Origin: Candidatus Sungiibacteriota bacterium
GTDB lineage: Bacteria; Patescibacteriota; Minisyncoccia; Sungbacterales; HO2-52-23
Direction of reading: 5' to 3'
Length of the DNA stretch: 64,000 nt
Assembly: GCA_016180435.1 (NCBI GenBank)
Contig: JACPBG010000004.1
Location: 59,660 to 123,659, forward strand
Position numbers and translations under genes: made by a program
Shown: in pieces, positions 1-64,000 of the stretch
How positions within the stretch are numbered: the first letter of the stretch is position 1
How the letters are laid out: each line of letters opens with the position of its first letter
Notes under the pieces: generated by a model
The model's input: the letters and a program-made list of their open reading frames with translations, nothing else
What the model was told of the DNA's origin: nothing
Database searches by the model: none

Positions 1-22
1 CGGTTTTTTCAATCCAGACAAG

Positions 23-3000
23 TTGCCTGCGGCCAAAGAACTAAGAACTAAGAACTTAGAACTTAGAAAACCAAAAAGGGAACTAAGTTCTAAATCACTA
101 AGATCTAAGTTCTATGATGCAAAATCATTTTGCATCGTTGTCCCTCCTCCCAACGTTACCGGTTCTCTGCATATGGGACACGCTCTGAATGCCGTTATTC
201 AGGACATCTTGATACGCAAAAAACGAATGGAAGGATTTAGAACTTTATGGCTTCCCGGTACGGATCATGCCGGAATTGCTACGCAAAATGTGGTGGAAAA
301 AGAACTTCGCAAACAAAATATTTCGCGCCACGAATTGGGCAGGGAAAAATTTTTGGCGAGTGTGTGGGAATGGAAAGAAAAATACGGGAATATAATTCTG
401 GACCAATTTAAAAAACTGGGTTCTTCTATGGATTGGTCGCGCGTGCGTTTTACCATGGATGAGGGGTATAAAAAAGCGGTGGAGGAGGCATTTATTCACT
501 ATTATAAAAAAGGATGGATTTACCGCGGAGAGCGCACGGTGAATTGGTGTTCGCGTTGCGCGACTTCCCTTTCGGACCTTGAAATTGAGTATCGGGAAGA
601 GAAAGGCAAATTTTACTATATTAAATACGGCCCCATGGTTTTAGGAACCGCACGGCCGGAAACAAAATTAGGGGATACTGCGCTGGCGGTAAATCCGGTA
701 GACAAACGGTATAAAAAATACATCGGGAAGGAAATTATTATTCGATCGGTGGATTCGTCGGTGGTTCGTGAAGAACAGCCCCGGCTCAAAGATATAAAAA
801 TAAAGGTGGTTGCGGATGAGGCGGCTGATCCGAAATTTGGAACAGGCGTGATTAAAGTAACGCCGGCCCATGATGCGGCTGATTTTGGAATTTATCAGCG
901 GCATCCCGAGATTCTGATTATAAAAGTAATTGGCGAAAACGGACGCATGACTAAAGAGGCGGGTGCGCGTTATGAGGGGCTGAAGGTTTCCGAGGCCCGG
1001 AAACAAATTATTGAAGACCTGGAAAAATTAGGACTCATGGATCATATCGAGGATTACACGCATAACGTCTCGTTATGTTATCGCTGCGGGACAGTGATTG
1101 AGCCGCTTCTTTCCAAACAGTGGTTCTTAAAAATGGATGAATTGGCTAAAATGGCAATTAAAGCCGCCCGCCCCGTTAGAGCCGGCTCTAATGGGGTTAA
1201 ATCCGGAAAAATTAAGTTTCATCCCAAGCGTTGGGAGAAGATTTATTTTGATTGGCTCGGCAATATCAAAGATTGGTGCATATCAAGACAGATTTGGTGG
1301 GGACACCGTCTGCCTGTCTGGTATTGTATGGGCTCGCATATCCAAACCGAAAAAAAAATGGGATTTGCCGGAGATATTGTCCCACAGGTTTTTATCAACA
1401 AAACACGGACTTACCGGTTACGCGATCACGGATTTAAAATTGGTGACCGTGTTGCATTTGAAAACAGCGCTACCGGAGAGATCTTTGGATACGCCGTAAT
1501 TACTGAAATTAAAAAAACAACCGCGGGTGAAATCGATTTAAAAGACCCGAAACATTACAAAATATATAACACCTGCGAGGAACTTATTACAGCATTCAAG
1601 CACCATCCGCAAAAAATAAATAAAGGAACAATCAGTGAAAATACTCTCGTGTGGATTTATACATATCGGTTTGAACCGGCTGATAAATCTGGATCATGCA
1701 TTCGGTTAAATCCCGTTGTAAAGGGCAACTGGTTTTTTGTGAGGCATGGAGAAACGGATTTTAATAAAGAACGTCGTATTCAGGGACAAACCGCTGGAGG
1801 CCCTCTTAATGAATTAGGAAAAAAACAAGCATATGAAACCGCTCAGCGGTTGAAGCCATATAAAATTGATTTAATTATTAGTTCGGATTTGGCGCGAGCT
1901 AAAGATACCGCCGAAATAATTGCCAAAGAGCTTAACGCCGAGATCATTTTTGATGCGGCATTGCGCGAAAGAAATTATGGCATTGCGGAAGGTACGACCC
2001 CTGAAGAGCGAAAACAGCACTACCCCGAATTAGAAGACCGTCTCAAGGAATATACCTTTGTGCCAGACGGCGGAGAAAATTTACCAACCATGGAGAAACG
2101 GATATACCGGGCGCTGGCGCAGCATAAAAAAAATCACCTCCATAAAAATATAGTCATCATATCACACGGCGCCACACTTAAAGGACTTTTTCGTAAGTTA
2201 AAAAATATACCGTTCAACGAGTTTTCCGAATTTACGATCCATAACGCCGGCGTTATTCATGTCTCCATTTCCGATCCATGTGAGAAATGCGGGAGCGATT
2301 TGGCGGAGCAAGACACTAATGTTCTGGATACATGGTTTTCATCCGCGCTTTGGCCTCTGGCAACACTTGGTTGGCCGGATAAAACGGGAGATCTTAAAAA
2401 TTTCTATCCCACCTCGGTATTATCCACGGCGCGTGATATAATCAATTTATGGGTGGCGCGCATGGTATTTTCCGGGCTGGAATTTATGGGAAAGCCGCCG
2501 TTTAAGGATATAATCATCCACGCCACCATTCTCACTAAAGATGGCAAACGGATGTCAAAATCCCTCGGAACCGGCATTGACCCCATGATTTTGATTGAAA
2601 AATACGGGGCAGATGCCGCGCGTTTCGGACTTATTTGGCAGGCCATGGGCAATCAGGATATACACTGGTCGGAGGAGCATGTGGTGGCCGGAAAAAAGTT
2701 TGCCAATAAGATTTGGAACGCCAGCAGATTCGTCCTGCTCCAAATTCCAAATTCTAAATTCCAAACTCCAAACAAATCACAAATTCCAAATTCTAAATTC
2801 CAAACATCGGCGGATAAAAAGATACTGAAACAACTGGAAAAAACAAAAAAAGATGTTTCCAAAAGCATTGATAAATATGAATTTGGACAAGCGCTACATG
2901 CGCTTTACGAATTTTATTGGCACGAGTTTTGCGATGTCTACATAGAAACAGCTAAATCACAAATCACAAATCACAAATCACAAGCAGCAACAGAAAATAT

Positions 3001-3130
3001 TTTACTTTATGTTCTCATTGAATCATTGAAACTCCTACATCCTTTTATGCCTTTTGTTACCGAAGAAATATGGAGCCATCTGCCGCTGAAAGACAAGAAG
3101 CTGTTACTCGTTGAAAACTGGCCCACATAA
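23..3130 (+). CDS. valS: valyl-tRNA synthetase carrying a ~330-aa internal insertion (ASCH/PUA-like + histidine-phosphatase domains); 5' end possibly truncated by window edge (TTG start at 23, frame open to position 2)
   Basis: PPPNVTGSLHMGHA (HIGH), KMSKSLGTGIDP, editing-domain motifs TARPETKLGDTALAVNP and GTGVIKVTPAHD, DWCISRQIWWGHRLP, DTWFSSALWPLATLGWP. Confidence 0.9.
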   Translation: MPAAKELRTKNLELRKPKRELSSKSLRSKFYDAKSFCIVVPPPNVTGSLHMGHALNAVIQDILIRKKRMEGFRTLWLPGTDHAGIATQNVVEKELRKQNISRHELGREKFLASVWEWKEKYGNIILDQFKKLGSSMDWSRVRFTMDEGYKKAVEEAFIHYYKKGWIYRGERTVNWCSRCATSLSDLEIEYREEKGKFYYIKYGPMVLGTARPETKLGDTALAVNPVDKRYKKYIGKEIIIRSVDSSVVREEQPRLKDIKIKVVADEAADPKFGTGVIKVTPAHDAADFGIYQRHPEILIIKVIGENGRMTKEAGARYEGLKVSEARKQIIEDLEKLGLMDHIEDYTHNVSLCYRCGTVIEPLLSKQWFLKMDELAKMAIKAARPVRAGSNGVKSGKIKFHPKRWEKIYFDWLGNIKDWCISRQIWWGHRLPVWYCMGSHIQTEKKMGFAGDIVPQVFINKTRTYRLRDHGFKIGDRVAFENSATGEIFGYAVITEIKKTTAGEIDLKDPKHYKIYNTCEELITAFKHHPQKINKGTISENTLVWIYTYRFEPADKSGSCIRLNPVVKGNWFFVRHGETDFNKERRIQGQTAGGPLNELGKKQAYETAQRLKPYKIDLIISSDLARAKDTAEIIAKELNAEIIFDAALRERNYGIAEGTTPEERKQHYPELEDRLKEYTFVPDGGENLPTMEKRIYRALAQHKKNHLHKNIVIISHGATLKGLFRKLKNIPFNEFSEFTIHNAGVIHVSISDPCEKCGSDLAEQDTNVLDTWFSSALWPLATLGWPDKTGDLKNFYPTSVLSTARDIINLWVARMVFSGLEFMGKPPFKDIIIHATILTKDGKRMSKSLGTGIDPMILIEKYGADAARFGLIWQAMGNQDIHWSEEHVVAGKKFANKIWNASRFVLLQIPNSKFQTPNKSQIPNSKFQTSADKKILKQLEKTKKDVSKSIDKYEFGQALHALYEFYWHEFCDVYIETAKSQITNHKSQAATENILLYVLIESLKLLHPFMPFVTEEIWSHLPLKDKKLLLVENWPT

Positions 3131-3134
3131 AAGC

Positions 3135-3166
<32 letters not shown>

Positions 3167-3257
3167 AGACATGAATGCTAAGATCTAAGTTCTTGAATGC
3201 TAAGTTCTACGTTGCATAGCAACGCTGGCCGCAGTCATAGGAATAAATATCGGATAT

Positions 3258-3989
3258 GTGCTTTTAACCTTCGTGCCTCCGGTGCTCTGGCTTCTTTTTT
3301 ATTTGCGCGAAGATCGGCATCCCGAGCCCAAAACCCTGCTTCTTCTGACATTTATCGGAGGTATGGCATCGGCTCTCCTGGCCATGTTCGCCGAGATAGT
3401 GGCGCTGGGCGGTCCGGAAATGGCGTTTTCGGATTCGTCGTTTCTGCGGCAAAATATATTTATCTTTTTTTTGGTCATAGGACTTATTGAAGAATATGCT
3501 AAGTATCTTCCGGTGAAATTCTTGGTTCTGTCGCGCTGCCGCGACCATCAAAAATGCGATTTTGACGAGCCGATCGACGCCATGATTTATATGATAACCG
3601 CGGCCCTGGGTTTTGCCGCGCTTGAAAACACCCTGTTTTTGTTCCCGTTTTTTAAGGAAAACATCTATTTGGGACTTGAGGTTGCCGCCAACCGCTTTTT
3701 GGGAGCAAATCTTCTGCACGCTTTATCCTCCGGCATCGTGGGTTACTTTCTGGCACGCGCGTTTTTCTCGCCCTACAGGCATCATTTTGTGGCGCTGGGC
3801 ATAATTACCGCCGCCTTGTTGCACACTATTTTCAATTATCTTATACTGGTAAGAGAGGTACTGCCGCAAGGAACGTTTTATATAATCTTTCTTTTATCCA
3901 CTATGGCGGTTATGGTATTCGTGGATTTTGAACGACTCAAAAAGGCGCGAATAATAGACGAATCGCCCAAAACGAATATTAGCGAATAA
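3258..3989 (+). CDS. PrsW-family intramembrane protease-like membrane protein
   Basis: multi-TM; conserved-looking motifs LIEEYAKY (EExxK), GFAALENTLF (FxxxE), LLHTIFNYL (HxxxN). Confidence 0.6.
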   Translation: MLLTFVPPVLWLLFYLREDRHPEPKTLLLLTFIGGMASALLAMFAEIVALGGPEMAFSDSSFLRQNIFIFFLVIGLIEEYAKYLPVKFLVLSRCRDHQKCDFDEPIDAMIYMITAALGFAALENTLFLFPFFKENIYLGLEVAANRFLGANLLHALSSGIVGYFLARAFFSPYRHHFVALGIITAALLHTIFNYLILVREVLPQGTFYIIFLLSTMAVMVFVDFERLKKARIIDESPKTNISE

Positions 3990-4029
3990 CGATATATTTT
4001 GCGCCAAAGGCGGATACATTAAGAAAACT

Positions 4030-4200
4030 CGCTAGTGAGTGTATGGGCGATTGAGTCCGTTTTATTTCAGACAATGGGAGGACAAAATTGCTTGGTTTTG
4101 CGCGAATGCGCGCAAAAATTTTGTCCGACCCTTAGTGAGTCCCGCGCTGGACGGGACGAATCGTGTCTGAAATAAAATGGTGAAAATCGCCATACCGAGT
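4030..4200 (+). promoter_or_regulatory. structured leader upstream of hsp20: long-range inverted repeat (ggcgatt..ttttatttcagaca / tgtctgaaataaaa..aatcgcc) plus internal hairpin GTCCCGcgctggaCGGGAC
   Basis: inverted repeats seen directly, ~4046-4073 vs 4166-4193. Confidence 0.3.
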
Positions 4201-4205
4201 CAACA

Positions 4206-4787
4206 ATGAATACTTTTTTCGAAAAACTTACCAATTCCAAGCCGCAACCCGTTGCGGCCGATATTGGCGCGGAAGAACGCGATGATGAGGCCGCGGTTGT
4301 TGAAAAAGAAGTTACGCCTTCGCAGCCGTCTCCCAAACGCGCGCCCATGCGTAAAATCGCAGCCCCGGTCCAGCTAAAACCCAAACCAACTCAATTAAAA
4401 GTAGAAAGCGAGGAAGCGGAATCAACGGCAGGGGAGAAAGAAAAAGAACTTGAAGAAGAAGGAGAGTTGACTGTAGATATATATGACAATGGTAATGCTA
4501 TTGTAATTCAATCAACCGTAGCCGGAGTAAAGCCGGAGAATTTGGATGTTTCCATAACAACAGATACCGTGACTATTCGCGGGCGAAGGGAAAAATCCGA
4601 AGAGATTAAAGAAGAACATTATTACTACAAGGAACTTTTTTGGGGTTCTTTTTCCCGCTCGGTCATTTTGCCCGAAGAAATTGATGATACTGCCGCAGAG
4701 GCCGCTTTGAAACACGGCCTTCTCACTATCACGCTTCCGAAGAAAAGAAAAGGAGTGGCGCAGAAACTTAAGGTAAAGGTAACCTAA
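4206..4787 (+). CDS. Hsp20/alpha-crystallin family small heat-shock protein with low-complexity N-terminal extension
   Basis: C-terminal alpha-crystallin-like domain LTVDIYDNGNAIVIQSTVAGVKPENLDVSI...GLLTITLPKK. Confidence 0.8.
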   Translation: MNTFFEKLTNSKPQPVAADIGAEERDDEAAVVEKEVTPSQPSPKRAPMRKIAAPVQLKPKPTQLKVESEEAESTAGEKEKELEEEGELTVDIYDNGNAIVIQSTVAGVKPENLDVSITTDTVTIRGRREKSEEIKEEHYYYKELFWGSFSRSVILPEEIDDTAAEAALKHGLLTITLPKKRKGVAQKLKVKVT

Positions 4788-4958
4788 AAATCGCCATCCG
4801 GCGATTTTTTAGTAAATAAGGGTTGGTGTTTATATGATACTGTTCGGACTCATTTTGAGCAAAATCCCGACTGATTTACCCCTTGCTCGCACTCGGACGG
4901 CTCGGCATTCCTCCCCCCAACCCCCTCCTGCCGAGCCGTCCTCACGGTTGTGGCAGTG
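4782..4958. repeat. left terminal inverted repeat (~177 bp) of a TIR-bounded cassette; contains two strong hairpins (terminator-like, and GGACGGCTCGGCA...TGCCGAGCCGTCC)
   Basis: reverse-complement of 9507-9716 nearly base-for-base (right copy has an extra ~26 bp segment). Confidence 0.85.
4786..4812 (+). terminator. rho-independent terminator hairpin AAATCGCC-atcc-GGCGATTT followed by TTTT; also the outer end of the left terminal inverted repeat
   Basis: stem-loop plus T-run directly after hsp20 stop. Confidence 0.7.
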
Positions 4959-4962
4959 GCAT

Positions 4963-5166
4963 TCACGATTTCAATAAACTAGCTCCAAACTCTGAATGAC
5001 ATTTTACACAAAAACCCTTTAGCGTCATTCCAATTGTGTTAATCTTACCGACACTTTCTTTGTAATAGGTGGTACCCCTTACAATATCGCCACTACATCT
5101 ATCGCAACGTCGAGAAACCCGTGCTTTTGTTTCTTTAAGAAACTTAATGCTATCGTATTTACTCAT
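4963..5166 (-). CDS. small zinc-ribbon protein (CxxC...CxxC), last gene of cassette operon; 4-nt overlap with upstream MTase gene
   Basis: RRCDRCSGD ... CVKCHSEFG cysteine pairs; ATGA overlap at 5163-5166. Confidence 0.45.
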   Translation of the reverse strand: MSKYDSIKFLKETKARVSRRCDRCSGDIVRGTTYYKESVGKINTIGMTLKGFCVKCHSEFGASLLKS

Positions 5167-6014
5167 ACGGATTCAGCAAAAGCGTCCGATAGAATCATTA
5201 CCTCTCTGCCTTTGCGCGATTCATAAGCATTATAGTTGAGAGAAAAACTAACGATTTTTCTTTTTGGATATAATGACCTTATTTCTTTCTTGTTATCGTA
5301 AGTAAGTAACCAGAAAGCATCTCGATTCTCATTAAGTTTTTTTGCAAGTGCTTCGTGATTTTCTTTTTGATAGTGGTTGAGGTAAAGTGTTGCCCCCTTT
5401 TCAAAATAAGGGGGGTCGAGATATATGAAAGAGTTTTTCTTGTCTAAATATTCTTCAATCAATTCAAGGCCATCTTTGTTATATACCGAGATTTTGTCCT
5501 TATATCGGCCAAGTTGTTGGATTTTTTTCACCAAACTTTTCTTATTAAATCTTGCATCAATTTTCCATTTCCCTTTTTGGTTTAATCCACCAATAGGTCC
5601 TCCATCTAAAATCCCGGAAATATTAGTTCTATTTAGAAAAAAGGTTGCAAACCCCAGCTTAAAAAGCCATGATTTTGGATTTTCATAAATTGCCTTTTGT
5701 TTTTTCCATTCGTCAATAGTAATTGGGGTTCTGTAAATCTTCCCTACAAACTTTTCTGAATCAAAAATCGCTGACTGCCAAAACGAGTAAATCGCCCTAT
5801 CAAGATCATTAATCACAATTTTTTTGACCCTGCCAGAAAATAAGAGCGCAAGCGCTGCTCCCGCTCCGCCAGCAAACGGTTCAACGTAAGTGAGATTTTT
5901 CAGACCTTGCTCTTTAATAACTTTTTCAAAAAAGGGCACAAGAGAAGTCTTACCTCCAGGATATCGAAGGGGGCTGTGGTAATTTTTCTGATTTTTGTTC
6001 GTTAGTATTTTCAT
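5163..6014 (-). CDS. Dam-family (D12 class) N6-adenine DNA methyltransferase
   Basis: YPGGK near N-terminus, EPFAGGAG (SAM-binding motif I), IYLDPPYFEKG (DPPY motif IV). Confidence 0.85.
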   Translation of the reverse strand: MKILTNKNQKNYHSPLRYPGGKTSLVPFFEKVIKEQGLKNLTYVEPFAGGAGAALALLFSGRVKKIVINDLDRAIYSFWQSAIFDSEKFVGKIYRTPITIDEWKKQKAIYENPKSWLFKLGFATFFLNRTNISGILDGGPIGGLNQKGKWKIDARFNKKSLVKKIQQLGRYKDKISVYNKDGLELIEEYLDKKNSFIYLDPPYFEKGATLYLNHYQKENHEALAKKLNENRDAFWLLTYDNKKEIRSLYPKRKIVSFSLNYNAYESRKGREVMILSDAFAESV

Positions 6015-6035
6015 TCAATTACATTATACGGCAAT

Positions 6036-6962
6036 TTAAAGCGCCTTCCCATACCTTTGGAGGCGTTTGTAAATAGTCGGTAGTTTGGTTTTAAACCATT
6101 CGCCGTTCCATTCTTGCGCCCAAAAAGCGATGCGACTTCTATCGAAGAGTATGCCGACATCTGGGTAATAAAAATCTTGCCAGTCTGATTCATCAACCTC
6201 GTGAGGAACAAAAAAAGAAAAGATTATCCCCGGCATATCCCAAAAAGAGTAATACTGTTGAAGTTCTTTAATTTCCCGCTTCTTGCTTTTGAAATTGTTT
6301 CCAGCGGCGCATTGGCCAAGTAAAAAGAGCTTACTTTTCCTTCCATCTGGAAAAGGGCGCCAAGCCACAATATCAAGACCGGCATCTTTTTTTTGCGAGG
6401 CATTAGAATTATTTTTAATATCGCCTTCATTAACTTTTATCTTCAAGAACTCCAACGCTCTTCTGAAGGGTTTTTTATCCTGCGTCCATGAATTTCTAGG
6501 TGCGCCAAATTGCAAAGATTGAGCGTTCACCTCTTTACTCGAAAGAAAATTTTCCGCAACCAAGGAAGAAAGTTTCTCAAATAGATCAGAGGTTTTTTGT
6601 TTGTCCCAAACTTTTAGCTCTTTTGCGCCTTTTTCCAGTCCGACATATGACACAAGGAGACAAAATAAATATGCCCAATGATTCTTGTTTGGTTTTTTGT
6701 TTTTCACCTCAACGAGTTTCCCATTGAAACGGAAGGGGTAAACTTTATCCAATTTCCTCAATCGGCTCAATAGTTCGCTTGAGACATCTGTTTTAAGATT
6801 TTCAATTGTTGTTTCTCTGTCTGCATATTCTATCTTTAGCTTTGATGCTAAGTCCTCAATGCTGGACGAGTTATCCTTGTCTAACAACGCGTTTACCTCG
6901 AGCCAGTCGGCAAGCTTAATTTTATTAAGTCGTTCTTTTGGTAGATCAATAACAACAGCCAT
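6036..6962 (-). CDS. hypothetical protein, candidate restriction endonuclease partner of the Dam-like methyltransferase
   Basis: position immediately upstream of the MTase in same operon; no motif I can name with certainty (weak PD-(D/E)xK-like stretch GLDIVAWRPF...LLGQCAAG). Confidence 0.3.
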   Translation of the reverse strand: MAVVIDLPKERLNKIKLADWLEVNALLDKDNSSSIEDLASKLKIEYADRETTIENLKTDVSSELLSRLRKLDKVYPFRFNGKLVEVKNKKPNKNHWAYLFCLLVSYVGLEKGAKELKVWDKQKTSDLFEKLSSLVAENFLSSKEVNAQSLQFGAPRNSWTQDKKPFRRALEFLKIKVNEGDIKNNSNASQKKDAGLDIVAWRPFPDGRKSKLFLLGQCAAGNNFKSKKREIKELQQYYSFWDMPGIIFSFFVPHEVDESDWQDFYYPDVGILFDRSRIAFWAQEWNGEWFKTKLPTIYKRLQRYGKAL

Positions 6963-6968
6963 AGCATA

Positions 6969-8108
6969 TTAATTTTTACCGTTACGCTTTGTTCTCATCT
7001 GTTCTAAAATAGTGTTGGCCAATTCAGCAATTTCCTTCATTTGTTTATAAACCTCCTCGTTTCCTTTATATCGATTTAGATAACCGGCCGTTTTTCTAAG
7101 ATTGTTGAGGGCTTTAAAAACGAAATCTTCCAATTTATAATCCTCTGTATCCGTGTAGGATAAAGCATTTTCGAGTGAAGAAAATTCCTGCGAGTTTTCT
7201 CTTAAGTAGTTTGTAGCCAACTTATGTCCCAGAACATTATCGAGGTATTTCAAATCAGGATTTTGGGATTTAATAACAGATTTTTTAGCGCCATCCTTAC
7301 TCCCAAAGAGAAATTCAAGCAATAACCTAAGATTATTAAAATACTTTCTGGGAACTGGATTTTCAGAAAATATCTCCTTTTGTTTGTTTCTTATACCGAG
7401 ATACTTTCTAGTATTGTCATAACCTAGAATTGTGTAGAGGTGGGAAAAGTAAAATCTTCTCAACTCAACTTCTTCTGCTTTGAAATATCCCTCCTTTTCT
7501 GCCTGCTCTAAAACCCGGAGACCGTTGCACATTTTGATAACGGTCAGGTGTCTGTCTCCGATTCTCTCGGCAATCTTCTCAATCGGTATTTTATATTCTT
7601 TGTGAACCCGAAGTGCATATACGGCCTTACTGTAGGAATCCCATTCTTGTGGGCCATTTATATGCCTAAAGCCCAGATAGGTCCAAAGCGTTTGACGATC
7701 CGGGTATATTGCTACCGGTATCTGTTTAGTAAGTTGTGTCTTTAACTTCTCACTAATCTTTTTTTCTGATTTTAAAAGCGTTTTTATTGCAGCTAATCTT
7801 CTATTACCTTCAATTACAACAAATTTGCCCTTGTGTTTTTTGGATTCAACAGTGAGTAAGGGCTCGGTGTTATAAAAGCCATTTTTTTCAAAGGAATCAA
7901 TCAGCTCGTCCAGATGCATTTCTTTTTGTAGCTTACTAAGAATCTCGTTGTCAGATGCATTTTTTGACAAGCCAGCAAATCGTGGATTCTCGCTATCAAG
8001 TAGCAATCTATCCAACTTAACATAGTTGATTTGGATGGGATCTTGCAGAGTTTTGGTTTTTTGTTCGTTCATATTTTTATTCTTCAGAATATTCCGAATA
8101 CTCATCAA
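6969..8108 (-). CDS. ParB/Srx-like nuclease-domain protein with long C-terminal extension
   Basis: LLLDSENPRF and VIEGNRRLAAIKTLL resemble ParB N-terminal domain boxes (NPR... / (V/I)xEG(E/N)RRxRAA). Confidence 0.5.
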   Translation of the reverse strand: MMSIRNILKNKNMNEQKTKTLQDPIQINYVKLDRLLLDSENPRFAGLSKNASDNEILSKLQKEMHLDELIDSFEKNGFYNTEPLLTVESKKHKGKFVVIEGNRRLAAIKTLLKSEKKISEKLKTQLTKQIPVAIYPDRQTLWTYLGFRHINGPQEWDSYSKAVYALRVHKEYKIPIEKIAERIGDRHLTVIKMCNGLRVLEQAEKEGYFKAEEVELRRFYFSHLYTILGYDNTRKYLGIRNKQKEIFSENPVPRKYFNNLRLLLEFLFGSKDGAKKSVIKSQNPDLKYLDNVLGHKLATNYLRENSQEFSSLENALSYTDTEDYKLEDFVFKALNNLRKTAGYLNRYKGNEEVYKQMKEIAELANTILEQMRTKRNGKN

Positions 8109-9195
8109 GAATTGTATCCGTCATATGTTCCAACCTTTTCTCTTTTGCTAATTCATAAATGGAGTCATAGGGAATATATGAACAGAGCTCCGACAAAGGC
8201 CCTTTCTCCATGACCGCAAAGATTGGGCGAGAAATTTGTTTAAAAACTTCATTTCGTCTGTTGTTGGGCGCAACAATATGAATTTTAATTTCTATATTTG
8301 GCAAAAGAGAAAGTAGATCGGCCATTCTTAAAATACCGGAGTAAATCGACGTCGTTCCCTCAACTTCAAACGCTCGAATTATTGTACGCCCTTGAATCCA
8401 AAGAACGTCGATATTTTTAATCGTTCTTAATGTGATGTCATCAAAAGAAAATGGAAGCTCCTCCAATAAGACATTTTCTTTCGGCTTCCATACTTCTAAT
8501 ACTCCCACGCGATCATTTCTTGGTAACCACACCTTAAAACCTAATTTCTCTCCAATTTCCGAGAGTTTGGCCTGAACCCTGATCGATTCCCGCTCCTCGC
8601 CTACTGGTACTACTTCTTGTGCTTCTTTAGTGGGTTCTTCATCTTCCGGAACTGACACAGAAACTTCCTTTTTGCCAGCCAGACGCATTTTTGAAGATTT
8701 TAATTTCTTTTCATCATTTTCACTAAATTTATATTCAACGAGTTTTTGAGATTGTTCAATGAGTATTTTTTCCAAAAACTCGCAATCGGTTTTTGGCCAC
8801 AAACGAGGACTCGAAAAAATCACATACGTCCATTTGTTGCTATCTTTGGCGAATTCTTTTGTAAAAGAAAGATTATTCCAAATAAAGTCCTCGTGAACAG
8901 GAATCGCTTTTTCAAAAGGTAACCAAACTATAGGTTTTACATTAAAGCGCAAAATAAATGGATCATCTTCTTTTTGAAACAGAGGTGTCTTATCTATAAA
9001 ATATTTACTGGTAATTTCCAAAACACCAACGAAGCGTTGTATCCTTGTTACATAGCAAATAAACTTGTCGCCCGGGCCAATATTTTGATTTTCTACATAA
9101 GTTTTTCTGGAAATCCGAAAACCGCTTACATCCTGTTTGGATTGTTCAAATGCTCGTGCGGTTTCCGGAGAAAATAGATCAATAAAGTAACTCAT
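8077..9195 (-). CDS. EVE/PUA-like N-terminal domain fused to C-terminal putative PD-(D/E)xK-like nuclease domain (type IV / modification-dependent restriction-like)
   Basis: N-term GPGDKFICYVTRIQRFVGVLEITSKYF...DPFILRFNVKPIVWL fits PUA-like beta-barrel pattern; C-term IDVLWIQGRTIIRAFEVEGTTSIYSGILRMADL nuclease-like core; acidic low-complexity linker. Confidence 0.45.
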   Translation of the reverse strand: MSYFIDLFSPETARAFEQSKQDVSGFRISRKTYVENQNIGPGDKFICYVTRIQRFVGVLEITSKYFIDKTPLFQKEDDPFILRFNVKPIVWLPFEKAIPVHEDFIWNNLSFTKEFAKDSNKWTYVIFSSPRLWPKTDCEFLEKILIEQSQKLVEYKFSENDEKKLKSSKMRLAGKKEVSVSVPEDEEPTKEAQEVVPVGEERESIRVQAKLSEIGEKLGFKVWLPRNDRVGVLEVWKPKENVLLEELPFSFDDITLRTIKNIDVLWIQGRTIIRAFEVEGTTSIYSGILRMADLLSLLPNIEIKIHIVAPNNRRNEVFKQISRPIFAVMEKGPLSELCSYIPYDSIYELAKEKRLEHMTDTILDEYSEYSEE

Positions 9196-9197
9196 AA

Positions 9198-9407
9198 CTA
9201 TTTCATTAAATCATCAAGCGATACGCCGAGCGCGTCCGCAATTTTCTTAACCGTCTCAATGGTTGGATTAGGTGTCGTTCCGGCTTCAATCTTGGCGATA
9301 GTATGAAAAGCAAGGTTTGCCCTTTTTGAGAGGACATCTTGAGAAATACCGAGCTTGTTTCGGTATTTCTTTATATTCTCGCCAATTGTCGCTCCTTGCT
9401 TTGACAT
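9198..9407 (-). CDS. XRE-family helix-turn-helix transcriptional regulator (controller-protein-like), first gene of cassette operon
   Basis: LGISQDVLSKRANLAFHTIAKIEAG ... IADALGVSLDDL classic HTH_3. Confidence 0.85.
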   Translation of the reverse strand: MSKQGATIGENIKKYRNKLGISQDVLSKRANLAFHTIAKIEAGTTPNPTIETVKKIADALGVSLDDLMK

Positions 9408-9506
9408 AGTTCGTATAGTTATACTATACTAGTTAGTAGATACTCGTTGGTTTAACTATCACAAGTTTAGTATATGCAATTTTTAGGATTTAATCAATTG
9501 GTTGGT

Positions 9507-9716
9507 CACTGCCACAACCGTGAGGACGGCTCGGCAGGAGGGGGTTGGGGGGAGGAATGCCGAGCCGTCCGAGTGCGAGCCGACCAGCAGGGCGGCGAGC
9601 CAATCAAGGGGTAAATCAGTCGGGATTTTGCTCAAAATGAGTCCGAACAGTATCATATAAACACCAACCCTTATTTACTAAAAAATCGCCGGATGGCGAT
9701 TTTTTAGTAAATAAGG
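9507..9716. repeat. right terminal inverted repeat (~210 bp), outer end is a perfect extended palindrome ccaacccttatttactaaaaaatcgcc-ggat-ggcgattttttagtaaataagggttgg, abutting tRNA-Ala 3' end
   Basis: reverse complement of 4782-4958. Confidence 0.85.
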
Positions 9717-9718
9717 GT

Positions 9719-9789
9719 TGGACCTACGGGGAGTCGAACCCCGACCTCATCCATGCCATGGATGCGTAATGCCGCTTTACTATAGGCCC
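9719..9789 (-). tRNA. tRNA-Ala (anticodon GGC), G3:U70 present, CCA not encoded
   Basis: cloverleaf folds by hand: acceptor GGGCCTA/TAGGTCC, anticodon loop ATGGCAT, T-loop TTCGACT. Confidence 0.85.
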
Positions 9790-9817
9790 GTTTCGATCTT
9801 AAATTGTGATGATATTA

Positions 9818-10303
9818 TTACGGTATATTTTTATACACATCGATAATTCGTTTAATCGTAGCGGCTAATTCTTTGTCGTCCCGGATATCAGTATCTTGTA
9901 AAGATTCTTCAAGCGCCCGTACCGCCGCTTTTTTATTGGATTGAGATTCCATGAATACCGTAAGATGGATAGCCGCGAGCCGCTGTTTTTTATTTTTTTC
10001 GATCATCGGCGCGTCATCGGATAATTTTTGTTCCATAATTTTTTTCAAAATCGATTGCAGCGCGGCACGTTCCGGAGTTGTTTTTTCGACGGTTTCACGT
10101 TTCGATTTCTCTTCCATCCCCACTTCGCCCCCCTTCGCAAAACCCTCCGATGCGGCAACGGAGAGGAATGCACCGAGCGCAAGGGCGGATGTCTTTTTTC
10201 CGATGCGTTTCAATGCCAACGATTTTTCCTGTTTCAATTTATTGTCCGTACGCACCTCTTTATGCTTCGGTATATTCTCTGATGGTTGCCGTTCAAAATT
10301 CAT
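9818..10303 (-). CDS. hypothetical protein with N-terminal hydrophobic anchor/signal, charged low-complexity body
   Basis: ORF only. Confidence 0.4.
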   Translation of the reverse strand: MNFERQPSENIPKHKEVRTDNKLKQEKSLALKRIGKKTSALALGAFLSVAASEGFAKGGEVGMEEKSKRETVEKTTPERAALQSILKKIMEQKLSDDAPMIEKNKKQRLAAIHLTVFMESQSNKKAAVRALEESLQDTDIRDDKELAATIKRIIDVYKNIP

Positions 10304-10343
10304 ATAAAAAATATTTTACGAATAATAATTTTATACGACCGTA

Positions 10344-10790
10344 TTAAATTCGCGTATAAGATAATACCAATAATCCGACTAAAACAATTGTAAACACTAT
10401 TTCAGATTTTGAAAATATCGGTAAAAATCCTCTAATCTTATGCTTGAACGGATAAAAATACTGTTTTTCGTCTTGATCGGGCCAGTCCAGAATTAAATGC
10501 ACAAGATAAGCAATAAAGAAATAAAAAGCACCAGTTATATTTATAAATAATATTGGAATAGTCATAACAGCTGCTCCTAAAATAGAATGCGCATATTTTG
10601 TTTTATAGCGTATATTGTGGGCGTCTTCAAATCTCATGCTGTCTATGATTTTATTCCAAGAAAAAATTTTATGCCGGTATAAGACAAATAAATGGTCAAG
10701 GTCGGGAATAATTGAACCCGCCAGCCAAAACCAAGAAAATTGGTAATTATTTACTGGCATCGTACCTATTATTAAGTGCGCAAAAATCAT
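10344..10790 (-). CDS. membrane-bound metal-dependent hydrolase-like protein (YdjM/DUF457-like)
   Basis: LIIGTMPVNNYQFSWFWLAGSIIPDLDHLF pattern (H..G....PDxDH) and 4 TM. Confidence 0.4.
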   Translation of the reverse strand: MIFAHLIIGTMPVNNYQFSWFWLAGSIIPDLDHLFVLYRHKIFSWNKIIDSMRFEDAHNIRYKTKYAHSILGAAVMTIPILFINITGAFYFFIAYLVHLILDWPDQDEKQYFYPFKHKIRGFLPIFSKSEIVFTIVLVGLLVLSYTRI

Positions 10791-10900
10791 ATTATTTTTT
10801 TATCCTCAATTCTAAACTTTGCACGAACCCATTTTGAGCATAACCTTGGGCCATAGTGGGCGCAAGGTGACCTCCGCAGCTCACCCAGCCCCGCCATTGG

Positions 10901-10938
10901 CTCCTTTTCAATTAGAAATCAATTTTTGTGGGTTTTGG
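10901..10938. repeat. 38-bp inverted repeat, left copy (tccttttcaattagaaatcaatttttgtgggttttggg)
   Basis: perfect reverse complement at 12105-12142. Confidence 0.8.
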
Positions 10939-11040
10939 GGCGTTACTGACTTGCCGCTAGGTAGGCCGGAGTTACCCGAGTATGATGTATAAAATGATTT
11001 GCCACAAACAAATTTATTGTTACACCCCTGCGAACTAATT

Positions 11041-12048
11041 TTATCGCATTCTTAACTCGCACGCTTCTCGTGAGCTCATGGACTTGCCGTCAACAATAAA
11101 AGAATGTTTTATAAGCGAATTATCAAAGGTGCTGCACGGATTCGGATCAGAATAAGAAGTTTTATAAGCTAGGATACACTTTTTAAAGTTTGGCGCATAA
11201 ACAAAAAGTTCGTTGCAAATAGTCACGTCTCTTGATTTTATGGCGTAAGCAACTATACAAGCACCTGTCGCATCTTCCGGTAAATCGATTTTTATATTGA
11301 GATCATTTTTGGGCTCTGGTCTAATTTTATACTTTGAAGAGGTCAAGCGCGCTACTTCTGGTTTTTGGCACTCAACAACTGATTTTGCGGCATAAATCCT
11401 GTTGTAGAAAATAGCTTCTGCAAAAGTATAGTTAAAAATATATGCCCCCATCAATATTACTATTAAAAATATGAACCCTATTCTGTAGTAAAAAAATGAT
11501 TTTACTTTACTAATACCGGATATAACTCCTGCTACCCACATCATGCCTGCCAGGTAAGCCGTGTATAAAATATAGGACATTGTATTAACTAAATATAAAG
11601 GGGTTTCTACATCAAGAAAGAATTTTAAGTTTTCGGCACCGACTAGAAATATGTTTAACAAATAATGCCTTAAAAGCGTTATGCCGACTCCATCATAAAT
11701 ATTAGAATCTCTAACCGCTGGTATTAAAAGTAGTACCAAGAATAATATTGCTAAAAAATATTTTTTGGTAAGAAATTTTTTAGTTGTAAAAAATATTACT
11801 AGTGCATAACCTACCACAAGTCCAAGATTTATTAAGGCGTTAAATGGAGCCCAAAGAATACTAGGAAACAAGGCTGTGTAAAATACAAATCCACATCCTC
11901 CAAAGGAGCAACCATAATAAATCAAAGGCGCTGAAAGCGCTATAATAAACGAGAAGAAAAACAATCTTTTCCTAGAATATACAAACTTTTCTGTAATAGT
12001 TCCAGTGGACATTAATTTAAGAATAACTTGTCGGTCTTTTATTATCAA
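11041..12048 (-). CDS. AT-rich polytopic membrane protein with Cys-rich C-terminal extracytoplasmic region; hypothetical
   Basis: ~8 TM helices, C-terminal CxxxC-rich tail; markedly lower GC than neighbours. Confidence 0.55.
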   Translation of the reverse strand: MIIKDRQVILKLMSTGTITEKFVYSRKRLFFFSFIIALSAPLIYYGCSFGGCGFVFYTALFPSILWAPFNALINLGLVVGYALVIFFTTKKFLTKKYFLAILFLVLLLIPAVRDSNIYDGVGITLLRHYLLNIFLVGAENLKFFLDVETPLYLVNTMSYILYTAYLAGMMWVAGVISGISKVKSFFYYRIGFIFLIVILMGAYIFNYTFAEAIFYNRIYAAKSVVECQKPEVARLTSSKYKIRPEPKNDLNIKIDLPEDATGACIVAYAIKSRDVTICNELFVYAPNFKKCILAYKTSYSDPNPCSTFDNSLIKHSFIVDGKSMSSREACELRMR

Positions 12049-12104
12049 GTTCCGATTACAAGTCTGGTATATGTGCGGATTAGCTCCACTTTTGCGCTAG
12101 CAAA

Positions 12105-12142
12105 GCCCAAAACCCACAAAAATTGATTTCTAATTGAAAAGG
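12105..12142. repeat. 38-bp inverted repeat, right copy
   Basis: reverse complement of 10901-10938. Confidence 0.8.
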
Positions 12143-12194
12143 AAATTCCGCGCGCCCACCTTCTCCGCTAAAGGCGGGTTGCGGGTTTTTGGAG

Positions 12195-12298
12195 CGAGTC
12201 CCAGCATGATAATACTTTCCCGATTTTTGGGGGAGGTTGCCTCGCCGCTTCGCGGCTCGGCTCGGCGGCTTTGCGCAAGGCGCAAAGCCAAAAAATCC
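12195..12298. repeat. ~104-bp inverted repeat, left copy (upstream of recombinase start)
   Basis: reverse complement of 13775-13876 with few mismatches. Confidence 0.8.
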
Positions 12299-12361
12299 CA
12301 CGGCGCGGAAAACGAAAAGGAAGCGGATAAGGAATATCTAAAATCAATAATTTAAGAAATT

Positions 12362-13972
12362 ATGCTCAAACCAAAATATTTTCTCTACGCTCGCAAGAGC
12401 ACCGAGGATGATGACAAACAAGTAATGTCTATTGAAGCACAGCTTTTTGAATTGCGTGAATTTGCCAAAAGAGAAAATATTGAAATTCTTGAAGAATTTA
12501 CCGAGGCGAAAAGCGCAAAGACGCCGGGACGAGAAGTATTTAATTTAATGATGGGAAAAATTGAAAAATTGGAGGGAGTTGGAATCCTCGCGTGGCACCC
12601 AGATCGTCTCGCTAGAAATTCTGTTGATGGTGGTAAAATCGTTTATTTTGTTGATACGCAAAAAATAATTTCTTTGCGCTTTCCGCAATTTTGGTTTGAG
12701 CCAACTCCGCAAGGGAAATTTATGTTGCAAGTGGCGTTCGGACAGAGCAAATATTTTTCTGACAACTTGGTGGAAAATGTAAAGCGCGGTATCCGCCAAA
12801 AACTCCGCCGTGGCGAGTGGTTGACGCTCGCACCCTTTGGCTATGTGAACAATCCGAAAACGAGACAAATTGAACCGCACCCTACCAAATCAAAAATTGT
12901 CGTGCGAGCGTTTGAGGAGTTTGCCAAAGGAACGCATACGCTCAAAAGTATGTCGGAGTTTTTGGCGGAGCTTGGCGTTGAAACAAAGAACCGAACGCCA
13001 CTTGCGAAATGCAGTATTCACCACTTACTTACCAATCGCGCCTATCTCGGTTTTGTCGCGCACCACGGCGAATATCACGAGGGCACATTTCCGCCAATTC
13101 TTTCCCTCGCAACCTTTGAAGCCGTGCAGGAAGTATTGAAAAGGAAAGCGAAACCTCGCAAATCCAAACAGAGGCACAATTTCCCTTTTACCGGACTACT
13201 CACCTGCGGAGAGTGCGGCTCGGCGATCACCGCGCAATTCGCGCACGGCAATGGCGGAACATATCGCTACTATCGGTGCACGCGGAAAAAGGGAAATTGC
13301 GCTCAAAGATATTTGCGAGAGGATTTACTCGTTTCGCAATTAAAAGCACGGCTTCAAAGCGTTGCGCTTTGCGATGAGTGGATAAAGAAAATGTTAGCGA
13401 AAGTAAATGAATGGGAAAAAGAAAAAGTCCACTCATCGCAAACATTCGTCCAAAATCTGGAAACCAAAAGAACGGCCACGCAAGAGAAACTGGATAAACT
13501 TGTCTCGGCGTATATTGACGGCGACATACCCAAAGAAAACTATTTGAAAAAGAAAGAGGAGTTATTGAAGCAAAAAGTTTCTTTTGCGTCCCAAAAATCG
13601 GATTTTGGACGAACGGGAAAGAATTGGATCGAACCCTTGCGGAGTTGGATTTTAGATATACAGAAAGCCGAAAAATTGTCGCAGAGCGACAATTTTGAGG
13701 ACATTAAGGCGTTTGTCCAAAAAGTTGGAACGAACCATCAACTTTTGGACAAATCCGCTTCATTTTCGTTTTCTGCGCCGTGGGATTATGCGGCTTTGCG
13801 TCTCGCGCAAAGCCGCCAAGCCGAGGGGCGAAGCGGCGAGGCAACCTCCCCCAAAAATCGGGAAAGTATTATCATGTCCCCTCGGGAAGAATTGAACTCC
13901 CATTTTCTCCTTAGGACGGAGACGCTCTGTCCGTTGAGCTACGAGGGGGTTTGGATATTCGCTAAAATATAG
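12362..13972 (+). CDS. large serine recombinase (resolvase/invertase catalytic domain + recombinase domain + zinc ribbon); annotated ORF reads through right repeat and tRNA-Arg so true stop may be as given or protein C-terminus is fortuitous read-through
   Basis: YARKSTEDDDKQ (catalytic Ser region), LAWHPDRLARN, VKRGIRQKLRRGEWLTLAPFGY, CGECGS...YRYYRC. Confidence 0.85.
   Translation: MLKPKYFLYARKSTEDDDKQVMSIEAQLFELREFAKRENIEILEEFTEAKSAKTPGREVFNLMMGKIEKLEGVGILAWHPDRLARNSVDGGKIVYFVDTQKIISLRFPQFWFEPTPQGKFMLQVAFGQSKYFSDNLVENVKRGIRQKLRRGEWLTLAPFGYVNNPKTRQIEPHPTKSKIVVRAFEEFAKGTHTLKSMSEFLAELGVETKNRTPLAKCSIHHLLTNRAYLGFVAHHGEYHEGTFPPILSLATFEAVQEVLKRKAKPRKSKQRHNFPFTGLLTCGECGSAITAQFAHGNGGTYRYYRCTRKKGNCAQRYLREDLLVSQLKARLQSVALCDEWIKKMLAKVNEWEKEKVHSSQTFVQNLETKRTATQEKLDKLVSAYIDGDIPKENYLKKKEELLKQKVSFASQKSDFGRTGKNWIEPLRSWILDIQKAEKLSQSDNFEDIKAFVQKVGTNHQLLDKSASFSFSAPWDYAALRLAQSRQAEGRSGEATSPKNRESIIMSPREELNSHFLLRTETLCPLSYEGVWIFAKI
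13775..13876. repeat. ~104-bp inverted repeat, right copy, lying inside 3' end of recombinase ORF and abutting tRNA-Arg(CCT) 3' end
   Basis: reverse complement of 12195-12298. Confidence 0.8.
13877..13948 (-). tRNA. tRNA-Arg (anticodon CCT); overlapped by 3' end of recombinase ORF
   Basis: cloverleaf by hand: acceptor CCCCTCG/CGAGGGG, D-arm GCTC..GAGC, anticodon loop GTCCTAA, T-loop TTCAATT; backbone very similar to tRNA-Arg(TCT) at 17102. Confidence 0.7.
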
Positions 13973-13984
13973 TATCATAAATTT

Positions 13985-15058
13985 ATGCCTTACACAAACT
14001 ATGAGGAAAAAATAATTGATACGGTAAAAAAAGTGATGCCCGCGGTGGTGTCTATTGTTGTTGGGAAGACCTATGACGAAATTGTAAAAGAGCGTCCGTA
14101 TGAGCTCATGGTGCCGCACGGCGATCATGTGGATTTGCCGCCGCCGGAGGAAGATTTGCCGCACACTCCATCCGGTAAAGTGCGTATTGGCGGAGGATCA
14201 GGATTTATTATTGACGCCTCCGGTCTTATTTTAACCAATAAACACGTGGTTTTTGACGAAAAAGCAGAATATCTTGTAACTACCGCGGCTGAAGACACGT
14301 ATCCCGCTAAAGTTATTGCGCGTGATCCGTTAAATGATGTGGCAATCGTAAAAATAGAAGCGGAGAATTTGCAGGTTATTTCTCTGGGAAATTCAAATGC
14401 CATAGAGCTCGGGCAAACCGCGCTTGCGGTTGGCACGGCTCTGGGTGAATTCCAGAATACGGTTTCGGCCGGAATTGTTTCCGGACTGTCGCGTTTTATC
14501 AATGCCATTACCGATATGGAAGGACATTCGGAACGGCTGCGGGGGCTGATTCAGACCGATGCCGCCATAAATCCGGGAAATTCCGGCGGGCCGCTGGTAA
14601 ATTTAAAAGGCGAGGCAATCGGAATTAACGCGGCCGTGGTTTTCGGCGCGCAAAACATAGGGTTTGCGATTCCCATCAATAAAGCCAAGTACGATCTTGA
14701 TGAATTAAAAAAATACGGTCGTATTCGCCGGCCTTTTCTGGGCATCCGCTATATCCTTTTAAACCCCATGCTTAAACGCAGATTTCGTTTGGCGGTTGAT
14801 CGGGGCGCATTTGTGTTGCGCGAGGGGGTTCCGGGGCGATCGGCCGTGATAGCCGGATCAGCCGCGGAAAAAGCGGGCATACATGAGACCGATATAATCC
14901 TTGAGCTTAATCAAATCAAAATAGACGAAAAAACCTCGCCCGAGGATATCTTGGAAGGTGCGGCTTTGGGCACAAAAATACCCGTAAGAATTTTACGGGA
15001 CGGCAAAGAAGAAATTTTAACAGCACCAGTTGAAGAGCGCGCGATATCAACCGGATAG
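13985..15058 (+). CDS. htrA: HtrA/DegP-family serine protease with C-terminal PDZ domain
   Basis: catalytic triad contexts TNKHVV (His), NDVAIVKIE (Asp), GNSGGPLVN (Ser). Confidence 0.85.
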   Translation: MPYTNYEEKIIDTVKKVMPAVVSIVVGKTYDEIVKERPYELMVPHGDHVDLPPPEEDLPHTPSGKVRIGGGSGFIIDASGLILTNKHVVFDEKAEYLVTTAAEDTYPAKVIARDPLNDVAIVKIEAENLQVISLGNSNAIELGQTALAVGTALGEFQNTVSAGIVSGLSRFINAITDMEGHSERLRGLIQTDAAINPGNSGGPLVNLKGEAIGINAAVVFGAQNIGFAIPINKAKYDLDELKKYGRIRRPFLGIRYILLNPMLKRRFRLAVDRGAFVLREGVPGRSAVIAGSAAEKAGIHETDIILELNQIKIDEKTSPEDILEGAALGTKIPVRILRDGKEEILTAPVEERAISTG

Positions 15059-15063
15059 ATACG

Positions 15064-15447
15064 TTAGGCCGTGCCAGCCGCCTTTTTTACGCGCTCTACA
15101 ATTTCCGGGAGCGCGAAATTTGCTTTTACAAGATAATCAATCGCGCCCAGGCGTTTGGCTTCTTCAATATCGGTTTCTTCCGAGAGGTTTGAAAGAAACA
15201 TGGCTTTCATTTCCGGTCCTCCGGGTTCGCGCCGTATTTTGCGCAGTGTGTCAAAGCCGTTTTGGTCCGGAAGCAGTACGTCAAGTAGAATAATATCCGG
15301 CGCGGATTCTTTGAATTTTTCAACACCCTCGGCTCCGGTACGCGCCACCGAAATTTCAAAACCCGCATTGGAGAATTCATGCGTCAAAAGTTCCACCATA
15401 AAGGCGTCGTCCTCAACCAATAGAATTTTATGAGAAGTTTCTGCCAT
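15064..15447 (-). CDS. single-domain CheY-like response regulator (receiver domain); start taken at MAETSHKILLVEDD rather than longest ORF (15573)
   Basis: ILLVEDD...DIILLDVLLPDQNGFD...KAMFLSN receiver-domain pattern. Confidence 0.75.
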   Translation of the reverse strand: MAETSHKILLVEDDAFMVELLTHEFSNAGFEISVARTGAEGVEKFKESAPDIILLDVLLPDQNGFDTLRKIRREPGGPEMKAMFLSNLSEETDIEEAKRLGAIDYLVKANFALPEIVERVKKAAGTA

Positions 15448-15451
15448 AAAT

Positions 15452-15571
15452 GGGATTGTTGCCGAATGCGCTTTCGTAGCGAAAATGATGAATTTTGAGA
15501 CAAAATCGCTGAATAAACTTGGCGGCCTATCTGAAAGATAAGCCAAGAAGATGGTATTCGGCAACAGTCCC
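15452..15571 (-). ncRNA. ~120-nt structured 5' leader element immediately upstream of response-regulator start codon; second copy at 62732-62893
   Basis: outer stem GGGATTGTTGCC/GGCAACAGTCCC, internal hairpins CGCTttcgtAGCG and TTGGC..TATCtgaaaGATA..GCCAA; conserved blocks shared with 62732-62893. Confidence 0.45.
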
Positions 15572-15629
15572 AAATATAGTGTATAACTTTATTGGATTAA
15601 AATCAAAAACCGGTTTTGCACAAAACTTG

Positions 15630-15702
15630 GGCGGCTAGAGAGAATTGAACTCTCGCTAAGGGTTCCACAAACCCCTGTGACTGCCACTACACCATAGCCG
15701 CC
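15630..15702 (-). tRNA. tRNA-His (anticodon GTG) with encoded G-1 opposite C73
   Basis: anticodon loop TTGTGGA, T-loop TTCAATT, acceptor GCGGCTA/TAGCCGC plus extra 5' G. Confidence 0.8.
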
Positions 15703-15763
15703 AACCCATCAAATTATACCGTAAAAACTTCCAAAAATCAACTTTTCATGCTATAATTAGTAA

Positions 15764-17101
15764 ATGCCGAAAATCCCGAAAAAGCAGGTTAAAAATCGCG
15801 TAAAACCCGAACTTGGGGGCGGTTTTCGCGACTATGGGCCGGAGGACGCAATTTTGCGTATTCGCCTTGTTGAAAAAATCAAAAAAACATTCGAGGATTT
15901 CGGATTTGATCCTATGGAAACGCCGGCCGTGGAACGCACGGAAGTGCTTCTGGGCGGCGAGAAAGAATCGGGCAAGATTATATTTAATGTTAGCGGATCA
16001 AAGGAGAAAAAATCGGATCTGTCGTTGCGTTTTGATTTAACGGTGCCGCTCGCGCGTTTTTTATCCGCAAATCCCGATGTCCCCAAGCCATTCAAGCGTT
16101 ATCAGATCGGAAATTCGTGGCGGGGCGAGTCGCCGCAAGCCGGCAGATACCGCGAATTCATGCAGGCGGATCTGGATATTGCGGGCGCATCCTCTTCGGA
16201 TGCGGATGCCGAAATAATCTCCGTGATTTGGAAAACCTTCAAAAATCTGGGAATAAGCAAATTTCTTATTAAAATCAATAGCCGTAAAATTCTGAATGGT
16301 TTGCCGCAATACGCCGGGTTTCCGGAAAAAAAATTGCCGGAGCTCCTGCGCCTTATCGATAAAAAAGAAAAAATCGGGGATGCCGCATTGCCAAAAGAAT
16401 TAAATAAACAATTTAAGTCCAAGGCATCCGGGAAAATTATGGAAGTTATGGCCATATCCGGAGACACCAAGACCCGCCTTTTGAAAATACGGGAATTGCT
16501 GAAAGATGTGCCGGTTGCGCAGGAGGGAGTCAATGAACTTATCGAAATCGTCAGGAATTTAAACGCAAGCGGCGTCTTACCGGAAAACTGGGAAATTGAT
16601 TTTTCCATAGCGCGGGGGCTTGGATATTATACCGGCTCGGTATTTGAGACGTATTTAACCGATGCTAAAGAATTCGGAAGCGTGGCATCCGGCGGGCGGT
16701 ATGATATGCTAACTGCTCCTTTCACCGGGCAAAAACTTCCGACGGTCGGCGGATCTATCGGCGTGGACCGGCTGTATGCCGCGTTTGAAAAATTAAATTT
16801 GCTGAAGAAAAAACAAACTACGACAAAGGTTCTTATTTTAAATTTGGCAGAGGAATTAAAAAAAGAATATCTTGCGTTTGCCCAGACGCTTCGATCCGCG
16901 AATATTAACACCTCATTTTATCTTGGGGATGATCGCGCGTTTCAGGCCCAACTGGCATACGCTGTAAAAAGAGAAATTCCCCTTGTTTTGATTTATGGAG
17001 AGAACGAAGACAAAAAAGGAACTGTGACTATAAAAAATCTGGTGACGCGGGAACAAAAAGAAATCCCGAAAGAAAAGATTGTGGAATATTTTAGAAAATA
17101 A
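15764..17101 (+). CDS. hisS: histidyl-tRNA synthetase
   Basis: class II motifs: FRDYGPEDAILR, RFDLTVPLARF, YQIGNSWRGESPQAGRYREFMQADLDIAG, GGRYDML. Confidence 0.9.
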   Translation: MPKIPKKQVKNRVKPELGGGFRDYGPEDAILRIRLVEKIKKTFEDFGFDPMETPAVERTEVLLGGEKESGKIIFNVSGSKEKKSDLSLRFDLTVPLARFLSANPDVPKPFKRYQIGNSWRGESPQAGRYREFMQADLDIAGASSSDADAEIISVIWKTFKNLGISKFLIKINSRKILNGLPQYAGFPEKKLPELLRLIDKKEKIGDAALPKELNKQFKSKASGKIMEVMAISGDTKTRLLKIRELLKDVPVAQEGVNELIEIVRNLNASGVLPENWEIDFSIARGLGYYTGSVFETYLTDAKEFGSVASGGRYDMLTAPFTGQKLPTVGGSIGVDRLYAAFEKLNLLKKKQTTTKVLILNLAEELKKEYLAFAQTLRSANINTSFYLGDDRAFQAQLAYAVKREIPLVLIYGENEDKKGTVTIKNLVTREQKEIPKEKIVEYFRK

Positions 17102-17173
17102 GCCCTCGTAGTTCAACGGACAGAACAGCGCTCTTCTAAGGCGCATATGGGGGTTCAATTCCCTCCGAGGGCG
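17102..17173 (+). tRNA. tRNA-Arg (anticodon TCT), starts 1 nt after hisS stop
   Basis: acceptor GCCCTCG/CGAGGGC, anticodon loop CTTCTAA, T-loop TTCAATT. Confidence 0.85.
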
Positions 17174-17211
17174 ATTTGATTTTTTTAATCCGTTGTATAT
17201 ACTTTAGTTAT

Positions 17212-17484
17212 ATGAAAACCTTAATCAGTATCAAGGCCGACATTGACGTGAAGAGGCGGGCGCAAAAAGCGGCTAAAGAGCTGGGGATACCGCTTAGCAC
17301 CATAGTTAATGCATATCTCAAACAATTGGGCCGTGAACCGCGGATTAGTTTTGCTGTGCCGTTAAGGCCCAATAAAAAGACCGCAGAGTTACTCCAGCGG
17401 GCCAGTAGGGACTATCGCAGGGGGAGAAATATCTCTCCGGAGTTTTCTACGGGAGAGGAAATGGATGAGTATCTAAACTCATGA
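17212..17484 (+). CDS. RelB/DinJ-family antitoxin
   Basis: MKTLISIKADIDVKRRAQKAAKELGIPLSTIVNAYLKQL ribbon-helix-helix DinJ-like N-terminus; 4-nt overlap with toxin gene. Confidence 0.7.
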   Translation: MKTLISIKADIDVKRRAQKAAKELGIPLSTIVNAYLKQLGREPRISFAVPLRPNKKTAELLQRASRDYRRGRNISPEFSTGEEMDEYLNS

Positions 17485-17741
17485 AAATCATCCTCCACCG
17501 GAATTTCAAGAAACAATACATAAAACTCCGCGATGAAGAACGGCAGCGGTTTGGAGAAAGGAGAGATTTATTTCTTAAAAATCCATTCCACCCCATTCTT
17601 AATAATCATCCTCTACACGGAGCTTATCGGGGTTATCGCAGTATTAGCGTGGGCGGAGATTTACGAGTAATTTATGAAGAAATAGATTCTTATACCGTAT
17701 ATTTTATTCTCATCGACACTCACAGCAATCTTTACGAATAA
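17481..17741 (+). CDS. RelE/YafQ-family toxin (mRNA interferase)
   Basis: LHGAYRGYRSISVGGDLRVIYEE matches YafQ/RelE core; operonic with antitoxin. Confidence 0.7.
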   Translation: MKIILHRNFKKQYIKLRDEERQRFGERRDLFLKNPFHPILNNHPLHGAYRGYRSISVGGDLRVIYEEIDSYTVYFILIDTHSNLYE

Positions 17742-17820
17742 TCAATAGGCGTAAACTATATTTTGAATTTGCTTGCACTGAGCGAGGTCGAAGTGGGGGA
17801 AGAAAATTTTTATTCATGCT

Positions 17821-18582
17821 ATGCAAATTAAATTTCCAACGAATTTCCATGAAAAAACTTTTAATTCTGCGGTAGATTTCCTAAAGAAAGAAAAAAATGT
17901 AATGGCTCTTACACTATCCGGAGCTTGCGCTCGTGGTGAGGGTTCGTATGATTCAGATATTGATATAGACGCCTTTGTAGAAAACCCTGATACCGGCAAA
18001 GAAATTTGGGAAAGATTTGAAAAGTTTGCCTCTACAATTGGCACATCGAATGAAGTTGCGAAATATTTTGGCATGGACTTACACATAAGATTTGCTGATA
18101 TCAAGCCCAAAAAGAGGGGTTGGACCGATGGTCCGGACGATTTTGAGCTTGAGATAGGTAATGCTTTTATCTATTCCCAGCTTATTTTTGAAAAAGAAGA
18201 TTTTTTTACTAAAGCAAAAGAAAAATATTTGCCATACTATGATGAGACATTGCGTCAAGAACGCTTGAAAGAGGTGTTGAAATTTTGCAATAACAATCTC
18301 GGTCACATAGAGCCTTATGTAAAAAGAGGACTTCATTTTCAAGCGTTCAAACGACTGTATGACGCAAGCAAAGAATTTCTTCAAGCCCTTTTTATCCACA
18401 AGAGAATTTATCCCATTGCTTACGATAAGTGGGTGAAAAAGCAAATTGTAGAAATTCTTCAGTTGCCGGAACTCTACAAAGAGTTTGTGACTCTCTACGA
18501 AATTTCTAAACTTGAAAGTGATGAGCTGGTGCATAAGGGCGATAAATTACATAATTTATTGAATCAGTATATTAAGATTTAA
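17821..18582 (+). CDS. nucleotidyltransferase-fold protein (KNTase/ANT(4')-like or minimal NTase + helical C-domain)
   Basis: LSGACARGEGSYDSDIDIDAFV = G[SG]x9-13Dh[DE]h NTase signature; 253 aa. Confidence 0.6.
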   Translation: MQIKFPTNFHEKTFNSAVDFLKKEKNVMALTLSGACARGEGSYDSDIDIDAFVENPDTGKEIWERFEKFASTIGTSNEVAKYFGMDLHIRFADIKPKKRGWTDGPDDFELEIGNAFIYSQLIFEKEDFFTKAKEKYLPYYDETLRQERLKEVLKFCNNNLGHIEPYVKRGLHFQAFKRLYDASKEFLQALFIHKRIYPIAYDKWVKKQIVEILQLPELYKEFVTLYEISKLESDELVHKGDKLHNLLNQYIKI

Positions 18583-18646
18583 AGAGTATGTCGCCCCATC
18601 CTTCGCCAAGGCTACGAAGGGCAGTGCAAAGAAAAACCCCGGTAGT

Positions 18647-18671
18647 AGAATATTTCATATTCACTACGGGG
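18647..18671. repeat. small palindromic element, family 2 (CCCCGGTAGTAGAA-n8-TTCACTACGGGG)
   Basis: inverted repeat; second copy inside recG at 21196-21227. Confidence 0.6.
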
Positions 18672-18750
18672 CAGGCGGCCCGACCAGTTTTTCAAGCACC
18701 GCACAATGCTTTTGGATAAGGCGTTGTTTTTTTGACGCAATCGTATCATC

Positions 18751-19656
18751 TTGATACGATTAAAGTGTCCAAATGATATGATTATGATCCCTTCTCTCGG
18801 TATTTTTTTTGCGATTCTGGCTATGGTGCTTTGGGGGCTGGAAGAGCTTTTTTTAAAAGAATCCCTTGAGCGCCTGCGAAGCACCACGACCTACTTTATT
18901 AACACCGTAAGCGGGGTTTTACTGCAAACCGCGGTAATTTTTTTATTTTGGGGAGGCGGCATAACGCTTTTGGCTCCGAATGATTTTCTTCTGGCGGTTT
19001 TAAGCGCCGGGGTGGCTTTTCTTGGTTTTTATCTTTTCTATCTTGCTCTGGAGCGCCAAAAATTATCGCTTATATCCTCACTGGACGAGAGCTGGATTAT
19101 CGTTACGATTCTGATCGCGGTATTCTTTTTCGGCGAAACATTAAGCCCGCTTCACATATTTTCGATTGTTATCGTGCTTTCGGGCGCATTGTTGATTTCC
19201 GCGGATATTTCAAATCTGCGCAATTTATCGTTTATTTCCGGCTCCGGATATGAATTTTTATCGATCATTTTGATCGGCATCTCCATCCCACTTGAGAAAA
19301 TAGTGCTTGATCGGATCGGTGAAGTAAATGCCATTTTTTATTTAAGCGCGTTGGTTATCCCGTTTATCCTTATCACAAAATTTTTGCGGGGCCATACTTT
19401 TGTAAAAGCACCCGGCAAGATTTTTCGGATAGCGGTATATTCCGGTTTTGCCGACGGACTTGCATTTTTATTCTATCTGCTCGCCATTCAAAGCGTTGCG
19501 ATCTCCATAGTATCCCCCATTGTCGCGTCCAGCGTGGTGGTGTCGGTGATCCTTGCGCGGATATATCTTAAGGAGCGCACGGCGTCCAAAGAGATTTTCG
19601 GAGCGTGTCTAATTCTGGCTGGCGTGATTATTCTTTCCATACTGTCTCCGACATAA
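18751..19656 (+). CDS. EamA/DMT-superfamily transporter
   Basis: 10 predicted TM helices in two 5-TM repeats; typical EamA-like hydropathy. Confidence 0.6.
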   Translation: MIRLKCPNDMIMIPSLGIFFAILAMVLWGLEELFLKESLERLRSTTTYFINTVSGVLLQTAVIFLFWGGGITLLAPNDFLLAVLSAGVAFLGFYLFYLALERQKLSLISSLDESWIIVTILIAVFFFGETLSPLHIFSIVIVLSGALLISADISNLRNLSFISGSGYEFLSIILIGISIPLEKIVLDRIGEVNAIFYLSALVIPFILITKFLRGHTFVKAPGKIFRIAVYSGFADGLAFLFYLLAIQSVAISIVSPIVASSVVVSVILARIYLKERTASKEIFGACLILAGVIILSILSPT

Positions 19657-19672
19657 GGAGGTCTTATGTGTC

Positions 19673-21865
19673 ATGTCTATTTTGGATATTCCAATTGAAA
19701 ACGCGCCGCGGATCAACCGCCGCATTATTCCGGCGCTTAGGCGTTTGGGCATAAAAACCGTGCGCGATATTTTGTTTCATTTTCCCTCGCGCTATGAAGA
19801 TTTTTCGAACGAGAAACAAATTTCTGAAATAAAAATCGGAGAGATAGTAACCATATCCGGAATTATTAAAAGAACCGCTTTGCACCGCACGGCCCGCAAA
19901 CATATGGCGCTGGTGGAGGCGGTGGTTTCGGACGAGAGCGGATCCATAAAAGCCGTTTGGTTCAACCAGCCGTATCTTTTGCGGAATTTCAGAATCGGCA
20001 ACGCTCTGCGCCTTTCCGGAAAAATTGCCCGCGGACCCAAAGGAGTTTATCTGCAAAATCCCGCATACGAGAAGTTATCAGCTACCAGCTACCAACTACC
20101 AGCTCAACAAAGTATCCATACTGGAGGACTGGTTGCAATTTATCCGGAAACGCGGGGCATTACTTCGCGTTGGTTGAGGTTCTTGGTAAAGACCTTTATT
20201 GATCAGAGAAAATTTATAATTGATCCTCTGTCGACCGATGTGCGGAAAAAGCATGTTCTTCCGGATATTCAAACCGCGCTCAAAGTAATCCATTTTCCGC
20301 AAGATAAAAAGGAATCAAATCAGGCGCGACGTCGGTTCGTTTTTGAGGAACTTTTTTTAATCCAACTTCGTGCGCTTCGCGCCCGGGCGTTACTTAAGCA
20401 ATACTCGGCTCCCCAGATTCCGACCAATTTGCCGCTTCTTAAAGAATTCGTGGCGTCTTTGCCTTTTAAGTTGACCGATGCCCAGCGCCGATCCGTGTGG
20501 GAAATCGCGAAAGATATAGAAAAACCGCGTCCCATGAACCGTCTGCTGGAGGGAGATGTGGGGTCCGGAAAAACCGTGGTTGCGGCCGCAGCCGCATTGC
20601 TTGCGGTTCGCGCGGGATACAAGATCGCATTTATGGCGCCCACCGAAATTCTGGCGCACCAGCACTATGATACGTTTCAGAAAATACTTGAGCCGTTTGA
20701 TATAAAAATTGGAATTTTGACCGGCGCGAAAAAATTAGCACAAAATGCGGACATAATAGTCGGCACGCATGCGCTTCTCCACCCCGTTAGAAGTAAGACG
20801 TCGGGGGCGTCTGCCGATCCAATTTTATCGGATCGGACTTCTAACGGGGTAAAAAAATCCGCCAGGTTTGAAAATTTGGGGCTGGTGATTATTGACGAAC
20901 AGCATCGTTTCGGAGTCCAGCAACGAGCGGCGCTTGTTGTACGCGGATCTGCGTTGCTGCCCCACTTTTTAAGCATGAGTGCAACCCCCATTCCGCGCAC
21001 TCTTGCCCTTACAATCTATGGAGACTTGGACCTTTCCATATTGGATGAGATGCCAAAATCGCGGAAACAGGTTATTACGAGAATCATAGAGCCGGGGAAA
21101 CGGAATGAGGCATACCAATTTATTCGATCAGAAGTAAAAAAAGAAAGACAAGTTTTTGTGATATGTCCGCGCATAGAGCCATCACCAACGAATAACCCCG
21201 AAGTAGAACCATCGGTTCACTACGGGGCAGGCGAATCCGGCGCGAATAAACGAATAAATGAATCGGCGTTTCGCTTGTGGGAGGTTAGGGCGGTGAAAGA
21301 TGAATATAAAAAACTTTCCGAAACAATTTTTCCCGAATTTAAAATAGGAATGCTTCACGGCAAATTAAAATCCAAAGAAAAAGAGGCGGTGATGAAAAAA
21401 TTTAAAAGCGGAGAAATCGATATTCTGGTTTCAACTTCGGTGGTGGAGGTCGGCGTGGATATACAAAATGCCACGATCATGATTATAGAGGGCGCGGAGC
21501 GTTTCGGGCTGGCACAACTTCATCAATTCCGCGGCCGCGTGGGGCGCGGGACTGATCAATCATATTGTTTTCTTTTTCCCACCGAGGACGGCATGGTAAC
21601 GCGGCGTCTGCGCGCGGTGGTGGATGCCAGAAACGGATTTGAGCTGGCGGAGCAGGATCTGAAAATCCGCGGTCCCGGCGATCTTTTCGGGACGGAACAA
21701 TGGGGAATTTCGGATACGGCCATGGCCGCAATTACCGATTCGGTTTTGGTCCGAGAGGTGCGCTCTGCCGCTTATGATTTGATGCGTGAAGACCCCCTGC
21801 TTTTACTTGTGCCGGAGTTAAAGCGCAAACTTGAAGAGATTGAAAAAACAGCTCATCCGGAATAA
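19673..21865 (+). CDS. recG: ATP-dependent DNA helicase RecG, carrying in-frame palindromic-element insertions
   Basis: LEGDVGSGKTVVAAAAALLAVRAGYKIAFMAPTEILAHQH (Walker A region), LVIIDEQHRFGVQQR (DExH), helicase C motifs; wedge-domain region FNQPYLLRNFRIG. Confidence 0.9.
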   Translation: MSILDIPIENAPRINRRIIPALRRLGIKTVRDILFHFPSRYEDFSNEKQISEIKIGEIVTISGIIKRTALHRTARKHMALVEAVVSDESGSIKAVWFNQPYLLRNFRIGNALRLSGKIARGPKGVYLQNPAYEKLSATSYQLPAQQSIHTGGLVAIYPETRGITSRWLRFLVKTFIDQRKFIIDPLSTDVRKKHVLPDIQTALKVIHFPQDKKESNQARRRFVFEELFLIQLRALRARALLKQYSAPQIPTNLPLLKEFVASLPFKLTDAQRRSVWEIAKDIEKPRPMNRLLEGDVGSGKTVVAAAAALLAVRAGYKIAFMAPTEILAHQHYDTFQKILEPFDIKIGILTGAKKLAQNADIIVGTHALLHPVRSKTSGASADPILSDRTSNGVKKSARFENLGLVIIDEQHRFGVQQRAALVVRGSALLPHFLSMSATPIPRTLALTIYGDLDLSILDEMPKSRKQVITRIIEPGKRNEAYQFIRSEVKKERQVFVICPRIEPSPTNNPEVEPSVHYGAGESGANKRINESAFRLWEVRAVKDEYKKLSETIFPEFKIGMLHGKLKSKEKEAVMKKFKSGEIDILVSTSVVEVGVDIQNATIMIIEGAERFGLAQLHQFRGRVGRGTDQSYCFLFPTEDGMVTRRLRAVVDARNGFELAEQDLKIRGPGDLFGTEQWGISDTAMAAITDSVLVREVRSAAYDLMREDPLLLLVPELKRKLEEIEKTAHPE
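20782..20849. repeat. RPE-like palindromic element, family 1 (CCCCGTTAGAAGT...ACTTCTAACGGGG), inserted in-frame in recG adding ~23 aa (PVRSKTSGASADPILSDRTSNGV)
   Basis: terminal 13-bp inverted repeats; same termini at 29584-29684 and 59050-59183. Confidence 0.8.
21196..21227. repeat. palindromic element family 2 copy (CCCCGAAGTAGAA-n8-TTCACTACGGGG) inside recG
   Basis: shares TTCACTACGGGGCAGGCG with 18661-18680. Confidence 0.6.
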
Positions 21866-21892
21866 AAATCCATTCTCCGACTTAATTTTAAT

Positions 21893-21932
21893 TCCTATCT
21901 TATGCTTACGCGCGATCGCGCGTAAGCATAAG
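21893..21932. terminator. 36-bp perfect palindrome tcttatgcttacgcgcgatcgcgcgtaagcataaga between convergent recG and 22016..22612; likely bidirectional terminator; adjacent tandem repeat aaaagtgtgcgaataaaa x2 and second hairpin gtaccgaatttagttcggtac
   Basis: seen directly. Confidence 0.6.
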
Positions 21933-22015
21933 ATGGAAAAGTGTGCGAATAAAAAGTGTGCGAATAAAAAATGTACCGAATTTAGTTCGGTACAATACCG
22001 CATTCGCATCGGTTT

Positions 22016-22612
22016 CTACTGCAAAATGTCTTTTTCGGGAATATAAATTCCTTGCTCGCGAAGCCATTCCAAATTCTTTTGATCGCCCGTATTTACATAA
22101 CGCTTCCACACGGCGGTAACCACCTCAAGTTCTATGCCGACATTTCCCTCTACCAGCACATGGGAAAAGACCCGGACGAATTTATGGATATCGGCAGCCA
22201 GTGTATTGAAAGTAACTGCTTGGCCGACCTCTCTAATTATTCGTTCATATAGCTTTTGATATGCGGTCGCGGCGGTTTGAATATAATATTCCGTCCCCAA
22301 AATTCGGTGGGAAATAAGTTTTTGGGCAGTAAATACGCCGGAAACCAAAAGGGCTGTATCTCCAATGTATTTTATTCTTAAATTTGCCTCTCGTCCGTTT
22401 TGCGGCAGAAGCAAATAAAGAATTGTATTCAGGTGATATTCGTTCAGGACACCTTTTTCTTTACAAAAAAATTCCATGAGAACATCAACAAGGTAACTTT
22501 CTACCATAAGATAATCATTGGTTAGGGGAAGATTTTGAACTTCCCAAATTTTGTCAAGGAGCTCCCGAAAAAGTTCGGGCGGAGTGGTAACTGTATCAAT
22601 AATGGGTTTCAT
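22016..22612 (-). CDS. hypothetical protein
   Basis: ORF with good coding look, no recognisable motif. Confidence 0.4.
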   Translation of the reverse strand: MKPIIDTVTTPPELFRELLDKIWEVQNLPLTNDYLMVESYLVDVLMEFFCKEKGVLNEYHLNTILYLLLPQNGREANLRIKYIGDTALLVSGVFTAQKLISHRILGTEYYIQTAATAYQKLYERIIREVGQAVTFNTLAADIHKFVRVFSHVLVEGNVGIELEVVTAVWKRYVNTGDQKNLEWLREQGIYIPEKDILQ

Positions 22613-22684
22613 GGCCGCCCCCCGGTTCCGGAATAAATATATATAAATATACTACCCTATTATTCTAAAAATAAAAGCCCGCTC

Positions 22685-24145
22685 TTATTGAACGGGTTTG
22701 AATACTAATTGATTTTCGGAAACGCAAAGCAGCGTTTCTTTGCCATTGACGGTCGTATTCAGGACCACTTCGTGCCCCCAAAGCTGGCGAAGATACTGGA
22801 GCGTCTTCTCGGCATATTCTAACTGGAGGTCGCGGCCGTCATGGGCGTGCTTCAAATATAGCGTTCGCTCACTGTTATAATCGGCATCCTCAACTTTAAT
22901 GACCGGTATGGTTCCGGTGCCGACGTTTTGAATCAAAGTGTCTTTGATGCTCCGCCAGTTCTCCTCGTCGGCGACGCGGCTGATGACTTTGTCGTTGCCC
23001 CTGGTTTGATATTCAAACAGTTTGAGTTCGCGAACCAGGTCTTCAGTAAGGAATCGTCGAAGAAAAGATGTGTCCCGCTCAACTTCGCGCACCACAAATA
23101 TTTTATTCCTGCCCTGCATTGTTTTTATGTTCCAGTCGCTTCGTTCGCTAGCCGTACACAAATCATATTCCGGACCGAAACGGCCTTTATCCCACCGCTC
23201 TTCAATGTCTTCCCAGATTTTCATGCCAACATGATACGGATTTAGGCCGCCCGGAGTCGGACAGAGCACCTGCGTGTGGCGCACGATGAACTCCATATGT
23301 AGGTTTTGAGGCAGTTCTAGGGATTCAAGGATTCGTTTGTGCCAGAAGCTTGCCCAACCCTCGTTCATAATCTTGGTTTCCATCTGGGGAATGAAATACT
23401 GCGCTTGTTCGTGTACGATGGTCAAAAGGTCTTTTTCCCATTCCGCCAAGTGCGGGTTATGATCCCGCACAAAGAGAAGTATGTCTTCTTCCGGATAGGG
23501 CGGGACCTTTGTCAAGTCGGGTTCCACGTGTTCTACTCTCCGATGGATGGCGTGGTGCGGGTCATGCCTTGGCCTTGATTCATCGATTTTTCGTTCTTTC
23601 TGCTCTTTCTCGGTTTCTTTCTTGATGGAAAGATTCCGTCGGCATTGGAGCGATAGCGCGTGCGCCGCGTCAAGTACGCGCTCAACTTTTTCCAGTCCAA
23701 TGCTTGGATCCTCAATGTAGTGGCGCACGCGGTTGGCGTGAGCCTTGAATGTTTCAATAGTGTATTCCGTCTGGGTGGTTCTGAAAGTGAAGTTGTTCTT
23801 AAAAAAGTCGTTGTGCGCGTATACATGGGCGATGGTGAGAACCTGCAAGGCCAGACTGTTATCGCGCATGAGATAGGCGATGGAGGGATTGGAATTGATC
23901 ACCATCTCGTAGGGCAGGCCGCTGAGACCGTAGTCGTAAAGGGTTTTGAGTTTCTCGAACCCCTTGCCGTAAGACCAGTGGGGATAGTGGGAGGGCATGC
24001 CGGAATAGACCATATAAGAGAGCATCTGTTCATAGTCGCAGACCTCGAATTCCTGGGAATAGGGGTCAAGACCGAATTTTTGCACCAGTTCAACGATACG
24101 CTGGTTCCACTCCTGGAGATCTTCGGTTGTCCATTCTCTACTCAT
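22685..24145 (-). CDS. SpoVR/YcgB-family protein
   Basis: N-terminal similarity pattern to YcgB: ...SYMVYSGMPSHYPHWSYGKGFEKL...PYEMVINSNPSIAYLMRDNSLALQVLTIAHVYAHNDFFKNN. Confidence 0.8.
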   Translation of the reverse strand: MSREWTTEDLQEWNQRIVELVQKFGLDPYSQEFEVCDYEQMLSYMVYSGMPSHYPHWSYGKGFEKLKTLYDYGLSGLPYEMVINSNPSIAYLMRDNSLALQVLTIAHVYAHNDFFKNNFTFRTTQTEYTIETFKAHANRVRHYIEDPSIGLEKVERVLDAAHALSLQCRRNLSIKKETEKEQKERKIDESRPRHDPHHAIHRRVEHVEPDLTKVPPYPEEDILLFVRDHNPHLAEWEKDLLTIVHEQAQYFIPQMETKIMNEGWASFWHKRILESLELPQNLHMEFIVRHTQVLCPTPGGLNPYHVGMKIWEDIEERWDKGRFGPEYDLCTASERSDWNIKTMQGRNKIFVVREVERDTSFLRRFLTEDLVRELKLFEYQTRGNDKVISRVADEENWRSIKDTLIQNVGTGTIPVIKVEDADYNSERTLYLKHAHDGRDLQLEYAEKTLQYLRQLWGHEVVLNTTVNGKETLLCVSENQLVFKPVQ

Positions 24146-25346
24146 AATTCACCTCGTTTTTAATGTTTGCGCGGTCTTTGGCAAGAAAGGTCTTGAAGGC
24201 GGACCAGATATCCTCTTTGCGCTGGATTTGCACCGTGAGGAAGTTGGGCTCCTGGATCTGCGAGAAATACTGAATCATGCTGCTGCCGTAGTAGCCCGCG
24301 CCCAAGGGCTTGATTTCGCCGTAGCCAAACAGATTGGATATTTTGGCGAGTTCCCGCGCGGAATTTAGCGCGGCGGTATTGTCGGATTCGAAATTGTCGC
24401 CGTCGGAACAGTGAAAGGCGTAAACGTTCCAGAGAGCGGGATGATATCGTTCATTGATGACCTCCAGGGCCTTGTTGTAGCCGGATGAGATAAAGGTTCC
24501 GCCGGATTCGCCCTTGTGGAAAAACTCTTCCTCGGTCACTTCGCGGGCTTCGGTGTGATGGGCGATGAACACGATCTCGACGTTCTGATAGCGCGTGCGC
24601 AGGAATTGGTACAGTAAAAAGAAGAAACTGCGCGCTAGATACTTTTTCATTGTATCCATGGAGCCGGAAGTATCCATGATGGCCATAACTACGGCGTTGG
24701 ATTCGCGCCGCATCTCTTTGACAACATGGTGGTAGCGCAGATCATCCTCGTGAAAAGGAAAGCGCTCGCCGTGAAGATTCGCGGCACCGGAGCGATGTGC
24801 GGATTTTTTGCGTCGTACTCGGGCACGGGCAGTGCGTTTTTTGTCCAAGCGCACGCGGATGCCTTTTTTTCGGAATCCTTTTTGGCGGAGATGGTCTACC
24901 GTCACGATTTCGCGTAAGTGCTTGCGTTCCAGATCCGGCAGTTCCAGGTCTTCGAACATCACTTCAATCAACTCATCGAGGCTGACCTCGGTCTCGTAGT
25001 AATCAACGCCGGCTTGGTCTCCGGCTTGCTGGCCCTGAGCGCCTTTTTTGCCTTGGCCAATGGTTTGTCCGGGCTGCAGGTCACCGTCCCCGCCTTGTCC
25101 CACGCCGGGCGCGTTCTCTCCGTAAACGAAACGGTATTCTTTTACACCTCGAATCGGCACTTTGATCACGCGGTTTTTGTCTTTGCCGATAATGGATTCT
25201 TCGGCGATGATGTCGGCGATGTTGTTACGAATCGCCTCGCGTACTTTCTGGCGGTGGCGCTGGCGATCCCCGGCCGATCGGTCGCTGCGCTGTCCGGAGG
25301 AAGGGTGATATGGCCGAAATATAGTATCCATCCGATAAACCTCCAA
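24138..25346 (-). CDS. YeaH/YhbH-family protein (DUF444, vWA-like)
   Basis: DTSGSMD...YQNVEIVFIAHHTEAREVTEEEFFHKGESGGTFISSGY...WNVYAFHCSDGDN closely parallels E. coli YeaH core. Confidence 0.8.
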   Translation of the reverse strand: MEVYRMDTIFRPYHPSSGQRSDRSAGDRQRHRQKVREAIRNNIADIIAEESIIGKDKNRVIKVPIRGVKEYRFVYGENAPGVGQGGDGDLQPGQTIGQGKKGAQGQQAGDQAGVDYYETEVSLDELIEVMFEDLELPDLERKHLREIVTVDHLRQKGFRKKGIRVRLDKKRTARARVRRKKSAHRSGAANLHGERFPFHEDDLRYHHVVKEMRRESNAVVMAIMDTSGSMDTMKKYLARSFFFLLYQFLRTRYQNVEIVFIAHHTEAREVTEEEFFHKGESGGTFISSGYNKALEVINERYHPALWNVYAFHCSDGDNFESDNTAALNSARELAKISNLFGYGEIKPLGAGYYGSSMIQYFSQIQEPNFLTVQIQRKEDIWSAFKTFLAKDRANIKNEVNYE

Positions 25347-25435
25347 TTGTAAAAGGCCTGTTTCTGTATTCGTAGTAGTATCATAATCGGCAAATAAAGT
25401 CCACGGATAAAAAAAGACACCCTGGCCGGGTGCCG

Positions 25436-27427
25436 TTATTTAAAAATTCGTCTGGCGTAGCTTAACAGGTTCTGCCAGCAACACTCCCGGTATCCTCTAT
25501 TCTGCAATAGTTCTTTCTTTATTTTGTCTAGGTTCTGCTTGGCTTTGTTGGGGTCAATCCCTTTGTCTTTCTCTTGATCCAGTGAATTCCAACATACTGC
25601 ACGCCTCACTATATCGTGATATTCGCTTATGATTTGCTTGGTCACCGCTTCTTCGAGCGGCAGATGGCTATCAAAATCATACGGCGGATCTCCCGGCAGG
25701 TTAGAATCCACACATTTTCTGAAATCATCGGCAGCTACTCCAATCACCGCGATTTGTTCCTCAATCTTTTCAAGAAAGTCCCGATTTGGATCTATGCACG
25801 TCACCTTGTTTTCGGCGTCCCGGATTTCAACTTTTTGTTTTTTTAAAAGGGCTTTCGTGTGAACCGCATAATCGTTGAAATACGTTTTTTGCCGCTCGGT
25901 GAATGCGGAGGATCCGACATGGCCGCGTACCAAATCTTCAAAGGCGCGATCTTGATACCAATCCCCCTCCAGCGGCGCGTGATCATATTCTCCCGATGAA
26001 TTCTTATCAATGGGGACCCACTTTTTTATCCGCGCCAAAGAGTCGCTTTCAAGGTTTTCAAAATTGGCTTCACGAATCGTCCTGATAAATTGGTTGATGC
26101 CTATGCAATTGTTCTGTTGCCCGGCCAACGCCATCAGATTGCCACCTTGGCGCATAGTCAGGCCGCGCGTTCCGTCTTTAGGCCTTTTATCACAGAGTTC
26201 TCGAAAACTATGTTTGACGAGGAATTTTCTATCGTCAGAAATCATGGCGCCGCCGCCGTAAAAAAGCGCCGCCTCGGCATTTTCGAGCTTCAGCTTATAT
26301 GGATAGTTATCCGTGTCAAGACGAGATGCGGTTATTACCTGACAGGCGGCCTCCTCTACCCACGGGACAAAGTGAAAACTGCGTCCCTCACTCATTGATT
26401 CTTTGCGCTGAATCTTAAGTTCCGCAACCGGATCCATAACCATAGGAAATGTTACGGAAACCACTCGATCAATGAGCGCGTCCTCTTTTGGAAACGCCTC
26501 TTTGATCGTTTTATTACTAATGCTTACAACCGCTATGTCCGGCCACCAGTCGGTTTGATCCCGGCCCTTGAACCAGCCGTCGCTGACCATCCGGCTTAAC
26601 CTGCCGCAAAATTCTAGGTTTTGTGCGGGAAAGTCAACAAAGAAAAGCCCACCGTTGGCCAAATCAATTACTCGGTACCAATCCTCCGGAATTTTTGAAA
26701 CCCTGCCTTCCTTGTCAAATTCCGGTTCAGTCAACCTCCCCTCGATCTGCAACATCCCGATACCTGCCCCCAGGCGGTATTCAGATGATTTTACCGGCAT
26801 ATTTTCCCATTTTCCGCCAAATTCATTTTGAAAACGCTCTTCGCATCCTCGACACAGCCGTCCTCGAAAACGAGACAGGCGAGAAGCTATATTTTCATGG
26901 CATAACACCTTTTGAATATCATCCCGCGGGTGTCCTATTTTTTTCCGCAGTGTACGCGGAATGGCGTTTAACGGATGCTCGTGGTGCGGACATTCCTCAA
27001 GGTAAAAAAAGCTTTCTTCTTCCATTTTGTCCGCGATGAGTTTCAGCCACGTTGTCTTTCCTACCCCGGTTTTGCCGGTGACCTCGAGTATTCTCCGCTC
27101 CATGGCTCCGCCGGATGCTGCTTGTCTGAAGAATTCGCCTGTTTCCGCCAAATAGGGATCAATGCCGACAAGTTCATTTTTGAACAAAGGAAAACGCATA
27201 TACTGCGGCGGTTGATTGTGAAACAGATTTTTCTCACGCGGGGCCTTGAGCTCCGATAGGATTTCCGGCCCCTCCCCGTTTATAGTCGAGGAAATCGCTT
27301 TCCATACTTTGCTGTATGCGCGATCAAGCAGTTCGGGTTTTTCCTGGGCGCACCTTAAAAGGTCTCCAATTGTTTTGATTTCGCTTGACATTTTGTCAGC
27401 TCCTTTTCCGATTCTGATTTTATTCAA
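25436..27427 (-). CDS. PrkA-like paralog (divergent PrkA-family AAA/serine-kinase-like protein)
   Basis: Walker A VTGKTGVGKTTWL, CP..H..PL, FGGKWENMP, FLEKIEEQIAVIGVAADDFRKCV all parallel motifs in the adjacent canonical PrkA. Confidence 0.7.
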   Translation of the reverse strand: MNKIRIGKGADKMSSEIKTIGDLLRCAQEKPELLDRAYSKVWKAISSTINGEGPEILSELKAPREKNLFHNQPPQYMRFPLFKNELVGIDPYLAETGEFFRQAASGGAMERRILEVTGKTGVGKTTWLKLIADKMEEESFFYLEECPHHEHPLNAIPRTLRKKIGHPRDDIQKVLCHENIASRLSRFRGRLCRGCEERFQNEFGGKWENMPVKSSEYRLGAGIGMLQIEGRLTEPEFDKEGRVSKIPEDWYRVIDLANGGLFFVDFPAQNLEFCGRLSRMVSDGWFKGRDQTDWWPDIAVVSISNKTIKEAFPKEDALIDRVVSVTFPMVMDPVAELKIQRKESMSEGRSFHFVPWVEEAACQVITASRLDTDNYPYKLKLENAEAALFYGGGAMISDDRKFLVKHSFRELCDKRPKDGTRGLTMRQGGNLMALAGQQNNCIGINQFIRTIREANFENLESDSLARIKKWVPIDKNSSGEYDHAPLEGDWYQDRAFEDLVRGHVGSSAFTERQKTYFNDYAVHTKALLKKQKVEIRDAENKVTCIDPNRDFLEKIEEQIAVIGVAADDFRKCVDSNLPGDPPYDFDSHLPLEEAVTKQIISEYHDIVRRAVCWNSLDQEKDKGIDPNKAKQNLDKIKKELLQNRGYRECCWQNLLSYARRIFK

Positions 27428-27558
27428 AAGTTAACGTGCTGGGTTAGATATACGACATAATTATATAAAATACAAGGGCGTCTCGTACCAAATAAAATTC
27501 CCGTCACGTAAACGTAACGGGCTACTAAGTTCTAAGATCTAAGTTCTTGGTGCTTGTC

Positions 27559-29493
27559 TTAATCTTTCCACAGGTTATTGGCCGCGTATTTGAGAATCAC
27601 GTCCACGCAGCTCGGGCAGTATCCATGCTCAAGGAGATTTTTGGTCATCATGTCGTATTTTTCCGTTTGCTCCGTGTCGCGCATGCGCGACTTGGTGATA
27701 ACCCGGCTTAGGTCGCGCACCGAAGTGATGAGTTTTTTCTCAATGGCCTCTTTGAGTGGCTCGTAACTGCGGAAGTCAATCTTTTCTTCGCGCCGCTTGG
27801 CTGCCCATAGATAGGAGATCACTTCCTGGCGGAATCCGTCGGCGGCCGAGCCGATGATGGCGATTTGCTCCTCGATTGATTTCATGAATCCTTCGTCGGG
27901 CGCCAACTCTTCTTTGGTGTTGCGATCCTTTACTTTGCTCTTGTTAACGTAGGCCTCGGCGTGATCCAGGTAATTCTGGAATAGCGCCTCCGCCTGCTCC
28001 TGGTAGGAATAGACAAACGCGCGGGTAATCTCCTTTTCCAGCACCTCAAGGTACTCCTTGTGCAGTGTATCCTGGAGAAACTCCAGATACTGCTTGCGCA
28101 TTTCGTCCGACAGATCAGCTTCCTTCACCATGTTGATCAGCGCTTCCCGAACATTGATGGGGTTGATGCAGTTGCCAGCGGTATTGTCGGTGAGCGCGTT
28201 ATCCAAGGCCTTCATTATGAAGCGCGTGGAAATACCGTTCATGCCTTCGCGTTTGGCTGCCTCGCGCAATTCCTGTACATCAACTTTCTTGGTGCGCCCC
28301 TTCTCAAGCACCTCTTCGCCGTTATACAGCTTCAGCTTGGTCATGAGGTCGCACTTGTTGGTGGGCTCCAGGCGCGACAGGATCGCGAACATGGAGGCGA
28401 CCTCCAGGGTGTGCGGCGCCACGTGGGCGCGGAAGTCGGAGTTGCGGATGATCTTCTGATAAATTTTAACTTCTTCGGAGAGGCGCAGGTTGTAGGACAC
28501 GCGAATCACCACAATGCGATCCAGAATCGCTTCGTTGGTGTGGTCTCCCTTGAATTTCTGCCACTCAGCCTCGTTGGAATGGGCCACGATAACTGTGTCC
28601 ACATAGACCAATCCGTGGCGGCCGGGCGCGGGCACAACCTTTTCTTGGGTCGCCGTGATCATGCAATGGAGATACTCGATTTCGTTTTTGAAAACCTCAA
28701 TGAACTCAACTATGCCGCGGTTGCCAACATTAAGCGCGCCATTTAGTTCCAGGACCCGCGGATCGCCCTCGGAATAGAGATCCAACTTCGAGATATCTTC
28801 GCTGCCGATCAGTACGGAAGTATCTTGGTTATTGGAATCCACAGGCGGAACCGATGCGGTACCGACCCGCGCGCGTTTGGAAAATTCCACGGTAGTAATT
28901 GGGAAGTCCTCATACTTGCCGCCGAACTCTTCTTTAAGCCGATAACGGCAGACCGGACACAGGTCGCCTTCAATGTGAATTCCCAGCATCTTTTCAAATT
29001 CTTTTCTCAAGTGGCGCGGTATCAAATGCAGGGGCTCTTCGAACATCGGACAGCCATCAATGGCGAAGATGGGATCGCTTGCCTCCAGGCCTCGATTCAG
29101 TTTTTCCGCAAGCGAGCTTTTGCCGGAACCCACCGGACCCATCAGATAGAGCACCTGGCGGCTTTCTTCACCTTTGAGCGATGCGGCGTGGAAGTAGCGC
29201 ACGATCTGGCTGACTATTTTCTCGATGCCGAAGAACTCATCGGTGAAGAAATCGTAAACCTTGATTGACTCGTCTTTGAAAAGACGTTTAACGTGGGGGT
29301 CGGTGCTTTCCTGAATGTCGCGGACGCCTGCTTTGACGATGATGTCATAAAAACGGGCGTGAGCCAGCTTGGCGATGGAGGGATCTTCCTTGATCTTGTC
29401 GAGGTAGCCGAGTAGCTTCCCGCTCCAATCATTTCGCCTATGGTGTGTTTCTCGGTCCTGTCTGATCAGTTCTCTGTATTCGTCTTCGCTCAT
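27559..29493 (-). CDS. prkA: PrkA-family serine protein kinase (YeaG-like)
   Basis: LYLMGPVGSGKSSLAEKL, FGGKYEDFP, NGALNVGNRGIVEFIEVFK, HCMITATQEK, IVAHSNEAEW, EEQIAIIGSAADGFRQEV. Confidence 0.85.
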   Translation of the reverse strand: MSEDEYRELIRQDRETHHRRNDWSGKLLGYLDKIKEDPSIAKLAHARFYDIIVKAGVRDIQESTDPHVKRLFKDESIKVYDFFTDEFFGIEKIVSQIVRYFHAASLKGEESRQVLYLMGPVGSGKSSLAEKLNRGLEASDPIFAIDGCPMFEEPLHLIPRHLRKEFEKMLGIHIEGDLCPVCRYRLKEEFGGKYEDFPITTVEFSKRARVGTASVPPVDSNNQDTSVLIGSEDISKLDLYSEGDPRVLELNGALNVGNRGIVEFIEVFKNEIEYLHCMITATQEKVVPAPGRHGLVYVDTVIVAHSNEAEWQKFKGDHTNEAILDRIVVIRVSYNLRLSEEVKIYQKIIRNSDFRAHVAPHTLEVASMFAILSRLEPTNKCDLMTKLKLYNGEEVLEKGRTKKVDVQELREAAKREGMNGISTRFIMKALDNALTDNTAGNCINPINVREALINMVKEADLSDEMRKQYLEFLQDTLHKEYLEVLEKEITRAFVYSYQEQAEALFQNYLDHAEAYVNKSKVKDRNTKEELAPDEGFMKSIEEQIAIIGSAADGFRQEVISYLWAAKRREEKIDFRSYEPLKEAIEKKLITSVRDLSRVITKSRMRDTEQTEKYDMMTKNLLEHGYCPSCVDVILKYAANNLWKD

Positions 29494-29583
29494 CTTTTTT
29501 CTCCTTGTTTTGTGGCCAATATTGAGTTACCAAAGATCACATTACGTAAGCGCACTATAGCGCAAACCCCCATAAAAAGTCAA

Positions 29584-29684
29584 CCCCGTTAGAAGTTTGG
29601 TCCTGAAATCTCCATACGATTCAAATAATCCAACTATTATTGTGATGACGCATACACCGGGTGAGGATTACACTTCTAACGGGG
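29584..29684. repeat. RPE-like palindromic element family 1, intergenic copy
   Basis: CCCCGTTAGAAGT ... ACTTCTAACGGGG termini. Confidence 0.8.
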
Positions 29685-29929
29685 TCAACCCCCCAGTTTT
29701 GTACAATACGAGATTAGCCCCAAATAATCCTTAACTATACGGTATCAAAGGTAATTCCTCGACTCGCTCGGCTCGCTTGGAGAATATTGTTCGAGTTTAT
29801 CGAGAACCTTCCTAAGGTAACCGCGCAGCAAGCTGACGCGGAATTATCAAGTTAAAAAACCCATGAAATTCCATGGGCCCATTTTATTGAGGTGAAGACG
29901 GGGCGAGCAAGCCCGCGGTTTTCTGGGGC

Positions 29930-29962
29930 GCGGATAAAAAATCGGGCGAGGCCCGATTAAAT
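29930..29962 (-). terminator. rho-independent terminator downstream of Pup-like locus (AATCGGGCctcGCCCGATT + T-run on minus strand)
   Basis: hairpin followed by TTTTTTATCC on coding strand. Confidence 0.6.
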
Positions 29963-31674
29963 TAACTCATATTTATTTCATCTTCATTTTCCGGATGTGT
30001 ATCGGATATCGCCGGTCTGAATTTTTTGGCGGCGCGATTTACTTGCGCCAGCGCTTTTCTGTCGCGGGCGGATATTTTGTAACGCTCCGGGTCGAGGTTT
30101 TTGATATATAGGATTTTGGCGGATCTCTTGCCTGCATTAAATACAAAAGTAAACTCTTCCCAAACAGAGTCAACCAGGCATTTTTTATCGAGCTCGCGGG
30201 AAAAAATTATCCGGAGTATTTCTTCGCGCCAGTTAGCGCGCGTGCGTTCCGGCGGATTTTGCGTGGCCCACCTGACAAGATTTTCCGGAAATAATTTTTT
30301 AATAAGGCCGGCGCGAAGATACTGGCCGTAGGGACTTTGGGCGGTGTCCATGAATGCGTACTCGGATATGAACTCAAGAATATCTCGCAAAACATCCTGG
30401 TTGGAAGATGTGGGGATTTTTCCAACCGGCCGTTCTTCGCCGCGCGGCAGGATAGCTTCCGGATCAAACCCTCGGCTTTTCAGATACGGCATGATAAAAT
30501 AATGCAAAATCGCGGCCCAATCCAGGAATTGCGCAAGATACGGGAGGTCCCAGTGGGCGATCGCATCAATTATGTTTTCCCAGAGATTAAGGGCAAGTTT
30601 CCGTTCCGGGCTGAAGGATTGGCGTCCCGGCCCCGCAAAAAATTCCTGCGCCTGTTTTATGTAGAAGCGCTGGAAATCAAGCGCGTTCCAGCGTAAACCC
30701 TCTTCCAGAAGCGAAACCGGATTTTTTGATCCGGGGTCGGCGTTAAAAAAAAGCGAGGCCTCGAATAAATCCATCGGATAAATGTTCGGCGGGATCTTTA
30801 GAAATTTCTCTTCGGCCATGGTCAGAATAATGTCCAGCGTTGCATATTTCAAAAACAATTGCCATGCGGACATCGTGGAATTTCCTGACACATCATGGTG
30901 GCGTCTCCATCTCGTTTTGTCTGCGTATTGAGAATCTTTTTTTGAGAAGAAACTGGGTTTGTCTTCGGCCTTCCTGTTATTTTTCATGACCTCGGCGCGT
31001 TGGGAGAGGACAAACTGCAGGGTGTTGTCCGTTGCATTGATTTTTATCCAGCCGTTTCCAATAAGGCACCAGCGCGATATTAAAAACGGTATAATTAATT
31101 CGAAAAAATCACTGCGTTTGGAAAAGACCGATTTTTTTACCAAATAATTGGCATGCGAGCCCCAGCTGTTAACATCTAAATCCACCATCGGATACAATTC
31201 CACGTCGTAACAACAATTTCGGTTGGTCTTATAAAGTTTGAAATCCAAACCGGTTTTTCTTTTCAGGCGCCGCATCATCTGCGTCATAATCTGGAGCCCC
31301 GCGCTCTCAAAAAGCGCAAGTTCCAGGGCGCCCAGGCACTCCGGAGTGGAATATTCCACATGTTCGTTATCTATATAGATGATTCCTTGATTAGGAAGAA
31401 CGGCTTTGGGACGCCGGTTTGAGAAGCTGTCGTCATCCGGGTTGATTAGCCGGCGGCGGTCTTGTTTTGAAACCGCAGCGCGCAGAATCAATGGCTGATT
31501 TTCCGATTCCTTGACAAGAAGAAAAGGCTCCGGCGAACTTAATTCATTTTCGGCGCCCATGATGCGATGGATTATTCTTTCGGTTTTTTGCGAACCCATG
31601 CGTGTACCGTATTGAATTGGCAAGTTCCTGAATAAAGCATCGCAAGATATACGAAATAAAGCAAGCGGCGGCAT
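29962..31674 (-). CDS. PafA/Dop-family (Pup ligase/deamidase family) homolog 2; start may be internal Met (~31599)
   Basis: RIMGAENE (cf. RIMGIETE), IYIDNEHVEYSTPEC (cf. LYLDVGSHPEYATAEC), WGSHANYLV (GCHENYL), FVLSQRAE (LSQRA), RRHHDVSGNSTMS (RRLHVIVGDSNMS). Confidence 0.7.
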   Translation of the reverse strand: MPPLALFRISCDALFRNLPIQYGTRMGSQKTERIIHRIMGAENELSSPEPFLLVKESENQPLILRAAVSKQDRRRLINPDDDSFSNRRPKAVLPNQGIIYIDNEHVEYSTPECLGALELALFESAGLQIMTQMMRRLKRKTGLDFKLYKTNRNCCYDVELYPMVDLDVNSWGSHANYLVKKSVFSKRSDFFELIIPFLISRWCLIGNGWIKINATDNTLQFVLSQRAEVMKNNRKAEDKPSFFSKKDSQYADKTRWRRHHDVSGNSTMSAWQLFLKYATLDIILTMAEEKFLKIPPNIYPMDLFEASLFFNADPGSKNPVSLLEEGLRWNALDFQRFYIKQAQEFFAGPGRQSFSPERKLALNLWENIIDAIAHWDLPYLAQFLDWAAILHYFIMPYLKSRGFDPEAILPRGEERPVGKIPTSSNQDVLRDILEFISEYAFMDTAQSPYGQYLRAGLIKKLFPENLVRWATQNPPERTRANWREEILRIIFSRELDKKCLVDSVWEEFTFVFNAGKRSAKILYIKNLDPERYKISARDRKALAQVNRAAKKFRPAISDTHPENEDEINMS

Positions 31675-31710
31675 GAAAAAACGGGGAATATTCCCCGTAG
31701 AAATAAGTAT

Positions 31711-31911
31711 TTATTCGCCTTTTTCCTGTATGTGGCGGCGCCTTTTGCGTCGGGCCTTTTTCTTCAGATCCTTCTTGTTTTTCTTGAGTACCTCGTTGAT
31801 CCTTTTCTTTATTTCCTCCGCTTCCTCAACTGTGGCTCCAGGATTATTTATCACACCCCGCTCGGGGATATTGAATTCCGGGCGCTCTATTTTCTCGCGT
31901 TTTACCGGCAT
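31711..31911 (-). CDS. candidate Pup/UBact-like small protein modifier (66 aa, ends -QEKGE)
   Basis: located between two PafA/Dop homologs; helical segment ATVEEAEEIKKRINEVLKKN resembles Pup Mpa-binding helix TEETDDLLDEIDDVLEENAE; C-terminal Gly-Glu like Pup -GGQ/-GGE. Confidence 0.5.
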   Translation of the reverse strand: MPVKREKIERPEFNIPERGVINNPGATVEEAEEIKKRINEVLKKNKKDLKKKARRKRRRHIQEKGE

Positions 31912-31974
31912 AAAGACCTAATTTGCGCATATTTATCGGTTCTCATAACATTTTACGCCATATCCGAAAAATCA

Positions 31975-33567
31975 TCAAACGCAGAATTTCACAACTTTAA
32001 CCGGAATCATTCTTTCGGCATCGGCCAGAAATTTTTCAAGCGGCAGAGCCAGAAGCTGATCGGCAACTCCTTGGTTCCACATAAGAGTCGGGTCTTGGAA
32101 ATAAAGTTCTGCGCGGACAGTTCTTTTGGCCGGATTTTTAAATGAAATCATGTGCCAATAATTAGAGTCCGCAATATTTTTTTTGAAGCGGCGCGCCACA
32201 TTCATAATCCAGCGCGAGCGGGTTAGGGGCGGGGCGCCCACGGCGCCGTTGATATCCTGGTCGTGCGTAATGCGTCCGTTTTTGGCGAAAATTTCGCGCT
32301 GGAACACGCTTTCCGGATCATTATCATGGTATTCGTAGTCAAGCCCCATGGCTAAATCGCTTTTCCAGCCCCCTCGCTCTTGGGAGACGGCGTTTTGTAT
32401 GAATAGGAATTTGGTCGGCCAATCCAAAACGCCATAAAGCGATTCGTAGTCGCGCCGGAAAAGTTTTTTAAGAATATCGGCCAGGCGCGCTAAAACATCA
32501 TAAAGCACTTCATTTTCCGGATGATATTCATCCAGATAATTTCCGAAAAGTTCGTAATAATCCCAAAGGCAATCAAGCGCGAGGCGCGTTCTTTTTTTAT
32601 TTCGCAAAGTAACGCGGTGCGTCATGTCAAGCGAGCGCGAAATTGCCCAAAATTCTTTAACAGGATCCATGAGGGCGAAGCGGTTGTCCAGTACCTCATC
32701 CTCAAGCATCATAAAAAGTATGGATGTTAAGCCAATTTTGAGATACTCCGGAATTTCCAGCATATTGGAATCGCCGGGAATAACATGTATTCGGCGGAAG
32801 CGTCCGGCGTCGGCATACGGAGCGTCGCGGGTGTTATATATTCCCCGATCCTCCATGGTGTCCAGTCCCCACTCGCAGGTGAAAAAATCAGCGCGCTGGG
32901 AAATCTGGTAAGGCGCCTCCGGGGTGCAGTTGTCTGCCCCGATTTTGCCGGCTCCGATAAGAGGCGTGCGCAACACCAGCCACGGCACCGTATGCGATAT
33001 TAATTTTTCTAAAGGAATCCGGCGCAAAACCGTATAATTTTCGTGGCAAGCAAAAGAGTTGCGGGCGCCGGAGCCAGGAATATAATCTTGCGGTTTTCCG
33101 GCAACGTTATTTCTAATTACGGCGTATTTTTTTCTGTGAACCTCCTCGTGTTTTTTTCGCAAGAAATCAATTATGCGGTAACAGGCGCGATTCCAGGTAA
33201 TGAGCATTTTCGGATCAGAGCAGATCGGAGTTGAAATCTCGACATGCGCGCCATCAAGATATAGCCGGGCGCCGTTGGCAAGCAATATATTTTCACGCGA
33301 GCACCAGGAGTTCTCCTCAAAAAAATCATGATTTTTAGCGTCAGCATTTTTGGAAAGATCGCTAAACAACTCCGCTCGTATTTGCGGGCTTAATCTCTCC
33401 TGCGGATTCCACGGGATCATGCATGCATCCGGCATCCATTCGGGTTGGATGGATTGAATGAATTTGGCGTTGGCCGATATAGGGCCTGCGCGGGATGACA
33501 GATCAATGATCCCGAATTCGGTTTCAATCCCGCACATCTTGGGAATGGCGCGTGATTCTTTTGGCAT
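31975..33567 (-). CDS. PafA/Dop-family homolog 1 (clear member)
   Basis: MCGIETEFGI, NGARLYLDGAHVEISTP, FACHENY, ISQRADF, YNTRDAPYADAGRFRRIHVIPGDSNM. Confidence 0.85.
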   Translation of the reverse strand: MPKESRAIPKMCGIETEFGIIDLSSRAGPISANAKFIQSIQPEWMPDACMIPWNPQERLSPQIRAELFSDLSKNADAKNHDFFEENSWCSRENILLANGARLYLDGAHVEISTPICSDPKMLITWNRACYRIIDFLRKKHEEVHRKKYAVIRNNVAGKPQDYIPGSGARNSFACHENYTVLRRIPLEKLISHTVPWLVLRTPLIGAGKIGADNCTPEAPYQISQRADFFTCEWGLDTMEDRGIYNTRDAPYADAGRFRRIHVIPGDSNMLEIPEYLKIGLTSILFMMLEDEVLDNRFALMDPVKEFWAISRSLDMTHRVTLRNKKRTRLALDCLWDYYELFGNYLDEYHPENEVLYDVLARLADILKKLFRRDYESLYGVLDWPTKFLFIQNAVSQERGGWKSDLAMGLDYEYHDNDPESVFQREIFAKNGRITHDQDINGAVGAPPLTRSRWIMNVARRFKKNIADSNYWHMISFKNPAKRTVRAELYFQDPTLMWNQGVADQLLALPLEKFLADAERMIPVKVVKFCV

Positions 33568-33649
33568 ATTCCGCCCCTTTTAAAAAGCTGATCCCAGCGT
33601 AGCAGGTTTTGGGCCAAAATAAAATACCCCCGCGCGCTGCGTAGGGGCG

Positions 33650-33856
33650 TTATTTTGGATGGTTGCGATTTTCGCGGATGTCCTGGAATCTTCGGAGCAT
33701 CGCTTTTTGGGCGGATTCCAAAATATCAGACCGCAGGATTTTGAGCGATTGGTCAGTTCCGTGTTCAAGCCGTTTTAGTGCGGCCAGCTTGGCATTGCGG
33801 ACCGTTTCCTCGATCATGGCGCCGGTTATTACGTCAATTCCCTGTGACCTTTGCAT
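33650..33856 (-). CDS. small hypothetical helical protein overlapping AAA gene 3' end
   Basis: ORF only. Confidence 0.25.
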   Translation of the reverse strand: MQRSQGIDVITGAMIEETVRNAKLAALKRLEHGTDQSLKILRSDILESAQKAMLRRFQDIRENRNHPK

Positions 33857-34994
33857 TTCCGTTGTCCGCTTTCAGTTCATCCATGTCAAATGGCAGCTCG
33901 GGCAGGAGGTATTTTCTAAAAATATCTTTGGTGCCGCTGGTGCCTGGGGCCTTGATTTCAAGTATAAGATCAATGCGGCCCGGCCGTATCACGGCGCGGT
34001 CAAAAATGTCGCGGCGGTTTGAAGCAAAAATAACCAAGACATTATCGAGTTTTTCCAGGCCGTCAAGTTCTCCCAGAATTTGCGATACCAGCGGGTCAAA
34101 AAGCTGGGAATTGATTCCGGCCGAGTCGCGCGGGCGCAAAATGGACTCCGCTTCGTCAATAAATATTACGCACGATTCGCGCCGCGCTTCGGCAAAAACC
34201 ATGCGAACTTTTTCTTCTCCGGTGCCGATCAGCGGCCTAAGAAACTCCGCGCTGTTAAAATAAAGGAATCGTCGTCCGAGTTCTTTGGCCAGCGCTTTGG
34301 CCAGCATGCTTTTTCCGCAGCCCGGGGGGCCGATTAGCAGCACGCCCTTGGTGGGACGTAAATTTAACTTTCGGAAGGCGTCCGGGAAGCGTTGCGGATA
34401 TTCTATGGCCGCGCGCAGTTCCTCGATTTCTTTATCCAGGCCGCCGATATCCGAAAAACTTACATCCAGCGCATAGTCCTTGGCAAATGAGGGCGGTGTC
34501 GGCTCGGGCAGTTTTTCAAAAAGAAAACCAGACGCTGAATCCATCAGGAGCTTATCGCCCGGTTTCAATTCTTGTGACCGAAGGGACGAGGCCAGAACGC
34601 CAACCGGCTCTCGGGATTGATGTGCAACCAACGCGCGACCGTTATCCAGTTTTTCTTTAAATGTAACGGCAACGCCCGAACGGATGGGTGCGCGTACTTT
34701 GCCGATAATGTTCATGGCCGAATTTAAAATTACCACATCTCCGGGTTCCAGCGCGTCAGCGCCCCGTGCATTATAGAATGGATTACCTACCCTTATGGGT
34801 ACTGGTCGGCCGTCGGCAAAAACATCTACGGTTTTGTCGTCATTATGTTGCCCTAAAATTCCATAATAAAAAGGCGGTTTTGAAATTTTTTCCGTGTACG
34901 CCAGGGCGTTTTTAAGCGCTTGCTCAAGTTCGGAATTCCTTCTTTCCAGAAGAACAATCTCGCGCAGCGTGTGGGCAGATTTATTACGGGCCAT
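33834..34994 (-). CDS. short proteasomal-ATPase-like AAA+ protein (coiled coil + single OB-like + AAA), Mpa/ARC/PAN-like but lacking C-terminal HbYX/GQYL tail
   Basis: Walker A GPPGCGKSMLAK, Walker B VIFIDEAES, second region RPGRIDLILE; N-term coiled coil LREIVLLERRNSELEQALKNA. Confidence 0.75.
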   Translation of the reverse strand: MARNKSAHTLREIVLLERRNSELEQALKNALAYTEKISKPPFYYGILGQHNDDKTVDVFADGRPVPIRVGNPFYNARGADALEPGDVVILNSAMNIIGKVRAPIRSGVAVTFKEKLDNGRALVAHQSREPVGVLASSLRSQELKPGDKLLMDSASGFLFEKLPEPTPPSFAKDYALDVSFSDIGGLDKEIEELRAAIEYPQRFPDAFRKLNLRPTKGVLLIGPPGCGKSMLAKALAKELGRRFLYFNSAEFLRPLIGTGEEKVRMVFAEARRESCVIFIDEAESILRPRDSAGINSQLFDPLVSQILGELDGLEKLDNVLVIFASNRRDIFDRAVIRPGRIDLILEIKAPGTSGTKDIFRKYLLPELPFDMDELKADNGNAKVTGN

Positions 34995-35092
34995 TTGTCG
35001 ATTTTTCCTGGAAAAGTTCTACTTTATTCTTATCATCCCGCGTCAAATAGCGCAAATTAAAAATCGGCCCGGCGGGGTCTTAGTTTTTGAAA

Positions 35093-35164
35093 TGGGGATG
35101 GCAGGGATCGAACCTGCGACGGCCGTCTTATAAGGGCGGTGCTCTACCACTGAGCTACATCCCC
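35093..35164 (-). tRNA. tRNA with anticodon TAT (UAU; Ile-type), acceptor GGGGATG/CATCCCC
   Basis: anticodon loop CTTATAA read by hand from cloverleaf; one C:A mismatch in anticodon stem. Confidence 0.6.
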
Positions 35165-35246
35165 ACAAAAAAGCTTGCCCTCCTAAATTTTGCAATACAA
35201 AATTTTGGAGGGTGAAGAAGGACAAGCCAAGCCACATGCTCATAAA

Positions 35247-37082
35247 TTATTCCTTCACCAACTTTTCAAATTCATCCCGCTCAATTGTTTCTCTTTCCAC
35301 AAGTATTTTGGCGATTTCATCAAGTTTCGCGCGGCGGCGCGTTAAAATTTCCCGCGCGCGTTTCTCCGCACCGGTAATCAATTTTTTGATTTCCTCGTCA
35401 ATAATGCGCGCGGTTTCTTCCGAATAATTGCGTTCGGTGGTGAGTTCGCGTCCCAAAAACACCAACTCTTCTTTCTCGCCAAGCGTCATGGGGCCGACTT
35501 TATCCGACATCCCGAAGCGCATGACAAGCGATCGCGCCAGGTCGCTGGCTTTTTTCAGGTCATCGTGCGGTCCGGTGGTGATGTCCGCAAAGACCAATTT
35601 TTCCGCAACAAACCCGCCCAGAGCCACTGCCAATTCATTCAGCAGATAACTTCTGGAATGCAGATGCCGGTCTTCGGTCGGAAGTTTCAGGGTATAACCG
35701 GCGGCGCGGCCTCGCGACACTATGGATACTTTATGGATCGGATCAACGCCCTTAAGGGATGCGGCCACCAGAGCGTGTCCTCCTTCGTGGTAAGCCGAGA
35801 TTTTTTTCTCTTCGGGCGACAAAATATGGCTTTTTCTTTCCGGCCCCAACATAACTTTTTCAATGGAATTAATAAGATCCATTTGTGATACTTTTTTCTG
35901 ATTTTCGCGCGCAGCCAGTATCGCCGCTTCATTCACCAGATTGGCCAAATCCGCGCCGGAAAATCCCGGGGTGCGTTCGGCAATTCTCCGCAGATTTACA
36001 TCATTGGCCAGGGGTTTATTAGCCGAATGAATATGCAAAATCGCTTCGCGGTCATTAATGTCCGGCAAATCCAGCGTAACCCTACGGTCAAACCTGCCGG
36101 GACGTAAAATCGCGGGGTCCAAGACGTCCGGACGATTCGTGGCCGCCATAACTATGACGCGGTCATCCGTTTCCATGCCATCCATTTCTACAAGAATCTG
36201 ATTCAGAGTTTGTTCGCGCTCATCATGACCTCCGCCAAGTCCGGCTCCGCGGATTCTTCCTATGGCATCCAATTCGTCAATAAAAATTATGGAGGGTGCG
36301 GCTTTTTTGGCAAGCCGGAATAAATCTCGGGTGCGTGAAGCCCCGACTCCCACGAACATTTCAATAAATTCCGAGGCGGACATGTGGAAAAACGGAACCC
36401 CGGCTTCTCCCGATACTGCCTTGGCAAGCAGTGTTTTTCCGGATCCCGGGGGACCCATCAAAAGCACGCCTTTCGGTATTTTGGCGCCGATGTCAAGGAA
36501 TTTCTTGGGGCTTTTCAGAAAATCCACTATTTCTTTTAGTTCCTCTTTGGCTTCTTTTACTCCGGCCACGTCTTTAAACATCACCCGTTCCTTTTTATTG
36601 TCCGGTGAGATCATGCGCGCCTTGGATTGGCCGAAGGTAAAGGCCTGCATGGCTCCGCGCTGGACCTGGCGCGCCGTAATCCAGAAAAAAAGAGCGATGA
36701 GAAGAACCGGCCCCAGGATCGGCAAAATAAATCCGAGAAAGAAATTCCATACCCCCTGGTTTTTGATCCCGATTTTTACCTCTTTTAATTTTTCTGGATC
36801 CACCCCGTAGTTTCTTAGGGTTTCGGTAAGTTCGGCCTGCGGCTCTTTTTCCGCGCGAAGTTCCTCACCCGAACGAGTGCGGATTTCAAGAGTAGAGTCC
36901 ACGATAGTGATCTCCGCAATTTCGCCCGCATTAACTTGGGCCGCAAGATCGGACAGCGGAATTTCTTTCACCTCACGGAGCGCTCCCGCCAACATAGAAT
37001 AAAATACTGAAATAGACATCAGTATAACCAGCGCCCACAAAAAATTTTTAGATAGATTTTTCATCCCGCACATAACCTGCAC
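35247..37082 (-). CDS. ftsH: ATP-dependent zinc metalloprotease FtsH
   Basis: N-term 2 TM, Walker [33 protein letters not shown] zinc motif. Confidence 0.9.
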
Positions 37083-37407
37083 AATTTAGTGGGTCTTAAA
37101 AGACCGCAAAATATAATTGTACAAATTTTTATGGTTAATCCCACACAAAAAACAAGTACTTTTAAATTTGAGCCAAGTGCAAGTTATGTGCGGGATTCAT
37201 GCGTTTTGTCATCATACACTAAAAAATACTACTGGACAAGTAGGAAAAAAATCAATAAAATTCCTATGTTATATGATCCCGTCCGTAGTCCAATTTTACT
37301 CTCCAACCCGCCTTGGCTATATAGCAAAATCCGGATTCCACCCGCATTCTTAATTTAGATATAGTGGATAATTTTACCTTGCAGTTCGGCTGTCATGTGT
37401 GATATAA

Positions 37408-38181
37408 TTGGAGGTACACATGAATGCGCCGAAAGAACTAAAAACTAAAGCGATTTATTTGAGAAAACGTGGTTTGAGTTATAACGAAATCCGACATCAC
37501 GTGCCGGTTGCAAAAAGCACATTAAGCTTGTGGCTTAAAAGCACCCCCCTCTCAAAAGAGCATAAACGTAGATTATATACCAAAAATATTCTTCTTCTTT
37601 CACGCGGACCAAATAGTCAACACGAAAGAAGAAAAAGGGAGATTGAAGCAATCATAGCACGGGCACATAGTGAGATTCATTTGCCGATTCAGCCGGAAAC
37701 ATTCCAGCTTATGGGCGCGGCGTTATATTGGGCAGAGGGAAGCAAGACGAAGAAATTTGAGTTTACAAATTCAGACCCGCATTTTATTCTTTTTATGGTT
37801 AGATGGGCAGAAAAAATTTTTGGTCTTTCCAGTAAAACCTTTAGTGCTACGTTAAATATCTATCCGCAACAAAACGAGGTACGGCTCAAAAAATTCTGGT
37901 CGGAACTGACAAACATTCCATTACATAATTTCGGAAAAAGTTTTGTTAAGCCGCTAAGCAAGAATTACAAGAAAAATAATCTTTACTACGGAACGATAAA
38001 AGTTTATGTGCCGCGAGGTACTGATATGCGTCATCGCGTTTTTGGATGGATTGAAGCCGCCTTGAAAAATATAGAACCGAAAGTAAATTCTATAACCAAG
38101 CGCTGGATATCTTTAAAAAAAACGCCGCGTCCTGTTAATTTATCCCCCCATAACTCAATTGGTAGAGTACCCGCCTCTTAA
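37408..38181 (+). CDS. HTH-containing protein with LAGLIDADG-like motif (homing-endonuclease-like); 3' end overlaps tRNA-Lys
   Basis: N-term HTH LRKRGLSYNEIRHHVPVAKSTLSLWLK; LMGAALYWAEGSK resembles single LAGLIDADG motif. Confidence 0.4.
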   Translation: MEVHMNAPKELKTKAIYLRKRGLSYNEIRHHVPVAKSTLSLWLKSTPLSKEHKRRLYTKNILLLSRGPNSQHERRKREIEAIIARAHSEIHLPIQPETFQLMGAALYWAEGSKTKKFEFTNSDPHFILFMVRWAEKIFGLSSKTFSATLNIYPQQNEVRLKKFWSELTNIPLHNFGKSFVKPLSKNYKKNNLYYGTIKVYVPRGTDMRHRVFGWIEAALKNIEPKVNSITKRWISLKKTPRPVNLSPHNSIGRVPAS

Positions 38182-38216
38182 GCGGAATGTTCCAGGTTCG
38201 AGCCCTGGTGGGGGGA
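38144..38216 (+). tRNA. tRNA-Lys (anticodon CTT)
   Basis: acceptor CCCCCCA/TGGGGGG, anticodon loop CTCTTAA, T-loop TTCGAGC. Confidence 0.8.
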
Positions 38217-38423
38217 AAATGCGGAGCATTTTCCGAGTTCACTTCCTGCTCTCCGTTCATTCATGAACGCAGAAATTGAAGTTAACTCCGGGCTGTGCCT
38301 AGGAGGCACGGAAATGATTGCCATTATTTTCCCCACTTATTGAACGATGCGCGAACTTATAAAAAAATGTGCTTGACTCAAAAAATGCGTATAATATTGA
38401 TATAAATCAAGTATTATAAAAGC

Positions 38424-39299
38424 ATGAAAAAAAATAAAGGGCCGGACAATCAAATTGCAATTTTTGAAAACTTTAAAATCCGCCGTCACTATGACGAAAA
38501 GGCGGAGATTTGGTATTTTTCAGTAATTGACATTATCCGAGTATTGATTGGTCAATCGGGTTATCAAGCCGCCAGAAATTATTGGAAAGTGCTTAAAAGC
38601 CGTCTGAAAACGGAGGGAAGTGAACTGGTTACAAAATGTAACCGGTTGAAAATGACAGCAGAAGACGGAAAGATGAGAGAAACCGACGTTGCAAACATCG
38701 AAACTATTTTACGATTAGTTCAATCCGTTCCTAGTCCAAAGGCCGAGCCGATAAAGCTTTGGCTGGCTAAAGTCGGCCATGAAAGAATTCAGGAGTTGGC
38801 TGATCCGGAAAAATCTTTAAATCGTGCCAGAGAAAATTGGAAAAAGCACGGCCGCAGTGGAAAGTGGATCCAGCAGAGGATGATGGGGCAGGAAACTAGA
38901 AATAAGTTAACTGATTATTGGAGCGGCCATGGCATTAAAGAAAAAGATGAGTTTGCCATTCTTACTAACATCATCCACCGGGAATGGTCTGATTTGACGA
39001 TCAAAGAGCACAAGAATTTGAAAGGTTTGAAAACGCAGAATCTGCGCGACCACATGAATGAAGCCGAACTAATTTTTACGGCTTTAGCCGAGTTGTCCAC
39101 TCGGCAAATCGCGGAAACGACGGAAGCCATGGGCGTAGATGAAAATAAAGTGGCCGGTAAAAGAGGCGGCGGCATTGCTAAGAAAGCGAGAATTGATTTG
39201 GAAAATAAAACCGGAAGGAAGGTGGTCACCGGAGACAATTATTTAAAGAATGCTGAAAGTAAAAAATTGCCGGAACAAGGCGTTCCGGTAAAGCTCTAA
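38424..39299 (+). CDS. Bro-N domain protein (DinD-like / antirepressor-like)
   Basis: IAIFENFKIRRHYDEKAEIWYFSVIDIIRVL matches Bro-N N-terminal pattern. Confidence 0.5.
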   Translation: MKKNKGPDNQIAIFENFKIRRHYDEKAEIWYFSVIDIIRVLIGQSGYQAARNYWKVLKSRLKTEGSELVTKCNRLKMTAEDGKMRETDVANIETILRLVQSVPSPKAEPIKLWLAKVGHERIQELADPEKSLNRARENWKKHGRSGKWIQQRMMGQETRNKLTDYWSGHGIKEKDEFAILTNIIHREWSDLTIKEHKNLKGLKTQNLRDHMNEAELIFTALAELSTRQIAETTEAMGVDENKVAGKRGGGIAKKARIDLENKTGRKVVTGDNYLKNAESKKLPEQGVPVKL

Positions 39300-39851
39300 C
39301 TATTTTGGGAGAACAACGTATCCGATTTGTTTTTGCCCGGTAACACACGGCAGAAACTGCGTATAAAACGGCTCATTAATTCCTGATGCATTATTGGGCA
39401 TCGCGTGCCGCATAATCAGCCGGAGTTCATGGACGGTTTTGGGTTTTCTCTTTCGGATGAGTTTCGTGGCCGCCAGACACTCCTGATTGAAACGCGGACC
39501 AATCAGATGTTTATATCGCACCGCGAGATAAACAGTCCGCGCCAGCTGGTCTCGGAAAATTCTCCGGACACTGCGATCTTGTGTCGTGACCGGATCAAAC
39601 GCCAATCGGGCATAAGGGAATGGAATTAGCCATTCTATTTCCACATCGTCGTCCGGAACAAGCGATATATCGGTAAGCACCCAGCCCACGTACATATTGC
39701 GGTGATGCTTGTCTTCCACTGTTTTAATGGCATCTGCGATAGGAATCAGGCCGTTTTCTCCGTCAGCCGCGATTTCAACCCTGCGTTTTTCAAGTCCGGT
39801 ACGTTTTTCCGGAGGAGTTTTGGGATCGGCAAAAGTTGCTCTCCACTTCAT
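39300..39851 (-). CDS. hypothetical protein
   Basis: ORF only. Confidence 0.35.
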   Translation of the reverse strand: MKWRATFADPKTPPEKRTGLEKRRVEIAADGENGLIPIADAIKTVEDKHHRNMYVGWVLTDISLVPDDDVEIEWLIPFPYARLAFDPVTTQDRSVRRIFRDQLARTVYLAVRYKHLIGPRFNQECLAATKLIRKRKPKTVHELRLIMRHAMPNNASGINEPFYTQFLPCVTGQKQIGYVVLPK

Positions 39852-39938
39852 AATATTGATTCCTTAAAGAACTGTCTTGCGGACAGCTTAACATATCTTG
39901 TTATTATGACAAGAGGACGAAATGGTTCGTTAGATATT

Positions 39939-41639
39939 TTAAAACGCCAATTGTTGGAGTTTTTTTTGGATTTTTTCTTCCTGCCCTCTTCGTGCGAAGT
40001 CATATTCGCCCATGTTTACGCGCATATGCTCGGCAATTAGTGGATAAGCTTTTTCCAAAAGCTTGAATTTTTCCTGCGCAATATGGCGATAATCCGGATG
40101 TCCCTCGGGAATGGAGCGTAATTCCATTTCCCAAAAACATTCGCGCAGATTTTCCCATTGCATAAAGCGCACGCGATGCGCCAGGGTTACGGCATATTGC
40201 GCCAGAGCCGGATTTTTACGGCTGATTTTATAAAATACGTCCTCGGCTTTTTTAATTGCTTCCGAAAATTCATCCGTAAGTCCTGCCTCGGTAATTTCCG
40301 GCGGCACATGATATCCGTGATAGCAGGAAAAATCCTGTCGCATCTGGGTAAGCATGCGGTGGCGGTGCAAATCGCGCCAGGCCCCGATATTTACGGCAAT
40401 TTCAAAGCGCACATAGGCATTTTCAAACGCGCGCCCCACTCTTTGCCAGCGTTCGGTCCGGTTGCCAAGATACGCGGCGATGATTTTTCGTTTTTCATTC
40501 GTAGACATTTTTTGCACGCGCATAAAAATCTCCTCCCAGGGTAAATGGTTTCGCGGAGCGGAAAATAAAATGCCCGTAATAATTTTTTCTTCCCCCCGCG
40601 GGTCATATTCAATGAGAAAAACTTCGGTTTCGCCGCGCGAGGATACGAGTCGCTCTCCGAGCCCATCTTTCATCAACGGAAATACGCGCTCGCCCTTTTT
40701 TGCCAAATACTCCTGGTAATTTTTAGAATTTTCCTGCTCTATTCTTCGTAAAAACGACGGAACCGCGGTATTCAGTTCCTGATATGCCATCCGGGCAACC
40801 CAGCGGATTTCGCCAAGCGCGTGGCGCGATGAGCGGGTGATAAGATATTCAAATGCCTGTCCGTTGCCGAAAAATGCGACCTGGGAAAGCGTGGATACCG
40901 GCAAAAGGCCGCGGAGCGTATCAAACGCCTTTTTTTCCACTACTGCGGGTTTTTCTTCCGAAAAACGCTTTTGCAGCCATTCGGTCAGGCGCGGAATAAG
41001 ACGCGTATATGTTTCAAAAAGTCCGTCCATAGCGGTGCGGTATTCGGCTTCAAGCCCCATTTCTTTTAGGGTCGGATCGGTGTAATAAAGATATGAACCG
41101 CCTGCTTTTTTGGAATAATTTACATAGCGGGTGGATTTTTCAATGGGCGCCAATCCTATGCGCTGGTCTTCAAGGTGTTTAATGGCAACCTGTGAGATTC
41201 CGGTGAAAACCAGATGCATTCCGGCCATCTGGGCTATGGAGTCGTCGCCGTATTCGGCGAGCCACTTTACGTAAAAAGCGCGCGCCTTGGGGTTTGAAAA
41301 AATTTCAAGAAACGGGTGCTTTTGCAGAAATTCCACAAATTCGGCAAGCGATCTCCCGTATTTTTCTTTTTCCGCAAAACTTTCATCCGTATCTTTAGGA
41401 TCGCACGCGGGATTTAAAAACGGACCGATAAACTCTTTCAAAAAAATCAGGCGTAAATCATCCGCGGCGCGGCTGGTGCGGGAACACAACGCGCCGATGA
41501 GCTCCGGCGCAAAAATCAGCGGCACATATACGGATTTATCCAAATTGGTAAAAAATGGCGCAATCAGTTTGCATTCTTCTGCGGTGTAATCATCCGGTTT
41601 AAAAATTGGAGCGAATTCTTCAGATGGTTTCATGAGCAT
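39939..41639 (-). CDS. tandem-domain flavin-dependent thymidylate synthase (ThyX)-like protein
   Basis: C-terminal half has ThyX-like RHRxxxxxS region WRDLHRHRMLTQMRQDFS; N-terminal half degenerate repeat; adjacent to tmk. Confidence 0.45.
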   Translation of the reverse strand: MLMKPSEEFAPIFKPDDYTAEECKLIAPFFTNLDKSVYVPLIFAPELIGALCSRTSRAADDLRLIFLKEFIGPFLNPACDPKDTDESFAEKEKYGRSLAEFVEFLQKHPFLEIFSNPKARAFYVKWLAEYGDDSIAQMAGMHLVFTGISQVAIKHLEDQRIGLAPIEKSTRYVNYSKKAGGSYLYYTDPTLKEMGLEAEYRTAMDGLFETYTRLIPRLTEWLQKRFSEEKPAVVEKKAFDTLRGLLPVSTLSQVAFFGNGQAFEYLITRSSRHALGEIRWVARMAYQELNTAVPSFLRRIEQENSKNYQEYLAKKGERVFPLMKDGLGERLVSSRGETEVFLIEYDPRGEEKIITGILFSAPRNHLPWEEIFMRVQKMSTNEKRKIIAAYLGNRTERWQRVGRAFENAYVRFEIAVNIGAWRDLHRHRMLTQMRQDFSCYHGYHVPPEITEAGLTDEFSEAIKKAEDVFYKISRKNPALAQYAVTLAHRVRFMQWENLRECFWEMELRSIPEGHPDYRHIAQEKFKLLEKAYPLIAEHMRVNMGEYDFARRGQEEKIQKKLQQLAF

Positions 41640-41725
41640 AGTATTCCTATATTAAAAGAACAAAGATTATTTGCATAGTAGTATTTTTCCCCACTTTTTG
41701 AGTTATGAGTTAGTTCATATTAAAA

Positions 41726-41765
41726 TGTATCTAAAATTACGCTTAAGCGTAATTTTAGATACATT
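41726..41765. terminator. 40-bp perfect palindrome atgtatctaaaattacgcttaagcgtaattttagatacat downstream of tmk
   Basis: seen directly. Confidence 0.5.
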
Positions 41766-41798
41766 CCCTAAAAACGTAAAAATGTTATCCCGATGAAA

Positions 41799-42647
41799 TT
41801 ATAAAGATATAATGGGTTTTATTTTATTCCAAATCTCGCCGGAAACACTTTGAATATTACCGGAGCCGTCGAAATTTTCCATCACCATTCCGTGTTTTGA
41901 TCTTAAATCCTCCGCGGCCTCCTGATACGCGCGATCAATTCTTTCCAGCCGTTCTCGGGTGTCATGATATTCCAATCGCCCCCGCTGTTTTTTCATTGTT
42001 CTTTCAAGGCCGATAACAACGGGTACGGAAAGAAAAATTGAGCAGTCGGGCATCAAAAATTCATCACCCAAAACATCATATTGCATTTCAAGAAACGGTC
42101 GCCATCCGGCCCCATCAGCTGCGCCATAGGCAACGGTGGATAAAAAATAGCGGTCGCTGACCACAACTGTTCCCTCGCGAAGCGCCGGAATAATTATTTG
42201 AGAAAGATGTTCGTGCCGGTCCAGAGTCATAATGGTCTGAAGAAGCAATATGATATTTTGGTGCTCAAGCGATATTTTTTTGGCCGCCATCTCCTCAAGG
42301 CGCGTTATGTACATTAATTTTTTTTCGTTTGCCGCCCGTTTTGAATTAAGATATTCCTCGTTTAAAAGCAGTCCTTTGAGCGATTCGCGTACGAATTCCT
42401 GCGCCGATTCCGCTTCATACATTAATCGCGCCAATTTCCCAAAAAAAAGATCATCCGTGGGTTCGCGGGTAAGTAGAGCCTTTTTGCCATTTTTACTAAG
42501 TTGTTCGGCTAAAAGCTTGGCTTGGGTGGTTTTGCCCGAGCCCTCAATGCCCTCAAATACGATAAATTTTCCCGGATAAGGATTTTTTTGCATGTCCGAA
42601 TTTATTTTGCCACACTTATAAATATTTGTATAGTTGCCGTCCGCCAA
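41799..42647 (-). CDS. tmk: thymidylate kinase (start probably at internal Met, ~42593)
   Basis: FIVFEGIEGSGKTTQ (P-loop), LLTREP, DRYFLSTVAYG. Confidence 0.8.
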   Translation of the reverse strand: MADGNYTNIYKCGKINSDMQKNPYPGKFIVFEGIEGSGKTTQAKLLAEQLSKNGKKALLTREPTDDLFFGKLARLMYEAESAQEFVRESLKGLLLNEEYLNSKRAANEKKLMYITRLEEMAAKKISLEHQNIILLLQTIMTLDRHEHLSQIIIPALREGTVVVSDRYFLSTVAYGAADGAGWRPFLEMQYDVLGDEFLMPDCSIFLSVPVVIGLERTMKKQRGRLEYHDTRERLERIDRAYQEAAEDLRSKHGMVMENFDGSGNIQSVSGEIWNKIKPIISL

Positions 42648-42697
42648 ATGTCATGGCAGAATTATTTATAGTATAGTTCTTTGGGCGGGAATTTTAA

Positions 42698-43345
42698 ATG
42701 AAAGTCGTGATAGAACGGAGCGAGCCGATTGAATGCGCACTTGAGCGTCTTTATAATTCAGTTCTTTTAAATACCGGGGAAGAGAAAATCTATTACTTCC
42801 GAACTTCCACCATGCGCCTCGCGGATTTTAGGCCGCAGGAGATAAATCCGACCTCTTTATATGTTTTGCGCGATCACCTTGAATTTCAACGGGAACTTCA
42901 TAGCGAATTGCTGGCGTTTGGGATAGACACGTTTCGTATGGATGAAGTGATTCATTATCGTGTGGATGGCGGAGAGCTATGGGGTATGGCGCCGCCCGTG
43001 GTTGAGATTCATGAGGAATTCATATCTATTACGTCGCGGCGGCAAAAGGATGTTTCCGAGCTGCGTGTGCGGGTGGCGCTTTTGGAAGACGGAGAACACA
43101 GGGCTTGGTGTGCCATGAAATTACATACAACCCTGCGTTGTATTTTAATCAGCGACACCGATTCGGCGAAATATCCATTTGTCGCATATCCTGTTTCTTG
43201 GGCGGATGTTAAGGTGTGCGATGCGGTACCGTCTCGAAAAAGATATTACCGCAATTCTCAAAATCAGTATGTATTTGCCCGGCCACTTCATATACTGCGC
43301 CAAGTGGGTGATATCCCGCCACCGCCGGAGATCGGAAGAAAATAA
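42698..43345 (+). CDS. hypothetical protein, intact member of a 2-copy paralog family
   Basis: paralogous to 44661..45328. Confidence 0.45.
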   Translation: MKVVIERSEPIECALERLYNSVLLNTGEEKIYYFRTSTMRLADFRPQEINPTSLYVLRDHLEFQRELHSELLAFGIDTFRMDEVIHYRVDGGELWGMAPPVVEIHEEFISITSRRQKDVSELRVRVALLEDGEHRAWCAMKLHTTLRCILISDTDSAKYPFVAYPVSWADVKVCDAVPSRKRYYRNSQNQYVFARPLHILRQVGDIPPPPEIGRK

Positions 43346-43365
43346 TTGCCTTAGGGTCGGTTTAA

Positions 43366-43881
43366 CTATATCAACTGCCGCACCAATGCGGCGGTTTTTT
43401 TAAAAACAGCTCTTTGGCCTTTTGAAGTATTTATTACATAATGCGGTTCGCGGATTTTCTCAAAACTCTGCCGCATGGCAAGGTATTGCGAGAAACGCGC
43501 ATCGCTTATACTGCGGTGCGTTCTTTTGTTTAGGCGTAAATGCACCACAGCCACGGAACACATTGTTTCTATAATTACAAAGCGCCGTCCGAGGAGTTTG
43601 GCAATGCGAAGTGCGGTTTTGCGGTGTTTCTTTTTTGAAAATGTGGCATCAAGGATTATATTTCGTGTCTCCTCGGATTTTTGTGCTTGTAAAAAAAGTT
43701 CGCGATACACCCGATCCACATTTTTGGCGTCATAACGCGGCTGACGAAAGATCTCTTTTCGTATCACATCTGTGCGTAGAAGCTTGGCACCAAGGCGTTG
43801 GGCAAGTATTTTTGCCACCGTGCTTTTTCCGGTCCCGGGCAGTCCGCACACAATAATAAGAAGTTTTTGTCCACTTGTCAT
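43366..43881 (-). CDS. P-loop NTPase/kinase (AAA_33-like small kinase)
   Basis: LIIVCGLPGTGKSTVAKILAQRLGAKLLRTDVIRK. Confidence 0.55.
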   Translation of the reverse strand: MTSGQKLLIIVCGLPGTGKSTVAKILAQRLGAKLLRTDVIRKEIFRQPRYDAKNVDRVYRELFLQAQKSEETRNIILDATFSKKKHRKTALRIAKLLGRRFVIIETMCSVAVVHLRLNKRTHRSISDARFSQYLAMRQSFEKIREPHYVINTSKGQRAVFKKTAALVRQLI

Positions 43882-43947
43882 ATTATTATCATATATTATA
43901 CTTTTAACTGGGTTTTTGAAATAGCCAAATAAGAAAGGACGGCGCGG

Positions 43948-44658
43948 ATGATACGAGTTATTTTGGTTGACGGACTTTTTACGATTTTTGTTCCGAAAAA
44001 CGGCATGAGCAGATACGAAATGCTACAACTTTTAATCGTCAAATTTCTTGGCGTACGGATTGAGGTTGATGAAATTCAGCCGGTATACGATGCCATGCGT
44101 AAAAAATGGGAAGAGATCCTACCGCCAAATCACGGAGAAAAGTGGGCGATTATTGACCGCGAAATATTGCGGGCGCTTGTTCCCACAATTTCGTTGGCAA
44201 ATGCGGCTTTGGTCGGCAAGAAAATAAGCCATGCCACACTTTCGGACCCCGATCTTTATGAAATTTTGCCGGATACGCGCGGATTTTTGCGGCGCGCCAA
44301 ACACCGCGGAATACGTACGGTATTCGCCTCAAATCAGGATAAGGAAAAGTTACAAATTCTGATTGGGGCTTTCGGATTGGGACCGCTGGTTAACGCGGTG
44401 TATGTTTCTACGGAAATCGGCCATGAGAAACCAAGCCAGGATTTTTTTGAAGCAATACTTCGGCAGGAAAATATTCGGGCCGATGAATGCGTGATGGTTG
44501 GCAATAATCCGCATAATGACATTTACGGCGCGGCTTCAGTCGGAATTCGCGGGATTTTATATGACCGTGACAATGCCTATTCGGATTTTTCCGGACATCG
44601 CGTATCGCGTCTTAGCGAGGTTTTCGAGATTGATGCAATTTTTGGGGAAAGGAGATAG
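43948..44658 (+). CDS. HAD-superfamily hydrolase-like protein
   Basis: motif III-like VMVGNNPHNDIYGAASVGIRGILYD, motif II-like TVFASNQ; motif I region VILVDGLFT degenerate. Confidence 0.5.
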   Translation: MIRVILVDGLFTIFVPKNGMSRYEMLQLLIVKFLGVRIEVDEIQPVYDAMRKKWEEILPPNHGEKWAIIDREILRALVPTISLANAALVGKKISHATLSDPDLYEILPDTRGFLRRAKHRGIRTVFASNQDKEKLQILIGAFGLGPLVNAVYVSTEIGHEKPSQDFFEAILRQENIRADECVMVGNNPHNDIYGAASVGIRGILYDRDNAYSDFSGHRVSRLSEVFEIDAIFGERR

Positions 44659-44660
44659 CG

Positions 44661-45328
44661 ATGCGGATAATTTTGGAGCGGGTTGAGCCATTTGAAAAAG
44701 CGTTTGCGCGCTTGCGCGAGTCGCCGTTGGAACAAGCCGGAGACGAAAAAATCTTGATTTACCGCGATGCCAATATCCGGCTGGCAAAATTTTACGCCGC
44801 GGAATTAAACCCGACCGCGCTTTATGTGTTAGATCATAAGTTGGAGTTTCAGCGAGAAATGCGCCGCTATCTCCTGGATCGTTACCAGATTGATACGTTT
44901 AATCCGCCGGGCATTTTGCATCTGCGAAACGAGGAGGGAAAACTGGAGGCCATGTTTCCGCCGTTTGTGGAATTTTATCCCGAGCAATTGCGGATATTGC
45001 CCAAAAAAGGAGATAACACCCCCCCAAAGGGCAGAATCTGCTGATTCCTGTTATGAAAGACGGAATCCACCGCGCGTATGATGCGTATAGGAATAACGAA
45101 TCCATTCTTTGTATTGTCGTATCAAGAGCTCTGGCGGAGCCGCGGCCGTATGCGTATCCGAATGCGTGGGACGAAATAAAAGTTTGCGATAAAATTCCTT
45201 TGGTTAAAAAGTACTATCGCCGCAAAGATCCATACACTTTTATGCGCCCCTTGACCGCGCTTCGCCAGACCGGAGAAGCGCAAGTCCTTCCACAATGGGG
45301 AAGAACCGACGGCGGAATAGGAAAATAG
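44661..45328 (+). pseudogene. frameshifted paralog of 42698..43345; frame break at a C7 homopolymer near 45030-45037 (splits into 44661..45044 and 45053..45328)
   Basis: N-half MRIILERVEPFEKAFARL.. aligns with MKVVIERSEPIECALERL..; C-half LIPVMKDGIHRAYDAY.. aligns with LLEDGEHRAWCAMKL.. in the +1 frame. Confidence 0.6.
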
Positions 45329-45356
45329 GCATTGTAACAAGTGCCTTTTTTTTTGT

Positions 45357-45944
45357 TTGAAATTTTACGTCGCCCCGATTATGATTAACTATATGACCAA
45401 ACAAATAATCATTGCGGTGGTTGGCCTTATCGGATCCGGAAAGACTGAGGCCACCCAAAAATTTATAGAGGCCGGTTTTGAAAGAGTCGGATTTAATGAT
45501 CGCGTATATGAAGAGTTGGATCAAAGAGGTCTTGCGTGCATAGAAAAAAACGAACGTGCGGTTCGGGAGGAACTTCGCGCACAAGAGGGCATGGGCGTTA
45601 TGGCTAAGCGCTCGCTTTCTAAAGTAGAATCGGCCCTGCGGGATGGAAAAAATGTCGTGGTGGAAAGTTTATACAGCTGGGATGAGTATAAAATCATGAA
45701 AGAGCGGTTTGGCGAACAATTCCGAACTCTGGCAATTTATGCGCAGCCCGAAATTCGTTATCGGCGTTTGGCGGCCCGCCCGATCCGTCCGCTTTCGCTG
45801 GAAAATGCGATTTCCCGAGATTATGCCCAAATAGAAAATCTTGATCAGGCCGGGCCGATTGTAATGGCTGATTGGACCATAGAAAATATCGGGACCAGAG
45901 AAGAATTGCTGGCGGCATTGGATAAAATTATTAACGGACTATAG
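45357..45944 (+). CDS. P-loop nucleotide kinase, dephospho-CoA-kinase-like
   Basis: IIIAVVGLIGSGKTEATQKF (CoaE-like P-loop). Confidence 0.45.
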   Translation: MKFYVAPIMINYMTKQIIIAVVGLIGSGKTEATQKFIEAGFERVGFNDRVYEELDQRGLACIEKNERAVREELRAQEGMGVMAKRSLSKVESALRDGKNVVVESLYSWDEYKIMKERFGEQFRTLAIYAQPEIRYRRLAARPIRPLSLENAISRDYAQIENLDQAGPIVMADWTIENIGTREELLAALDKIINGL

Positions 45945-46024
45945 ATAAAAAAACGGCGCAGAAAAATGCGTCGTTTGGATTTTGGGGGCGGATTGATTTA
46001 AATCCGGGTGTATGGTCCGGCAGA

Positions 46025-46696
46025 TTATGATGCAAGAAGGTCGGGGTTATTGTTCAGGTATTTCATAATTTCCAGACTCCAATTATCAATGCCGAGAAGC
46101 CCGCGGGCTTTTTCTTTTTGGTCGCGTTCCGTGAGTTCCTCAAGCGACCACCATTTGGCCTCTTCCAGCTCCTCGCCGGCGTTTATACGAACCGAAAGTT
46201 CGTCACCCATAAGGAGAAATGCAAACCCCAGATGCGCCGCGCTGACTTGGCGCGACGGGTCGTAAATTACGCCGATGGGAAACGCAAAGGGCAGTCCTTC
46301 GTATCGAATTTCCTCGCACCATTCGCGCCGGAACCACCCTATCAAGCTTCCATAATCCGTGGTGTCGCGTTTTCGCAGGTGTCCGGCTATGCCTATCATT
46401 CGTTCGCCGTGAAGGCGCGTTTCACTTGAGCGGTTTGACTTAACATATGAGAAGATTTTTTCCTGCGCCGAAAGAACGCCGAAAGGAATAACCTGCAGCC
46501 ATTCGGTGGTGTAGGTTTCATCTACTCCATTTTTTCCGAAGCGCGGCAGAAATTTATGGCATTGGCGCACAACTTTAAGGAGGCGGCTGAATTCCGGATT
46601 GATGCCCATCCACGAGCCGTTGGCAAAAATGTCGTCTCGGTGCACGACCATTACTTCTTCGTTTTCACGATTTCGTCGCGCCATTGGACAGCTCAA
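46025..46696 (-). CDS. hypothetical protein
   Basis: ORF only. Confidence 0.35.
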   Translation of the reverse strand: MSCPMARRNRENEEVMVVHRDDIFANGSWMGINPEFSRLLKVVRQCHKFLPRFGKNGVDETYTTEWLQVIPFGVLSAQEKIFSYVKSNRSSETRLHGERMIGIAGHLRKRDTTDYGSLIGWFRREWCEEIRYEGLPFAFPIGVIYDPSRQVSAAHLGFAFLLMGDELSVRINAGEELEEAKWWSLEELTERDQKEKARGLLGIDNWSLEIMKYLNNNPDLLAS

Positions 46697-46837
46697 TCTG
46701 TAAAAAATCTATATCCAATTAAGCATATAAGATTAAAGACGGCAAGCCACTATCGACTAGTTCGGCCGGGTTTACAATCCGCACCGGATGTTATATGCTA
46801 TCCGTAGTTCATTTATACGTGAGTTAAGGAGAATTTT

Positions 46838-47182
46838 ATGTGCCAGGCATATGAAGCGGAGCGGAGTTTCATTGTTCATTCAGAGAACATTGCAACGGTT
46901 AAAGGATTTGTTGCGGCTCGAAGAGGTGAGCCGAAAAAGTCCAATCCTTATCATGAATTTGAAAAATACAGCAGAGAGGCGTGGGATCATGGATGGAGAT
47001 GCTGGAATTCAAACCCCCCGGTTTTACCCTGGGCCCTGGAGCAGCAGCTACCTTCTGGCGAGAGGACCAAGGCGCGGCTGTGTTTTGAGAAAACTCGTGA
47101 ACTTCCGGAAGTTCTTTTGCAAGAAGTCGAATCTTGGGACCAGGTGGCAGTGGCCGATGCGTTTTTGGAGAAAAGACAATGA
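46838..47182 (+). CDS. hypothetical small protein
   Basis: ORF only. Confidence 0.25.
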   Translation: MCQAYEAERSFIVHSENIATVKGFVAARRGEPKKSNPYHEFEKYSREAWDHGWRCWNSNPPVLPWALEQQLPSGERTKARLCFEKTRELPEVLLQEVESWDQVAVADAFLEKRQ

Positions 47183-47418
47183 AGAAAAAAGAATTTCTTG
47201 TTCCTGTCGACAAGTTAGAATTGGGTGCAGGAATTCCTTGCGAGATTATAGAGACATGTGATGCCGTGCCCCGCGGCGATGGTGTTGTTGAACCATGTTT
47301 TCATATCCGGATAACCGTTGGCGTAGAATGGTTTATTCCTGTCAATCCGGAAACTGCCTACATTTTGCTTTCCGAAGATGATGTGGCGGCCGGTAAAATC
47401 CCTGAGGTATTTGATTAA
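47180..47418 (+). CDS. hypothetical small protein (start at MKKKEFLVPVDK)
   Basis: ORF only. Confidence 0.25.
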
Positions 47419-47466
47419 CCACCCGATTTGATATAAAAATAGCGTTTCGATTTAGGCGAAGCGCTT

Positions 47467-48060
47467 TTATATTTGCCAGCCGGTGTTGGCAAGGATTAGT
47501 TTTATTTGGCTGCCGAGTTCCTTTATGGTTCCGTTATTATCAAGGACCCGTACGGCCGAAAGATTTTTGATCGTGGCGACAAATTTTGCGGTCTCGTGCT
47601 CGTGCATTTTTTTAAATTCTTCCAGCGTGATCTTGGCCTCATCCGGTTTAGCGTCAGCTTCTTGGCAAAGTGCGGCCAGCCGCGCGCGTTTATATCTGGT
47701 TTCTATTTTGCAGTCAACGAAAAAAAGAATATTTTGCGGAAAACTTCGGATGAATTCCACGTCCCAAGGCATAAGCACGCCGTCAAATATCCAGATTCTT
47801 TTTTTGCTCTCTTCCCATCGTTCACGGATGCCGGAGTGCAGACACCTCCTGCCAAGCGCCTTTTGGGCCCGGGAAAAGCAGTCCTGCAAAGTTTTCCGGT
47901 TGGTCGGATCCGGCCGCTCAAAAGCCATGGCAAGATCGGTTAAGATCATGCCGCTGGAAATTACCGAGGTATCGCCGTGAAATATGGTTTCAAGAATTTT
48001 AACACAGGTTCCCTTCCCACCGCGAAGTTCCGCTGATATTCCGATTACGGTATCGGGCAT
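47467..48060 (-). CDS. P-loop NTPase-like hypothetical protein
   Basis: GISAELRGGKGT P-loop-like. Confidence 0.4.
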   Translation of the reverse strand: MPDTVIGISAELRGGKGTCVKILETIFHGDTSVISSGMILTDLAMAFERPDPTNRKTLQDCFSRAQKALGRRCLHSGIRERWEESKKRIWIFDGVLMPWDVEFIRSFPQNILFFVDCKIETRYKRARLAALCQEADAKPDEAKITLEEFKKMHEHETAKFVATIKNLSAVRVLDNNGTIKELGSQIKLILANTGWQI

Positions 48061-48134
48061 AATTACTCTCCAATATAAAGAACTATTTAGAGCATATTAT
48101 GCAAAAACAAAAATGTCGAGGCGGTGTGGCCGAT

Positions 48135-48190
48135 TCAGTCGATCTTTTGATTGTTAACATCATACTACGATCGTATATAGTTGTTAACAA
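48135..48190. repeat. ~45-bp palindromic site GTTAACA-n3-TACTACGATCGTATATA-n2-TGTTAACA, copy 1
   Basis: near-identical direct copy at 48820-48868; each copy internally palindromic. Confidence 0.75.
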
Positions 48191-48222
48191 TTAACTTGGT
48201 TTGATCAATATATTCCTAAAAA

Positions 48223-48804
48223 TCAGTTTTTGAGTAAATTCTCTATTGTTCCACTTTTTTGTATGCTCAAAATATGAACTTTATTTTTGAGACGCAATTC
48301 ATCCAGCCGTTCAATAAATTGCTGGGGAAGCGGATTAAAGCCGAGCCACACGCTTTTTTGCAGGTGCCGAAATCCGCAGGCGGTCAATTCCATGCGCACT
48401 ATATCACGCTTTCGTCTTTCTCGTTCCGGAATGTCGAAAATAACCAGACGCGGGATACCATCTTTTTCCGGTATTTCCAGGACAATTTCCTGTCGCTTAT
48501 GCAATCGCAGTTTACCTTTTGTGGTAATATGCCACCGGGAATTTCGTGAGGATCCATTGCGTCCAACCAGTCCATGTCGCTTTAGACGGGAAAGAATGGC
48601 GGAGAGCGTGCGGGGAGAAACCTCGGGACTGGAATCTAATCCGAAAAGGCGGCGGCCAGATGATGTGAAGGAATATTGAGGAGGGAAGAAGGCGTCAAGA
48701 AATACTTTTCCTCCCTCTGCGAGTTTCTCCAATACAAGCCGCGTGATTGAGCGATTTTTTACATATACGCGGGAAGAGGGTTTTTGCATGTAGATTTTTA
48801 CCAT
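48223..48804 (-). CDS. winged-HTH protein with C-terminal Cas2-like/PaaX-C-like domain
   Basis: N-term wHTH-like LVLEKLAEGGKVFLDAFF; C-term LVIFDIPERERRKRDIVRMELTACGFRHLQKSVWLG resembles Cas2 core (vYDi...RR...k.L...G.r.Q.SVf). Confidence 0.4.
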   Translation of the reverse strand: MVKIYMQKPSSRVYVKNRSITRLVLEKLAEGGKVFLDAFFPPQYSFTSSGRRLFGLDSSPEVSPRTLSAILSRLKRHGLVGRNGSSRNSRWHITTKGKLRLHKRQEIVLEIPEKDGIPRLVIFDIPERERRKRDIVRMELTACGFRHLQKSVWLGFNPLPQQFIERLDELRLKNKVHILSIQKSGTIENLLKN

Positions 48805-48819
48805 AAAAATAGATATTAT

Positions 48820-48868
48820 GGACTGTTAACAATGTACTACGATCGTATATAACTGTTAACATTTGATG
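48820..48868. repeat. ~45-bp palindromic site copy 2
   Basis: direct repeat of 48135-48190. Confidence 0.75.
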
Positions 48869-48942
48869 AAACTTAATTTTTTGCTTTAGTAACACCTTAT
48901 TTTATCCACGTACCAGAAGACCACGGGCTTGCCCGTGGAGCT

Positions 48943-49368
48943 TCATTTCAGTATGTCAATTCCCATTGAGCGGGCCGTACCCTCGATTATTTTTTCTGCG
49001 GCCTCGGGGTTCTCGGCGTTTAAATCCTCCATTTTGCGCTCGGCGATCTTTCGGATGTCTTCGCGGGTAACACGCCCCACCTTCTTTTTATTCGGCTCTC
49101 CGGACCCCTTTTCCACGGATGCGGCTTTGCGCAGCATGTCGGATGCCGGCGGAGTTCGTAATTTAAACTCAAAACTACGGTCTTCAAAGATCGTAATTTC
49201 CACGGGCACAATTTCTCCCTCCATTTTTCCGGATGCCTCGTTATATTTTTTTACAAAGTCCCCGATATTGATGCCGTGCGGCCCGAGAGCCGTGCCTACC
49301 GGCGGCGCCGGAGTGGCTTTGCCGGCCGGAAGCTGGAGTTTAAGTTTTACTTTAATTGGTTTGGCCAT
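48943..49368 (-). CDS. rplK: 50S ribosomal protein L11 (start at [12 protein letters not shown])
   Basis: [45 protein letters not shown]. Confidence 0.9.
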
Positions 49369-49369
49369 G

Positions 49370-49420
49370 TTTTTACAGATTAACACAGATTTCTCACAGA
49401 TGTTCACAGATCACAGATAA
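49370..49420. repeat. array of CACAGAT heptamers (x5, irregular spacing)
   Basis: inverted counterpart ATCTGTG array at 49803-49845. Confidence 0.7.
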
Positions 49421-49847
49421 ATTGTTTTCTATCGTTTGTATGGATATATCTGCAGGGCTTTAACGTTTTTTCTGCGAAATTTACCGCATACCCAAGTTCA
49501 TATTTGCTTATTTTTAGATACTCTAAGAGTTGTCGTCCGGCTTCAATCATTTTATGCGGCGGGAGCGCCTTTAGTTCTACCAGCACTTTATCATTTATAA
49601 GATAGTCGGGCACAAAGAAACCAATTCTTTTTCCATTAGTCACAGAATGCAGTGTTATTTTGGGCTTCGCGATAAACGAAATTTTAGCTTGTTCGAGTTC
49701 CTCTTGAAAGGCGCGGTCATATATAATTTCTCTATGCCCAGATCCGTATTTATTATGCGCCGCAAACAGGCAACCGATTATTTTATGACATAATTCTTTT
49801 TCAGGAAATCTGTGATCTGTGTTGATCTGTGTAGAATCTGTGGGCAT
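49404..49847 (-). CDS. GxxExxY-family protein (PD-(D/E)xK-like), inserted between nusG and rplK
   Basis: N-term [30 protein letters not shown] and C-term [10 protein letters not shown] are the family hallmarks. Confidence 0.7.
49803..49845. repeat. array of ATCTGTG heptamers (x4-5)
   Basis: inverse of 49370-49420 array. Confidence 0.7.
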
Positions 49848-49853
49848 CGGTGT

Positions 49854-50399
49854 TTATAGTTTTTTTATTTGTAATGAATCCAGTTCTACGGGCGTGTCGC
49901 GGCCGAATACGTTAACAAGCACCTTGATCTTGCCGCGGTCCTGGTCCACTTCCGATACTTTGCCGTCAAAGTCCTTAAAGGGGCCGTCGGTAATTTTTAT
50001 CGGATCCCCGATCAATACATCAATTTTGAATTTGGGTTCCTCCTCTCCGACGCGATTCAGTAAAACCTCCATTTCTTCGGGTGAAAGCGGAGTGGGCGTG
50101 GTGCCGGCGCCGATAAATCCGGTAACGCGGGGAGTATTTCGCACTACGTACCAAGAGTCGTCGGTCACGACCATCTCCACCAAAACATACCCGGGATAAA
50201 TTTTTTCTTCAACTACGCGCCGTTTCCCGCTTTTAATTTTTATTTTTTTCTCCACCGGCACGAGCACGTTGAAAATTTTATCCTCCATACCCATGGATTC
50301 GATGCGTTGTTTTAAGTTTCGCGCAACCGCATCCTCATACCCGGAATAGGTATGGACCGCGTACCAATTGCGCCCGAATTCCGATGTTTGTTTAGGCAT
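49854..50399 (-). CDS. nusG: transcription termination/antitermination factor NusG
   Basis: NGN domain WYAVHTYSGYEDAV..., KOW GDPIKITDGPFKDFDGKVSEVD. Confidence 0.9.
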   Translation of the reverse strand: MPKQTSEFGRNWYAVHTYSGYEDAVARNLKQRIESMGMEDKIFNVLVPVEKKIKIKSGKRRVVEEKIYPGYVLVEMVVTDDSWYVVRNTPRVTGFIGAGTTPTPLSPEEMEVLLNRVGEEEPKFKIDVLIGDPIKITDGPFKDFDGKVSEVDQDRGKIKVLVNVFGRDTPVELDSLQIKKL

Positions 50400-50412
50400 A
50401 TCGTGCTTTGCA

Positions 50413-50529
50413 CCGCAATGATGCCAATCTACAAATGAAATGCTAATCTACAAATTGCGAATAAATTCTTTTTACAGTATTCGCGATTCGCTAGATTGGC
50501 ATTAAATTCGCATCGGATTGGCATCACTG
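50413..50529 (-). ncRNA. ~117-nt structured repeat element occupying the whole nusG 5' region (between secE stop and nusG start); copy A
   Basis: outer stem TGATGCCAATC/GATTGGCATCA, inner GCGAAT/ATTCGC hairpins; paralog at 50729-50859. Confidence 0.45.
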
Positions 50530-50715
50530 CTAAAGAATGAATGTATTCAAAATAAACTGGAATAAATAATCCAGCCCTCCCAAAAATACGGCAATGACCA
50601 GGCTTACGGCAACCACGGTTACTGTATAGCGAATCGTGTCTTCGCGATTCGGCCAAGTTACTTTTTTGAGTTCAAGCCTGGTTTCTTTAAGAAAAGTAGT
50701 AAGACGTTCCAACAT
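50530..50715 (-). CDS. secE: preprotein translocase subunit SecE (start at MLERLTTF)
   Basis: 61 aa, single C-terminal TM, KKVTWP motif. Confidence 0.8.
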   Translation of the reverse strand: MLERLTTFLKETRLELKKVTWPNREDTIRYTVTVVAVSLVIAVFLGGLDYLFQFILNTFIL

Positions 50716-50728
50716 ACCGCGCTTCGCG

Positions 50729-50859
50729 CCGCAATGATGCCAATCTATAAATCTTATGCTAATCCACAAATTGCAAATGAATATTCTCGATAGACTCGAA
50801 TAATAATTATTCGCAATTCGCTAAATTGGCATTAAATTCGCATCGGATTGGCATCACTG
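50729..50859 (-). ncRNA. ~131-nt structured repeat element copy B, 14 nt upstream of secE start
   Basis: direct repeat of 50413-50529. Confidence 0.45.
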
Positions 50860-51109
50860 TGGCCTTTTTTAAAAGGCCCGCAGGCCCTTAGTATTTCAAG
50901 CATACTGCAATATGGCGCAAGATGTCAATAGTCCCTAAATATCAAGATTTTTCACTGCTTTTGCGTGTGTCTGAACCCCGCACTAAAATTTCGACCGCCG
51001 CAATCTTGTTCTTTGGTTTGAGAAGGAATCTTTATTCACGAGAATTTCGCTCCGGCTTAGTCGGGGCGGCAACGAAAAGTCGAAATTTAGTTACGGGGCA
51101 AGTAAATTT

Positions 51110-53218
<2,109 letters not shown>

Positions 53219-53349
53219 TTAGCATTTTTGTGCCGTCTTTACAAGTAATTTCGTCCCGTATGTGCGGGACGAAATATGCCTTATATATGATACTTTTAGC
53301 TTACATGCATAATCGGATTTTACTTTCCATTGTTTGATGTTTCGAAGTC

Positions 53350-53393
53350 GGACTTCAGTAGCACACTATTGAAGTCCGACTTCAATAGACTAC
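53350..53393. other. 14-bp perfect inverted repeat hairpin GAAGTCGGACTTCA-n12-TGAAGTCCGACTTC between pheS end and gyrB start
   Basis: seen directly; no T-run so not a classic intrinsic terminator. Confidence 0.5.
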
Positions 53394-54547
53394 CGCAATA
53401 AAGCATGAAATATTTTCTCGGTTTGTTGATAAATTTTGGCTTGAATCGGGTCTATTTCTTCGGTTAAAAGCGTTCGTTCATTACTGCGGTATGTGATCCG
53501 ATAAGTGTAACTTATTTTTCCCGGGCCGAATTTTTCCTTATTTTCGTAGCGATCCAAAAGTTTCACTTCTTCCACCATATCTCCTCCCAAATCGCGGATA
53601 AGGTCAAAATAATTGTTGGGCACGAAATCATTTTTTACGATAAAGGAGATATCGCGGGTGATCTGCGGGAATTTTGAGACCTCTTTAAACTTATTACCCA
53701 ATTTTAACTGGTTTTTTACCCTTGGGTTTTCCGACCAGAGCAGTCGGATATCCGGTAGCGACATGGAAACAATTGCCAAGCGCTCGAGTCCGAAGCCAAA
53801 CGCCCAACCGTGGTAGCCCGTTAAACCAAAATTGGCAAGCACGCTTTTTCTTGCCATGCCGGAACCCAGCATTTCGATCCATTGGCTGTTTATTTCAGCT
53901 TCCATTTCAAAACTTGGGTCGGTATACGGAAATTGGTGCTCATAAAAGCGGAAATTTACGTCGCCAAAAATACTGCGGGCTATTTCAGACAGCGCGTTTT
54001 TTAGATCCACCGGGGTTATGGTGTGTTTATCATCCGGCGTTATATAAAGGCCGCCGAATTGATGGAAAACATTCATGTGCTTGCCGTCTATTTCATCTTT
54101 GCGATAGACCTTGCCGTAGCAAATAGCTCCCAAAGTTTCCTGGTTTTCAATTCTTTTTTTGATTTCGGGGTGGTTTAAATAATAATACCAAAAAACCGTA
54201 TCATGGGTCCTCAAAACATGATTATCGTCCACATAATATGTGTCAGATTTGCTGCGGGCAGGATGACCCGGGGGCATATTGAAAAGATCAAATAAAATAT
54301 AAGTGGAAACTATTTCCGGTATGTCTATTACATCAAATCCCACAAGACTTTTGACCCCGCAAGCCCTGTCAATAATTTCTTTTAAGGGACCCCCTTTTGT
54401 CCGTGAAAGATCGGGCATAGCCAAGAAGCGCAGGATGCGTTTGGCTTCCGGATCGGCGCGTTTTTTCAATTCCTGAAGGATTTTTTGTTCCTCATCGCGC
54501 GGGATATGGATTTCTTCTCCGGTTGTTTTGGTGAGTAGTGATGACAT
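53390..54547 (-). CDS. pheS: phenylalanyl-tRNA synthetase alpha-like single-chain enzyme with C-terminal FDX-ACB-like anticodon-binding domain (mitochondrial-type architecture)
   Basis: class II motifs PPGHPARSKSDTYYV, FRxE region, GWAFGFGLERLAIV (motif 3); ~100-aa C-terminal extension FPQITRDISFIV... Confidence 0.75.
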   Translation of the reverse strand: MSSLLTKTTGEEIHIPRDEEQKILQELKKRADPEAKRILRFLAMPDLSRTKGGPLKEIIDRACGVKSLVGFDVIDIPEIVSTYILFDLFNMPPGHPARSKSDTYYVDDNHVLRTHDTVFWYYYLNHPEIKKRIENQETLGAICYGKVYRKDEIDGKHMNVFHQFGGLYITPDDKHTITPVDLKNALSEIARSIFGDVNFRFYEHQFPYTDPSFEMEAEINSQWIEMLGSGMARKSVLANFGLTGYHGWAFGFGLERLAIVSMSLPDIRLLWSENPRVKNQLKLGNKFKEVSKFPQITRDISFIVKNDFVPNNYFDLIRDLGGDMVEEVKLLDRYENKEKFGPGKISYTYRITYRSNERTLLTEEIDPIQAKIYQQTEKIFHALLR

Positions 54548-54660
54548 GATTTTTGTATCATATCACTTTTGGGTAAAAAATAAAGTATGCCCACTTTTTC
54601 CGTTTGAGCGGGAAAAGTGGGCATACTTTGAAGTAAAAATTTCTACCGGGATTCAATTTT

Positions 54661-57600
54661 TTACTGCGGAGGGATTTCTATAAAAGAAGGCGGCGGTTTT
54701 ACCAGCGCGGTTGCACTTCTTGATATGCCATCGCAAGTCAAGGTAAATATGGTGGTGGAAGCCAGATTCACTTTGGGGCAGGCCTGGTATCCGGCAATTC
54801 CGCAATTGGTTTGAACCGGGGTATTGTTGATCGCGGTTTTGGGATTATTATCCGTAAGAGTGCAGTCAGTTGCGCCAAATCCGTCGGTTGTCCAAGAAAC
54901 AGTTGTGGGCTTGCCGGCGTCAATGGGTGTGGGATCTACGCCGAATGTTACAATTCGTCCTTTGATTTCTATGGGCGAGTTTGTGCAGGTGTTTGGCCCG
55001 TCGCTCGTAAATCCGTCACTTACGGTTACAGCTCCGTTTTTTTGGCCGCTGGAGGGATATATAGCATCATATGGGTTTGCGGTTTGTCCGCCAAGCGGAG
55101 CGTCTCCGGACCAGATAAAGCTGTAAGATCCCGAACCGCCGGTTGGGAATGCGGTCCAGCGCACCGTATCATCTATCATGGAGGCGATCGCCGGAACCGC
55201 CGTACAAGTCGCGTCAAGATTTACATTCACCACGGTGCGGCGTTCGGCAGACGGAGCAGGACCCTGTTCCAGGATAACTTTAGCGGTTGAACGCAGAGCA
55301 TAGGCGCGGGGAACCATCATGGAAGTCGCTGATTCGCCATTACATTTGGCGCCATTGGAGTTGGTCGCGCATATGCCGTCACCGGCTTGTTCACAACCCA
55401 CAGGATTACCCGGAGATATGCAAGTTGGCGGAAGCGCTCCACACACGCCTGATACGGTGCCAACATTAGTGCCGGCATTATTGCAATTCCACCAGAATGA
55501 ATAATTAATTGTGCCGAGTGCTGTACTTGCCGGGTCGCGCGTTGCGGTAATATTACGGTTAACACCCGGATCCGCCGGGTTTGGAACAACACTAAGCGAA
55601 GATATTAAAAGGGTCTGCGCATTAACAGTCAGGGTAAATGTCGTGGTGCGCGTAAGAGGGCCGCTTGTGCCGGTAACAGTTACGGGATATGACCCGGCCG
55701 GAGTTGAACCCGAGGTTGTAATATTAAGGGTTTTTGAACAAGGAGGATTGCAGGATGCGGGAGACGGGGCAAAGGAAAAACTGACACCGGAAATCGGCGC
55801 TGAAGTTATGGAAAATGTAACCGACTGGGTTGCGCCGGAATCAAGCGAGGCATTGATGGTCCGGGATGTATTATAGCCCTGGGTTACGGACACGTTGCCG
55901 TTGTTGGACAGCGAAAAATCAAACGCCGCGCCAACGGTAAATGAAGTCCCGGCTCCTGCGCAGTTATTATTTTCATTTGACTCGGTTACGGCGCCGGGCG
56001 GCGGAACCGGAGAAACATCCGCGCAAAAATACACGGTATGCGGCCCTATGGTTGCGGGCCAGGAGGATGAAGTAATTGAACCGGAACTTCCTCCGCCCGA
56101 AGTCAACGCTCCGATACTCGGAGCATTTATTTGTCCGGTAGAGGATGTAAGGCAATTTGAATTATCAATGCAAAAGCGGGCGGTGGATGCTCCGGCATTG
56201 GCTGTGCCGACATTGGTAACGCCGCTATTGGTAAAGGTAAGAGTTTGTCCCGCAATAAGAGTGCCATTTACCGTAATACTCGGACCAACCACAAGATCGG
56301 GTGTGGGAGGCACTCCCACGTTAAAAGTGGCGGTGGTGCAGTTATTTCCCTGACTTGTGTCATTAATATAGTCGCTGGTTTCGGAAAAAGCATTTCCCAC
56401 ATCCGCGCATACTTCAAAAAGATGTGTTCCAACTTGCGCGGTCCAGGCATTGGTCCAGTTTTCAACTTCGGTATCCCCGGGATTACTTGCGGCAGCTAAT
56501 GCTCCGGTGGTTTGATCAGCCGGAGTAAAATCCCATGTGCCATTATTATCTATATCCAAGCGTAAACGCGTTTGGGAAGATACGGATGCCGCACCCGTTC
56601 CGGAATTTCTCACAGTCGCCGCAAAAGTTACCAATTGTCCGGCGCTAATCGGGCCCGGAACCGGACCGGCTGTGGCCAGTCCCTCGGTAATGTAGTCGGG
56701 TTCAGATGCCGTTGAAACCGTAAACGTCTGCGCTGAACAATTGTTTGTTTCGTTTGTTTCATTCTCAACTGGATTCGGCTGATCGGCACAAAGGGAAATT
56801 CTATGAGTCCCGAGTTCCGCGGTCCATGTGCCCGATGTTACTGATTGCGAGCCCGAAGGCGCGAGCGCGCCAGCCGCAATCATGGGATGGGGAGTAAGCG
56901 CGCGATCTTTACCCATAGTATCGTTATAGAGCTGCGCAATTTCAGACGCATTCAGCGCCCTGCCGTACACATATACTTCATCAATTTGCCCGTCAAAATA
57001 TACCCCAGAGCCATCATCCTGACTACCGATTGCGCTATATGAGGAAGGCGTATTCGGCGTTAATGATTGAGAAAAATTCACAGGTCCTGATGCCGCAAGC
57101 GCGCCATTAACATACACGCTCATAAAATCTCCTGCATAATTTATCACCCCCGCGATATGGTACCACGTATTCAGCGCCAGCGGAGGAATTGCTCCCGAAG
57201 TGCTAACGCTTTGAATCGCCTCGGTATCCATAGACCGGCCCACAACCCGCACATTACCGGATGAGGTGAACTCAAGCGCGGCGCGAGATTCATTAGTTGG
57301 GACAGCGCTGTTGATTGAAAAAGAAACCACTCCGTTGACAAAGCCGGCAACTACGCTTTCTCTTCTAACCCACGCGGAAATGGTTACGGCGGCTTTTTTG
57401 CGTACGGTGTTAAGATTAGTACCCAAATTAACGTATTCATTCACTCCATCAAAATCAAGAGCTCCATTTACTCTGCCGCCCATCCAATCGGTGGATTCCA
57501 TATTGACGAGCGTCCCGTTGATTCCGCTTCCTGAAAAATCACCCGCGCTGGTTCCGGATGTTTCATCGAAATGCCATCCGCCCGCAAGCCCTATCGGATC

Positions 57601-58293
57601 GGGACTATTATTATTAAAATCAATATAGAATAGATTATTAAATGATGATATGTTGGCGCCAGCGCCGATGTTTGTAATGTTGCCCGAGAATGTAACAGGG
57701 CCGGGGTTTAGAGTGCCTGGGGAATTGAGCGCCGAGGTGAGATCGGTATTAGCGCTTACCGTAAACGTCTGCGTTGTGCAATTATTTCCCTCGTTTGTTT
57801 CGGCAATAACTAATTCCACATCCGCGCATACTTCAAATAAATGCGTTCCAACTTGCGCGGTCCAGGCATTGGACCAGGTTTCAACTTCGTTATCACCGGG
57901 ACTCATGAAGGAAGTTAATCCTGCGGTGGTTTGATCCGGCGAAATAGTTAAATCCCATACTCCGGGAGGATTGTCATTATTTATATCCAGACGTAAACGG
58001 GTTTGGGAAGGAATTGTTTCCGCATCATCCCCGTAATTTCTCACGGTTGCCGAAAAGGTTACCAATTGTCCGGCAGTAATCGGGCCGGGAACCGGACCGG
58101 CTGTGGCAAGTCCTTCGACTCTGTAATCAATTATACCAGGACCAGGACCAGGACCAGCCGAAACTCCCGCGGCAACGGTTAAAAAAGCGAGCATCAAAAA
58201 ACACGCCTGCAATGAGTTTAAAACGCGATGATGATCTAAAAAACCTGGCTTAATCATTATATTCAATATAGATGAGGCGCCGAAAATACACAA
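54661..58293 (-). CDS. large secreted surface protein with repeated CARDB-like modules and a LamG/concanavalin-like domain
   Basis: N-term signal/TM; repeated ...GLATAGPVPGPI(T/S)AGQLVTF(S/A)ATVRN.G... and NNCT modules; LamG-like GGWHFDETSG...ALNASEIAQLYN. Confidence 0.6.
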   Translation of the reverse strand: MCIFGASSILNIMIKPGFLDHHRVLNSLQACFLMLAFLTVAAGVSAGPGPGPGIIDYRVEGLATAGPVPGPITAGQLVTFSATVRNYGDDAETIPSQTRLRLDINNDNPPGVWDLTISPDQTTAGLTSFMSPGDNEVETWSNAWTAQVGTHLFEVCADVELVIAETNEGNNCTTQTFTVSANTDLTSALNSPGTLNPGPVTFSGNITNIGAGANISSFNNLFYIDFNNNSPDPIGLAGGWHFDETSGTSAGDFSGSGINGTLVNMESTDWMGGRVNGALDFDGVNEYVNLGTNLNTVRKKAAVTISAWVRRESVVAGFVNGVVSFSINSAVPTNESRAALEFTSSGNVRVVGRSMDTEAIQSVSTSGAIPPLALNTWYHIAGVINYAGDFMSVYVNGALAASGPVNFSQSLTPNTPSSYSAIGSQDDGSGVYFDGQIDEVYVYGRALNASEIAQLYNDTMGKDRALTPHPMIAAGALAPSGSQSVTSGTWTAELGTHRISLCADQPNPVENETNETNNCSAQTFTVSTASEPDYITEGLATAGPVPGPISAGQLVTFAATVRNSGTGAASVSSQTRLRLDIDNNGTWDFTPADQTTGALAAASNPGDTEVENWTNAWTAQVGTHLFEVCADVGNAFSETSDYINDTSQGNNCTTATFNVGVPPTPDLVVGPSITVNGTLIAGQTLTFTNSGVTNVGTANAGASTARFCIDNSNCLTSSTGQINAPSIGALTSGGGSSGSITSSSWPATIGPHTVYFCADVSPVPPPGAVTESNENNNCAGAGTSFTVGAAFDFSLSNNGNVSVTQGYNTSRTINASLDSGATQSVTFSITSAPISGVSFSFAPSPASCNPPCSKTLNITTSGSTPAGSYPVTVTGTSGPLTRTTTFTLTVNAQTLLISSLSVVPNPADPGVNRNITATRDPASTALGTINYSFWWNCNNAGTNVGTVSGVCGALPPTCISPGNPVGCEQAGDGICATNSNGAKCNGESATSMMVPRAYALRSTAKVILEQGPAPSAERRTVVNVNLDATCTAVPAIASMIDDTVRWTAFPTGGSGSYSFIWSGDAPLGGQTANPYDAIYPSSGQKNGAVTVSDGFTSDGPNTCTNSPIEIKGRIVTFGVDPTPIDAGKPTTVSWTTDGFGATDCTLTDNNPKTAINNTPVQTNCGIAGYQACPKVNLASTTIFTLTCDGISRSATALVKPPPSFIEIPPQ

Positions 58294-58324
58294 TCAATTT
58301 TATCCACACGGTAATAATATGATT

Positions 58325-59962
58325 TCAATTTTTACTTATGCCGAATGATACGGAAATCAAGTCAAGAATTGTTTTTTCCGGATAGGTTTTAAGCAGAGTT
58401 TGATAATCAACGTAATATTTTGTCTGTCCGTAGTATCGGACAAATGAGGGCGGCATATCGCCGTGCCACACTGATCCGGAAAATGGCAGAAAATAGAGCG
58501 AGGGGAAAGAGCGCGTGATAAAGAGCTCTTTTAACTCAAGGGGTTGGGGAAGAAGCGCGGTTAGTTTCATCAGGTTCCGGTTTTCAGCAACTCCCCGGCG
58601 GATGAGTGCTTCAAAATATCCGCTTTTCTCCCGGTTGACCTCAATAATTTCGCGAAGCAGGTCCGGAGTATCGTTTCCGGCAAGTTCGCGTAATTTTCCA
58701 TCCGGATATTTTTCAAGTGCCAATCGGATGGCGTAAAGCACCCGGTCCTGCGTTTCACGCCAGATCGGATCTGCTTTAAGAAATGAGTCAATTGCGGACA
58801 CAAGTTCGGGCAATTCTATATTCCAGTGGCTGGCGCGCCACTCCAGCAGCAATTTCCGCACGCGATATAGCGTAAAAATCTGGGCGTGGTAGGAAACATC
58901 CGGACAGGAATAATAATTGAAGTTTGGCTGCCAGTAATATTCAAGTCCGGCTTGGCGGAGCGGCTTGAAAAATCGCGTTTCCTCGCCATAACTCAGGGTG
59001 AAGTGAAAAAAGGTTTGGCGTATGGAAAGCGGAGTAAGAAATTTGTTGACCCCGTTAGAACTCCGCTGACTCCTGCTCGCCTCGCTAAAGCTATGGCGAA
59101 GCGGGTCGGCGGTAACGGCAGAGATAGTCGATGGGGGTGTAATACCCTCATCGGCGGGTTGTGAAGCGCCCGTTCTAACGGGGTTGACGCGCGCCAGGTA
59201 AAAAAGATCGCGTTCTCCTTTGGCCGGGTCTCCTCCACAGCCAGTCGGAATTTCGGCCAAAGGCATGACCGGCAGCCACTTCATGCGTTCAATGATTTTT
59301 TTTGTAAATGCAAGGTTACGCAGTTCGTCGGGGGCTAAAATCGGATTTGGCGCTATGACAGGCGCGGCAATGGTAACCGGCAAGGATGGCGCGGCGCGTT
59401 GAGTCGGGGTTTTTGCGTTTGCGATCAGCGCCGAAATATTGGAAAGAAGCATTTCGCGGGTTATAACGCTTGTCCCATAATGGTAAAATTCATTTTTTGT
59501 AACGCGGGGCAGATTTTCTAGCGCGTTTTGATATTGTAAAAGATCTTTTTGATATAACGCTGCAGTGCGGTTAAGCGCCCGACGGTATGTTAAAAAATTT
59601 TTCAATGCCAGATTTTTTATAAATGCGCGGCGCGTCTCCTCCAGGTTCGGCAGTGATTCCAGAAAATCAATAGGGTGAAAAGAGGTTTCAATGAGCTGTT
59701 TGTCCCCATCTTTAGGATAGAGGGCGGCGACTGCGTTGACGGTTTCTTTCAATTCTTTTATTTTAACGCGGAGCGTTGCGGTGTCTGCTCCCGTAAGCCC
59801 AAAACGCGGTTGGGTCCGGGCTTCCTCCAGCGCCGCAAAAATTATTTGTCTTGACCATCCCCAGATCAGCAGTATGGAAACGCAAATAAACGCCAAGGCG
59901 GTTACGCCTTTGCGCAAATTATCCGTTTGCAGCAGTTTTCTATTTTTTTTATTTATGTTCAT
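58325..59962 (-). CDS. hypothetical N-terminally anchored protein, paralog of 61373..62731; carries in-frame RPE-like insertion
   Basis: C-terminal RSFPSLYFLPFSGSVWH aligns with RSYPSLYYLTFNRSVWR in paralog. Confidence 0.5.
   Translation of the reverse strand: MNINKKNRKLLQTDNLRKGVTALAFICVSILLIWGWSRQIIFAALEEARTQPRFGLTGADTATLRVKIKELKETVNAVAALYPKDGDKQLIETSFHPIDFLESLPNLEETRRAFIKNLALKNFLTYRRALNRTAALYQKDLLQYQNALENLPRVTKNEFYHYGTSVITREMLLSNISALIANAKTPTQRAAPSLPVTIAAPVIAPNPILAPDELRNLAFTKKIIERMKWLPVMPLAEIPTGCGGDPAKGERDLFYLARVNPVRTGASQPADEGITPPSTISAVTADPLRHSFSEASRSQRSSNGVNKFLTPLSIRQTFFHFTLSYGEETRFFKPLRQAGLEYYWQPNFNYYSCPDVSYHAQIFTLYRVRKLLLEWRASHWNIELPELVSAIDSFLKADPIWRETQDRVLYAIRLALEKYPDGKLRELAGNDTPDLLREIIEVNREKSGYFEALIRRGVAENRNLMKLTALLPQPLELKELFITRSFPSLYFLPFSGSVWHGDMPPSFVRYYGQTKYYVDYQTLLKTYPEKTILDLISVSFGISKN
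59050..59183. repeat. RPE-like palindromic element family 1 (134 bp) inserted in-frame in 58325..59962, encoding NPVRTGAS...SSNGV
   Basis: CCCCGTTAGAACT ... CGTTCTAACGGGG termini. Confidence 0.8.
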
Positions 59963-59965
59963 CGT

Positions 59966-60008
59966 ATGTCAATTGTCAACTGTTAATTGTTAAATGTTGG
60001 TTGTCAGT
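59966..60008. repeat. 7-bp tandem repeat (NTGTYAA x6): atgtcaa ttgtcaa ctgttaa ttgttaa atgttgg ttgtcag
   Basis: seen directly between 58325..59962 start and 60004..61419 end. Confidence 0.7.
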
Positions 60009-61419
60009 CGTCGGTATCATCTATTTTCCGGATAAGGATTTGTTTGGCCGCGTCCGGAAAACCGCCCCTGATTTCTATTATCAGGGGCAGAAACCGGCCC
60101 GCAGATGCGAGATCCGCCAGGGTCTTATCCGGGGTTAAAAATAAATTTCTACTTATGTGCTCGGCTAGCCACGTTAAAAAATGGTTGATATCCAAAATAT
60201 GGGAGTCCGCGGGCTGGATTAATATTCTTAATTCACCAAGCAATTTTCCGCCGGTTTGTTTTTCCCGTACTTCTCCGCGCCACTCCTTAACGTATGATTT
60301 TAGGGAGCCCATGACCCTTTCCAGTTCCGTTCTCACGATAAGCGCGCCTCCGTATCGGATGTAGTCGTAATTTTTTCGGCCCGCCAGAAAAAGCGTGAAT
60401 TTCGCTCCGCAGGGGCATTTTTCTTTCACGACTCGTCCCATGTCGCCGGTGCGATAACGCAGCAGCGCCCATCTGTGGTTGAGGTGGGTGACCGCAATTT
60501 CGCCGCAACCGTTTTCATCCATATCCACCAATTCTATAATAGTACCATTTAAAAAATTGGGGTGGTACACGTCCTGGCGTCCATATCTTCGTTTCAGTTC
60601 CGGGCATGAGTGAGAAATCTTTCCGGCTTCGGTCATGGTGTAATTTAGATTAAGTCTCGCATTATGGAAAAATTCATGAATAATGCGGCGCTGGGTGGCG
60701 CTCAAGAAATCCCCACTCAAGTCAATAATTTGGATTTTAGAAGACAATGCTTCGGCCGCCGTAAAGACAGATGTGAATCTGATAAGATTTGCGGGGAAAC
60801 TGAAAATATTATCTGCGCCAAATTCTTCGAGGGCCTGCCGCATTTTGATGTTAAGACGCGCGGGGTCGAGTATAAGTGTTTGTAAAACCCCATTTGGTTC
60901 GCGGCGATTGCCCAAAATGTTTAGCAGAACGCCGCGTAGGCAAATCATAAATGGCCCTTCAATCCAAAGAGTGCGTTTTCTGCCGGAGCGCGCCAGGCCG
61001 ACCGGCATTAAAAAAAGAGGCGGTTCGTTTAGCGAAACGGTGCCGGAAGTGGCGCGCAGAATAAAATGACGGGTTTTATTTTTGATTTCCTCCCGCAGAT
61101 CAATCAGCCGCGGGTTTAGGCCAATTTTAAAAAAATCATCTTTAACCAGAAACGGAACGCGTTTCCACTGTTCTTTATCCATTTTTCCGGCTGTGAACCG
61201 AAAATTATGGTTGCCGAAATGTCTTTGCCAAAATTCGAGCTTCTGCAGTTCGGTTAAAAATTTTCCTAATTCGGACAAGGTAAGTTGTTGGGATTTTTGG
61301 GAAATAAATCCCCCTACCATGAATTTACGTTCGGGGCGTTCTTTTTTATGCGCGGTCGTGTCCATGGTCTTTTTAATAAAGTTGTTTCCAATCCATATGG
61401 CGGTATTTTTTGCTTTCAA
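60004..61419 (-). CDS. PaaK/CapK-like adenylate-forming enzyme (phenylacetate-CoA ligase / F390 synthetase family)
   Basis: ILRATSGTVS (cf. TSGTTGKP), YRTGDMGRV (YRTGD motif). Confidence 0.6.
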   Translation of the reverse strand: MKAKNTAIWIGNNFIKKTMDTTAHKKERPERKFMVGGFISQKSQQLTLSELGKFLTELQKLEFWQRHFGNHNFRFTAGKMDKEQWKRVPFLVKDDFFKIGLNPRLIDLREEIKNKTRHFILRATSGTVSLNEPPLFLMPVGLARSGRKRTLWIEGPFMICLRGVLLNILGNRREPNGVLQTLILDPARLNIKMRQALEEFGADNIFSFPANLIRFTSVFTAAEALSSKIQIIDLSGDFLSATQRRIIHEFFHNARLNLNYTMTEAGKISHSCPELKRRYGRQDVYHPNFLNGTIIELVDMDENGCGEIAVTHLNHRWALLRYRTGDMGRVVKEKCPCGAKFTLFLAGRKNYDYIRYGGALIVRTELERVMGSLKSYVKEWRGEVREKQTGGKLLGELRILIQPADSHILDINHFLTWLAEHISRNLFLTPDKTLADLASAGRFLPLIIEIRGGFPDAAKQILIRKIDDTDD

Positions 61420-62731
61420 AAATCTTTTCTAAAATTTCTGAAGAAACAAACGGTTCAATCTCTTCGAGGGTCTTGTAAATTCCCCCATTCCCAAAGCGGC
61501 TGCCTAAAAATCTCGGCGCATCGGATATGCGCCAGACACTGCGGTTAAAAGTCAAATAATATAGAGATGGATAGGACCGGGCAATAAAATTATAAAGCGG
61601 GGAGGGATTTTGGCCGGCCCGGGCCTGGACCTTTGACATAACCATATAAGACCGTTCGTGCTGTACCCCGGTCCATAAAATCAGGTCCAGCATACTTGAT
61701 TTCTGGCTAAGAACCGCCTGATGGTCTAAAAATGTGCGTCTCCAGTTTAAGTCCGTTAGGGTGGCCAAATCAGCATAATAACGAAGGTCTAGAACCGAGT
61801 AAAACGAGGTTACGTCTTGGTGCCAATAACGGACGCCGCGCTTGAGCGAGGGCTCGTATATGGCGCGGGTTCGGTTGTCAAACGGACTTTGTGCCGCAGG
61901 CAGGGCGCTTTCGGTTTTGGTTAATTCCAGGAAAAAACGGCAATCCGCCAGTGAAATATGAAAACTGCGGCGATTACGGTTGTCTCGGGTAACATAAGTG
62001 AAAAAGTTATGGATTCTGGGCGTGCCGTCCAAATGAGCGAATTCATAAAAAATAGGGCCGTATTTCTCAACCAGGCCGGATATATGTTTTTCTTCCAGAC
62101 GGAGAATTTCTTGATATTTTTCGGAAAGAGACGGCCCCTGAATTTTCCAGGGAATGGGGTCAGCCCCGGGAGGTTGCGCATCCGAAAAATTTATACTTTT
62201 GAAATCGCCGCGTTCAAAAATATTGCGGCGGCGTTTCACCTCCTTCTTTAACTCTTTTAGATTGGAGTAAATGACTTCAATTGATTTAAGAAACTCGGCG
62301 AGTGAAATGCTATTGGTATGAAAATAAAAAATCGAGGTGTCCGGCGGAATATGTTCTTGCCGGCATAAATCCAAAATGGAATCGCGGTAGGCCGTTAGGT
62401 TAAGTTCCAACGCGGAAACAGTTTTTTCGTGCGTGCGCAGGAGCAATTCGGCATTTTTTTCTGAGGGGCTGATTATAAATCGGCGCCGTTGGCGCTCGCT
62501 TTCCAAAAATCTTTTTAAGAAACCGATGGGATGCAGTGTTTCCGTGAAAGGATGCCAAAAACAAAACCAGCGGTGCGACGGGCGCCATACCCGTTCCACC
62601 TCGCGCGTTAAAAATTCCAGTTCCTCCAGCGCCCACTTGGCGTTGTCAATATCCAGCCCCTCGGCCGCAAACAAGGGGTCGCGGAGCGTGAAGTTGTGGA
62701 ACGATTTTATTTTTTTATCCATTGATTTCAT
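61373..62731 (-). CDS. hypothetical protein, paralog of 58325..59962
   Basis: shared C-terminal domain; preceded by structured leader copy 2. Confidence 0.5.
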   Translation of the reverse strand: MKSMDKKIKSFHNFTLRDPLFAAEGLDIDNAKWALEELEFLTREVERVWRPSHRWFCFWHPFTETLHPIGFLKRFLESERQRRRFIISPSEKNAELLLRTHEKTVSALELNLTAYRDSILDLCRQEHIPPDTSIFYFHTNSISLAEFLKSIEVIYSNLKELKKEVKRRRNIFERGDFKSINFSDAQPPGADPIPWKIQGPSLSEKYQEILRLEEKHISGLVEKYGPIFYEFAHLDGTPRIHNFFTYVTRDNRNRRSFHISLADCRFFLELTKTESALPAAQSPFDNRTRAIYEPSLKRGVRYWHQDVTSFYSVLDLRYYADLATLTDLNWRRTFLDHQAVLSQKSSMLDLILWTGVQHERSYMVMSKVQARAGQNPSPLYNFIARSYPSLYYLTFNRSVWRISDAPRFLGSRFGNGGIYKTLEEIEPFVSSEILEKIFESKKYRHMDWKQLY

Positions 62732-62893
62732 GGGTCTGTTGCCGAATGCGCTTTCGTCGCGAAATTTCAGAATTTCGAGGCAAAATCATTGAACAAATTT
62801 GGCGGTTTATCTGAAAGATAAGCCAAGAAATTTTGAGATGATTTTGACCGGAATTCTGAAATTGCAGTAGAAATGGCATTTGGCAACAGACCC
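62732..62893 (-). ncRNA. structured 5' leader element copy 2 (162 nt; copy-1 core plus ~40-nt insertion), begins directly after start codon of 61373..62731
   Basis: GGGTCTGTTGCC...GGCAACAGACCC outer stem; conserved blocks gccgaatgcgctttcgt, ttggcggtttatctgaaagataagccaagaa. Confidence 0.45.
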
Positions 62894-62922
62894 CCACAAG
62901 TGAAAAAATCTGCATCTTAAGA

Positions 62923-63948
62923 TTAAGATGCAGATGTGGTTTTATCAGACAGGGTGGCATAGTTGAATATTTTGGGACGCAACCATCCGCCGACCAGGCA
63001 GGCTATCAGAGTTATGGCAATTGGAACTAAACTTCCCACCGAAGAAATAGTCGGGTTTTTAACGATTGATCCGTAAACAAAGAGCGGCACGCCTATAACC
63101 ATACCCAGAATAATACCCCAAAAAGTGAATAATGGGGAGAGTTTTGACCAGAACAGCGAAAGAATTGTTGGCATAAGTAGCGCGCCGCGGAATGGAGCCA
63201 TTATAAGAATAAGGTATAAAAGCTGGATATTCGGAATTAGAGAGATAGACATTCCGATCAAAATCATAATAACCATACTTATTCTGGAAGCCATAACCAG
63301 CGCGCGATCCGAAGGGTCGGGTCGGAAAAATTTATATATGTCAACTGCGCCGATTGAACTTACCGCGGTCAGCGCCGAGCTTCCGGCTGCCACGAGGCTA
63401 GCCAGCACCATGGCTGTAAAACCCAGTACGGCGATGCCGGGTAAAAAATAGACAGCCGCGTAAAAACCGGCTAACTGATTTTGGTCCTTCGGTATATTTA
63501 AAATAGACGCATGATTTACCGCCACATAGCCAAGCATGCCCAGCATAATCGGCACAAAAGCGAACAGAAATCCTCCCCATAAGAATGAGCGCCGGACAAT
63601 TTTGTGTTTCATCGAAAAAGCGCGTTGCCATTGCTGTTGGTCCATTACGACTCCGGAAAAGAGCGTGATGCTGACGGGTACGCCGAAAGACCAGGCCACC
63701 GCCGGGTCAAAGATATGGGTAAAAGTTCCTTTTATTCCCCCTAAGCCGGATGTTATAGAATCAAGTCCCCCGCTTTCAAAAATCGTCCAGGGCACGATAA
63801 TAAACGCAACCATACAAATTAAAACGGCCTTAATAGTATCTTCAGTCAAAGAAGAGCGGATTCCTTTAAGCACGGAGAGTGAAACCATCATTAAGCCCAA
63901 AATCACGATTAGGGTTGATTTGGGAATCCCGGTAACCAAGTTCAGCAT
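62923..63948 (-). CDS. sodium:solute symporter-family membrane transporter, C-terminal portion (gene continues beyond window end)
   Basis: multi-TM profile typical of SSF C-terminal half; ORF open to window edge. Confidence 0.5.
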   Translation of the reverse strand: MLNLVTGIPKSTLIVILGLMMVSLSVLKGIRSSLTEDTIKAVLICMVAFIIVPWTIFESGGLDSITSGLGGIKGTFTHIFDPAVAWSFGVPVSITLFSGVVMDQQQWQRAFSMKHKIVRRSFLWGGFLFAFVPIMLGMLGYVAVNHASILNIPKDQNQLAGFYAAVYFLPGIAVLGFTAMVLASLVAAGSSALTAVSSIGAVDIYKFFRPDPSDRALVMASRISMVIMILIGMSISLIPNIQLLYLILIMAPFRGALLMPTILSLFWSKLSPLFTFWGIILGMVIGVPLFVYGSIVKNPTISSVGSLVPIAITLIACLVGGWLRPKIFNYATLSDKTTSAS

Positions 63949-64000
63949 CAGAAGCGCTGCGGTTAAATTAAAGACGATCGCATAGTTCTGGGCCGCGAAA

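Follow-up and report, generated by a model that had tools for sequence, protein, structure and literature searches.

Pupylation is, to our knowledge, known almost wholly from Actinobacteria, and we know of no biochemical characterisation of UBact, its proposed Gram-negative counterpart, which was reportedly described by Lehmann et al. in 2017. In Corynebacterium, Pup, PafA, Dop and ARC are said to occur without a 20S proteasome and to act in ferritin disassembly, a finding attributed to Kuberl et al. in 2016. No paper on pupylation in CPR/Patescibacteria was found in the literature that we searched. Here we analysed a 64-kb stretch of DNA from a Candidatus Sungiibacteriota bacterium (hereafter the window), in which a small open reading frame (ORF) had been proposed to encode a Pup/UBact-like modifier. 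The features of this locus are collected in Table 1, and related loci are referred to by L numbers.

Table 1 Features of the locus in the 64-kb window.
Feature	Position	Strand	Details
FtsH, AAA domain and M41 protease	35247..37082	-	Pfam domains; directly upstream of the ATPase
Mpa/ARC-like AAA+ ATPase, interrupted	33650..34994	-	pup_AAA TIGR03689, E 2.7e-83, below cut-off
Pup-ligase-family gene 1, A-type, 530 aa	31975..33567	-	PF03136, E 8.5e-90
Sigma-70-like promoter match TTGATG-17-TAAAAT	31950..31978	-	Sole match in the region
Small ORF, candidate charge-inverted Pup-family tag	31711..31911	-	66 aa, ATG start, TAA stop
Intrinsic-terminator-like hairpin, ACGGGGAATATTCCCCGT then TTTTTT	31675..31698	-	13 nt past the stop of the small ORF
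Pup-ligase-family gene 2, B-type, 545 aa from Met26	29962..31599	-	PF03136, E 3.7e-55

A conserved small gene in the pup slot

The small ORF translates to MPVKREKIERPEF…RRRHIQEKGE, which is identical to the sequence quoted in the original prediction and ends, as stated there, in Gly-Glu (C-terminus KGE). It had also been placed between two ligase-family genes, and both flanking frames, the second of them open as far as 31674, indeed match the Pfam family Pup_ligase. AlphaFold2 predicts residues 1-27 to be unstructured (pLDDT 60-66) and residues 28-64 to form a single helix, mostly with pLDDT >90. The stretch 28-54 is amphipathic, and its hydrophobic moment is comparable to that of Pup, in agreement with the disordered N-terminus and amphipathic helix proposed earlier. 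The description of a strongly basic tail likewise held, since the protein, with 13 lysines, has a net charge of +10 and a pI of 10.3, and the last 30 residues carry +11.

Judged from its sequence context, the small ORF appears to have its own promoter-like and terminator-like sites. The promoter match overlaps the stop codon of the upstream gene, approximately 40 nt 5' of the ATG; by itself it is weak, because shuffled sequence averages 1.2 matches, and the promoter-like sequence is kept in L001 and L005. These two loci also have a Shine-Dalgarno GAGG 7 nt 5' of the ATG, where the window has TAGG. The stem of the terminator-like hairpin is 7 bp long and includes 5 GC pairs (-11.8 kcal/mol, z = -2.25). 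Downstream of the small ORF, L001, L092 and L093 likewise have a hairpin and T-run, that of L093 differing in sequence, and so does L174 downstream of its canonical pup gene.

A Candidatus Sungbacteria MAG carries an annotated protein of identical sequence, which NCBI lists as hypothetical protein. Searching 5.8 billion proteins by word index and 1.84 billion representatives exhaustively with HMMER, we obtained four more orthologue clusters of 64-66 aa, with identities of 82, 79, 58 and 44%. Since the two large searches together gave five clusters only, the family is rare, and no intermediates between it and acidic Pup were found in either protein set. The search for orthologous small ORFs at the same position in relatives, which the original prediction had suggested as a check, had a positive outcome: in all five clusters the gene is flanked by homologues of the two Pup-ligase-family genes, and the family is confined to this locus type.

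The small ORF is a real, conserved gene under purifying selection. Pairwise dN/dS within the family is 0.19-0.28, matching the 0.17-0.27 of the neighbouring genes, with synonymous sites saturated in distant pairs. Start, length and stop position are conserved across the five members, each of which ends in H-[IM]-Q-E-x-G-E directly before the stop codon; E-R-P near the N-terminus and N45 are invariant as well. The first Gly of Pup's C-terminal pair is K, S or N in this family, and the penultimate Gly and the terminal Glu are invariant.

In more distant Sungbacteria and Patescibacteria loci, canonical Pup (…EEFVRSYVQRGGE) occupies the slot of the small ORF. In L089, which comes from a complete 923-kb Sungiibacteriota genome, the ATPase, the A-type homologue, a 65-aa Pup and the B-type homologue follow one another in the order of the window, and this Pup matches PF05639 at E 7e-18. 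Canonical Pup is also present in L174 and L090, and RecG is a flanking gene in L089 and L174 as it is in the window. The claim that the small ORF sits where pup sits was supported by canonical Pup in the same slot of L089 and L174. Pup of the sister lineages has 65-68 aa and lies in the same slot and on the same strand as the small ORF, and the N-terminus of the L174 Pup, MPQEQVSKKRPED, resembles the MP…K…RPE motif of the small-ORF family. Among the matches listed in the contig scan with the ligase alignment were Actinomycetota, Nitrospirota, Rokubacteria and Poribacteria, and none from Patescibacteria; these matches served as Pup and proteasome controls.

Sequence relation to Pup and UBact

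Alignment to the Pup and UBact families had been suggested as a further check, and here the curated profiles gave no match. None of the five members matched the Pfam and NCBIfam Pup models (PF05639 and TIGR03687) at E<=10, whereas the positive controls L089 and L090 scored 65.7 and 82.2 bits with Pfam and 52.6 and 62 bits with NCBIfam. The UBact models PF20513 and NF033388 were likewise silent for all five members at E<=10, whereas a UBact control scored 74.3 and 72.9 bits. A local Pup HMM gave E 5.4. Taken as a whole, the idea of a Pup/UBact-like modifier stands with respect to synteny, selection, the Gly-Glu end, the disorder-then-helix layout and the slot, but not with respect to membership of a curated HMM family.

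The family nevertheless resembles Pup at the profile level. Using hhalign, the family aligned to Pup with a score of 24.2 and a probability of 49.7%, pairing RINEVLKKNKKDL with EIDEVLEENAEEF; 200 column shuffles gave a mean of 9.2 (SD 1.9, max 16.0) and the reversed profile gave 14.0. When E/K and D/R were swapped in silico in the Pup profile, the probability rose to 94.4% and the score to 38.8 (shuffles mean 10.5, max 19.9; reversed profile 20.9), although such a swap is no evolutionary model. The charge-swapped alignment is gap-free over 45 columns through to the C-terminus, and MAFFT recovers the same register, in which the F, V and Y of the hydrophobic face on Pup helix 2 give way to K, R and H. 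A profile search of PDB sequences with the family returned generic or designed helices only and no Pup chain. We take these alignments as suggestive of remote homology to Pup and not as proof of it.

Compared with Pup, the small-ORF protein shares a length of about 65 aa, a C-terminal helix preceded by a disordered N-terminus, and a Gly-Glu end, the final Glu being as in PupE. Like pup, its gene comes directly 3' of a gene for a Dop-like protein, with an Mpa-like ATPase nearby, and the hydrophobic/neutral scaffold (I, L, L, N/A, Q, G, E) is collinear. In contrast, its charge and pI are far from those of Pup (-6 to -15, pI 4.1-4.8), as is the charge of its last 30 residues (-6 to -9 in Pup); it has one Gly where Pup has two, and the aromatic/hydrophobic face of helix 2 is not clearly retained. 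Because the pup slot, the layout and Gly-Glu are kept and the acidic residues are now basic, the small ORF looks like an undescribed variant of a ubiquitin-like tag.

The original prediction had considered the tail more UBact-like, and for the charge alone this is borne out, the pI of UBact being 10.4-10.9. Both proteins are also small, start with MP, have a Lys/Pro-containing N-terminus and a single Gly before the terminal Glu/Gln (RTG[EQ] in UBact), and are associated with PafA/Dop-family genes in non-actinobacterial phyla. However, the profile comparison points the other way: against 39 real UBact sequences, hhalign gave 17.1 with a probability of 5.8% (shuffle max 16.5), below the score obtained with Pup. 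The UBact motifs MPERIQKP and VDPxQxxRYRQR[TS]G[EQ] are absent from the small ORF when compared with these 39 sequences. Moreover, in the UBact loci sampled, prcB-/prcA-like proteasome genes come directly after the UBact gene, and the 64-kb window has none. Since the profile is closer to Pup and the nearest relatives carry Pup, the basicity is best understood as having arisen by change from Pup, and it looks like a parallel development and not like ancestry shared with UBact.

Partner enzymes, ATPase and FtsH

The A-type protein scores higher with the NCBIfam Dop model TIGR03688 (257.9 bits, cut-off 492.3) than with the PafA model (204.3), both under the curated cut-offs, and its best PDB relatives are the Dop structures 4B0R and 5LRT (E 2e-57; PafA 5e-33). 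In the alignment, Dop W47, R90, Y92, D94, H155, R227 and H241 are matched by its W53, R101, Y103, D105, CHENY, R247 and H261, and 90 residues separate GxExE from YxD, as in Dop. The roles of the Dop catalytic residues are those given in PMC8599861, where T217 and R227 are described as touching the C-terminus of Pup and the phosphate. The Patescibacteria A-clade falls outside the group of actinobacterial Dop and PafA in a neighbour-joining tree. By these comparisons the A-type protein has a Dop-like architecture with the Dop-loop and the full catalytic motif set; its orthology to Dop is not established, because the score is below the cut-off and the clade lies outside both actinobacterial families.

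For the B-type protein, the start was placed at Met26 on the basis of the L092 orthologue and the overlap with the terminator. Its PDB matches are Dop (2e-27) and PafA (6e-17), and it scores 125.9 with the NCBIfam PafA model (TIGR03686, cut-off 551). Like PafA it has no Dop-loop, but its motif spacing is 60 residues compared with 47-48 in PafA. The motifs read NQGIIYID (Dop R90 to I), SHANY (E to A), GNGW, KKD (R227 to K) and SGNSTM (D to N). Its dN/dS is 0.17, and the same paralogue clade occurs in the canonical-Pup loci (L089_547, L090_553 and L174_541). Because these motifs coexist with canonical Pup there, they are not a sign of decay.

The canonical Patescibacteria loci contain in addition a PafA-like C-type paralogue, which is absent from the 64-kb window; no third ligase paralogue and no second pup or UBact gene was found there either. 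Since the B-type protein is substituted at R90, the HENY Glu, R227 and the GDxNM Asp, the window has no obvious canonical ligase. When homologues linked to the basic tag were compared with those linked to acidic Pup, charge flips affected 1 column of the A-type alignment and 20 columns of the B-type alignment, the latter in both directions and with no net trend. Accordingly, no directional charge compensation was found in either ligase homologue at the level of alignment columns.

The ATPase has two proteasomal-ATPase OB domains and an AAA domain. In this assembly, its gene carries a 65-bp deletion and a frameshift relative to L001 and L005, such that residues 1-381 are encoded by 33852-34994 and the last 65 codons, in another frame, by 33650-33847. 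The intact orthologues in L001 and L005 have 469-475 aa, of which about 40 form the coiled coil, and they end in …REERTRQK without GQYL. Their C-terminal region is about 65-145 residues shorter. In the canonical Patescibacteria loci, the ATPases end in GQYL or GHYL. Compared with Mpa/ARC (TIGR03689), the OB and AAA domains are common to both, and the short coiled coil, the shortened C-terminus and the missing GQYL set this ATPase apart; the roles of the coiled coil and the C-terminal tail in Mpa/ARC are given in PMC8142254. The ATPase gene and both partner enzyme genes are under purifying selection. FtsH adjoins the Mpa-like ATPase also in L001, L089, L090, L175 and L176, an arrangement that recurs among Pup loci of Patescibacteria.

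Neither tblastn nor phmmer --max, with queries confirmed by PF00227, found 20S proteasome subunits in the 64-kb window. As the locus shows no proteasome, a classical Pup-proteasome role is unlikely. The pattern resembles the proteasome-free pupylation of Corynebacterium in having a Pup-type tag, Dop/PafA-family enzymes, an ARC-type ATPase and no proteasome genes in the locus, and this likeness suggests tagging for unfolding or remodelling instead of 20S degradation. Corynebacterium differs in having canonical enzymes and a canonical, acidic Pup, whereas in the window the tag, the ATPase and one enzyme are remodelled and FtsH is a conserved neighbour.

A proposed charge-inverted tag and its alternatives

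We consider it somewhat probable that the small ORF encodes a derived, charge-inverted tag of the Pup lineage, one that is probably still ligated via its terminal Glu, in a pathway independent of the proteasome. Such a tag would descend from the acidic canonical Pup that still occupies the same slot of sister Patescibacteria. Its N-terminal segment (MPVKxxKxERPEF) would be free and its C-terminal part an amphipathic helix reaching to Gly-Glu, and the protein would be disordered when alone. The hydrophobic/neutral scaffold and the terminal Q-x-x-G-E would have been retained, with nearly all acidic helix positions changed to Lys or Arg. By analogy with the Pup pathway we infer a covalent ligation via the terminal Glu, a ligating enzyme among the partner proteins and a fate for the tagged substrates. 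Deamidation would be unnecessary because the gene already encodes the terminal Glu. The Dop-like A-type enzyme may take the tag off, and the short Mpa/ARC-like ATPase may recognise tagged proteins. Since the ATPase is without the GQYL tail and the window without 20S genes, the outcome is probably unfolding, remodelling or transfer to another protease, for example the neighbouring FtsH, and not proteasomal degradation. More tentatively, and with somewhat less than even confidence, the locus may represent a third class of prokaryotic ubiquitin-like tag, namely a Pup descendant whose binding helix has turned from acidic to basic throughout and which would still be joined to substrates via its C-terminal Glu, with the A-type or the B-type protein acting as a non-canonical ligase. 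In this Candidate Phyla Radiation bacterium without a proteasome, the substrates would then pass to a GQYL-less, truncated ARC-type unfoldase, with FtsH as a possible further recipient.

Several other readings have to be weighed against this charge-inverted Pup tag. That the small ORF might be a spurious frame in an intergenic spacer is hardly credible: it is short and of low complexity, and antisense frames are likewise open in some relatives, but these are broken in L092, L005 and L093, relatives have a Shine-Dalgarno sequence, a terminator lies past the stop, and this reading is refuted by a dN/dS of about 0.2 with start, length and stop kept despite saturated synonymous divergence. We also regard true membership of the UBact family as very unlikely. 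The basic pI, the single Gly before the terminal Glu/Gln and an hhalign score slightly above the shuffle maximum speak for it, yet it is largely refuted at the sequence level by the low hhalign probability and by UBact models that stay silent where the control scores 73-74 bits; the hallmark motifs and proteasome subunits are missing from the small ORF and the window, respectively, and the nearest relatives carry Pup. Replacement of pup by an unrelated small basic protein, with the Gly-Glu end and the helix likeness being coincidental or convergent, is improbable, though less so than UBact membership. K/E-rich amphipathic helices readily yield weak profile matches, the best PDB matches are designed helical proteins, HMM-level similarity to Pup or UBact is lacking, and the charge-swap test models no evolutionary process. 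Against replacement stand the slot, strand, size and 3' terminator, which are as for pup in sister lineages, and an hhalign score above every composition-preserving shuffle and above the periodicity-preserving reversed control. The alignment is moreover collinear and gap-free to the C-terminus, the N-terminal motif resembles that of the L174 Pup, and the family is confined to this locus type.

The alternative we take most seriously, although we still judge it unlikely, is that the protein derives from Pup but is no longer a covalent tag. It could instead act non-covalently as an adaptor, inhibitor or regulator, partnered by the Dop-like enzyme, by the short ATPase or by the divergent paralogue, or serve as a polybasic helix binding nucleic acid or acidic surfaces, which would place the locus outside classical pupylation. 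The absence of the C-type PafA-like paralogue from the window fits this view, as do the altered metal- and phosphate-binding motifs of the B-type protein and an ATPase that has neither a long coiled coil nor the C-terminal region and GQYL and is frameshifted in this MAG. So do the loss of the Pup helix 2 hydrophobic face in the gap-free register and the lack of compensatory charge changes in the enzymes. On the other hand, the B-type motifs occur beside canonical Pup in L089, L090 and L174, and the A-type protein retains every catalytic residue, including T217 and R227 (roles from PMC8599861). In addition, the terminal Q-E-x-G-E and stop are invariant despite 44% identity and saturated synonymous sites; because this invariance is otherwise hard to explain, the free C-terminal Glu likely matters.

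For the charge-inverted Pup tag, the locus presents a tag whose charge is reversed and whose architecture, position and reactive C-terminus are kept, and an unfoldase that has meanwhile lost its proteasome-docking elements. Present Pup and UBact HMMs overlook such real positional orthologues. If the tag is still conjugated, the ligation chemistry would tolerate a polybasic tag, and the locus would offer a natural 'orthogonal' tag-enzyme pair for probing how Pup is recognised by Dop, PafA and Mpa. If the third-class proposal is true, both the acidity of Pup and the coupling to the 20S proteasome would be dispensable for the tagging chemistry, and partner recognition would have been rewired. Ubiquitin-like tagging, provided that the tag is still conjugated, would reach ultra-small Patescibacteria without a proteasome.

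Reality of the small ORF as a gene

The small ORF is a real gene. As originally predicted, a 66-aa frame ends in Gly-Glu and lies between two Pup_ligase-family genes, here gene 1 (upstream) and gene 2 (downstream); the former holds exactly and the latter in the window and all relatives. A Candidatus Sungbacteria MAG encodes an identical protein, labelled "hypothetical protein", which places the window in a Patescibacteria/CPR genome. We queried 5.8 billion proteins by word index and, exhaustively with HMMER, 1.84 billion cluster representatives; no more than five clusters were recovered. Besides the window protein these are four relatives with identities of 82, 79, 58 and 44%, and every member has 64-66 aa. 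Homologues of gene 1 and gene 2 flank all five; for two short contigs, flanking fragments were compared by BLASTP (gene 2 identity 61% and 43%). Start, length and stop position are invariant across the members, as are the N-terminal E-R-P, N45 and the C-terminal H-[IM]-Q-E-x-G-E.

With orthologues in the same slot and pairwise dN/dS (Nei-Gojobori) of 0.19-0.28, distant pairs being saturated at synonymous sites, the alternative of a non-coding spacer is rejected. Compared with the related locus L001, dN/dS was 0.20 for the small ORF, 0.22 for gene 1, 0.17 for gene 2 and 0.27 for the ATPase. Composition alone keeps the antisense frames open in the window; in the relatives they are broken. A sigma-70-like match just 5' of the ORF is, taken alone, at chance level. 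After the stop codon lies a hairpin with a 7-bp GC-rich stem and a T6 run (-11.8 kcal/mol), and comparable hairpins with T-runs follow the ORF in three relatives (L001, L092 and L093, of different sequence in L093) and also the canonical pup of another Patescibacteria locus, L174.

Features of the window and of comparison loci
Feature	Coordinates	Strand	Basis or remark
SpoVR	22685-24145	-	
DUF444 (YeaH-like)	24138-25346	-	
PrkA-like, divergent	25436-27427	-	
PrkA	27559-29493	-	
Pup_ligase-family gene 2	29962-31674 (open frame)	-	HMM scans; probable start Met26 (31599)
Hairpin	31698-31681		
Small ORF	31711-31911	-	ATG start, 66 codons, …HIQEKGE then TAA
Sigma-70-like match	31978-31950		
Pup_ligase-family gene 1	31975-33567	-	HMM scans
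Mpa/ARC-like AAA ATPase	33834-34994; 33650-34994 including out-of-frame last 65 codons	-	HMM scans
FtsH	35247-37082	-	Pfam domains
Two ORFs	37408-39299	+	
B-type paralogues	window 29962-31599 (-); L089:10254-11897; L090:4013-5674 (-); L174:3869-5494		
GQYL/GHYL-ending Mpa-like ATPases	L089:5990-7918; L090:5859-7895; L174:1783-3672; L175:3492-5336; L176:4999-6747		
~525-aa protein	L089:11986-13572; L090:61-1626 (-); L175:10468-12039		Canonical-Pup loci
FtsH with intein	L176:895-4089		Precomputed Pfam matches
UBact genes	L102, L126, L130, L155, around 6001-7800		Soil metagenomes

The PrkA/PrkA-like/DUF444/SpoVR block (22685-29493) directly follows gene 2 on the same strand; L001 and L003 share it, and it is missing from canonical-Pup loci. 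Across the adjacent genes from 24138 to 37082, dS against L001 was 1.2-1.3 for FtsH and DUF444 and 0.9 for PrkA; the ATPase, gene 1, the small ORF, gene 2 and the PrkA-like gene lay at 0.35-0.53. Such several-fold differences among neighbours hint that the tag block may have been recombined or exchanged between lineages. In the place taken in L001 by a small ParE-toxin-like pair, the window has the two ORFs between FtsH and a 183-aa ORF, one without a Pfam match and the other with a Bro-N domain (E 2e-7); the position resembles an insertion site of a variable or mobile kind.

Relation to Pup and UBact

Curated models of Pup (PF05639, TIGR03687) and UBact (PF20513, NF033388), with which positive controls scored strongly, matched none of the five family members at E<=10; therefore, the small ORF was not assigned to either family. 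A profile search of PDB sequences returned generic helices only. Using hhalign, the five-member profile aligned to a 16-sequence Pup profile with a score of 24.2 (probability 49.7%), pairing RINEVLKKNKKDL with EIDEVLEENAEEF. Column shuffles of the family, which keep composition, reached 9.2 +/- 1.9 (200 shuffles, maximum 16.0), and the reversed profile, which keeps periodicity, 14.0. Against 39 real metagenomic UBact sequences the score was 17.1 (probability 5.8%), barely above the highest shuffle (16.5), and Pup compared with UBact gave 14.3.

In the MAFFT alignment with Pup, the last ~36 residues are gap-free, with I, L, L, A, R, Q, G and the terminal E retained and ~9 Asp/Glu positions of Pup occupied by Lys/Arg. 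To probe the charge-inverted description, we then exchanged E with K and D with R in the aligned Pup sequences, a descriptive test and not an evolutionary model. The family aligned to this profile gap-free over 45 columns to the C-terminus (probability 94.4%, score 38.8; shuffles 10.5 +/- 2.5, maximum 19.9; reversed profile 20.9), indicating that its non-charged scaffold is collinear with Pup. AlphaFold2 predicted residues 1-27 as unstructured and a single confident helix at 28-64, and residues 28-54 are amphipathic to the same degree as the Pup helix, in line with the disordered N-terminus and amphipathic helix proposed from the sequence.

On the question of ancestry, gene neighbourhood is decisive. 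Using gene 1 homologues (36-60% identical), we found Patescibacteria loci for comparison. In L089, from a complete 923-kb Sungiibacteriota genome, the order is ATPase, gene-1 orthologue, a 65-aa ORF ending …EEFVRSYVQRGGE and gene-2 orthologue; Pup ends …EEFVKAYVQRGGE in L174 and …EEFVKSYVQRGGQ in L090, and all three small proteins score as Pup. In the window, as in L089 and L174, RecG is a flanking gene of the locus. Since canonical Pup fills the matching slot, the small ORF is the positional equivalent of pup, and its Pup ancestry is highly probable. The original reading as a Pup/UBact-like modifier candidate is supported with one correction: "more UBact-like" is right for charge (pI 10.3, net +10, against 10.4-10.9 for UBact and 4.1-4.8 for Pup) but not for ancestry. 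The protein resembles UBact in charge only, whereas it differs from Pup in charge and is most like it in its presumed working. The most fitting description is a new, charge-inverted form of the Pup kind.

In the four soil-metagenome loci, prcB- and prcA-like proteasome genes stand immediately downstream of the UBact genes, and tblastn with the window enzymes as queries detected no ligase homologue within ~6 kb.

Ligase-family enzymes and the ATPase

The best PDB relatives of gene 1 are Dop structures (E 2e-57; PafA 5e-33). It carries the Dop-loop and its conserved Trp, with a GxExE-to-YxD spacing of 90 residues (Dop 79-88, PafA 47-48), and retains equivalents of Dop R90, Y92, D94, HENY, T217, R227 and H241, whose roles are described in PMC8599861. 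By these features gene 1 is Dop-like. Gene 2 has no Dop-loop (spacing 60 residues), and its unusual motifs NQGIIYID, SHANY, GNGW, KKD and SGNSTM carry replacements at the positions of R90, R227, the HENY Glu and the GDxNM Asp. A neighbour-joining tree of Patescibacteria ligase paralogues gave three clades. Clade A is that of gene 1. Clade B, that of gene 2, also occurs in the canonical-Pup loci L089, L090 and L174, where it likewise shows HANY, GNGW and SGNS. Clade C, loop-less with more canonical motifs, is present in L090, L174, L175 and L176. The window has A and B only, with no clade C paralogue found by tblastn. Clade B carries SH(A/G)NY for HENY, GNGW for GAG(K/R) and SGNS(N/T)M for GDxNM, and has no Arg corresponding to Dop R90; given purifying selection (dN/dS 0.17), these paralogues probably have an altered activity rather than being dead enzymes.

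The Mpa-like ATPase is 582-678 aa in canonical-Pup loci, with a long N-terminal coiled coil and a GQYL/GHYL end, against 469-475 aa in the window clade (L001, L005, L091), with a coiled coil of ~40 aa before the Pro-Pro hinge and a C-terminus of …REERTRQK (…ERHHG in L091). In Mpa, opening of the 20S gate requires GQYL, and Pup is recognised by the coiled coil (PMC8142254). Compared with L001 and L005, the window copy lacks 65 bp, a deletion that shifts the frame after codon 381; its C-terminal 65 codons persist in another frame, 88% identical to L001. The cause is a recent lesion (pseudogenisation) or else an error in the assembly. In the 64-kb window, no proteasome subunits were detectable by tblastn or phmmer --max (queries confirmed as PF00227), nor was a second Pup or UBact gene. 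The canonical-Pup loci with GQYL/GHYL ATPases (L089, L090, L174, L175, L176) have no called proteasome genes in the flanks retrieved; proteasomes are, to our knowledge, not generally attributed to CPR bacteria.

Six Patescibacteria loci have FtsH beside their Mpa-like ATPase. The copy beside the Pup locus of L176 is 1064 aa, with an intein that carries a LAGLIDADG-type homing endonuclease. Canonical Patescibacteria Pup loci also contain a ~525-aa protein (copies 57-62% identical), missing from the window, with no confident Pfam family and a sub-threshold Glyco_trans_2_3 signal (E 1e-4, L090 copy) only; these systems may thus include a component not yet described.

Proposed mechanism and significance

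A derived Pup-family tag is the best-supported reading of the small ORF. By analogy with the established ligation and reversal pathway (PMC8599861), the gamma-carboxylate of the terminal Glu would be phosphorylated with ATP in a glutamine-synthetase-like active site, a substrate lysine would then attack it, and the Dop-type enzyme would reverse the tagging. Continued covalent tagging is somewhat more likely than not, and the strongest hint of a surviving ligation chemistry comes from the invariant, free Gly-Glu end. Counting against conjugation are the lack of an obvious canonical ligase, the single Gly in place of the Pup diglycine, the loss of the hydrophobic face of Pup helix 2 in the gap-free register, and a naive search that found no directional compensating charge changes in the gene 1 and gene 2 enzymes. 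As the GQYL tail is missing and 20S genes are absent from the window, the outcome of such tagging is probably proteasome-independent, for which Corynebacterium offers a precedent. The recurrence of FtsH beside the ATPase makes it a candidate downstream protease, though this is speculative.

The family is rare in public data, its five clusters all falling within one Sungbacteria-related clade, and we found no published account of Pup systems in Patescibacteria in the literature searched. The small ORF is a candidate natural charge-inverted ubiquitin-like tag, in a remodelled locus without proteasome genes, and is directly testable in vitro.

Follow-up and report, generated by a model that had tools for sequence, protein, structure and literature searches.

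The gene studied here lies in Candidatus Sungbacteria, within the candidate phyla radiation (CPR/Patescibacteria), in a 64,000-nucleotide stretch of a contig of ~198 kb (hereafter, the window). The window contains a 386-residue open reading frame that an earlier note, made from the sequence alone, described as a miniature proteasomal-ATPase-like AAA protein lacking a proteasome-docking tail. The locus thus raises the question of whether a reduced relative of the ring ATPase Mpa operates without a proteasome and, if so, in what capacity. Our analysis indicates that the gene probably encodes an ARC/Mpa-type ring ATPase belonging to a compact, proteasome-less Pup-like tagging operon, and that the 386-residue frame stems from a 65-nt gap in the gene. 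The features on which this reading is based are collected in Table 1.

Table 1. Coordinates of the ATPase gene, its encoded elements and neighbouring genes (window positions)
Feature	Position	Strand	Description
Window ORF	33834..34994	-	386 aa, ATG to TGA, end ...NAKVTGN; residues 1-382 authentic, final VTGN and stop out of frame
Complete ARC/Mpa-like AAA gene as found in the window	33650..34994	-	Split by the 65-nt gap; intact form 1,410 nt, 469 aa
65-nt gap junction	33847..33848	-	Six assemblies with 0 mismatches elsewhere
Out-of-frame gene remainder, listed as a 68-aa ORF	33650..33856	-	From 33847 down codes for the final lid helices (SQGIDVITGAMIEETVRNAK...RENRNHPK)
N-terminal helix (aa 2-38), presumed coiled-coil/tag-receptor element	34881..34991	-	AF2 DSSP H2-38; alignment A3
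First OB domain (aa 44-101)	34692..34865	-	Prot_ATP_ID_OB_N, PF17758, 30 bits vs cutoff 23.4; model beta strands 46-99
Second OB domain (aa 110-163)	34506..34667	-	Prot_ATP_ID_OB_C, PF16450, 48 bits vs cutoff 23; model beta strands 108-161
AAA alpha/beta module (aa 218-347)	33954..34343	-	PF00004, 109 bits
Walker A GPPGCGKS	34308-34331	-	Conserved in A3
Pore loop 1, R-P-L-I-G (aa 253-257)	34224..34238	-	Ungapped A3 columns; non-aromatic vs K-Y/F-V-G of Mpa/ARC
Walker B IFIDEAE	34146-34166	-	Conserved in A3
Sensor-1 FASN	34017-34028	-	Conserved in A3
Arg fingers RPGRID	33969-33986	-	Conserved in A3
FtsH, 611 aa, upstream neighbour	35247..37082	-	TIGR01241, 783 bits; adjacent only in close relatives, not in L085
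tRNA-Ile (anticodon UAU), between ftsH and the ATPase gene	35092..35165	-	ARAGORN
Pup_ligase paralog 1, 530 aa, Dop-like	31975..33567	-	PF03136, 302 bits; TIGR03688 Dop 258 vs PafA 204, both under cutoff
Basic tag candidate, 66 aa, Pup/UBact-like	31711..31911	-	Invariant end ...RRHIQEKGE; conserved in all loci
Pup_ligase paralog 2, 570 aa	29962..31674	-	PF03136, 188 bits; Dop 129 vs PafA 126 bits, assignment ambiguous

Reading frame and length of the ATPase gene

The 386-residue frame ending in NAKVTGN does exist on the reverse strand of the window, but neither its length nor its end is the gene's own. DNA alignments of the window with loci L001, L083, L084 and L087-L092 present a single 65-column gap at the junction listed in Table 1. 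The absent 65 nt (CCTTTACAGACAGCCTCATTGACGAGGTAACCGCATATATGTTCAAAGAGGCGCGCGCTTTAATA) encode residues 383-404 (AFTDSLIDEVTAYMFKEARALI), which form a lid helix; in the AF2 model of an ortholog, helices H381-399 and H401-405 cover this region. The +1 frame reads past the stop codon of the 386-residue frame and carries the remaining part of the AAA lid. Six independent assemblies (L087-L092, from two run series) are 100.000% identical to the window, with 0 mismatches over 2,999 + 3,948 nt (~7 kb), and all of them have the 65 nt, the encoded protein being 469 residues long and ending in ...RENRNHPK. Four more distant orthologs are also intact, at 469-479 residues, and span both frames of the window. 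Furthermore, the out-of-frame tail evolves in a coding-like manner, with 14 of its 21 differences at codon position 3, a synonymous to nonsynonymous ratio of 11:8, and a preserved stop codon.

Judging from these sequence comparisons, the "mini" length of 386 residues and the NAKVTGN end are artefacts of the 65-nt gap, through which a lid helix is lost and the frame shifted, and the real protein comprises 469 residues. A programmed +1 frameshift or a genuinely split gene was ruled out because every other copy carries the 65 extra nucleotides in a single frame, and a homopolymer sequencing error was ruled out by the clean 65-nt gap, which has no flanking repeat. The gap may have arisen during assembly, or it may mark a genuine minor allele. 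The comparison of 386 residues with ~600 for Mpa holds in direction only, its first figure coming from the gap: at 469 residues, the real protein is still ~120-140 residues shorter than Mpa.

We regard it as unlikely that the sampled population truly carries the deletion, in which case the ATPase gene would be a fresh pseudogene or split gene and the tagging operon of this strain would work without its ATPase. The deletion is present in the deposited sequence of the metagenome-assembled genome (MAG), the public annotation of which contains the truncated 386-residue protein, and its junction lacks the flanking repeat or homopolymer typical of sequencing error. In this part of the gene, moreover, L083 and L084 diverge in a mosaic fashion, and recombination may be frequent there. 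Against this reading, the six other assemblies of otherwise 100% identical sequence are intact, and the out-of-frame tail has accumulated no second mutation while retaining its stop codon. Even if real, the 386-residue product would lack three lid helices, including the sensor-2 region, and would hence be non-functional as a "mini" enzyme.

Family assignment and domain architecture

Profile, sequence and fold searches all place the ATPase closest to Mpa/ARC, and not to CDC48 or Vps4/CdvC. The window ORF has its best NCBIfam match in pup_AAA (TIGR03689, 280 bits). The intact protein scores 301 bits against this profile, covering profile positions 12-486 of 512, followed by PAN (192 bits), CDC48 (166), FtsH (140) and CdvC (90); pup_AAA is hence the top-ranked family by >100 bits, yet its 301 bits lie below the NCBIfam equivalog cutoff of 504.75 bits. 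The best single-stretch sequence match in the PDB is Mpa (224-226 bits, residues 38-430), and the top 30 Foldseek matches are all Mpa chains (E 7e-31 to 6e-25), the PAN/Rpt fold group appearing at E~1e-23.

The competing families fall far short of their own cutoffs. PAN models reach 192/182/144/138 bits against cutoffs of 500-750 bits. CDC48/VAT reaches 166 bits against a cutoff of 802, and the protein has a single AAA module, not an N-domain with two tandem AAA rings; CDC48 entries rank high in sequence searches only because two domain matches of ~130 bits each are summed. The match to Vps4/CdvC (90 bits against a cutoff of 650) is confined to the AAA core, at residues 177-363, and that family expects a MIT domain. 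An assignment to CDC48 or Vps4 was thus ruled out by per-domain scores and architecture, and the description of the protein as proteasomal-ATPase-like, for which the earlier note had proposed these two families as the decisive comparison, is borne out.

From its N-terminus, the protein consists of a helix, a pair of OB domains, a single AAA module of the classical type and a lid made up solely of helices. Its structure was assessed on an AF2 single-chain model of an ortholog (pLDDT 78), in which two beta-barrel regions follow helix H2-38. Together with Pfam matches to OB_N and OB_C that are both above cutoff, the model contradicts the earlier count of one OB-like segment. The N-terminal helix is ~60-90 residues shorter than in canonical Mpa/ARC (alignment A3) and, by analogy with Mpa, would pair into coiled coils and bind the tag (PMC8755798). 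The absence of a Pfam AAA_lid_3 match was ruled out as a sign of a missing lid, since the canonical ARC P0183 also lacks that match.

The elements by which Mpa reaches the proteasome are missing. The beta-grasp domain is absent, both the beta-hairpin insert of the lid and the C-terminal ~60 residues being missing in A3 and the model being all-helical after residue 352. The lack of a hydrophobic-Tyr-X tail, previously noted for the window ORF, extends to the real protein: its true C-terminus (...RENRNHPK) contains no GQYL or penultimate Tyr, and ortholog C-termini read ...EERANQK, ...ERTRQK, ...HARHRK and ...ERHHG. A G-x-Y-L/F C-terminus is present in 77 of 80 canonical Mpa loci. In the Mpa-20S structure, GQYL and the beta-grasp hairpin are the two contacts with the alpha ring (PMC8755798), and the Sungbacteria ATPase has lost every such element.

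In its overall plan, the protein resembles Mpa/ARC (TIGR03689; PDB 5KWA, 5KZF, 7PX9), with which it shares the N-terminal helix, tandem OB domains, single classical AAA module and helical lid, as well as a gene position directly upstream of a Dop-like gene and linkage to two Pup_ligase paralogs and a small ORF ending in G-E. It differs in size (469 residues vs ~590-610 for Mpa), in sequence (31-37% identity), in lacking the 14-residue insert after the Walker A helix in addition to the beta-grasp domain and GQYL tail, and in its CPR host, where the locus has no prcBA. PAN/Rpt, which provides the second-best profile (192 bits) and fold group, is similar in size (~400-470 residues) and likewise places an OB ring and a single AAA module behind a short coiled-coil helix at the N-terminus. 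PAN differs in docking onto the 20S proteasome and in having a C-terminal HbYX motif and only one OB domain, whereas the Sungbacteria ATPase has two OB domains and no HbYX.

A further difference from Mpa/ARC resides in pore loop 1, which reads P-L-I-G here as opposed to K-F/Y-V-G. In a census of 112 Mpa-like proteins, 107 present a [KM]-[YWF]-x-G pore loop, and P-L-[IL]-G is found only in the Sungbacteria clade (the window protein, P0002, P0003 and P0004); the more distant short form P0123 retains K-Y-L-G. In Mycobacterium tuberculosis Mpa, this loop follows an Ar-Hb-Gly pattern with a preceding Lys (K340-F341-V342-G343), unfolding is lost on mutation of F341, and K340 is invariant among Actinobacteria (PMC8755798). 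The aliphatic loop therefore suggests a weaker grip than that of Mpa, making a low-processivity remodeller more likely than a strong unfoldase. The earlier designation of the protein as an unfoldase is accordingly uncertain.

The family is very rare. It accounts for two clusters (50% identity) in a set of 1.84 billion representatives, and the metagenome collection contains three loci. A scan of GTDB genomes with the family alignment was swamped by the generic Walker-A pattern, its matches all being canonical Mpa at 33-37% identity, and a word-indexed search with the N-terminal 186 residues, which missed the known orthologs too, yielded one partial actinobacterial match. Exact-sequence look-ups of P0001 and P0002 gave no record. 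The sole match labelled "Patescibacteria" (L067) is a gene of canonical size (576 residues) that is unlinked to a ligase.

The tagging operon and the absence of prcBA

The ATPase gene is followed by a Dop-like ligase paralog, a 66-residue ORF ending in ...KGE and a second ligase paralog, an order found in the window and in L001, L083, L084 and L087-L092. The succession of ATPase and Pup_ligase is also present in L085 and L095. Pup has been defined by a size of 50-90 residues, a C-terminal G-[EQ] and adjoining PafA-family ligases (Iyer et al. 2008; PMC2588565), and the 66-residue ORF has this size, this C-terminus and this context, with a PF03136 gene on either side of it at each locus. Like Pup and UBact, it ends in G-E and sits between two Pup_ligase paralogs, and its hydrophobic register resembles the ILDEIDxVLExNAEEF helix of Pup. 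The alignment of the ORF with 14 Pups by hhalign is weak (P=0.004, probability 8%), with residues 31-51 aligning with the expected helix 41-61. In contrast to Pup/UBact, the ORF is strongly basic, with a pI of 10.3 vs 4-5 and thus a charge opposite to that of Pup, it has an Arg/Lys-rich insertion of 7 residues ahead of the tail, and it matches no Pup or UBact profile of Pfam or NCBIfam at E<=10. A UBact gene was also sought between dop and prcB in Nitrospirales loci, where no ORF was present. UBact-type tags have reportedly been described in some candidate phyla, including Parcubacteria; the literature searched contained no paper connecting pupylation with CPR/Patescibacteria.

Canonical loci have prcB-prcA between dop/pup and pafA, and prcBA is absent from this slot in all 9 loci of the Sungbacteria clade. 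The 20S subunit profile PF00227 had 0 matches among 20 ORFs of 160-310 residues in the window, and tblastn with eight PrcA/PrcB probes against the window and loci L001 and L082-L084 gave a best E of 0.4, compared with 1e-45 to 1e-175 for the positive control. The missing prcAB remarked upon earlier is hence confirmed within the 64-kb window by both approaches. Other Mpa-like genes without the tail likewise have no proteasome genes around them.

A Pup-type operon without prcBA has a precedent in Corynebacterium glutamicum, where ARC has been proposed to act on tagged proteins, such as pupylated ferritin, without degradation (PMC8223512, PMC5515868). The Sungbacteria locus shares with it the operon without prcBA and the proposed non-degradative action. 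By its description, however, the Corynebacterium protein is a canonical-type actinobacterial ARC that has secondarily lost its partner, whereas the Sungbacteria ATPase has a reduced structure and an altered pore loop, and its accompanying tag candidate is basic rather than acidic.

Proposed function and its alternatives

With an Mpa/ARC-like protein that is shorter and without GQYL tail or beta-grasp domain, encoded in an operon without prcBA, an ATPase working without a 20S partner is the best reading, in agreement with one of the two modes of action originally envisaged and with the Corynebacterium precedent. By analogy, the protein is best read as an ATPase that remodels tagged proteins on its own, within a Pup-like system lacking a proteasome. 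Six copies would form a ring in which the N-terminal helices pair into coiled coils, and these would bind the tag of modified proteins by its helical part. The central pore would next engage the tag or the substrate, and ATP hydrolysis would remodel, disassemble or unfold the tagged protein with no transfer to a 20S proteasome. The Dop-like enzyme would recycle the tag, in a cycle resembling that proposed for Corynebacterium ARC on pupylated ferritin.

It is conceivable, albeit doubtful, that the ATPase is not a translocating unfoldase but an ATP-dependent tag receptor, a scaffold, a regulator of the ligase paralogs, or a weak segregase that loosens complexes. The restriction of P-L-I/L-G to the window protein and P0002-P0004, set against the aromatic loop of nearly all other Mpa-like proteins, argues for this view, as do the F341 mutant phenotype and the strict conservation of K340. 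Conversely, the motifs for ATP binding and hydrolysis and the double-OB entry ring are all conserved, and P0123 has K-Y-L-G. In some AAA rings, Cdc48 D1 among them, aliphatic pore-loop residues moreover still touch the substrate.

The remaining alternatives supply a degradative partner, and both appear highly improbable. The other mode of action suggested in the earlier note, whereby the ATPase unfolds tagged proteins and passes them to the adjoining FtsH or another protease for degradation, draws on adjacency alone: in the window, as in L084 and L087-L092, ftsH precedes the ATPase gene by 250 nt in the same orientation. This arrangement is confined to close relatives within one narrow clade (81-100% nucleotide identity) and a tRNA-Ile gene sits between both genes, whereas the more distant short form L085 has rpL7/L12 and an unknown ORF upstream of the ATPase gene with the downstream Pup_ligase conserved. 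FtsH, furthermore, possesses its own AAA unfolding ring, and no docking motif is evident at the C-terminus of the ATPase. Slightly less probable still is that the ATPase serves a 20S proteasome encoded elsewhere in the genome through a non-canonical interface. The proteasome search covered 64 kb, and Cpa, a Cdc48-like protein, associates with the 20S although it has no GQYL motif (PMC8223512), but the present ATPase has neither of the two alpha-ring contacts of Mpa, the canonical operon slot is without prcBA throughout the nine clade loci, and further tail-less Mpa-like genes are found where no proteasome genes occur.

Returning to the stand-alone remodelling ATPase, we tentatively extend this reading to the system as a whole, as one possibility, albeit a doubtful one: a remodelled, proteasome-free Pup-like system, with a basic, charge-inverted tag and a stripped-down ARC ring without processive unfolding, in which the ATPase might be a tag-dependent segregase or regulator and not a degradation motor. 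If true, ultra-small episymbiotic bacteria would possess a functionally distinct form of prokaryotic protein tagging. The locus is also a cautionary case, in that a "mini" enzyme that looked remarkable owed its existence to 65 bases absent from one MAG. Since the family is very rare, the impact of these results is specialist rather than broad. The real gene extends the Pup-type tagging machinery, in reduced and proteasome-independent form, into the candidate phyla radiation. Should its features prove functional, it would offer a natural minimal system in which to ask what pupylation does without a proteasome, and it could separate the parts of Mpa devoted to tag recognition from those devoted to degradation.

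Integrity of the ATPase gene

The ATG-to-TGA open reading frame (ORF) at 33834..34994 on the minus strand encodes 386 aa ending in ...ADNGNAKVTGN, and is overlapped by a 68-aa ORF in the +1 frame (33650..33856) containing ...SQGIDVITGAMIEETVRNAKLAALKR..., which resembles the end of an AAA lid. The best NCBIfam model for the 386-aa ORF is TIGR03689 (pup_AAA, proteasome ATPase; 280 bits), with a match ending at profile position 397 of 512, short of the lid; together with the lid-like +1-frame ORF, this suggested a broken rather than a miniature gene. When used as a query, the conceptual fusion of both reading frames retrieved the 386-aa window protein, which NCBI annotates as "AAA family ATPase [Candidatus Sungbacteria bacterium]" and which lies on a contig of 198,682 bp, together with three orthologs (469, 469 and 479 aa), each spanning 100% of the fusion. 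The protein alignment shows that the orthologs read ...NGNTK-TFTDRLIDEVTAYMFKEARTFI-SQGIDV... in a single frame, whereas in the window NAK is followed directly by SQGIDV in a different frame. At the nucleotide level, alignment with three related loci (L001, L083 and L084; 81-87% identity) reveals a single indel in the window, a gap of 65 columns.

The exact sequence of the neighboring 66-aa protein, present on 15 contigs, led to six independent assemblies (L087-L092; runs SRR4343428, SRR4343430, SRR12113431, SRR12113401, SRR12113383 and SRR12113390) that match window 29900-37100 with 100.000% identity and no mismatches across 2,999 + 3,948 nt. The 65 nt are present in every one of them, falling between window positions 33848 and 33847, and each encodes a 469-aa ATPase ending in ...FQDIRENRNHPK. 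The segment missing from the window corresponds to residues 383-404 (AFTDSLIDEVTAYMFKEARALI), which the structural model shows as a lid helix, and the frameshift also takes away the remaining lid helices. As judged by its sequence, the out-of-frame tail is free of decay; its stop codon is at the orthologous position, third codon positions hold 14 of the 21 differences from L084, and the ratio of synonymous to nonsynonymous changes is 11:8 against L084, compared to 14:7 between two intact orthologs. The gap is either an assembly error or else a rare real allele and, whichever its origin, the 386-aa protein is not what this gene produces in the population.

The "mini" ATPase of the earlier note is hence not borne out, given the missing 65 nt and the 469-479 aa of the identical assemblies and orthologs, and the finding in that form depends on an assembly-specific truncation. 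The note's description of a C-terminus in NAKVTGN without a docking tail is correct for the true end as regards the tail, but the VTGN residues are an out-of-frame translation. Separately, the orthologous ATPase genes of L083 (95-1504) and L084 (7232-8641) differ in 6 codons over the first 1,146 nt and in 21 over the last 195 nt, where L084 and the more distant L001 have identical translations. This mosaic divergence points to recombination or chimeric assembly, with a breakpoint near the window's 65-nt gap site.

Family, fold and 20S-contact elements

The intact protein matches pup_AAA with 301 bits over profile positions 12-486 of 512, below the NCBI equivalog cutoff of 505 bits, followed by PAN (192 bits), CDC48 (166), FtsH (140) and CdvC (90). 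Both OB_N and OB_C are matched in Pfam, indicating two OB domains instead of the one OB-like segment noted previously. Among PDB sequences, M. tuberculosis Mpa gives the best single-stretch match (224-226 bits over residues 38-430); CDC48/VAT/p97 entries rank above it only because two domains of ~130 bits were summed. The AlphaFold2 model of the ortholog P0002 (15-sequence alignment, mean pLDDT 78.3) predicts a helix (2-38), beta-barrel regions (46-99 and 108-161), an AAA alpha/beta core (~180-346) and only helices across 352-468. The top 30 Foldseek matches of this model in the PDB are all Mpa chains (E 7e-31 to 6e-25, 31-33% identity), with eukaryotic Rpt subunits ranking next (~1e-23). Since profile, PDB-sequence and Foldseek results favor Mpa, assignment to Vps4/CdvC or CDC48 was rejected, and the protein retains its earlier designation as proteasomal-ATPase-like.

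Aligned with canonical full-length relatives, the short family lacks several segments of Mpa/ARC: 60-90 residues at the N-terminus that form the long section of the coiled coil, an insert of ~14 residues behind the Walker A helix, the lid beta-hairpin insert (FLEVTYANGDKEVLYFKDF) and the last ~60 residues (LPNTTNPDDWARISG...IV.IR...GQYL). The latter two constitute the Mpa beta-grasp domain and docking tail, which make the alpha-ring contacts in the Mpa-20S structure (PMC8755798). GQYL is also described as a docking element elsewhere (PMC8223512), and 77 of 80 Mpa genes from canonical loci in the genome scan encode a G-x-Y-L/F C-terminus. The alignment shows that, at the level of sequence, the ATPase is devoid of every 20S-contact element of Mpa. 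Its ATPase motifs are intact (Walker A GPPGCGKS, Walker B IFIDEAE, sensor-1 FASN, arginine fingers RPGRID). In two Nitrospirales loci (L032 and L048), the canonical Mpa ends in GHYF instead of GQYL.

The N-terminal 175 aa of the ATPase were compared exhaustively by HMMER with 1.84 billion cluster representatives, which yielded 214 proteins at E<=1e-3, with one cluster (the ortholog P0003) below 1e-30; besides P0003, a more distant short form, P0123, was the sole match of ~470 aa aligning from its own N-terminus. A metagenome scan with a family-specific lid region returned three loci, and the genome-collection scan canonical Mpa only (33-37% identity).

Genomic context and the tag candidate

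Features of the ATPase and its neighborhood (window positions, or residues of the 386-aa ORF)
Feature	Position	Strand	Details
ThyX-type gene	39939-41639	-	566 aa
FtsH	35247-37082	-	611 aa
tRNA-Ile(UAU)	35092-35165	-	
ATPase	33650-34994	-	469 aa when intact
Prot_ATP_ID_OB_N	aa 44-101		Pfam, 30 bits
Prot_ATP_ID_OB_C	aa 110-163		Pfam, 48 bits
AAA	aa 218-347		Pfam, 109 bits
Pup_ligase paralog, Dop-like	31975-33567	-	530 aa; Dop 258 / PafA 204 bits
66-aa ORF	31711-31911	-	66 aa
Second Pup_ligase paralog	29962-31674	-	570 aa; Dop 129 / PafA 126 bits
PrkA	27559-29493	-	644 aa
Divergent PrkA-like	25436-27427	-	663 aa
DUF444/YeaH	24138-25346	-	402 aa
SpoVR	22685-24145	-	486 aa

The block of ATPase, ligase, small ORF and ligase recurs in L001, L083, L084 and L087-L092. 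The ATPase is followed by a ligase in the distant locus L085, and a ligase adjoins another tail-less Mpa-like gene in L095. Canonical loci, in contrast, are ordered Mpa(GQYL)-Dop-Pup-PrcB-PrcA-PafA. None of the 20 window ORFs of 160-310 aa matched PF00227, and eight PrcA/PrcB sequences, taken from four loci that are phylogenetically far apart, had no tblastn match below E=0.4 in the window, L001 or L082-L084; control genes were recovered at 1e-45 to 1e-175, and across phyla at 1e-65 to 1e-71. These negatives uphold the reported absence of prcAB for the window and operon.

Three other Mpa-like proteins (P0266, P0189 and P0143, from L095, L096 and L097; 490-553 aa) have no G-x-Y-L tail, and their short flanks contain no proteasome genes: one gene lies by a 595-aa Pup_ligase (L095), one beside Clp_N/TPR proteins, and one is isolated amid genes for integrases, a transposase and a phage capsid. 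Within these short flanks, the pattern fits tail loss accompanying partner loss, and outside proteasome operons the docking tail seems to have been lost more than once. The core proposal of an Mpa-like ATPase without docking tail in a proteasome-free context stands for the real 469-aa protein.

The 66-aa protein ("hypothetical protein HYT98_04100") is confined to the window's clade, with 79-82% identity among loci and an invariant C-terminus, RRHIQEKGE. Pups have been described as proteins of 50-90 residues with a C-terminal G-[EQ], encoded beside PafA-family ligases (PMC2588565), and all three features are found here. Pup and UBact profiles do not recognize the protein at E<=10; profile-profile comparison with 14 Pups from canonical loci aligns residues 31-51 weakly (P=0.004, probability 8%) to residues 41-61 of Pup, which form its ILDEIDxVLExNAEEF helix. 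Pups are acidic (pI 4-5, net -5 to -8), whereas this protein is strongly basic (pI 10.3; net +11 over the last 35 residues, with KKKARRKRRRH before the ...IQEKGE end). It seems to keep the hydrophobic register of the Mpa/PafA-binding helix of Pup with inverted charges. Its assignment as a probable tag draws on position and terminal residues, not on homology to Pup. The dop-prcB intervals of L032 and L048 hold no small G-[EQ] ORF, indicating that the tag gene lies elsewhere in those genomes.

Directly downstream of the tagging operon (22685-29493, minus strand) lies a stress/starvation-associated PrkA module with tandem-duplicated PrkA, which is also next to the operon in L084 and L087, close relatives only. 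The tRNA-Ile between ftsH and the ATPase gene has the rare anticodon UAU, and several public assemblies call a spurious 66-aa ORF over it (for example L088 1604-1804; window ORF 35043-35243). Between ftsH and the ThyX-type gene, interval 37408-39851 holds a 257-aa ORF without a Pfam match, a 183-aa ORF without a match and a Bro-N domain protein (38424-39299), Bro-N being typical of phages or mobile elements; the corresponding L084 interval has a 183-aa ORF only, and this region may be a small mobile insertion. The ThyX (Thy1) homolog has two Thy1 stretches and ~2x the usual ThyX length, and looks like a tandem duplication or fusion.

Possible mode of action

By analogy with Mpa (PMC8755798), the ATPase would form a hexamer in which N-terminal helices pair into coiled coils binding the helix of the tag, whose disordered end would enter the OB and AAA pore. 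Corynebacterium glutamicum lacks prcBA, and disassembly of pupylated ferritin has been proposed as a role of its ARC (PMC8223512, PMC5515868); by analogy, the ATPase would remodel or disassemble tagged proteins rather than feed a protease. The hand-off to FtsH envisaged in the earlier note draws on one observation, the adjacency of ftsH to the ATPase gene, but a tRNA gene interrupts this adjacency, which is not conserved in L085, and we do not favor it.

Pore loop 1 is, unexpectedly, R-P-L-I-G (aa 253-257; 34224-34238, minus strand) and lacks both the aromatic residue and the Lys before it, in contrast to K-Y/F-V-G at the same ungapped columns of Mpa/ARC. The loop is P-L-L-G in the orthologs P0002-P0004, and K-Y-L-G is kept in P0123 (475 aa); [KM]-[YWF]-x-G is present in 107 of 112 double-OB Mpa-like sequences, all five exceptions falling in the window's clade. 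Mutation of Mpa F341 abolishes unfolding, and K340 is strictly conserved in Actinobacteria (PMC8755798). The aliphatic loop argues for a weak grip, making a non-processive role, rather than strong unfolding, a serious alternative.

Proteasome-less pupylation and Pup systems beyond Actinobacteria are already known (PMC2588565, PMC8223512). None of the papers in the collection searched links pupylation to CPR. UBact-type tags are reportedly present in some candidate phyla. What is new in the Sungbacteria lineage is a reduced ARC, with a short coiled coil and without beta-grasp domain or GQYL, together with its non-aromatic pore loop and the basic tag candidate.

Follow-up and report, generated by a model that had tools for sequence, protein, structure and literature searches.

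A family of short PaaX-like proteins in Patescibacteria and the composite palindromes that flank its genes

Within the 64-kb stretch of DNA analyzed here (the window), a short gene lies between two copies of a composite palindrome, and its product is best explained as a dimeric autorepressor or local repressor whose two winged helix-turn-helix (wHTH) domains read the arms of these sites with a PaaX-like geometry. We consider this reading probable; it is supported by the family assignment, the fold, the geometry of the sites and the comparative data. According to this model, a minimal protein of the PaaX type, i.e. a wHTH domain and a Cas2-like dimerization domain without the ligand-binding C-terminal domain, would sit as a homodimer on the 38-bp unit arm-N7-ACGATCGT-N7-arm. 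Its two recognition helices would contact the two arms, whose centers are 30 bp apart, and the Cas2-like dimer would occupy the dyad, on top of the CGATCG core or close to it. Occupation of the upstream site, which overlaps a promoter-like pair of -35 and -10 hexamers, would repress the protein's own gene; occupation of the downstream site would control the next, kinase-like gene and/or block transcription out of or into the site-gene-site unit (the cassette). DNA binding and repression are what we infer from the sequence, as would be looping, a roadblock effect or nuclease activity. The earlier note on this DNA had proposed a PaaX-like repressor with its operators, a proposal that family, fold, site geometry and comparison of loci now back. 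Its fallback, simple autoregulation, proves too narrow: members across the family retain the bracket even if a convergent gene comes next.

Locus, protein and family

The window derives from a Candidatus Sungbacteria MAG, as shown by a protein of 100% identity (P0001). The focal gene and its surroundings share the minus strand: secE comes first, then nusG, a PDDEXK_3 gene and rplK, and the focal gene is followed by a gene for a P-loop kinase-like protein (Table 1); NUDIX-like, AAA_18 and HAD genes are further Pfam-annotated neighbors of the locus. In the NCBI annotation the focal gene starts at Met6 (position 48789), which yields a product of 188 aa (protein P0001). The rplK transcript probably ends at a GC-rich hairpin, whose presumed function is on the minus strand; the regulator gene would therefore be a separate transcription unit. 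The earlier note had also remarked on the absence of a CRISPR array, and indeed TRF and Rfam found none in the 64-kb window, nor were cas genes present among the Pfam-scanned genes near the focal locus. A candidate second paralog in the window, a weak tblastn match at 8515-8844, was rejected; it corresponds to an unrelated protein of 372 aa with a sub-threshold match to the EVE domain.

Table 1. Coordinates of the features discussed in the text (positions in the window).
Feature	Position	Strand	Description
Focal regulator gene	48223-48804	minus	582-nt ORF, 193 aa, two-domain protein
P-loop kinase-like gene, next after the focal gene	47467-48060	minus	197 aa; weak AAA_17 and PRK08356 matches
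rplK	48943-49407	minus
GC-rich hairpin	48921-48938	called on the plus strand by the scan	CCACGGGC-TTGC-CCGTGG; just past rplK
Upstream (promoter-side) composite palindrome	48824-48861		38 bp; plus-strand reading begins TGTTAACA-AATGTACT-ACGATCGT
Downstream composite palindrome	48152-48189		38 bp; starts 34 nt past the regulator stop codon
Sigma-70-like promoter in the upstream site	48831-48859	minus	TTAACA-17-TACATT; consensus match only
Alternative promoter match at the upstream site	48829..48800		TTAACA-18-TATGGT
Sigma-70-like promoter in the downstream site	48159-48187	minus	TTAACA-17-TATGAT, 10/12; consensus match only
Mirror promoter match in the downstream site	48154-48181	plus	TTAACA-16-TATAGT, facing the regulator gene
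Solo palindrome	21896-21935		TATCTTATGCTTACGCG-CGATCG-CGCGTAAGCATAAGAT; 16/17 positions symmetric; same architecture, other arms

The C-terminal part of the protein, described earlier as a Cas2-like core, indeed has this character. Residues 115-188 match the Pfam family PaaX_M (PF20803, 'PaaX protein central Cas2-like domain') with an E-value of 3.9e-15 and 56.2 bits against a cutoff of 24. Among the Cas2 profiles, Pfam PF09827 stays just below its cutoff (21.7 against 23.8 bits, E 2.4e-4), TIGR01573 scores 20.5 bits against a cutoff of 24.5, and the PADLOC Cas2 models match with an E-value of 1.5e-5. The NCBIfam model of PaaX (TIGR02277) aligns with residues 64-177 at 31.1 bits, the equivalog cutoff being 264.55. 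The protein combines an N-terminal winged-helix DNA-binding domain with a Cas2 ferredoxin-like fold; the mean pLDDT of its AlphaFold2 model is 74.9, with values of 85-93 across most of the C-terminal domain. The top PDB structures in Foldseek are PaaX of E. coli W (8a39, E 1.3e-5) and a PaaX-like protein of Jannaschia (3l09), and the alignments of 175-183 columns cover both domains. With hhalign, residues 60-181 correspond to residues 50-171 of the 316 residues of E. coli K-12 PaaX. Similarity to Cas2 and PaaX, which the earlier note had suggested checking, is thus upheld by PaaX_M, Foldseek and hhalign alike. PaaX_C has no Pfam match, and the protein stops at residue 193, just past the Cas2-like domain. 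Based on the Pfam, NCBIfam, Foldseek and hhalign results, the focal protein is a PaaX without the C-terminal effector domain. Sequence searches of the PDB returned only marginal matches, and no match when the C-terminal domain alone was the query.

The focal protein is neither a PaaX equivalog nor a Cas2; it belongs to a large wHTH-Cas2-like family of Patescibacteria. A database clustered at 90% contains 136 relatives, nearly all of 170-195 aa and with PaaX_M. In a protein library at 50% identity, 2,687 cluster representatives are found at E<=1e-10, and the best 150 of these are short, mostly 170-215 aa; the GTDB species representatives contribute 554 relatives. Names on the records include Sungbacteria, Giovannonibacteria, Moranbacteria, Nealsonbacteria, Gribaldobacteria, Curtissbacteria, Daviesbacteria, Berkelbacteria, Saccharimonadales and other Patescibacteria. 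Named relatives are Patescibacteria or unclassified MAGs, apart from a few TPA MAGs under other labels, as deposited. Genomes possess two to four paralogs, whose sites differ in their arms; examples are JACPYI01, with paralogs on four contigs, and CAZGLK01 and CAYJOT01, with three each. The gene was also considered as part of a defense system or as a phage gene, and both were rejected: PADLOC gave only the weak Cas2 matches, PHROGs gave none, and no relative was found in 2.9 million viral contigs.

A comparison of 26 diverse members shows invariant polar residues (D124, E127, R133, R137, Q149, S151, H177 and T186) mainly in the Cas2-like domain, and a variable recognition helix. According to hhalign, the family motifs VIFDIPE...R...R and LQKSVW align with LLLLSEG and LAPSLM in E. 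coli PaaX. The positions of D124, E127, R133, R137 and Q149 have other residues there, S151 is kept, and H177 is aligned but not resolvable. Judging from this alignment, the short family retains Cas2 hallmark residues that are absent from E. coli PaaX, and the invariant polar residues could point to a chemistry beyond dimerization. The family thereby differs from PaaX in its (F/Y)DIPE and LQKSVW motifs, as opposed to LLSEG and LAPSLM, and also in its length of about 190 aa without PaaX_C, compared with 316 aa including this ligand domain; moreover, the focal gene is not located beside paa genes. What it shares with PaaX is the succession of an N-terminal wHTH and the Cas2-like PaaX_M domain. 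From Cas2 it differs by the fused wHTH domain, by scores below the Cas2 family cutoffs of Pfam and TIGR, and by its setting: the window has no CRISPR array, and housekeeping genes take the place of cas operons.

Anatomy of the flanking sites

The earlier note had described the gene as bracketed by two identical palindromes of 45 bp. The bracket itself is confirmed: the pattern TGTTAACA-N3-TACTACGATCGTATATA-N2-TGTTAACA occurs exactly twice in the 64 kb, where 0.00 occurrences are expected from 100 shuffles, and TGTTAACA alone occurs five times against 0.62 expected, four of the five being arms of the flanking sites. The copies are not identical, sharing 84% of 44 nt (48149-48192 vs 48821-48864) and differing in the two 7-nt spacers and the flanks, and the conserved unit is not 45 bp long but 38 bp, or 44 bp with flanks. 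The palindromic character holds for the 8-bp arms and the central TACGATCGTA, but not for the spacers, which are asymmetric; outside the core, 12/17 and 11/17 positions are symmetric. Both sites follow the plan TGTTAACA-N7-ACGATCGT-N7-TGTTAACA and contain three symmetric elements, i.e. arm, TACGATCGTA and arm, with centers 15 bp apart. In the orientation of the gene, the upstream site reads TGTTAACA GTTATAT ACGATCGT AGTACAT TGTTAACA. Chance or a simple local duplication was rejected as an explanation, given zero expected matches and a layout that recurs in independent loci (see below). The hexamer CGATCG is not unusual as such, for instance through restriction avoidance, as it is counted 11 times against about 14 expected.

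Because all local genes are on the minus strand, the bracket amounts to one site before the focal gene and one before the next co-directional gene. The downstream site lies 92-130 nt upstream of the kinase-like gene, the probable local target of this site, and an ortholog of the gene follows the cassette in three relatives (L081, L141, L145). In the promoter match of the upstream site, the -35 hexamer TTAACA is the distal arm and the -10 hexamer TACATT lies in the proximal spacer; the minus-strand match in the downstream site is directed at the kinase-like gene.

The same anatomy is recovered in the relatives. In 112 flanking sites, symmetry as a function of the distance from the center is 0.82-1.0 in the core (positions 0-3), 0.52-0.66 in the spacer (4-10) and 0.80-0.95 in the arms (11-18). 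The arms, 7-9 bp in length, are specific to each paralog, with an identity per position of 82-95% between the two sites of one gene and of 30-40% between loci, and the CGATCG center is nearly invariant. An invariant core across so diverse a family is unusual for paralogous regulators and fits a plain operator poorly. Arm sequences go along with recognition helices: SAILSRLK, present in the window protein, pairs with TGTTAACA arms in proteins that are only about 50% identical overall, SMNLWRLQ pairs with GTATACA, STMLWRLQ with TCAACAA, and IRKNLxRLI with GTGTGACAG. Common descent is in part responsible for this correlation.

RNase activity has been reported for Cas2 and VapD proteins, and the palindromes might be RNA hairpins, with roles in termination, stability or processing, that a Cas2-like RNase recognizes. 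We regard this as very improbable. Some copies are perfect palindromes of 17-20 bp, and the sites are located between cistrons. The mismatches, however, reveal no G:U wobble excess: G:T and A:C mismatches number 42:52 upstream and 56:42 downstream. The 7-nt spacers are poorly complementary and the distal arms highly so; a hairpin of this kind would be weak, but the pattern suits two half-sites with constant spacing. Both the wHTH fold and the kinship with PaaX point to double-stranded DNA, and the transcription start predicted in the window coincides with the edge of the upstream site. The lack of a wobble excess, the constant spacer length of 6-7 nt and the asymmetric spacers together argue for a protein that reads two half-sites on duplex DNA rather than for an RNA stem. 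Intrinsic terminators were likewise rejected, as no T-tracts adjoin the sites.

A repressor of PaaX type would be in agreement with these dimensions. The operator of E. coli PaaX is TGATTC-N27-GAATCA, 39 bp in all, and its own promoter is among the targets that PaaX represses (PMC9493321). Compared by sequence alone, the window site (8-N22-8) spans 38 bp and the PaaX operator (6-N27-6) 39 bp; as a putative operator, the window site would resemble that of PaaX in having two distant inverted half-sites over about 38-39 bp. A search of the K-12 paa cluster for exact TGATTC-N25-29-GAATCA gave no match and is uninformative. Differences are the tripartite build of the site, with its invariant CGATCG core, the bracketing of the gene by two sites, and the presence of two to four paralogs with different arms per genome. 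It may be added that the absence of an effector-binding domain is not what a plain operator would suggest.

The layout in relatives and sites elsewhere

For the comparison, 80 loci were fetched, 78 of which have a callable gene, and palindromes were scored around CGRYCG centers. The scores for the 80 loci are bimodal, with a background mode at 4-5/17 and a second mode at 11-17. A CGRYCG-centered palindrome is present both upstream and downstream of the gene in 56 of the 78 loci. An artefact of the search as the source of the invariant core was rejected: when only the arms are scanned and the center is left unconstrained, 81 of 95 gene-flanking palindromes are CGRYCG-centered (66 of them CGATCG), compared with 13 of 146 palindromes in 476 kb of control sequence. 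The core is therefore real.

The upstream center lies a median of 46 nt from the start codon, and the downstream center a median of 37 nt from the stop codon. Of the upstream sites, 30 of 41 are closer to the regulator than to the neighboring gene, and so are 30 of 36 downstream sites, which indicates a compact unit. Conservation is illustrated by two relatives with 85% (L081) and 72% (L082) protein identity: they keep the synteny of nusG, PDDEXK_3, rplK and regulator as well as the arms and core of both sites, and the remaining intergenic DNA has diverged. The neighbors of the family at large are heterogeneous housekeeping genes without a common theme, e.g. arginyl-tRNA synthetase (ArgRS) and other aminoacyl-tRNA synthetases (aaRS), GAPDH, TrmD, ParA and glycosidases. 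The -10-like hexamers lack directional bias across the family, and a promoter within the site was therefore rejected as a general rule. Neither the limited occurrence of this promoter arrangement nor the absence of a neighbor theme favors a plain operator. The same is true of the downstream sites that are retained even when the next gene is convergent, which is the case in 19 of 55 paired loci; a co-directional tRNA accounts for only three.

Sites also occur away from the family genes, as a regulon would have it. In metagenome contigs, the pattern TGTTAACA-N6/7-ACGATCGT-N6/7-TGTTAACA was encountered at 74 loci, so that copies of the site elsewhere, for which the earlier note had suggested a search, do exist, both in metagenome contigs and in the loci of relatives. 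Among the exact sites, 24 adjoin a family gene, 35 are solo (defined as lacking a family gene within 220 nt and lying more than 800 nt from the contig end) and 25 are too near a contig end for a decision; the density of solo sites is about one per 37 kb. After de-duplication, 20 solo sites are located between co-directional, 11 between convergent and three between divergent genes, the baseline being about 71%, 14.5% and 14.8%, respectively. This convergent excess is the opposite of what a promoter-operator predicts. Among the extra sites in genome loci, 4 of 13 are convergent. The window itself contains a solo palindrome between recG (19673-21865, plus strand) and a convergent gene (22016-22612, minus strand); it probably belongs to a paralog encoded beyond the window.

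Three further arrangements fit a local regulon. L112, L147 and L128 have no regulator; behind rplK they carry a solo site and then genes for a cytidylyltransferase-like protein and a dCMP deaminase. In the window, L081, L141 and L145, rplK is followed by site, gene and site. In L063, L066 and L067, a cognate site precedes every gene of a small cluster, be it for a cyclodipeptide synthase-SBP fusion, an Asp/Glu racemase, an MFS transporter or a Mur-ligase-like protein. The downstream site is situated ahead of tRNA-Glu(CTC) in L008, L010 and L018.

The position of sites at 3' ends and in convergent gaps raises the question of an architectural role: bound sites might halt RNA polymerase where genes end, serving a compact genome as protein-dependent terminators or insulators, or bridging of the two flanking sites might create a loop of about 640 bp that encloses the gene. 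About 19 loci have a downstream site that starts right at the regulator's stop codon, its center 16-21 nt past the stop; the cassettes are located within strings of housekeeping genes (aaRS, rplK, GAPDH), and the missing T-tracts show that the sites are not intrinsic terminators on their own. Regulator genes between looping cognate sites have precedents in lambda CI, which bridges OL and OR, in CI of coliphage 186 and in LacI (O1/O3), with distances of a few hundred bp to 2.4 kb. The likeness concerns the layout, the protein families being unrelated, and here the arrangement characterizes chromosomal paralogs by the hundreds. A domain for higher-order oligomerization is not evident, however, and the distance between site centers ranges from 526 to 840 bp without obvious constraint. 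On balance we hold an architectural role to be unlikely as the main explanation; blocking of transcription overlaps with repression and does not exclude it.

Possible cassette exchange, precedents and significance

A dimeric repressor that acts as a simple operator-binding protein leaves four features unexplained: the downstream sites before convergent genes, the enrichment of solo sites in convergent regions, the invariant Cas2 residues, and the indel breakpoints within sites. For this reason a role in recombination or cassette exchange keeps a slender chance, and with it the other proposal of the earlier note, att-like sites of a tiny element. The palindromes would in that case be att-/attC-like or REP-like recombination sites, and site-gene-site a cassette that is gained, lost or copied. 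The Cas2-like domain would nick or synapse DNA at CGATCG, alone or with a host recombinase; the arms read by the wHTH domain would give each paralog its own class of site; and a circle with one site that enters a chromosomal solo site would leave the gene between two direct copies.

L066 and L063 differ by exactly one gene (the cyclodipeptide-synthase/SBP fusion) and one site, and both breakpoints lie inside the 46-bp site. L066 and L067 have the regulator and the MFS gene in common and differ in the genes between the sites. L004 and L009, two loci of a single genome with 77% identity, have nothing but site and gene in common, and in several other pairs of loci the variable part is the DNA just outside a site. 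Only about 40-48% of regulator pairs with 70-90% identity share their neighbors, a figure inflated by crude gene calls. One apparent change of context, L089 vs L119, was discarded as a gene-call artefact, the loci being collinear at 98% identity. The compact unit, the solo cognate sites enriched at 3' ends and in convergent regions, the alternation after rplK between a solo site and a complete bracket, and the invariant Cas2 hallmark residues, mostly different in the aligned E. coli PaaX, are further points in favor.

Several of these facts can be read in another way. Deletion between direct repeats of 44 bp requires no dedicated enzyme, and the breakpoints fall within sites partly because sites fill every intergenic gap of that cluster. 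The indel and the swaps can be taken as cassette exchange or, equally well, as the ordinary outcome of short repeats. No recombinase was noticed among the neighbors of L061, L063, L066 and L067 or among the 25 commonest of 50-56 pooled Pfam families, and no transposase either in these non-exhaustive scans of neighboring genes. A wHTH domain joined to a Cas2 fold has no known strand-transfer chemistry; the synteny of the window lineage is stable down to 72% protein identity, and the viral contigs contain no relatives. The known sites of tyrosine recombinases have conserved arms and a variable center, a pattern that is reversed here.

A precedent for the layout is found in REP elements and the RAYT genes they flank: a gene between cognate palindromes, solo copies in intergenic and 3' positions, and one class of palindrome per paralog. 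The present family has flanking palindromes in 56 of 78 loci, solo copies at about one per 37 kb and paralog-specific palindromes. RAYTs, however, are HUH/Y1 transposases (IS200/IS605-like) that act on single-stranded DNA hairpins, and REPs have tens to hundreds of copies; the present protein is of the wHTH and Cas2-like type, its solo sites are low in copy number, and the site resembles a pair of half-sites on double-stranded DNA. Integron attC sites offer a similar parallel, with gene arrays parted by imperfect palindromes and the indel of gene plus site between relatives. They differ by their conserved outer core sites, as opposed to sites of 38-44 bp with a conserved center, and the neighbors scanned here include no IntI-type recombinase. 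Altogether, we judge exchange by site-specific recombination to be improbable and adhere to the dimeric repressor with PaaX-like geometry.

In our literature search, no paper joined PaaX to Cas2 or to Patescibacteria. The tripartite site, in which paralog-specific arms enclose an invariant CGATCG, appears to be an undescribed family-wide feature, and the same seems to apply to the conserved site-gene-site bracket across Patescibacteria and to the several differently armed paralogs in one genome.

Were a Cas2-derived, sequence-specific protein to insert, excise or shuffle gene cassettes at CGATCG in Patescibacteria genomes, to which we attach a low probability, a Cas2-like protein would have its own site-specific role on DNA independent of CRISPR, and it might be related to the ancestor of the adaptation module. 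The family retains Cas2 hallmarks that are missing in E. coli PaaX; if the repressor model is true, it would thereby form a link between Cas2 and PaaX and offer a testable case in which a Cas2 fold is placed on a defined DNA sequence. Together with the sites at 3' ends, the conserved bracket would then point beyond textbook autorepression, to insulation, looping or an exchange of cassettes. Gene regulation in Patescibacteria (CPR) is very poorly understood, and this is apparently one of their larger families of DNA-binding proteins. If the pairing of helices and arms holds true, regulons of these organisms would become predictable straight from MAGs.

Palindromes at cluster, tRNA-Glu and multiple-site loci

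Three related MAGs (L063, L066 and L067) carry a small gene cluster behind the regulator, the predicted DNA-binding wHTH protein with a Cas2-like part, and every intergenic gap of this cluster holds a cognate palindrome. The clusters encode a fusion of a cyclodipeptide synthase with a solute-binding domain, an Asp/Glu racemase and an MFS transporter, with an 840-aa Mur-ligase-like protein as an alternative; changes in gene content between the genomes coincide exactly with the sites.

At three other loci (L008, L010 and L018), the regulator's downstream site is followed by tRNA-Glu(CTC), and in L010 and L018 the tRNA gene is followed by a second palindrome of another arm class, situated between two 3' ends. 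At a further locus (L044), a single intergenic region roughly 600 bp long contains three cognate copies. It lies one gene upstream of the regulator, and no ORF of at least 70 aa was called between the copies.

Coordinates of the features (window or related locus)
Feature	Source	Position	Remark
tRNA-Glu(CTC) locus	L010	4690-4803	
tRNA-Glu(CTC) locus	L018	4191-4331	
tRNA-Glu(CTC) locus	L008	4651-4723	
Triple cognate palindrome	L044	2727, 2910, 3037	
Cluster behind regulator	L066	3906-8422	
Cluster behind regulator	L063	3858-6859	
Cluster behind regulator	L067	3894-8542	
Solo palindrome TATCTTATGCTTACGCGCGATCGCGCGTAAGCATAAGAT	window	21896-21935	40 nt, near-perfect, centre CGATCG
15-nt tandem repeat	window	21937-21981	
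SpoVR-like protein gene	window	22685-24145	E 5e-146
Heptamer tandem repeats	window	2739-3213	TCCAAAT, AAATCAC, ACTTAGA
PDDEXK_3 nuclease gene	window	49404-49847	PD-(D/E)XK, PF13366, minus strand
Genes adjoining TGTTAACA-type sites	window	47467-48060, 46025-46696, 45357-45944, 43948-44658	
Genes adjoining TGTTAACA-type sites	L112	795-2298	

Among genome loci with a co-directional next gene, promoter-like hexamers were compared by direction in 36 downstream sites. In 14 of these sites the better -10-like hexamer is oriented back to the regulator gene, and in four it is oriented forwards. The window's downstream site likewise has a promoter-like match on the plus strand (48154-48181), directed into the regulator gene at its 3' end. 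These backward-pointing matches may reflect antisense transcription, or else noise.

A solo palindrome beside recG

Between the convergent recG and a 198-aa ORF lies a palindrome that shares the architecture of the regulator-flanking sites but differs from them in its arms; hence, it probably serves a paralog whose gene is located outside the window. A tandem repeat follows it immediately, and several heptamer repeats are grouped inside 500 bp elsewhere in the window. The 198-aa ORF adjoins a SpoVR-like gene, here in a Patescibacteria MAG.

A nuclease gene between nusG and rplK

The PDDEXK_3 gene separates nusG from rplK and shares 4 nt with the start of the latter. The related loci L081 and L141 are 99.4% identical on either side of this gap, whereas the intervening 470-500 bp or so (2110-2609 and 3704-4170, respectively) do not align. 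In L081 the gap holds the 147-aa PDDEXK_3 gene, whereas no ORF of at least 60 aa was found in that of L141. This comparison thus suggests that the gene is a polymorphic insertion.

Nucleotide-related neighbours

In the window's lineage and its relatives, the genes adjoining TGTTAACA-type sites are often nucleotide-related: P-loop kinase-like, NUDIX-like, AAA_18 kinase, HAD phosphatase, cytidylyltransferase-like and dCMP deaminase. Such neighbours hint at a regulon for nucleotide salvage.

Follow-up and report, generated by a model that had tools for sequence, protein, structure and literature searches.

Between nusG and rplK, in the secE-nusG-rplK operon, the DNA analysed here (a 64-kb stretch, referred to below as the window) holds a GxxExxY gene enclosed by two inverted arrays of the heptamer CACAGAT. 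We consider it about evenly balanced whether the whole segment, positions 49375-49851, is a selfish, mobile-type cassette with the phased arrays as its functional ends. As we picture it, the cassette would consist of a small PD-(D/E)xK nuclease gene bounded by mirror-image CACAGAT arrays, with about one helical turn to each unit. The evidence comes from the anatomy of the locus, from relatives with and without the gene, from the recurrence of the same arrangement in other genomes and other genes, and from the way in which the arms and the protein have changed.

Anatomy of the locus and its close relatives

All genes of the region are on the minus strand. The upstream host gene, nusG (49854-50399; NusG and KOW domains), is preceded by secE (50530-50769, from ORF and domain calls). 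The GxxExxY/PDDEXK_3 ORF of 147 aa, recognised by Pfam and NCBIfam models, occupies 49404-49847. It is followed by rplK (48943-49368), the downstream host gene, which encodes ribosomal protein L11 with its Ribosomal_L11_N and Ribosomal_L11 domains; a PaaX_M/Cas2-like gene (48223-48804) lies in the same region as rplK. In gene orientation, the 5' arm (49808-49851, minus strand) contains four exact CACAGAT units and a degenerate outer end, and the 3' arm (49375-49418, minus strand) contains array units and a degenerate copy. Read on the plus strand, ATCTGTG starts at 49808, 49815, 49825 and 49836 in the 5' arm, and CACAGAT starts at 49384, 49395, 49405 and 49412 in the 3' arm, where ACAGAT at 49375 is a fifth, degenerate unit. 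The units start 7, 10 or 11 nt apart and are not strictly tandem.

The preliminary description of this DNA had placed a GxxExxY gene between nusG and rplK, with inverted CACAGAT/ATCTGTG arrays on its two sides, and this is what we find. Eight of the 11 CACAGAT copies in the window fall into two clusters (49384-49418 on the plus strand, and 49808-49842 as ATCTGTG), and the arms, 44 nt long, 77% complementary and 389 nt apart, are the longest inverted repeat of the whole 64 kb. The total of 11 copies compares with 3.1 ± 1.7 expected, and none of 100 shuffles reached it. There is no other CACAGAT array within the 64-kb window, and a phmmer search of all its six-frame ORFs returned no GxxExxY paralogue besides the one gene. 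The arrays had also been described as entering the first codons of the ORF, which is correct and extends to the stop codon: the 5' arm overlaps the ATG (49845-49847) and covers codons 2-13, while the 3' arm holds the last five codons, encoding FICDL, and the TGA stop (49404-49406). The ORF shares the frame of nusG, whose TAA stands 6 nt before the ATG (TAA ACA CCG ATG), and at the other end 6 nt separate the 3' arm from the ATG of rplK.

The same protein in an identical context is present on 14 independently assembled contigs; the cassette is therefore no assembly artefact. All 14 contigs of the window's population carry it, and a mobility event was seen in none of them. The search for a target-site duplication gave only a weak resemblance between ATGCC, just ahead of the 5' arm, and ATGGCC, just behind the 3' arm. 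Terminal inverted repeats, a transposon-type feature, are present in the form of the inverted arrays, and in Pfam the ORF matches no transposase family.

The ORF scores well above the cut-offs of Pfam PDDEXK_3 (PF13366; E = 8.4e-22, 78.2 bits, cut-off 22) and of NCBIfam TIGR04256, 'GxxExxY protein' (77.4 bits, cut-off 35). Its motif residues, G37-H-R-E40-I-I-Y43, D81 and E91-L-K93, are of the PD-(D/E)xK type. The Pfam domain covers residues 17-128 and the nuclease domain residues 17-133, preceded by the array-encoded residues 2-13; in an AlphaFold2 model (mean pLDDT 86) residues 1-12 are disordered. No solved structure matching by sequence was found. The best Foldseek match in the PDB, 3ijm, a 'restriction endonuclease-like fold superfamily protein', is weak (E = 5.7e-4, TM 0.41), and the further weak matches to RecE, LHK-Exo and DUF820 nucleases point to a generic restriction-endonuclease-like fold and offer no mechanistic lead. 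A superfamily survey lists the function of PF13366 as 'unknown'. By an exhaustive profile-free search the family comprises 2,279 clusters at 50% identity (E ≤ 1e-3), and about 40 of the best 150 cluster representatives are at least 300 aa long. When 78 domains were aligned, in-frame copies included, E40, Y43, D81, Y110 and N123 were invariant in all of them; K87, E91 and K93 were invariant in 78 of 78 as well, these three lying inside the peptide pattern by which loci were retrieved and the other five outside it. Because its catalytic residues are invariant, the protein is not decaying cargo.

Relatives of the locus were collected by a NusG homologue search followed by contig lookup. In two Sungbacteria (L098, with a NusG 90% identical to that of the window, and L100, 86%), rplK follows nusG after 78 and 68 nt, respectively, and there is no GxxExxY gene. 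At the same junction L102 (NusG 85% identical) has a 75-aa hydrophobic ORF, and L103 (83%) a histidine kinase and a response regulator. On the other hand, loci L009-L014 carry a GxxExxY protein 86% identical to that of the window, and L224 and L225 one that is 69% identical, at the same junction and with the same CACAGAT arrays. Since near relatives lack the gene or hold other cargo, these comparisons support the view that the junction is a variable spot and the GxxExxY gene a lineage-specific insertion. The insertion proposed in the preliminary description is thus borne out by the short, gene-free spacers of 68-78 nt in relatives with NusG 86-90% identical; relatives either have no gene or have gene and arrays together, rather than all carrying the gene here without repeats. 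The possibility that in L098 and L100 the spacer between nusG and rplK is an array hairpin without cargo was rejected, since the two spacers fold no better than shuffles (z = -0.5 and -1.75). These spacers contain short purine-arm and pyrimidine-arm repeats with units unrelated to CACAGAT.

The ORFs of the window and L224 agree at only 34% of their third codon positions, a value close to saturation, yet all CACAGAT units in both arms are unchanged in L009 and in L224, and the substitutions that separate the window and L224 arms fall in the spacers. This pattern of change indicates that purifying selection acts on the arms as motifs in the nucleic acid. The L224 arrays lie wholly outside the ORF, so the arrays are not kept for the residues that they encode in the window.

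Recurrence in other genomes and in-frame insertions

A scan of species-representative genomes yielded 299 relatives, and the best 80 of the 299 were examined. The comparison loci were chosen by similarity to the window protein through one conserved peptide pattern and are therefore a biased sample. By eye, most loci have a short-unit array upstream and its reverse complement downstream. At 16 of 82 GxxExxY loci, as against 1 of 534 controls, a hexamer occurred repeatedly and without mismatch on the two sides, inverted from one to the other. When up to one mismatch was allowed, an inverted 7-mer with at least three copies on each side was found at 60 of 83 loci against 11 of 168 controls, and with at least four copies on each side at 33 of 83 against none of 168. 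Local alignment of one arm to the other gave a score of 30 or more at 63 of 82 loci (controls, 4 of 161). The gene-plus-arrays cassette is a widespread architecture that occurs in many bacterial phyla. In the literature on GxxExxY/PF13366, on heptamer repeats and on RecG insertions in candidate-phyla bacteria, we did not find it described.

The units vary by lineage, while their polarity is constant and a ...GA(Y) theme is common to them. Candidate-phyla bacteria and Planctomycetota have CGCAGAC, CGCGGAT and CACGGAC, with the theme CRCNGAY; Bacteroidota, Cloacimonadota and Ignavibacteria have CAGGATT, CAGAATT and CTGATT, the Bacteroidota theme being NNGGATT or CAGAATT. Measured from start to start, the spacing of units is 10-11 nt in 62 of 151 intervals, 21-22 nt in 25 and 7 nt in 5. 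The arrays are thus helically phased motifs, with a period of about 10.5 nt, rather than strict tandem heptamers. Free-standing cassettes are mostly co-oriented with both neighbours (25, as against 4 antisense). One of the homologues (L015, 42% identical) lies between atpD and atpC, the genes for the beta and epsilon subunits of ATP synthase, and has inverted CACAAAT arrays.

At 47 of the 80 loci the domain lies within a continuous ORF of 450-980 aa, that is, it is an in-frame insertion. All such inserts keep the frame and contain no stop codons, and their arrays are translated as hydrophilic linkers. By Pfam domain calls, the insert of RecG separates the DEAD domain from Helicase_C, falling between motifs II and III, and that of SecA lies near the C-terminus; in LepA and another GTPase the GTP_EFTU domain is split by the insert, and a glycosyltransferase contains it twice. 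Among the closest 120 RecG homologues, seven have a PF13366 insert. Many 'long' versions of RecG, LepA and SecA in candidate-phyla bacteria are housekeeping proteins with an intact nuclease domain, which bears on their annotation and on the tolerance of small genomes for insertions. One insert-bearing RecG carries the name 'GxxExxY protein' in a public database.

Closely similar RecG hosts can carry dissimilar inserts. RecG hosts that are 85-91% identical to each other carry inserts that are only 29-57% identical; for P0183 and P0179, for example, host identity is 0.88 and insert identity 0.29. In a contrasting pair both hosts and inserts are 61% identical. The rank correlation between insert and host identity is weak (Spearman 0.25 for RecG and 0.06 for LepA). 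Grouping of the inserts largely follows the host site, though not throughout, as LepA and SecA inserts turn up among those of RecG. Taken together, these patterns fit site-biased homing or cassette replacement, although they are not proof of either; the clustering by host site would also be compatible with old vertical inheritance followed by fast divergence, and for most pairs in this biased sample such divergence of a vertically inherited insert may be the explanation.

These results bear on two terms of the preliminary description. 'Selfish' gains circumstantial support from the occurrence of cassettes in unrelated operons, the in-frame copies in RecG, LepA and SecA, the patchy distribution and the turnover of inserts at one site. 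'Repeat-mediated' is an inference: the repeats are clearly part of the element and are under selection, and they may serve in a transposition or homing step.

CACAGAT arrays occur without the gene as well. When metagenomes were scanned for CACAGAT units in close groups of three, at least 120 loci were obtained. A GxxExxY gene adjoins two of the 120 array loci listed. Thirty form hairpins that enclose no gene, and 86, most of them between genes, consist of a single array; none of the listed loci contains a four-helix-bundle gene. The idea that CACAGAT is specific to the GxxExxY gene was rejected, as 118 of the 120 listed loci are without it. With most of the listed arrays standing apart from the gene, the factor that reads the units need not be the GxxExxY protein. 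The gene-less hairpins are very regular, with the form CC-ACAGAT-N3-4-C-ACAGAT-N3-4-C-ACAGAT, a loop and the mirror image. Their polarity is 28:2, the spacer lengths match in 27 of 28 pairs, and the spacers are about 62% complementary. By analogy they could be non-autonomous derivatives, as in RAYT/REP systems, or else independent elements.

In the window a gene-less hairpin of about 120 nt, built of ATGCCAATC / GCGAAT units, occupies the secE-nusG spacer (50410-50530, minus strand), and a second copy of the ATGCCAATC / GCGAAT hairpin lies upstream of secE (50740-50860). Repeat-built hairpins at these other junctions of the secE-nusG operon have RNA fold z scores of -7.8 and -5.0. The units of the window's other repeat-built hairpins are unlike CACAGAT.

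Duplex DNA motifs, RNA stem and rival readings

In a consensus scan, the only strong promoter candidate for secE-nusG-GxxExxY-rplK was a promoter-like site upstream of secE (TTGACA, an 18-nt spacer and TATGCT; 50899-50928, minus strand), and the same scan showed no terminator-like site between nusG and rplK. This fits expression of the cassette by read-through from the host operon. With no evident promoter of its own and in sense orientation to the operon, the cassette would probably be transcribed, and perhaps translated, through host expression. Rfam has no match at the cassette, and its matches in the window are limited to six tRNAs.

When the minus strand of 49360-49870 was folded as RNA, both the MFE and the centroid structure paired the arrays around the entire ORF (z = -4.25), and the predicted stem brings the nusG stop beside the rplK start. 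Transversions and transitions at mismatched arm positions are in a ratio of 430:210, which is the random 2:1 ratio; on the sense strand there is no excess of G-U over A-C (87 G-U-compatible against 123 A-C mismatches); and the spacer differences that separate the window from L224 do not compensate one another. These three observations speak against pairing of the arms as the chief constraint on cassettes that bear the gene. Taken together with the phasing of 10-11 nt, the mismatch results favour arrays of recognition sites on duplex DNA, of the kind present at transposon ends where protein binds at multiple sites, and any RNA stem would then be secondary.

On this basis we propose that the encoded nuclease, or a partner, most likely recognises the arrays as phased sites in double-stranded DNA. 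Recognition might take place while the cassette is copied or exchanged between sites, in a process resembling homing or cassette replacement. Pairing of the arms in the transcript, whether a side effect or a further function, may give a long interrupted stem from which the insert is looped out. The geometry of such a stem would set the nusG stop next to the rplK start, as in a 23S intervening sequence that is excised by RNase III.

The strongest competitor, which we nevertheless regard as unlikely, assigns the arrays mainly to RNA: the arms would pair, an RNase III-like cut would remove the insert, the nusG and rplK messages would be normal, and the nuclease would be passive or decaying cargo. 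The long-range stem predicted to enclose the ORF speaks for this reading, as do the start and first codons, whose place within or beside the stem would keep the ORF silent, and the matched lengths and partial complementarity of the spacers in the gene-less hairpins are of the kind that an RNA stem would have. There is also a precedent in Coxiella, where nearly the same heptamer is used and RNase III cuts at the first repeat (PMC4990558). In gene-bearing cassettes, however, the spacers are unpaired at random, with neither the G-U excess nor the compensatory changes between the window and L224 that pairing would leave. In addition, in-frame inserts stay open and in frame, a needless constraint if the RNA were excised, and the catalytic residues are invariant. 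An RNase III signature motif was absent from the 64-kb window, which was the whole of the search space, so that this result counts against the RNA reading within the window and is uninformative on the genome. A second possibility, that the arms are a native regulatory or processing hairpin of nusG-rplK (for example in L11 control) with a domesticated, host-beneficial nuclease captured in its loop, appears to us improbable. It draws on the repeat-built hairpins at other junctions of the same operon, on the purine-arm and pyrimidine-arm repeats in the relatives' nusG-rplK spacers and on the conservation of the cassette across proteins that are 69-100% identical. Those spacers, however, use unrelated units and do not fold better than their shuffles; most Sungbacteria have no cassette at nusG-rplK; and the same cassette type is found in atp operons, RecG, LepA, SecA and a glycosyltransferase, which speaks against a role specific to nusG-rplK.

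PD-(D/E)xK nucleases are common defence effectors, which counts in favour of reading the gene as one for anti-phage defence, or for a toxin-type nuclease, that has come to lie in a strongly expressed operon. The preliminary description had likewise offered 'defence-associated' as an alternative to 'selfish', and the family model cross-hits Cas4-like genes (PMC8934634). The label found no support: there was no PADLOC or PHROGs match and no phage hit, only four weak hits, to non-mobilizable plasmids. The gene has no partner genes, its neighbours being the housekeeping genes secE, nusG and rplK, and in-frame insertion in housekeeping proteins is unlike the pattern of a defence island. We therefore think a defence role very improbable. 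That the heptamers have clustered by chance, or that the locus is an artefact of assembly, is scarcely credible; only the shortness of the unit could be cited for it, against the 100 shuffles, the 14 independent contigs, the two diverged relatives and the inverted 7-mers at 60 of the 83 loci.

Relation to known systems

The closest known system is the ORF-bearing intervening sequence of 23S rRNA, found in Coxiella burnetii and also in Leptospira. The Coxiella element is 428 nt long with a 28-bp terminal stem. GACAGAT stands three to four times in tandem ahead of its ORF, and RNase III cuts at the first repeat; the element is regarded as selfish, while where it came from and how it moves are described as unclear (PMC4990558). 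Both it and the window element are short (about 430-480 nt) and lie in a highly expressed, conserved transcription unit. Both have inverted termini built of heptamers, GACAGAT three to four times in Coxiella and CACAGAT four to five times in the window, one base apart. Both have an ORF of about 120-150 aa in the loop, with repeats reaching the start codon, and the terminal inverted repeats of the window element, like those of an intervening sequence, are predicted to pair around the element. There are differences too. The host in the window is the spacer of an mRNA operon (in relatives a protein-coding gene) and not helix 45 of 23S rRNA; the cargo is a PD-(D/E)xK protein (PF13366) and not the four-helix-bundle S23p (TIGR02436); and the units are 7-11 nt apart with unpaired spacers, whereas the Coxiella stem is near-perfect tandem. 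As it is not in rRNA and has a different cargo, we do not class the window element as an intervening sequence, and treat it, by analogy, as one that would work like an intervening sequence. TIGR02436 genes flanked by arrays outside rRNA were found at L031:301-726 (inverted CTTGGA) and L088:1602-1973 (CAACT).

Where ORF-bearing rRNA intervening sequences come from, and how they move, has been a puzzle since about 1990 (PMC4990558). The window locus ties the PF13366 family to these elements, in that it has the heptamer-ended architecture with an ORF in the loop outside rRNA, and with a nuclease as cargo. Tentatively, and with more doubt than confidence, we suggest that GxxExxY cassettes and ORF-bearing 23S intervening sequences form one new class of autonomous bacterial mobile elements. 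In such a class a minimal PD-(D/E)xK nuclease would read its own phased 7-nt inverted ends and place the cassette, by copying or exchange, in targets that are conserved and highly expressed, including in-frame sites in RecG, LepA and SecA without an intein. The comparative data offer testable handles in the conservation of units against saturated synonymous sites, in the phasing of about 10.5 nt and in the differing inserts of near-identical RecG hosts.

The RAYT/REP (REPIN) systems resemble the cassette in having one nuclease-type gene between inverted short repeats, with gene-less hairpin copies elsewhere. A RAYT, however, is a homologue of HUH/Y1 transposases, whereas PDDEXK_3 is the sole domain of the PD-(D/E)xK protein of the window. 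REPs are single imperfect palindromes of 20-40 nt, unlike the phased 7-nt units of the window, which has no other CACAGAT arrays in its 64 kb. With homing endonucleases and inteins the cassettes share a nuclease gene set into conserved sites of essential genes, in frame in RecG, the G domain of LepA and SecA, and a patchy occurrence among close relatives with replacement of inserts at one site. They differ in that the flanks are repeat arrays and that the window copy is intergenic. An intein or intron-borne homing endonuclease was considered and rejected, as Pfam and Rfam showed no Hint domain and no group I or II intron RNA; in the in-frame hosts Pfam shows host domains and PDDEXK_3 only.

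Rickettsia palindromic elements are stretches of palindromic DNA that lie in frame inside coding sequences and are translated with them, adding a segment at the protein surface. They have no ORF, whereas the palindrome arms of the window enclose a complete nuclease domain. In foldback and CACTA-type transposons, inverted arrays of short motifs serve as ends and are multiple protein-binding sites; these transposons are eukaryotic and have unrelated transposases, so that the likeness is one of analogy only. Lineage-specific 7-nt units are also known from the cyanobacterial STRR arrays and from Beggiatoaceae (TAACTGA), where they are intergenic and occur in compact genomes (PMC4679880). In contrast to the cassettes, the STRR and TAACTGA arrays are mostly direct repeats, for which neither an enclosed nuclease gene nor an inverted partner is reported.

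The window has a recG of its own (19628-21862), which is uninterrupted at the insert site and reads ...ALVV-RG-SA-LLPHF there. The DNA of this site is CGCGGATCTGCG (20942-20953), exactly one unit followed by one inverted unit, which may be either the footprint of such a cassette at this empty site or a target for one.

GxxExxY cassettes within coding sequences

In other genomes, the GxxExxY nuclease domain and its arrays are found in frame within RecG, LepA and other GTPases, SecA and a glycosyltransferase (comparison loci L021-L069, L078, L082 and L092). The glycosyltransferase of L031 carries two GxxExxY copies. The LepA of L049 and the RecG of L069 have extra arrays elsewhere in the host protein. 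The recG gene of the window (19628-21862) contains CGCGGATCTGCG at 20942-20953, encoding the peptide RG-SA, at the exact position where the cassette is inserted in other RecG proteins of candidate-phyla bacteria. This short sequence consists of a single array unit followed by a single inverted unit, and could be either a target site or the footprint of an excision.

The cassettes from Bacteroidota (L081, L089, L093, L096 and L097) have in common conserved outer termini, GTCTGAATCA ... TGATTCAGAC, which are external to the unit arrays. The cassette at L083:3897-5254 is bordered by inverted CGGATT arrays and holds, in addition to the GxxExxY gene, a second ORF of 283 aa. We also observed genes of the four-helix-bundle family TIGR02436, the family of 23S intervening-sequence proteins, lying between short-unit arrays and not within any rRNA. 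One is on the minus strand at L031:301-726, between inverted CTTGGA arrays; the other is on the plus strand at L088:1602-1973, with CAACT arrays of identical orientation on both sides.

In-frame palindromic elements

Four palindromic elements of the form CCCGTTAGA...TCTAACGGG occur in the window. Those at 1172-1195, 20783-20848 and 59051-59182 are in frame inside the coding sequences of valS, recG and the ORF at 58328-59968, respectively; the element at 29585-29683 is beyond the rough gene calls and has one open frame. The peptide encoded by each of the four is "PVR...SNG(V)", and the same signature is present, at other positions, in the RecG homologues P0138, P0163 and P0197. The palindromes appear to form a second family of insertions that are palindromic and keep the reading frame.

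Arrays and an inserted domain in valS

The valS gene (2-3127) is bordered on both sides by hairpins built of GAACTTA/TAAGTTC arrays (36-114 and 3135-3213), with RNA fold scores against shuffled sequence of z -5.6 and -6.4, and one more CTAAGTT array is located at 27525-27547. Arrays of other heptamers lie in frame within the coding sequence, TCCAAAT about nine times at 2739-2806 and AAATCAC four times at 2954-2983. Within residues ~460-760, the catalytic domain of the valyl-tRNA synthetase is interrupted by a histidine-phosphatase domain (His_Phos_1, residues 578-758); the segment N-terminal to this insert appears, judged by eye, to be ASCH-like.

The nusG-rplK junction and other genes of the window

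The cargo of the nusG-rplK junction differs in other Sungbacteria. In the relative L102 (10547-10880) it is a hydrophobic ORF of 75 aa with AGAAAT-type repeats to either side, and in L103 (3046-5219) a paired histidine kinase and response regulator.

In the window, secE is flanked on either side by a copy of a ~120-nt hairpin (50410-50530 and 50740-50860; z -7.8 and -5.0, respectively) composed of the short repeated units ATGCCAATC and GCGAAT. The sister species (L009) has hairpins at both positions too, but their units, GAACAGC and ACGAAT, are unrelated.

Instead of rplA, rplK is succeeded by a hairpin (48921-48938) and then a PaaX-like regulator (region 48223-49368). This PaaX_M/Cas2-like gene (48223-48804) lies between two near-identical 38-nt palindromic boxes, TGTTAACA...TGTTAACA (48152-48189 and 48824-48861), which may be operator sites. 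Elsewhere, a PrkA-type kinase (27562-29526) adjoins a Pup-ligase-like protein (29965-31710), and a tRNA-Ile with anticodon TAT is encoded at 35092-35165.
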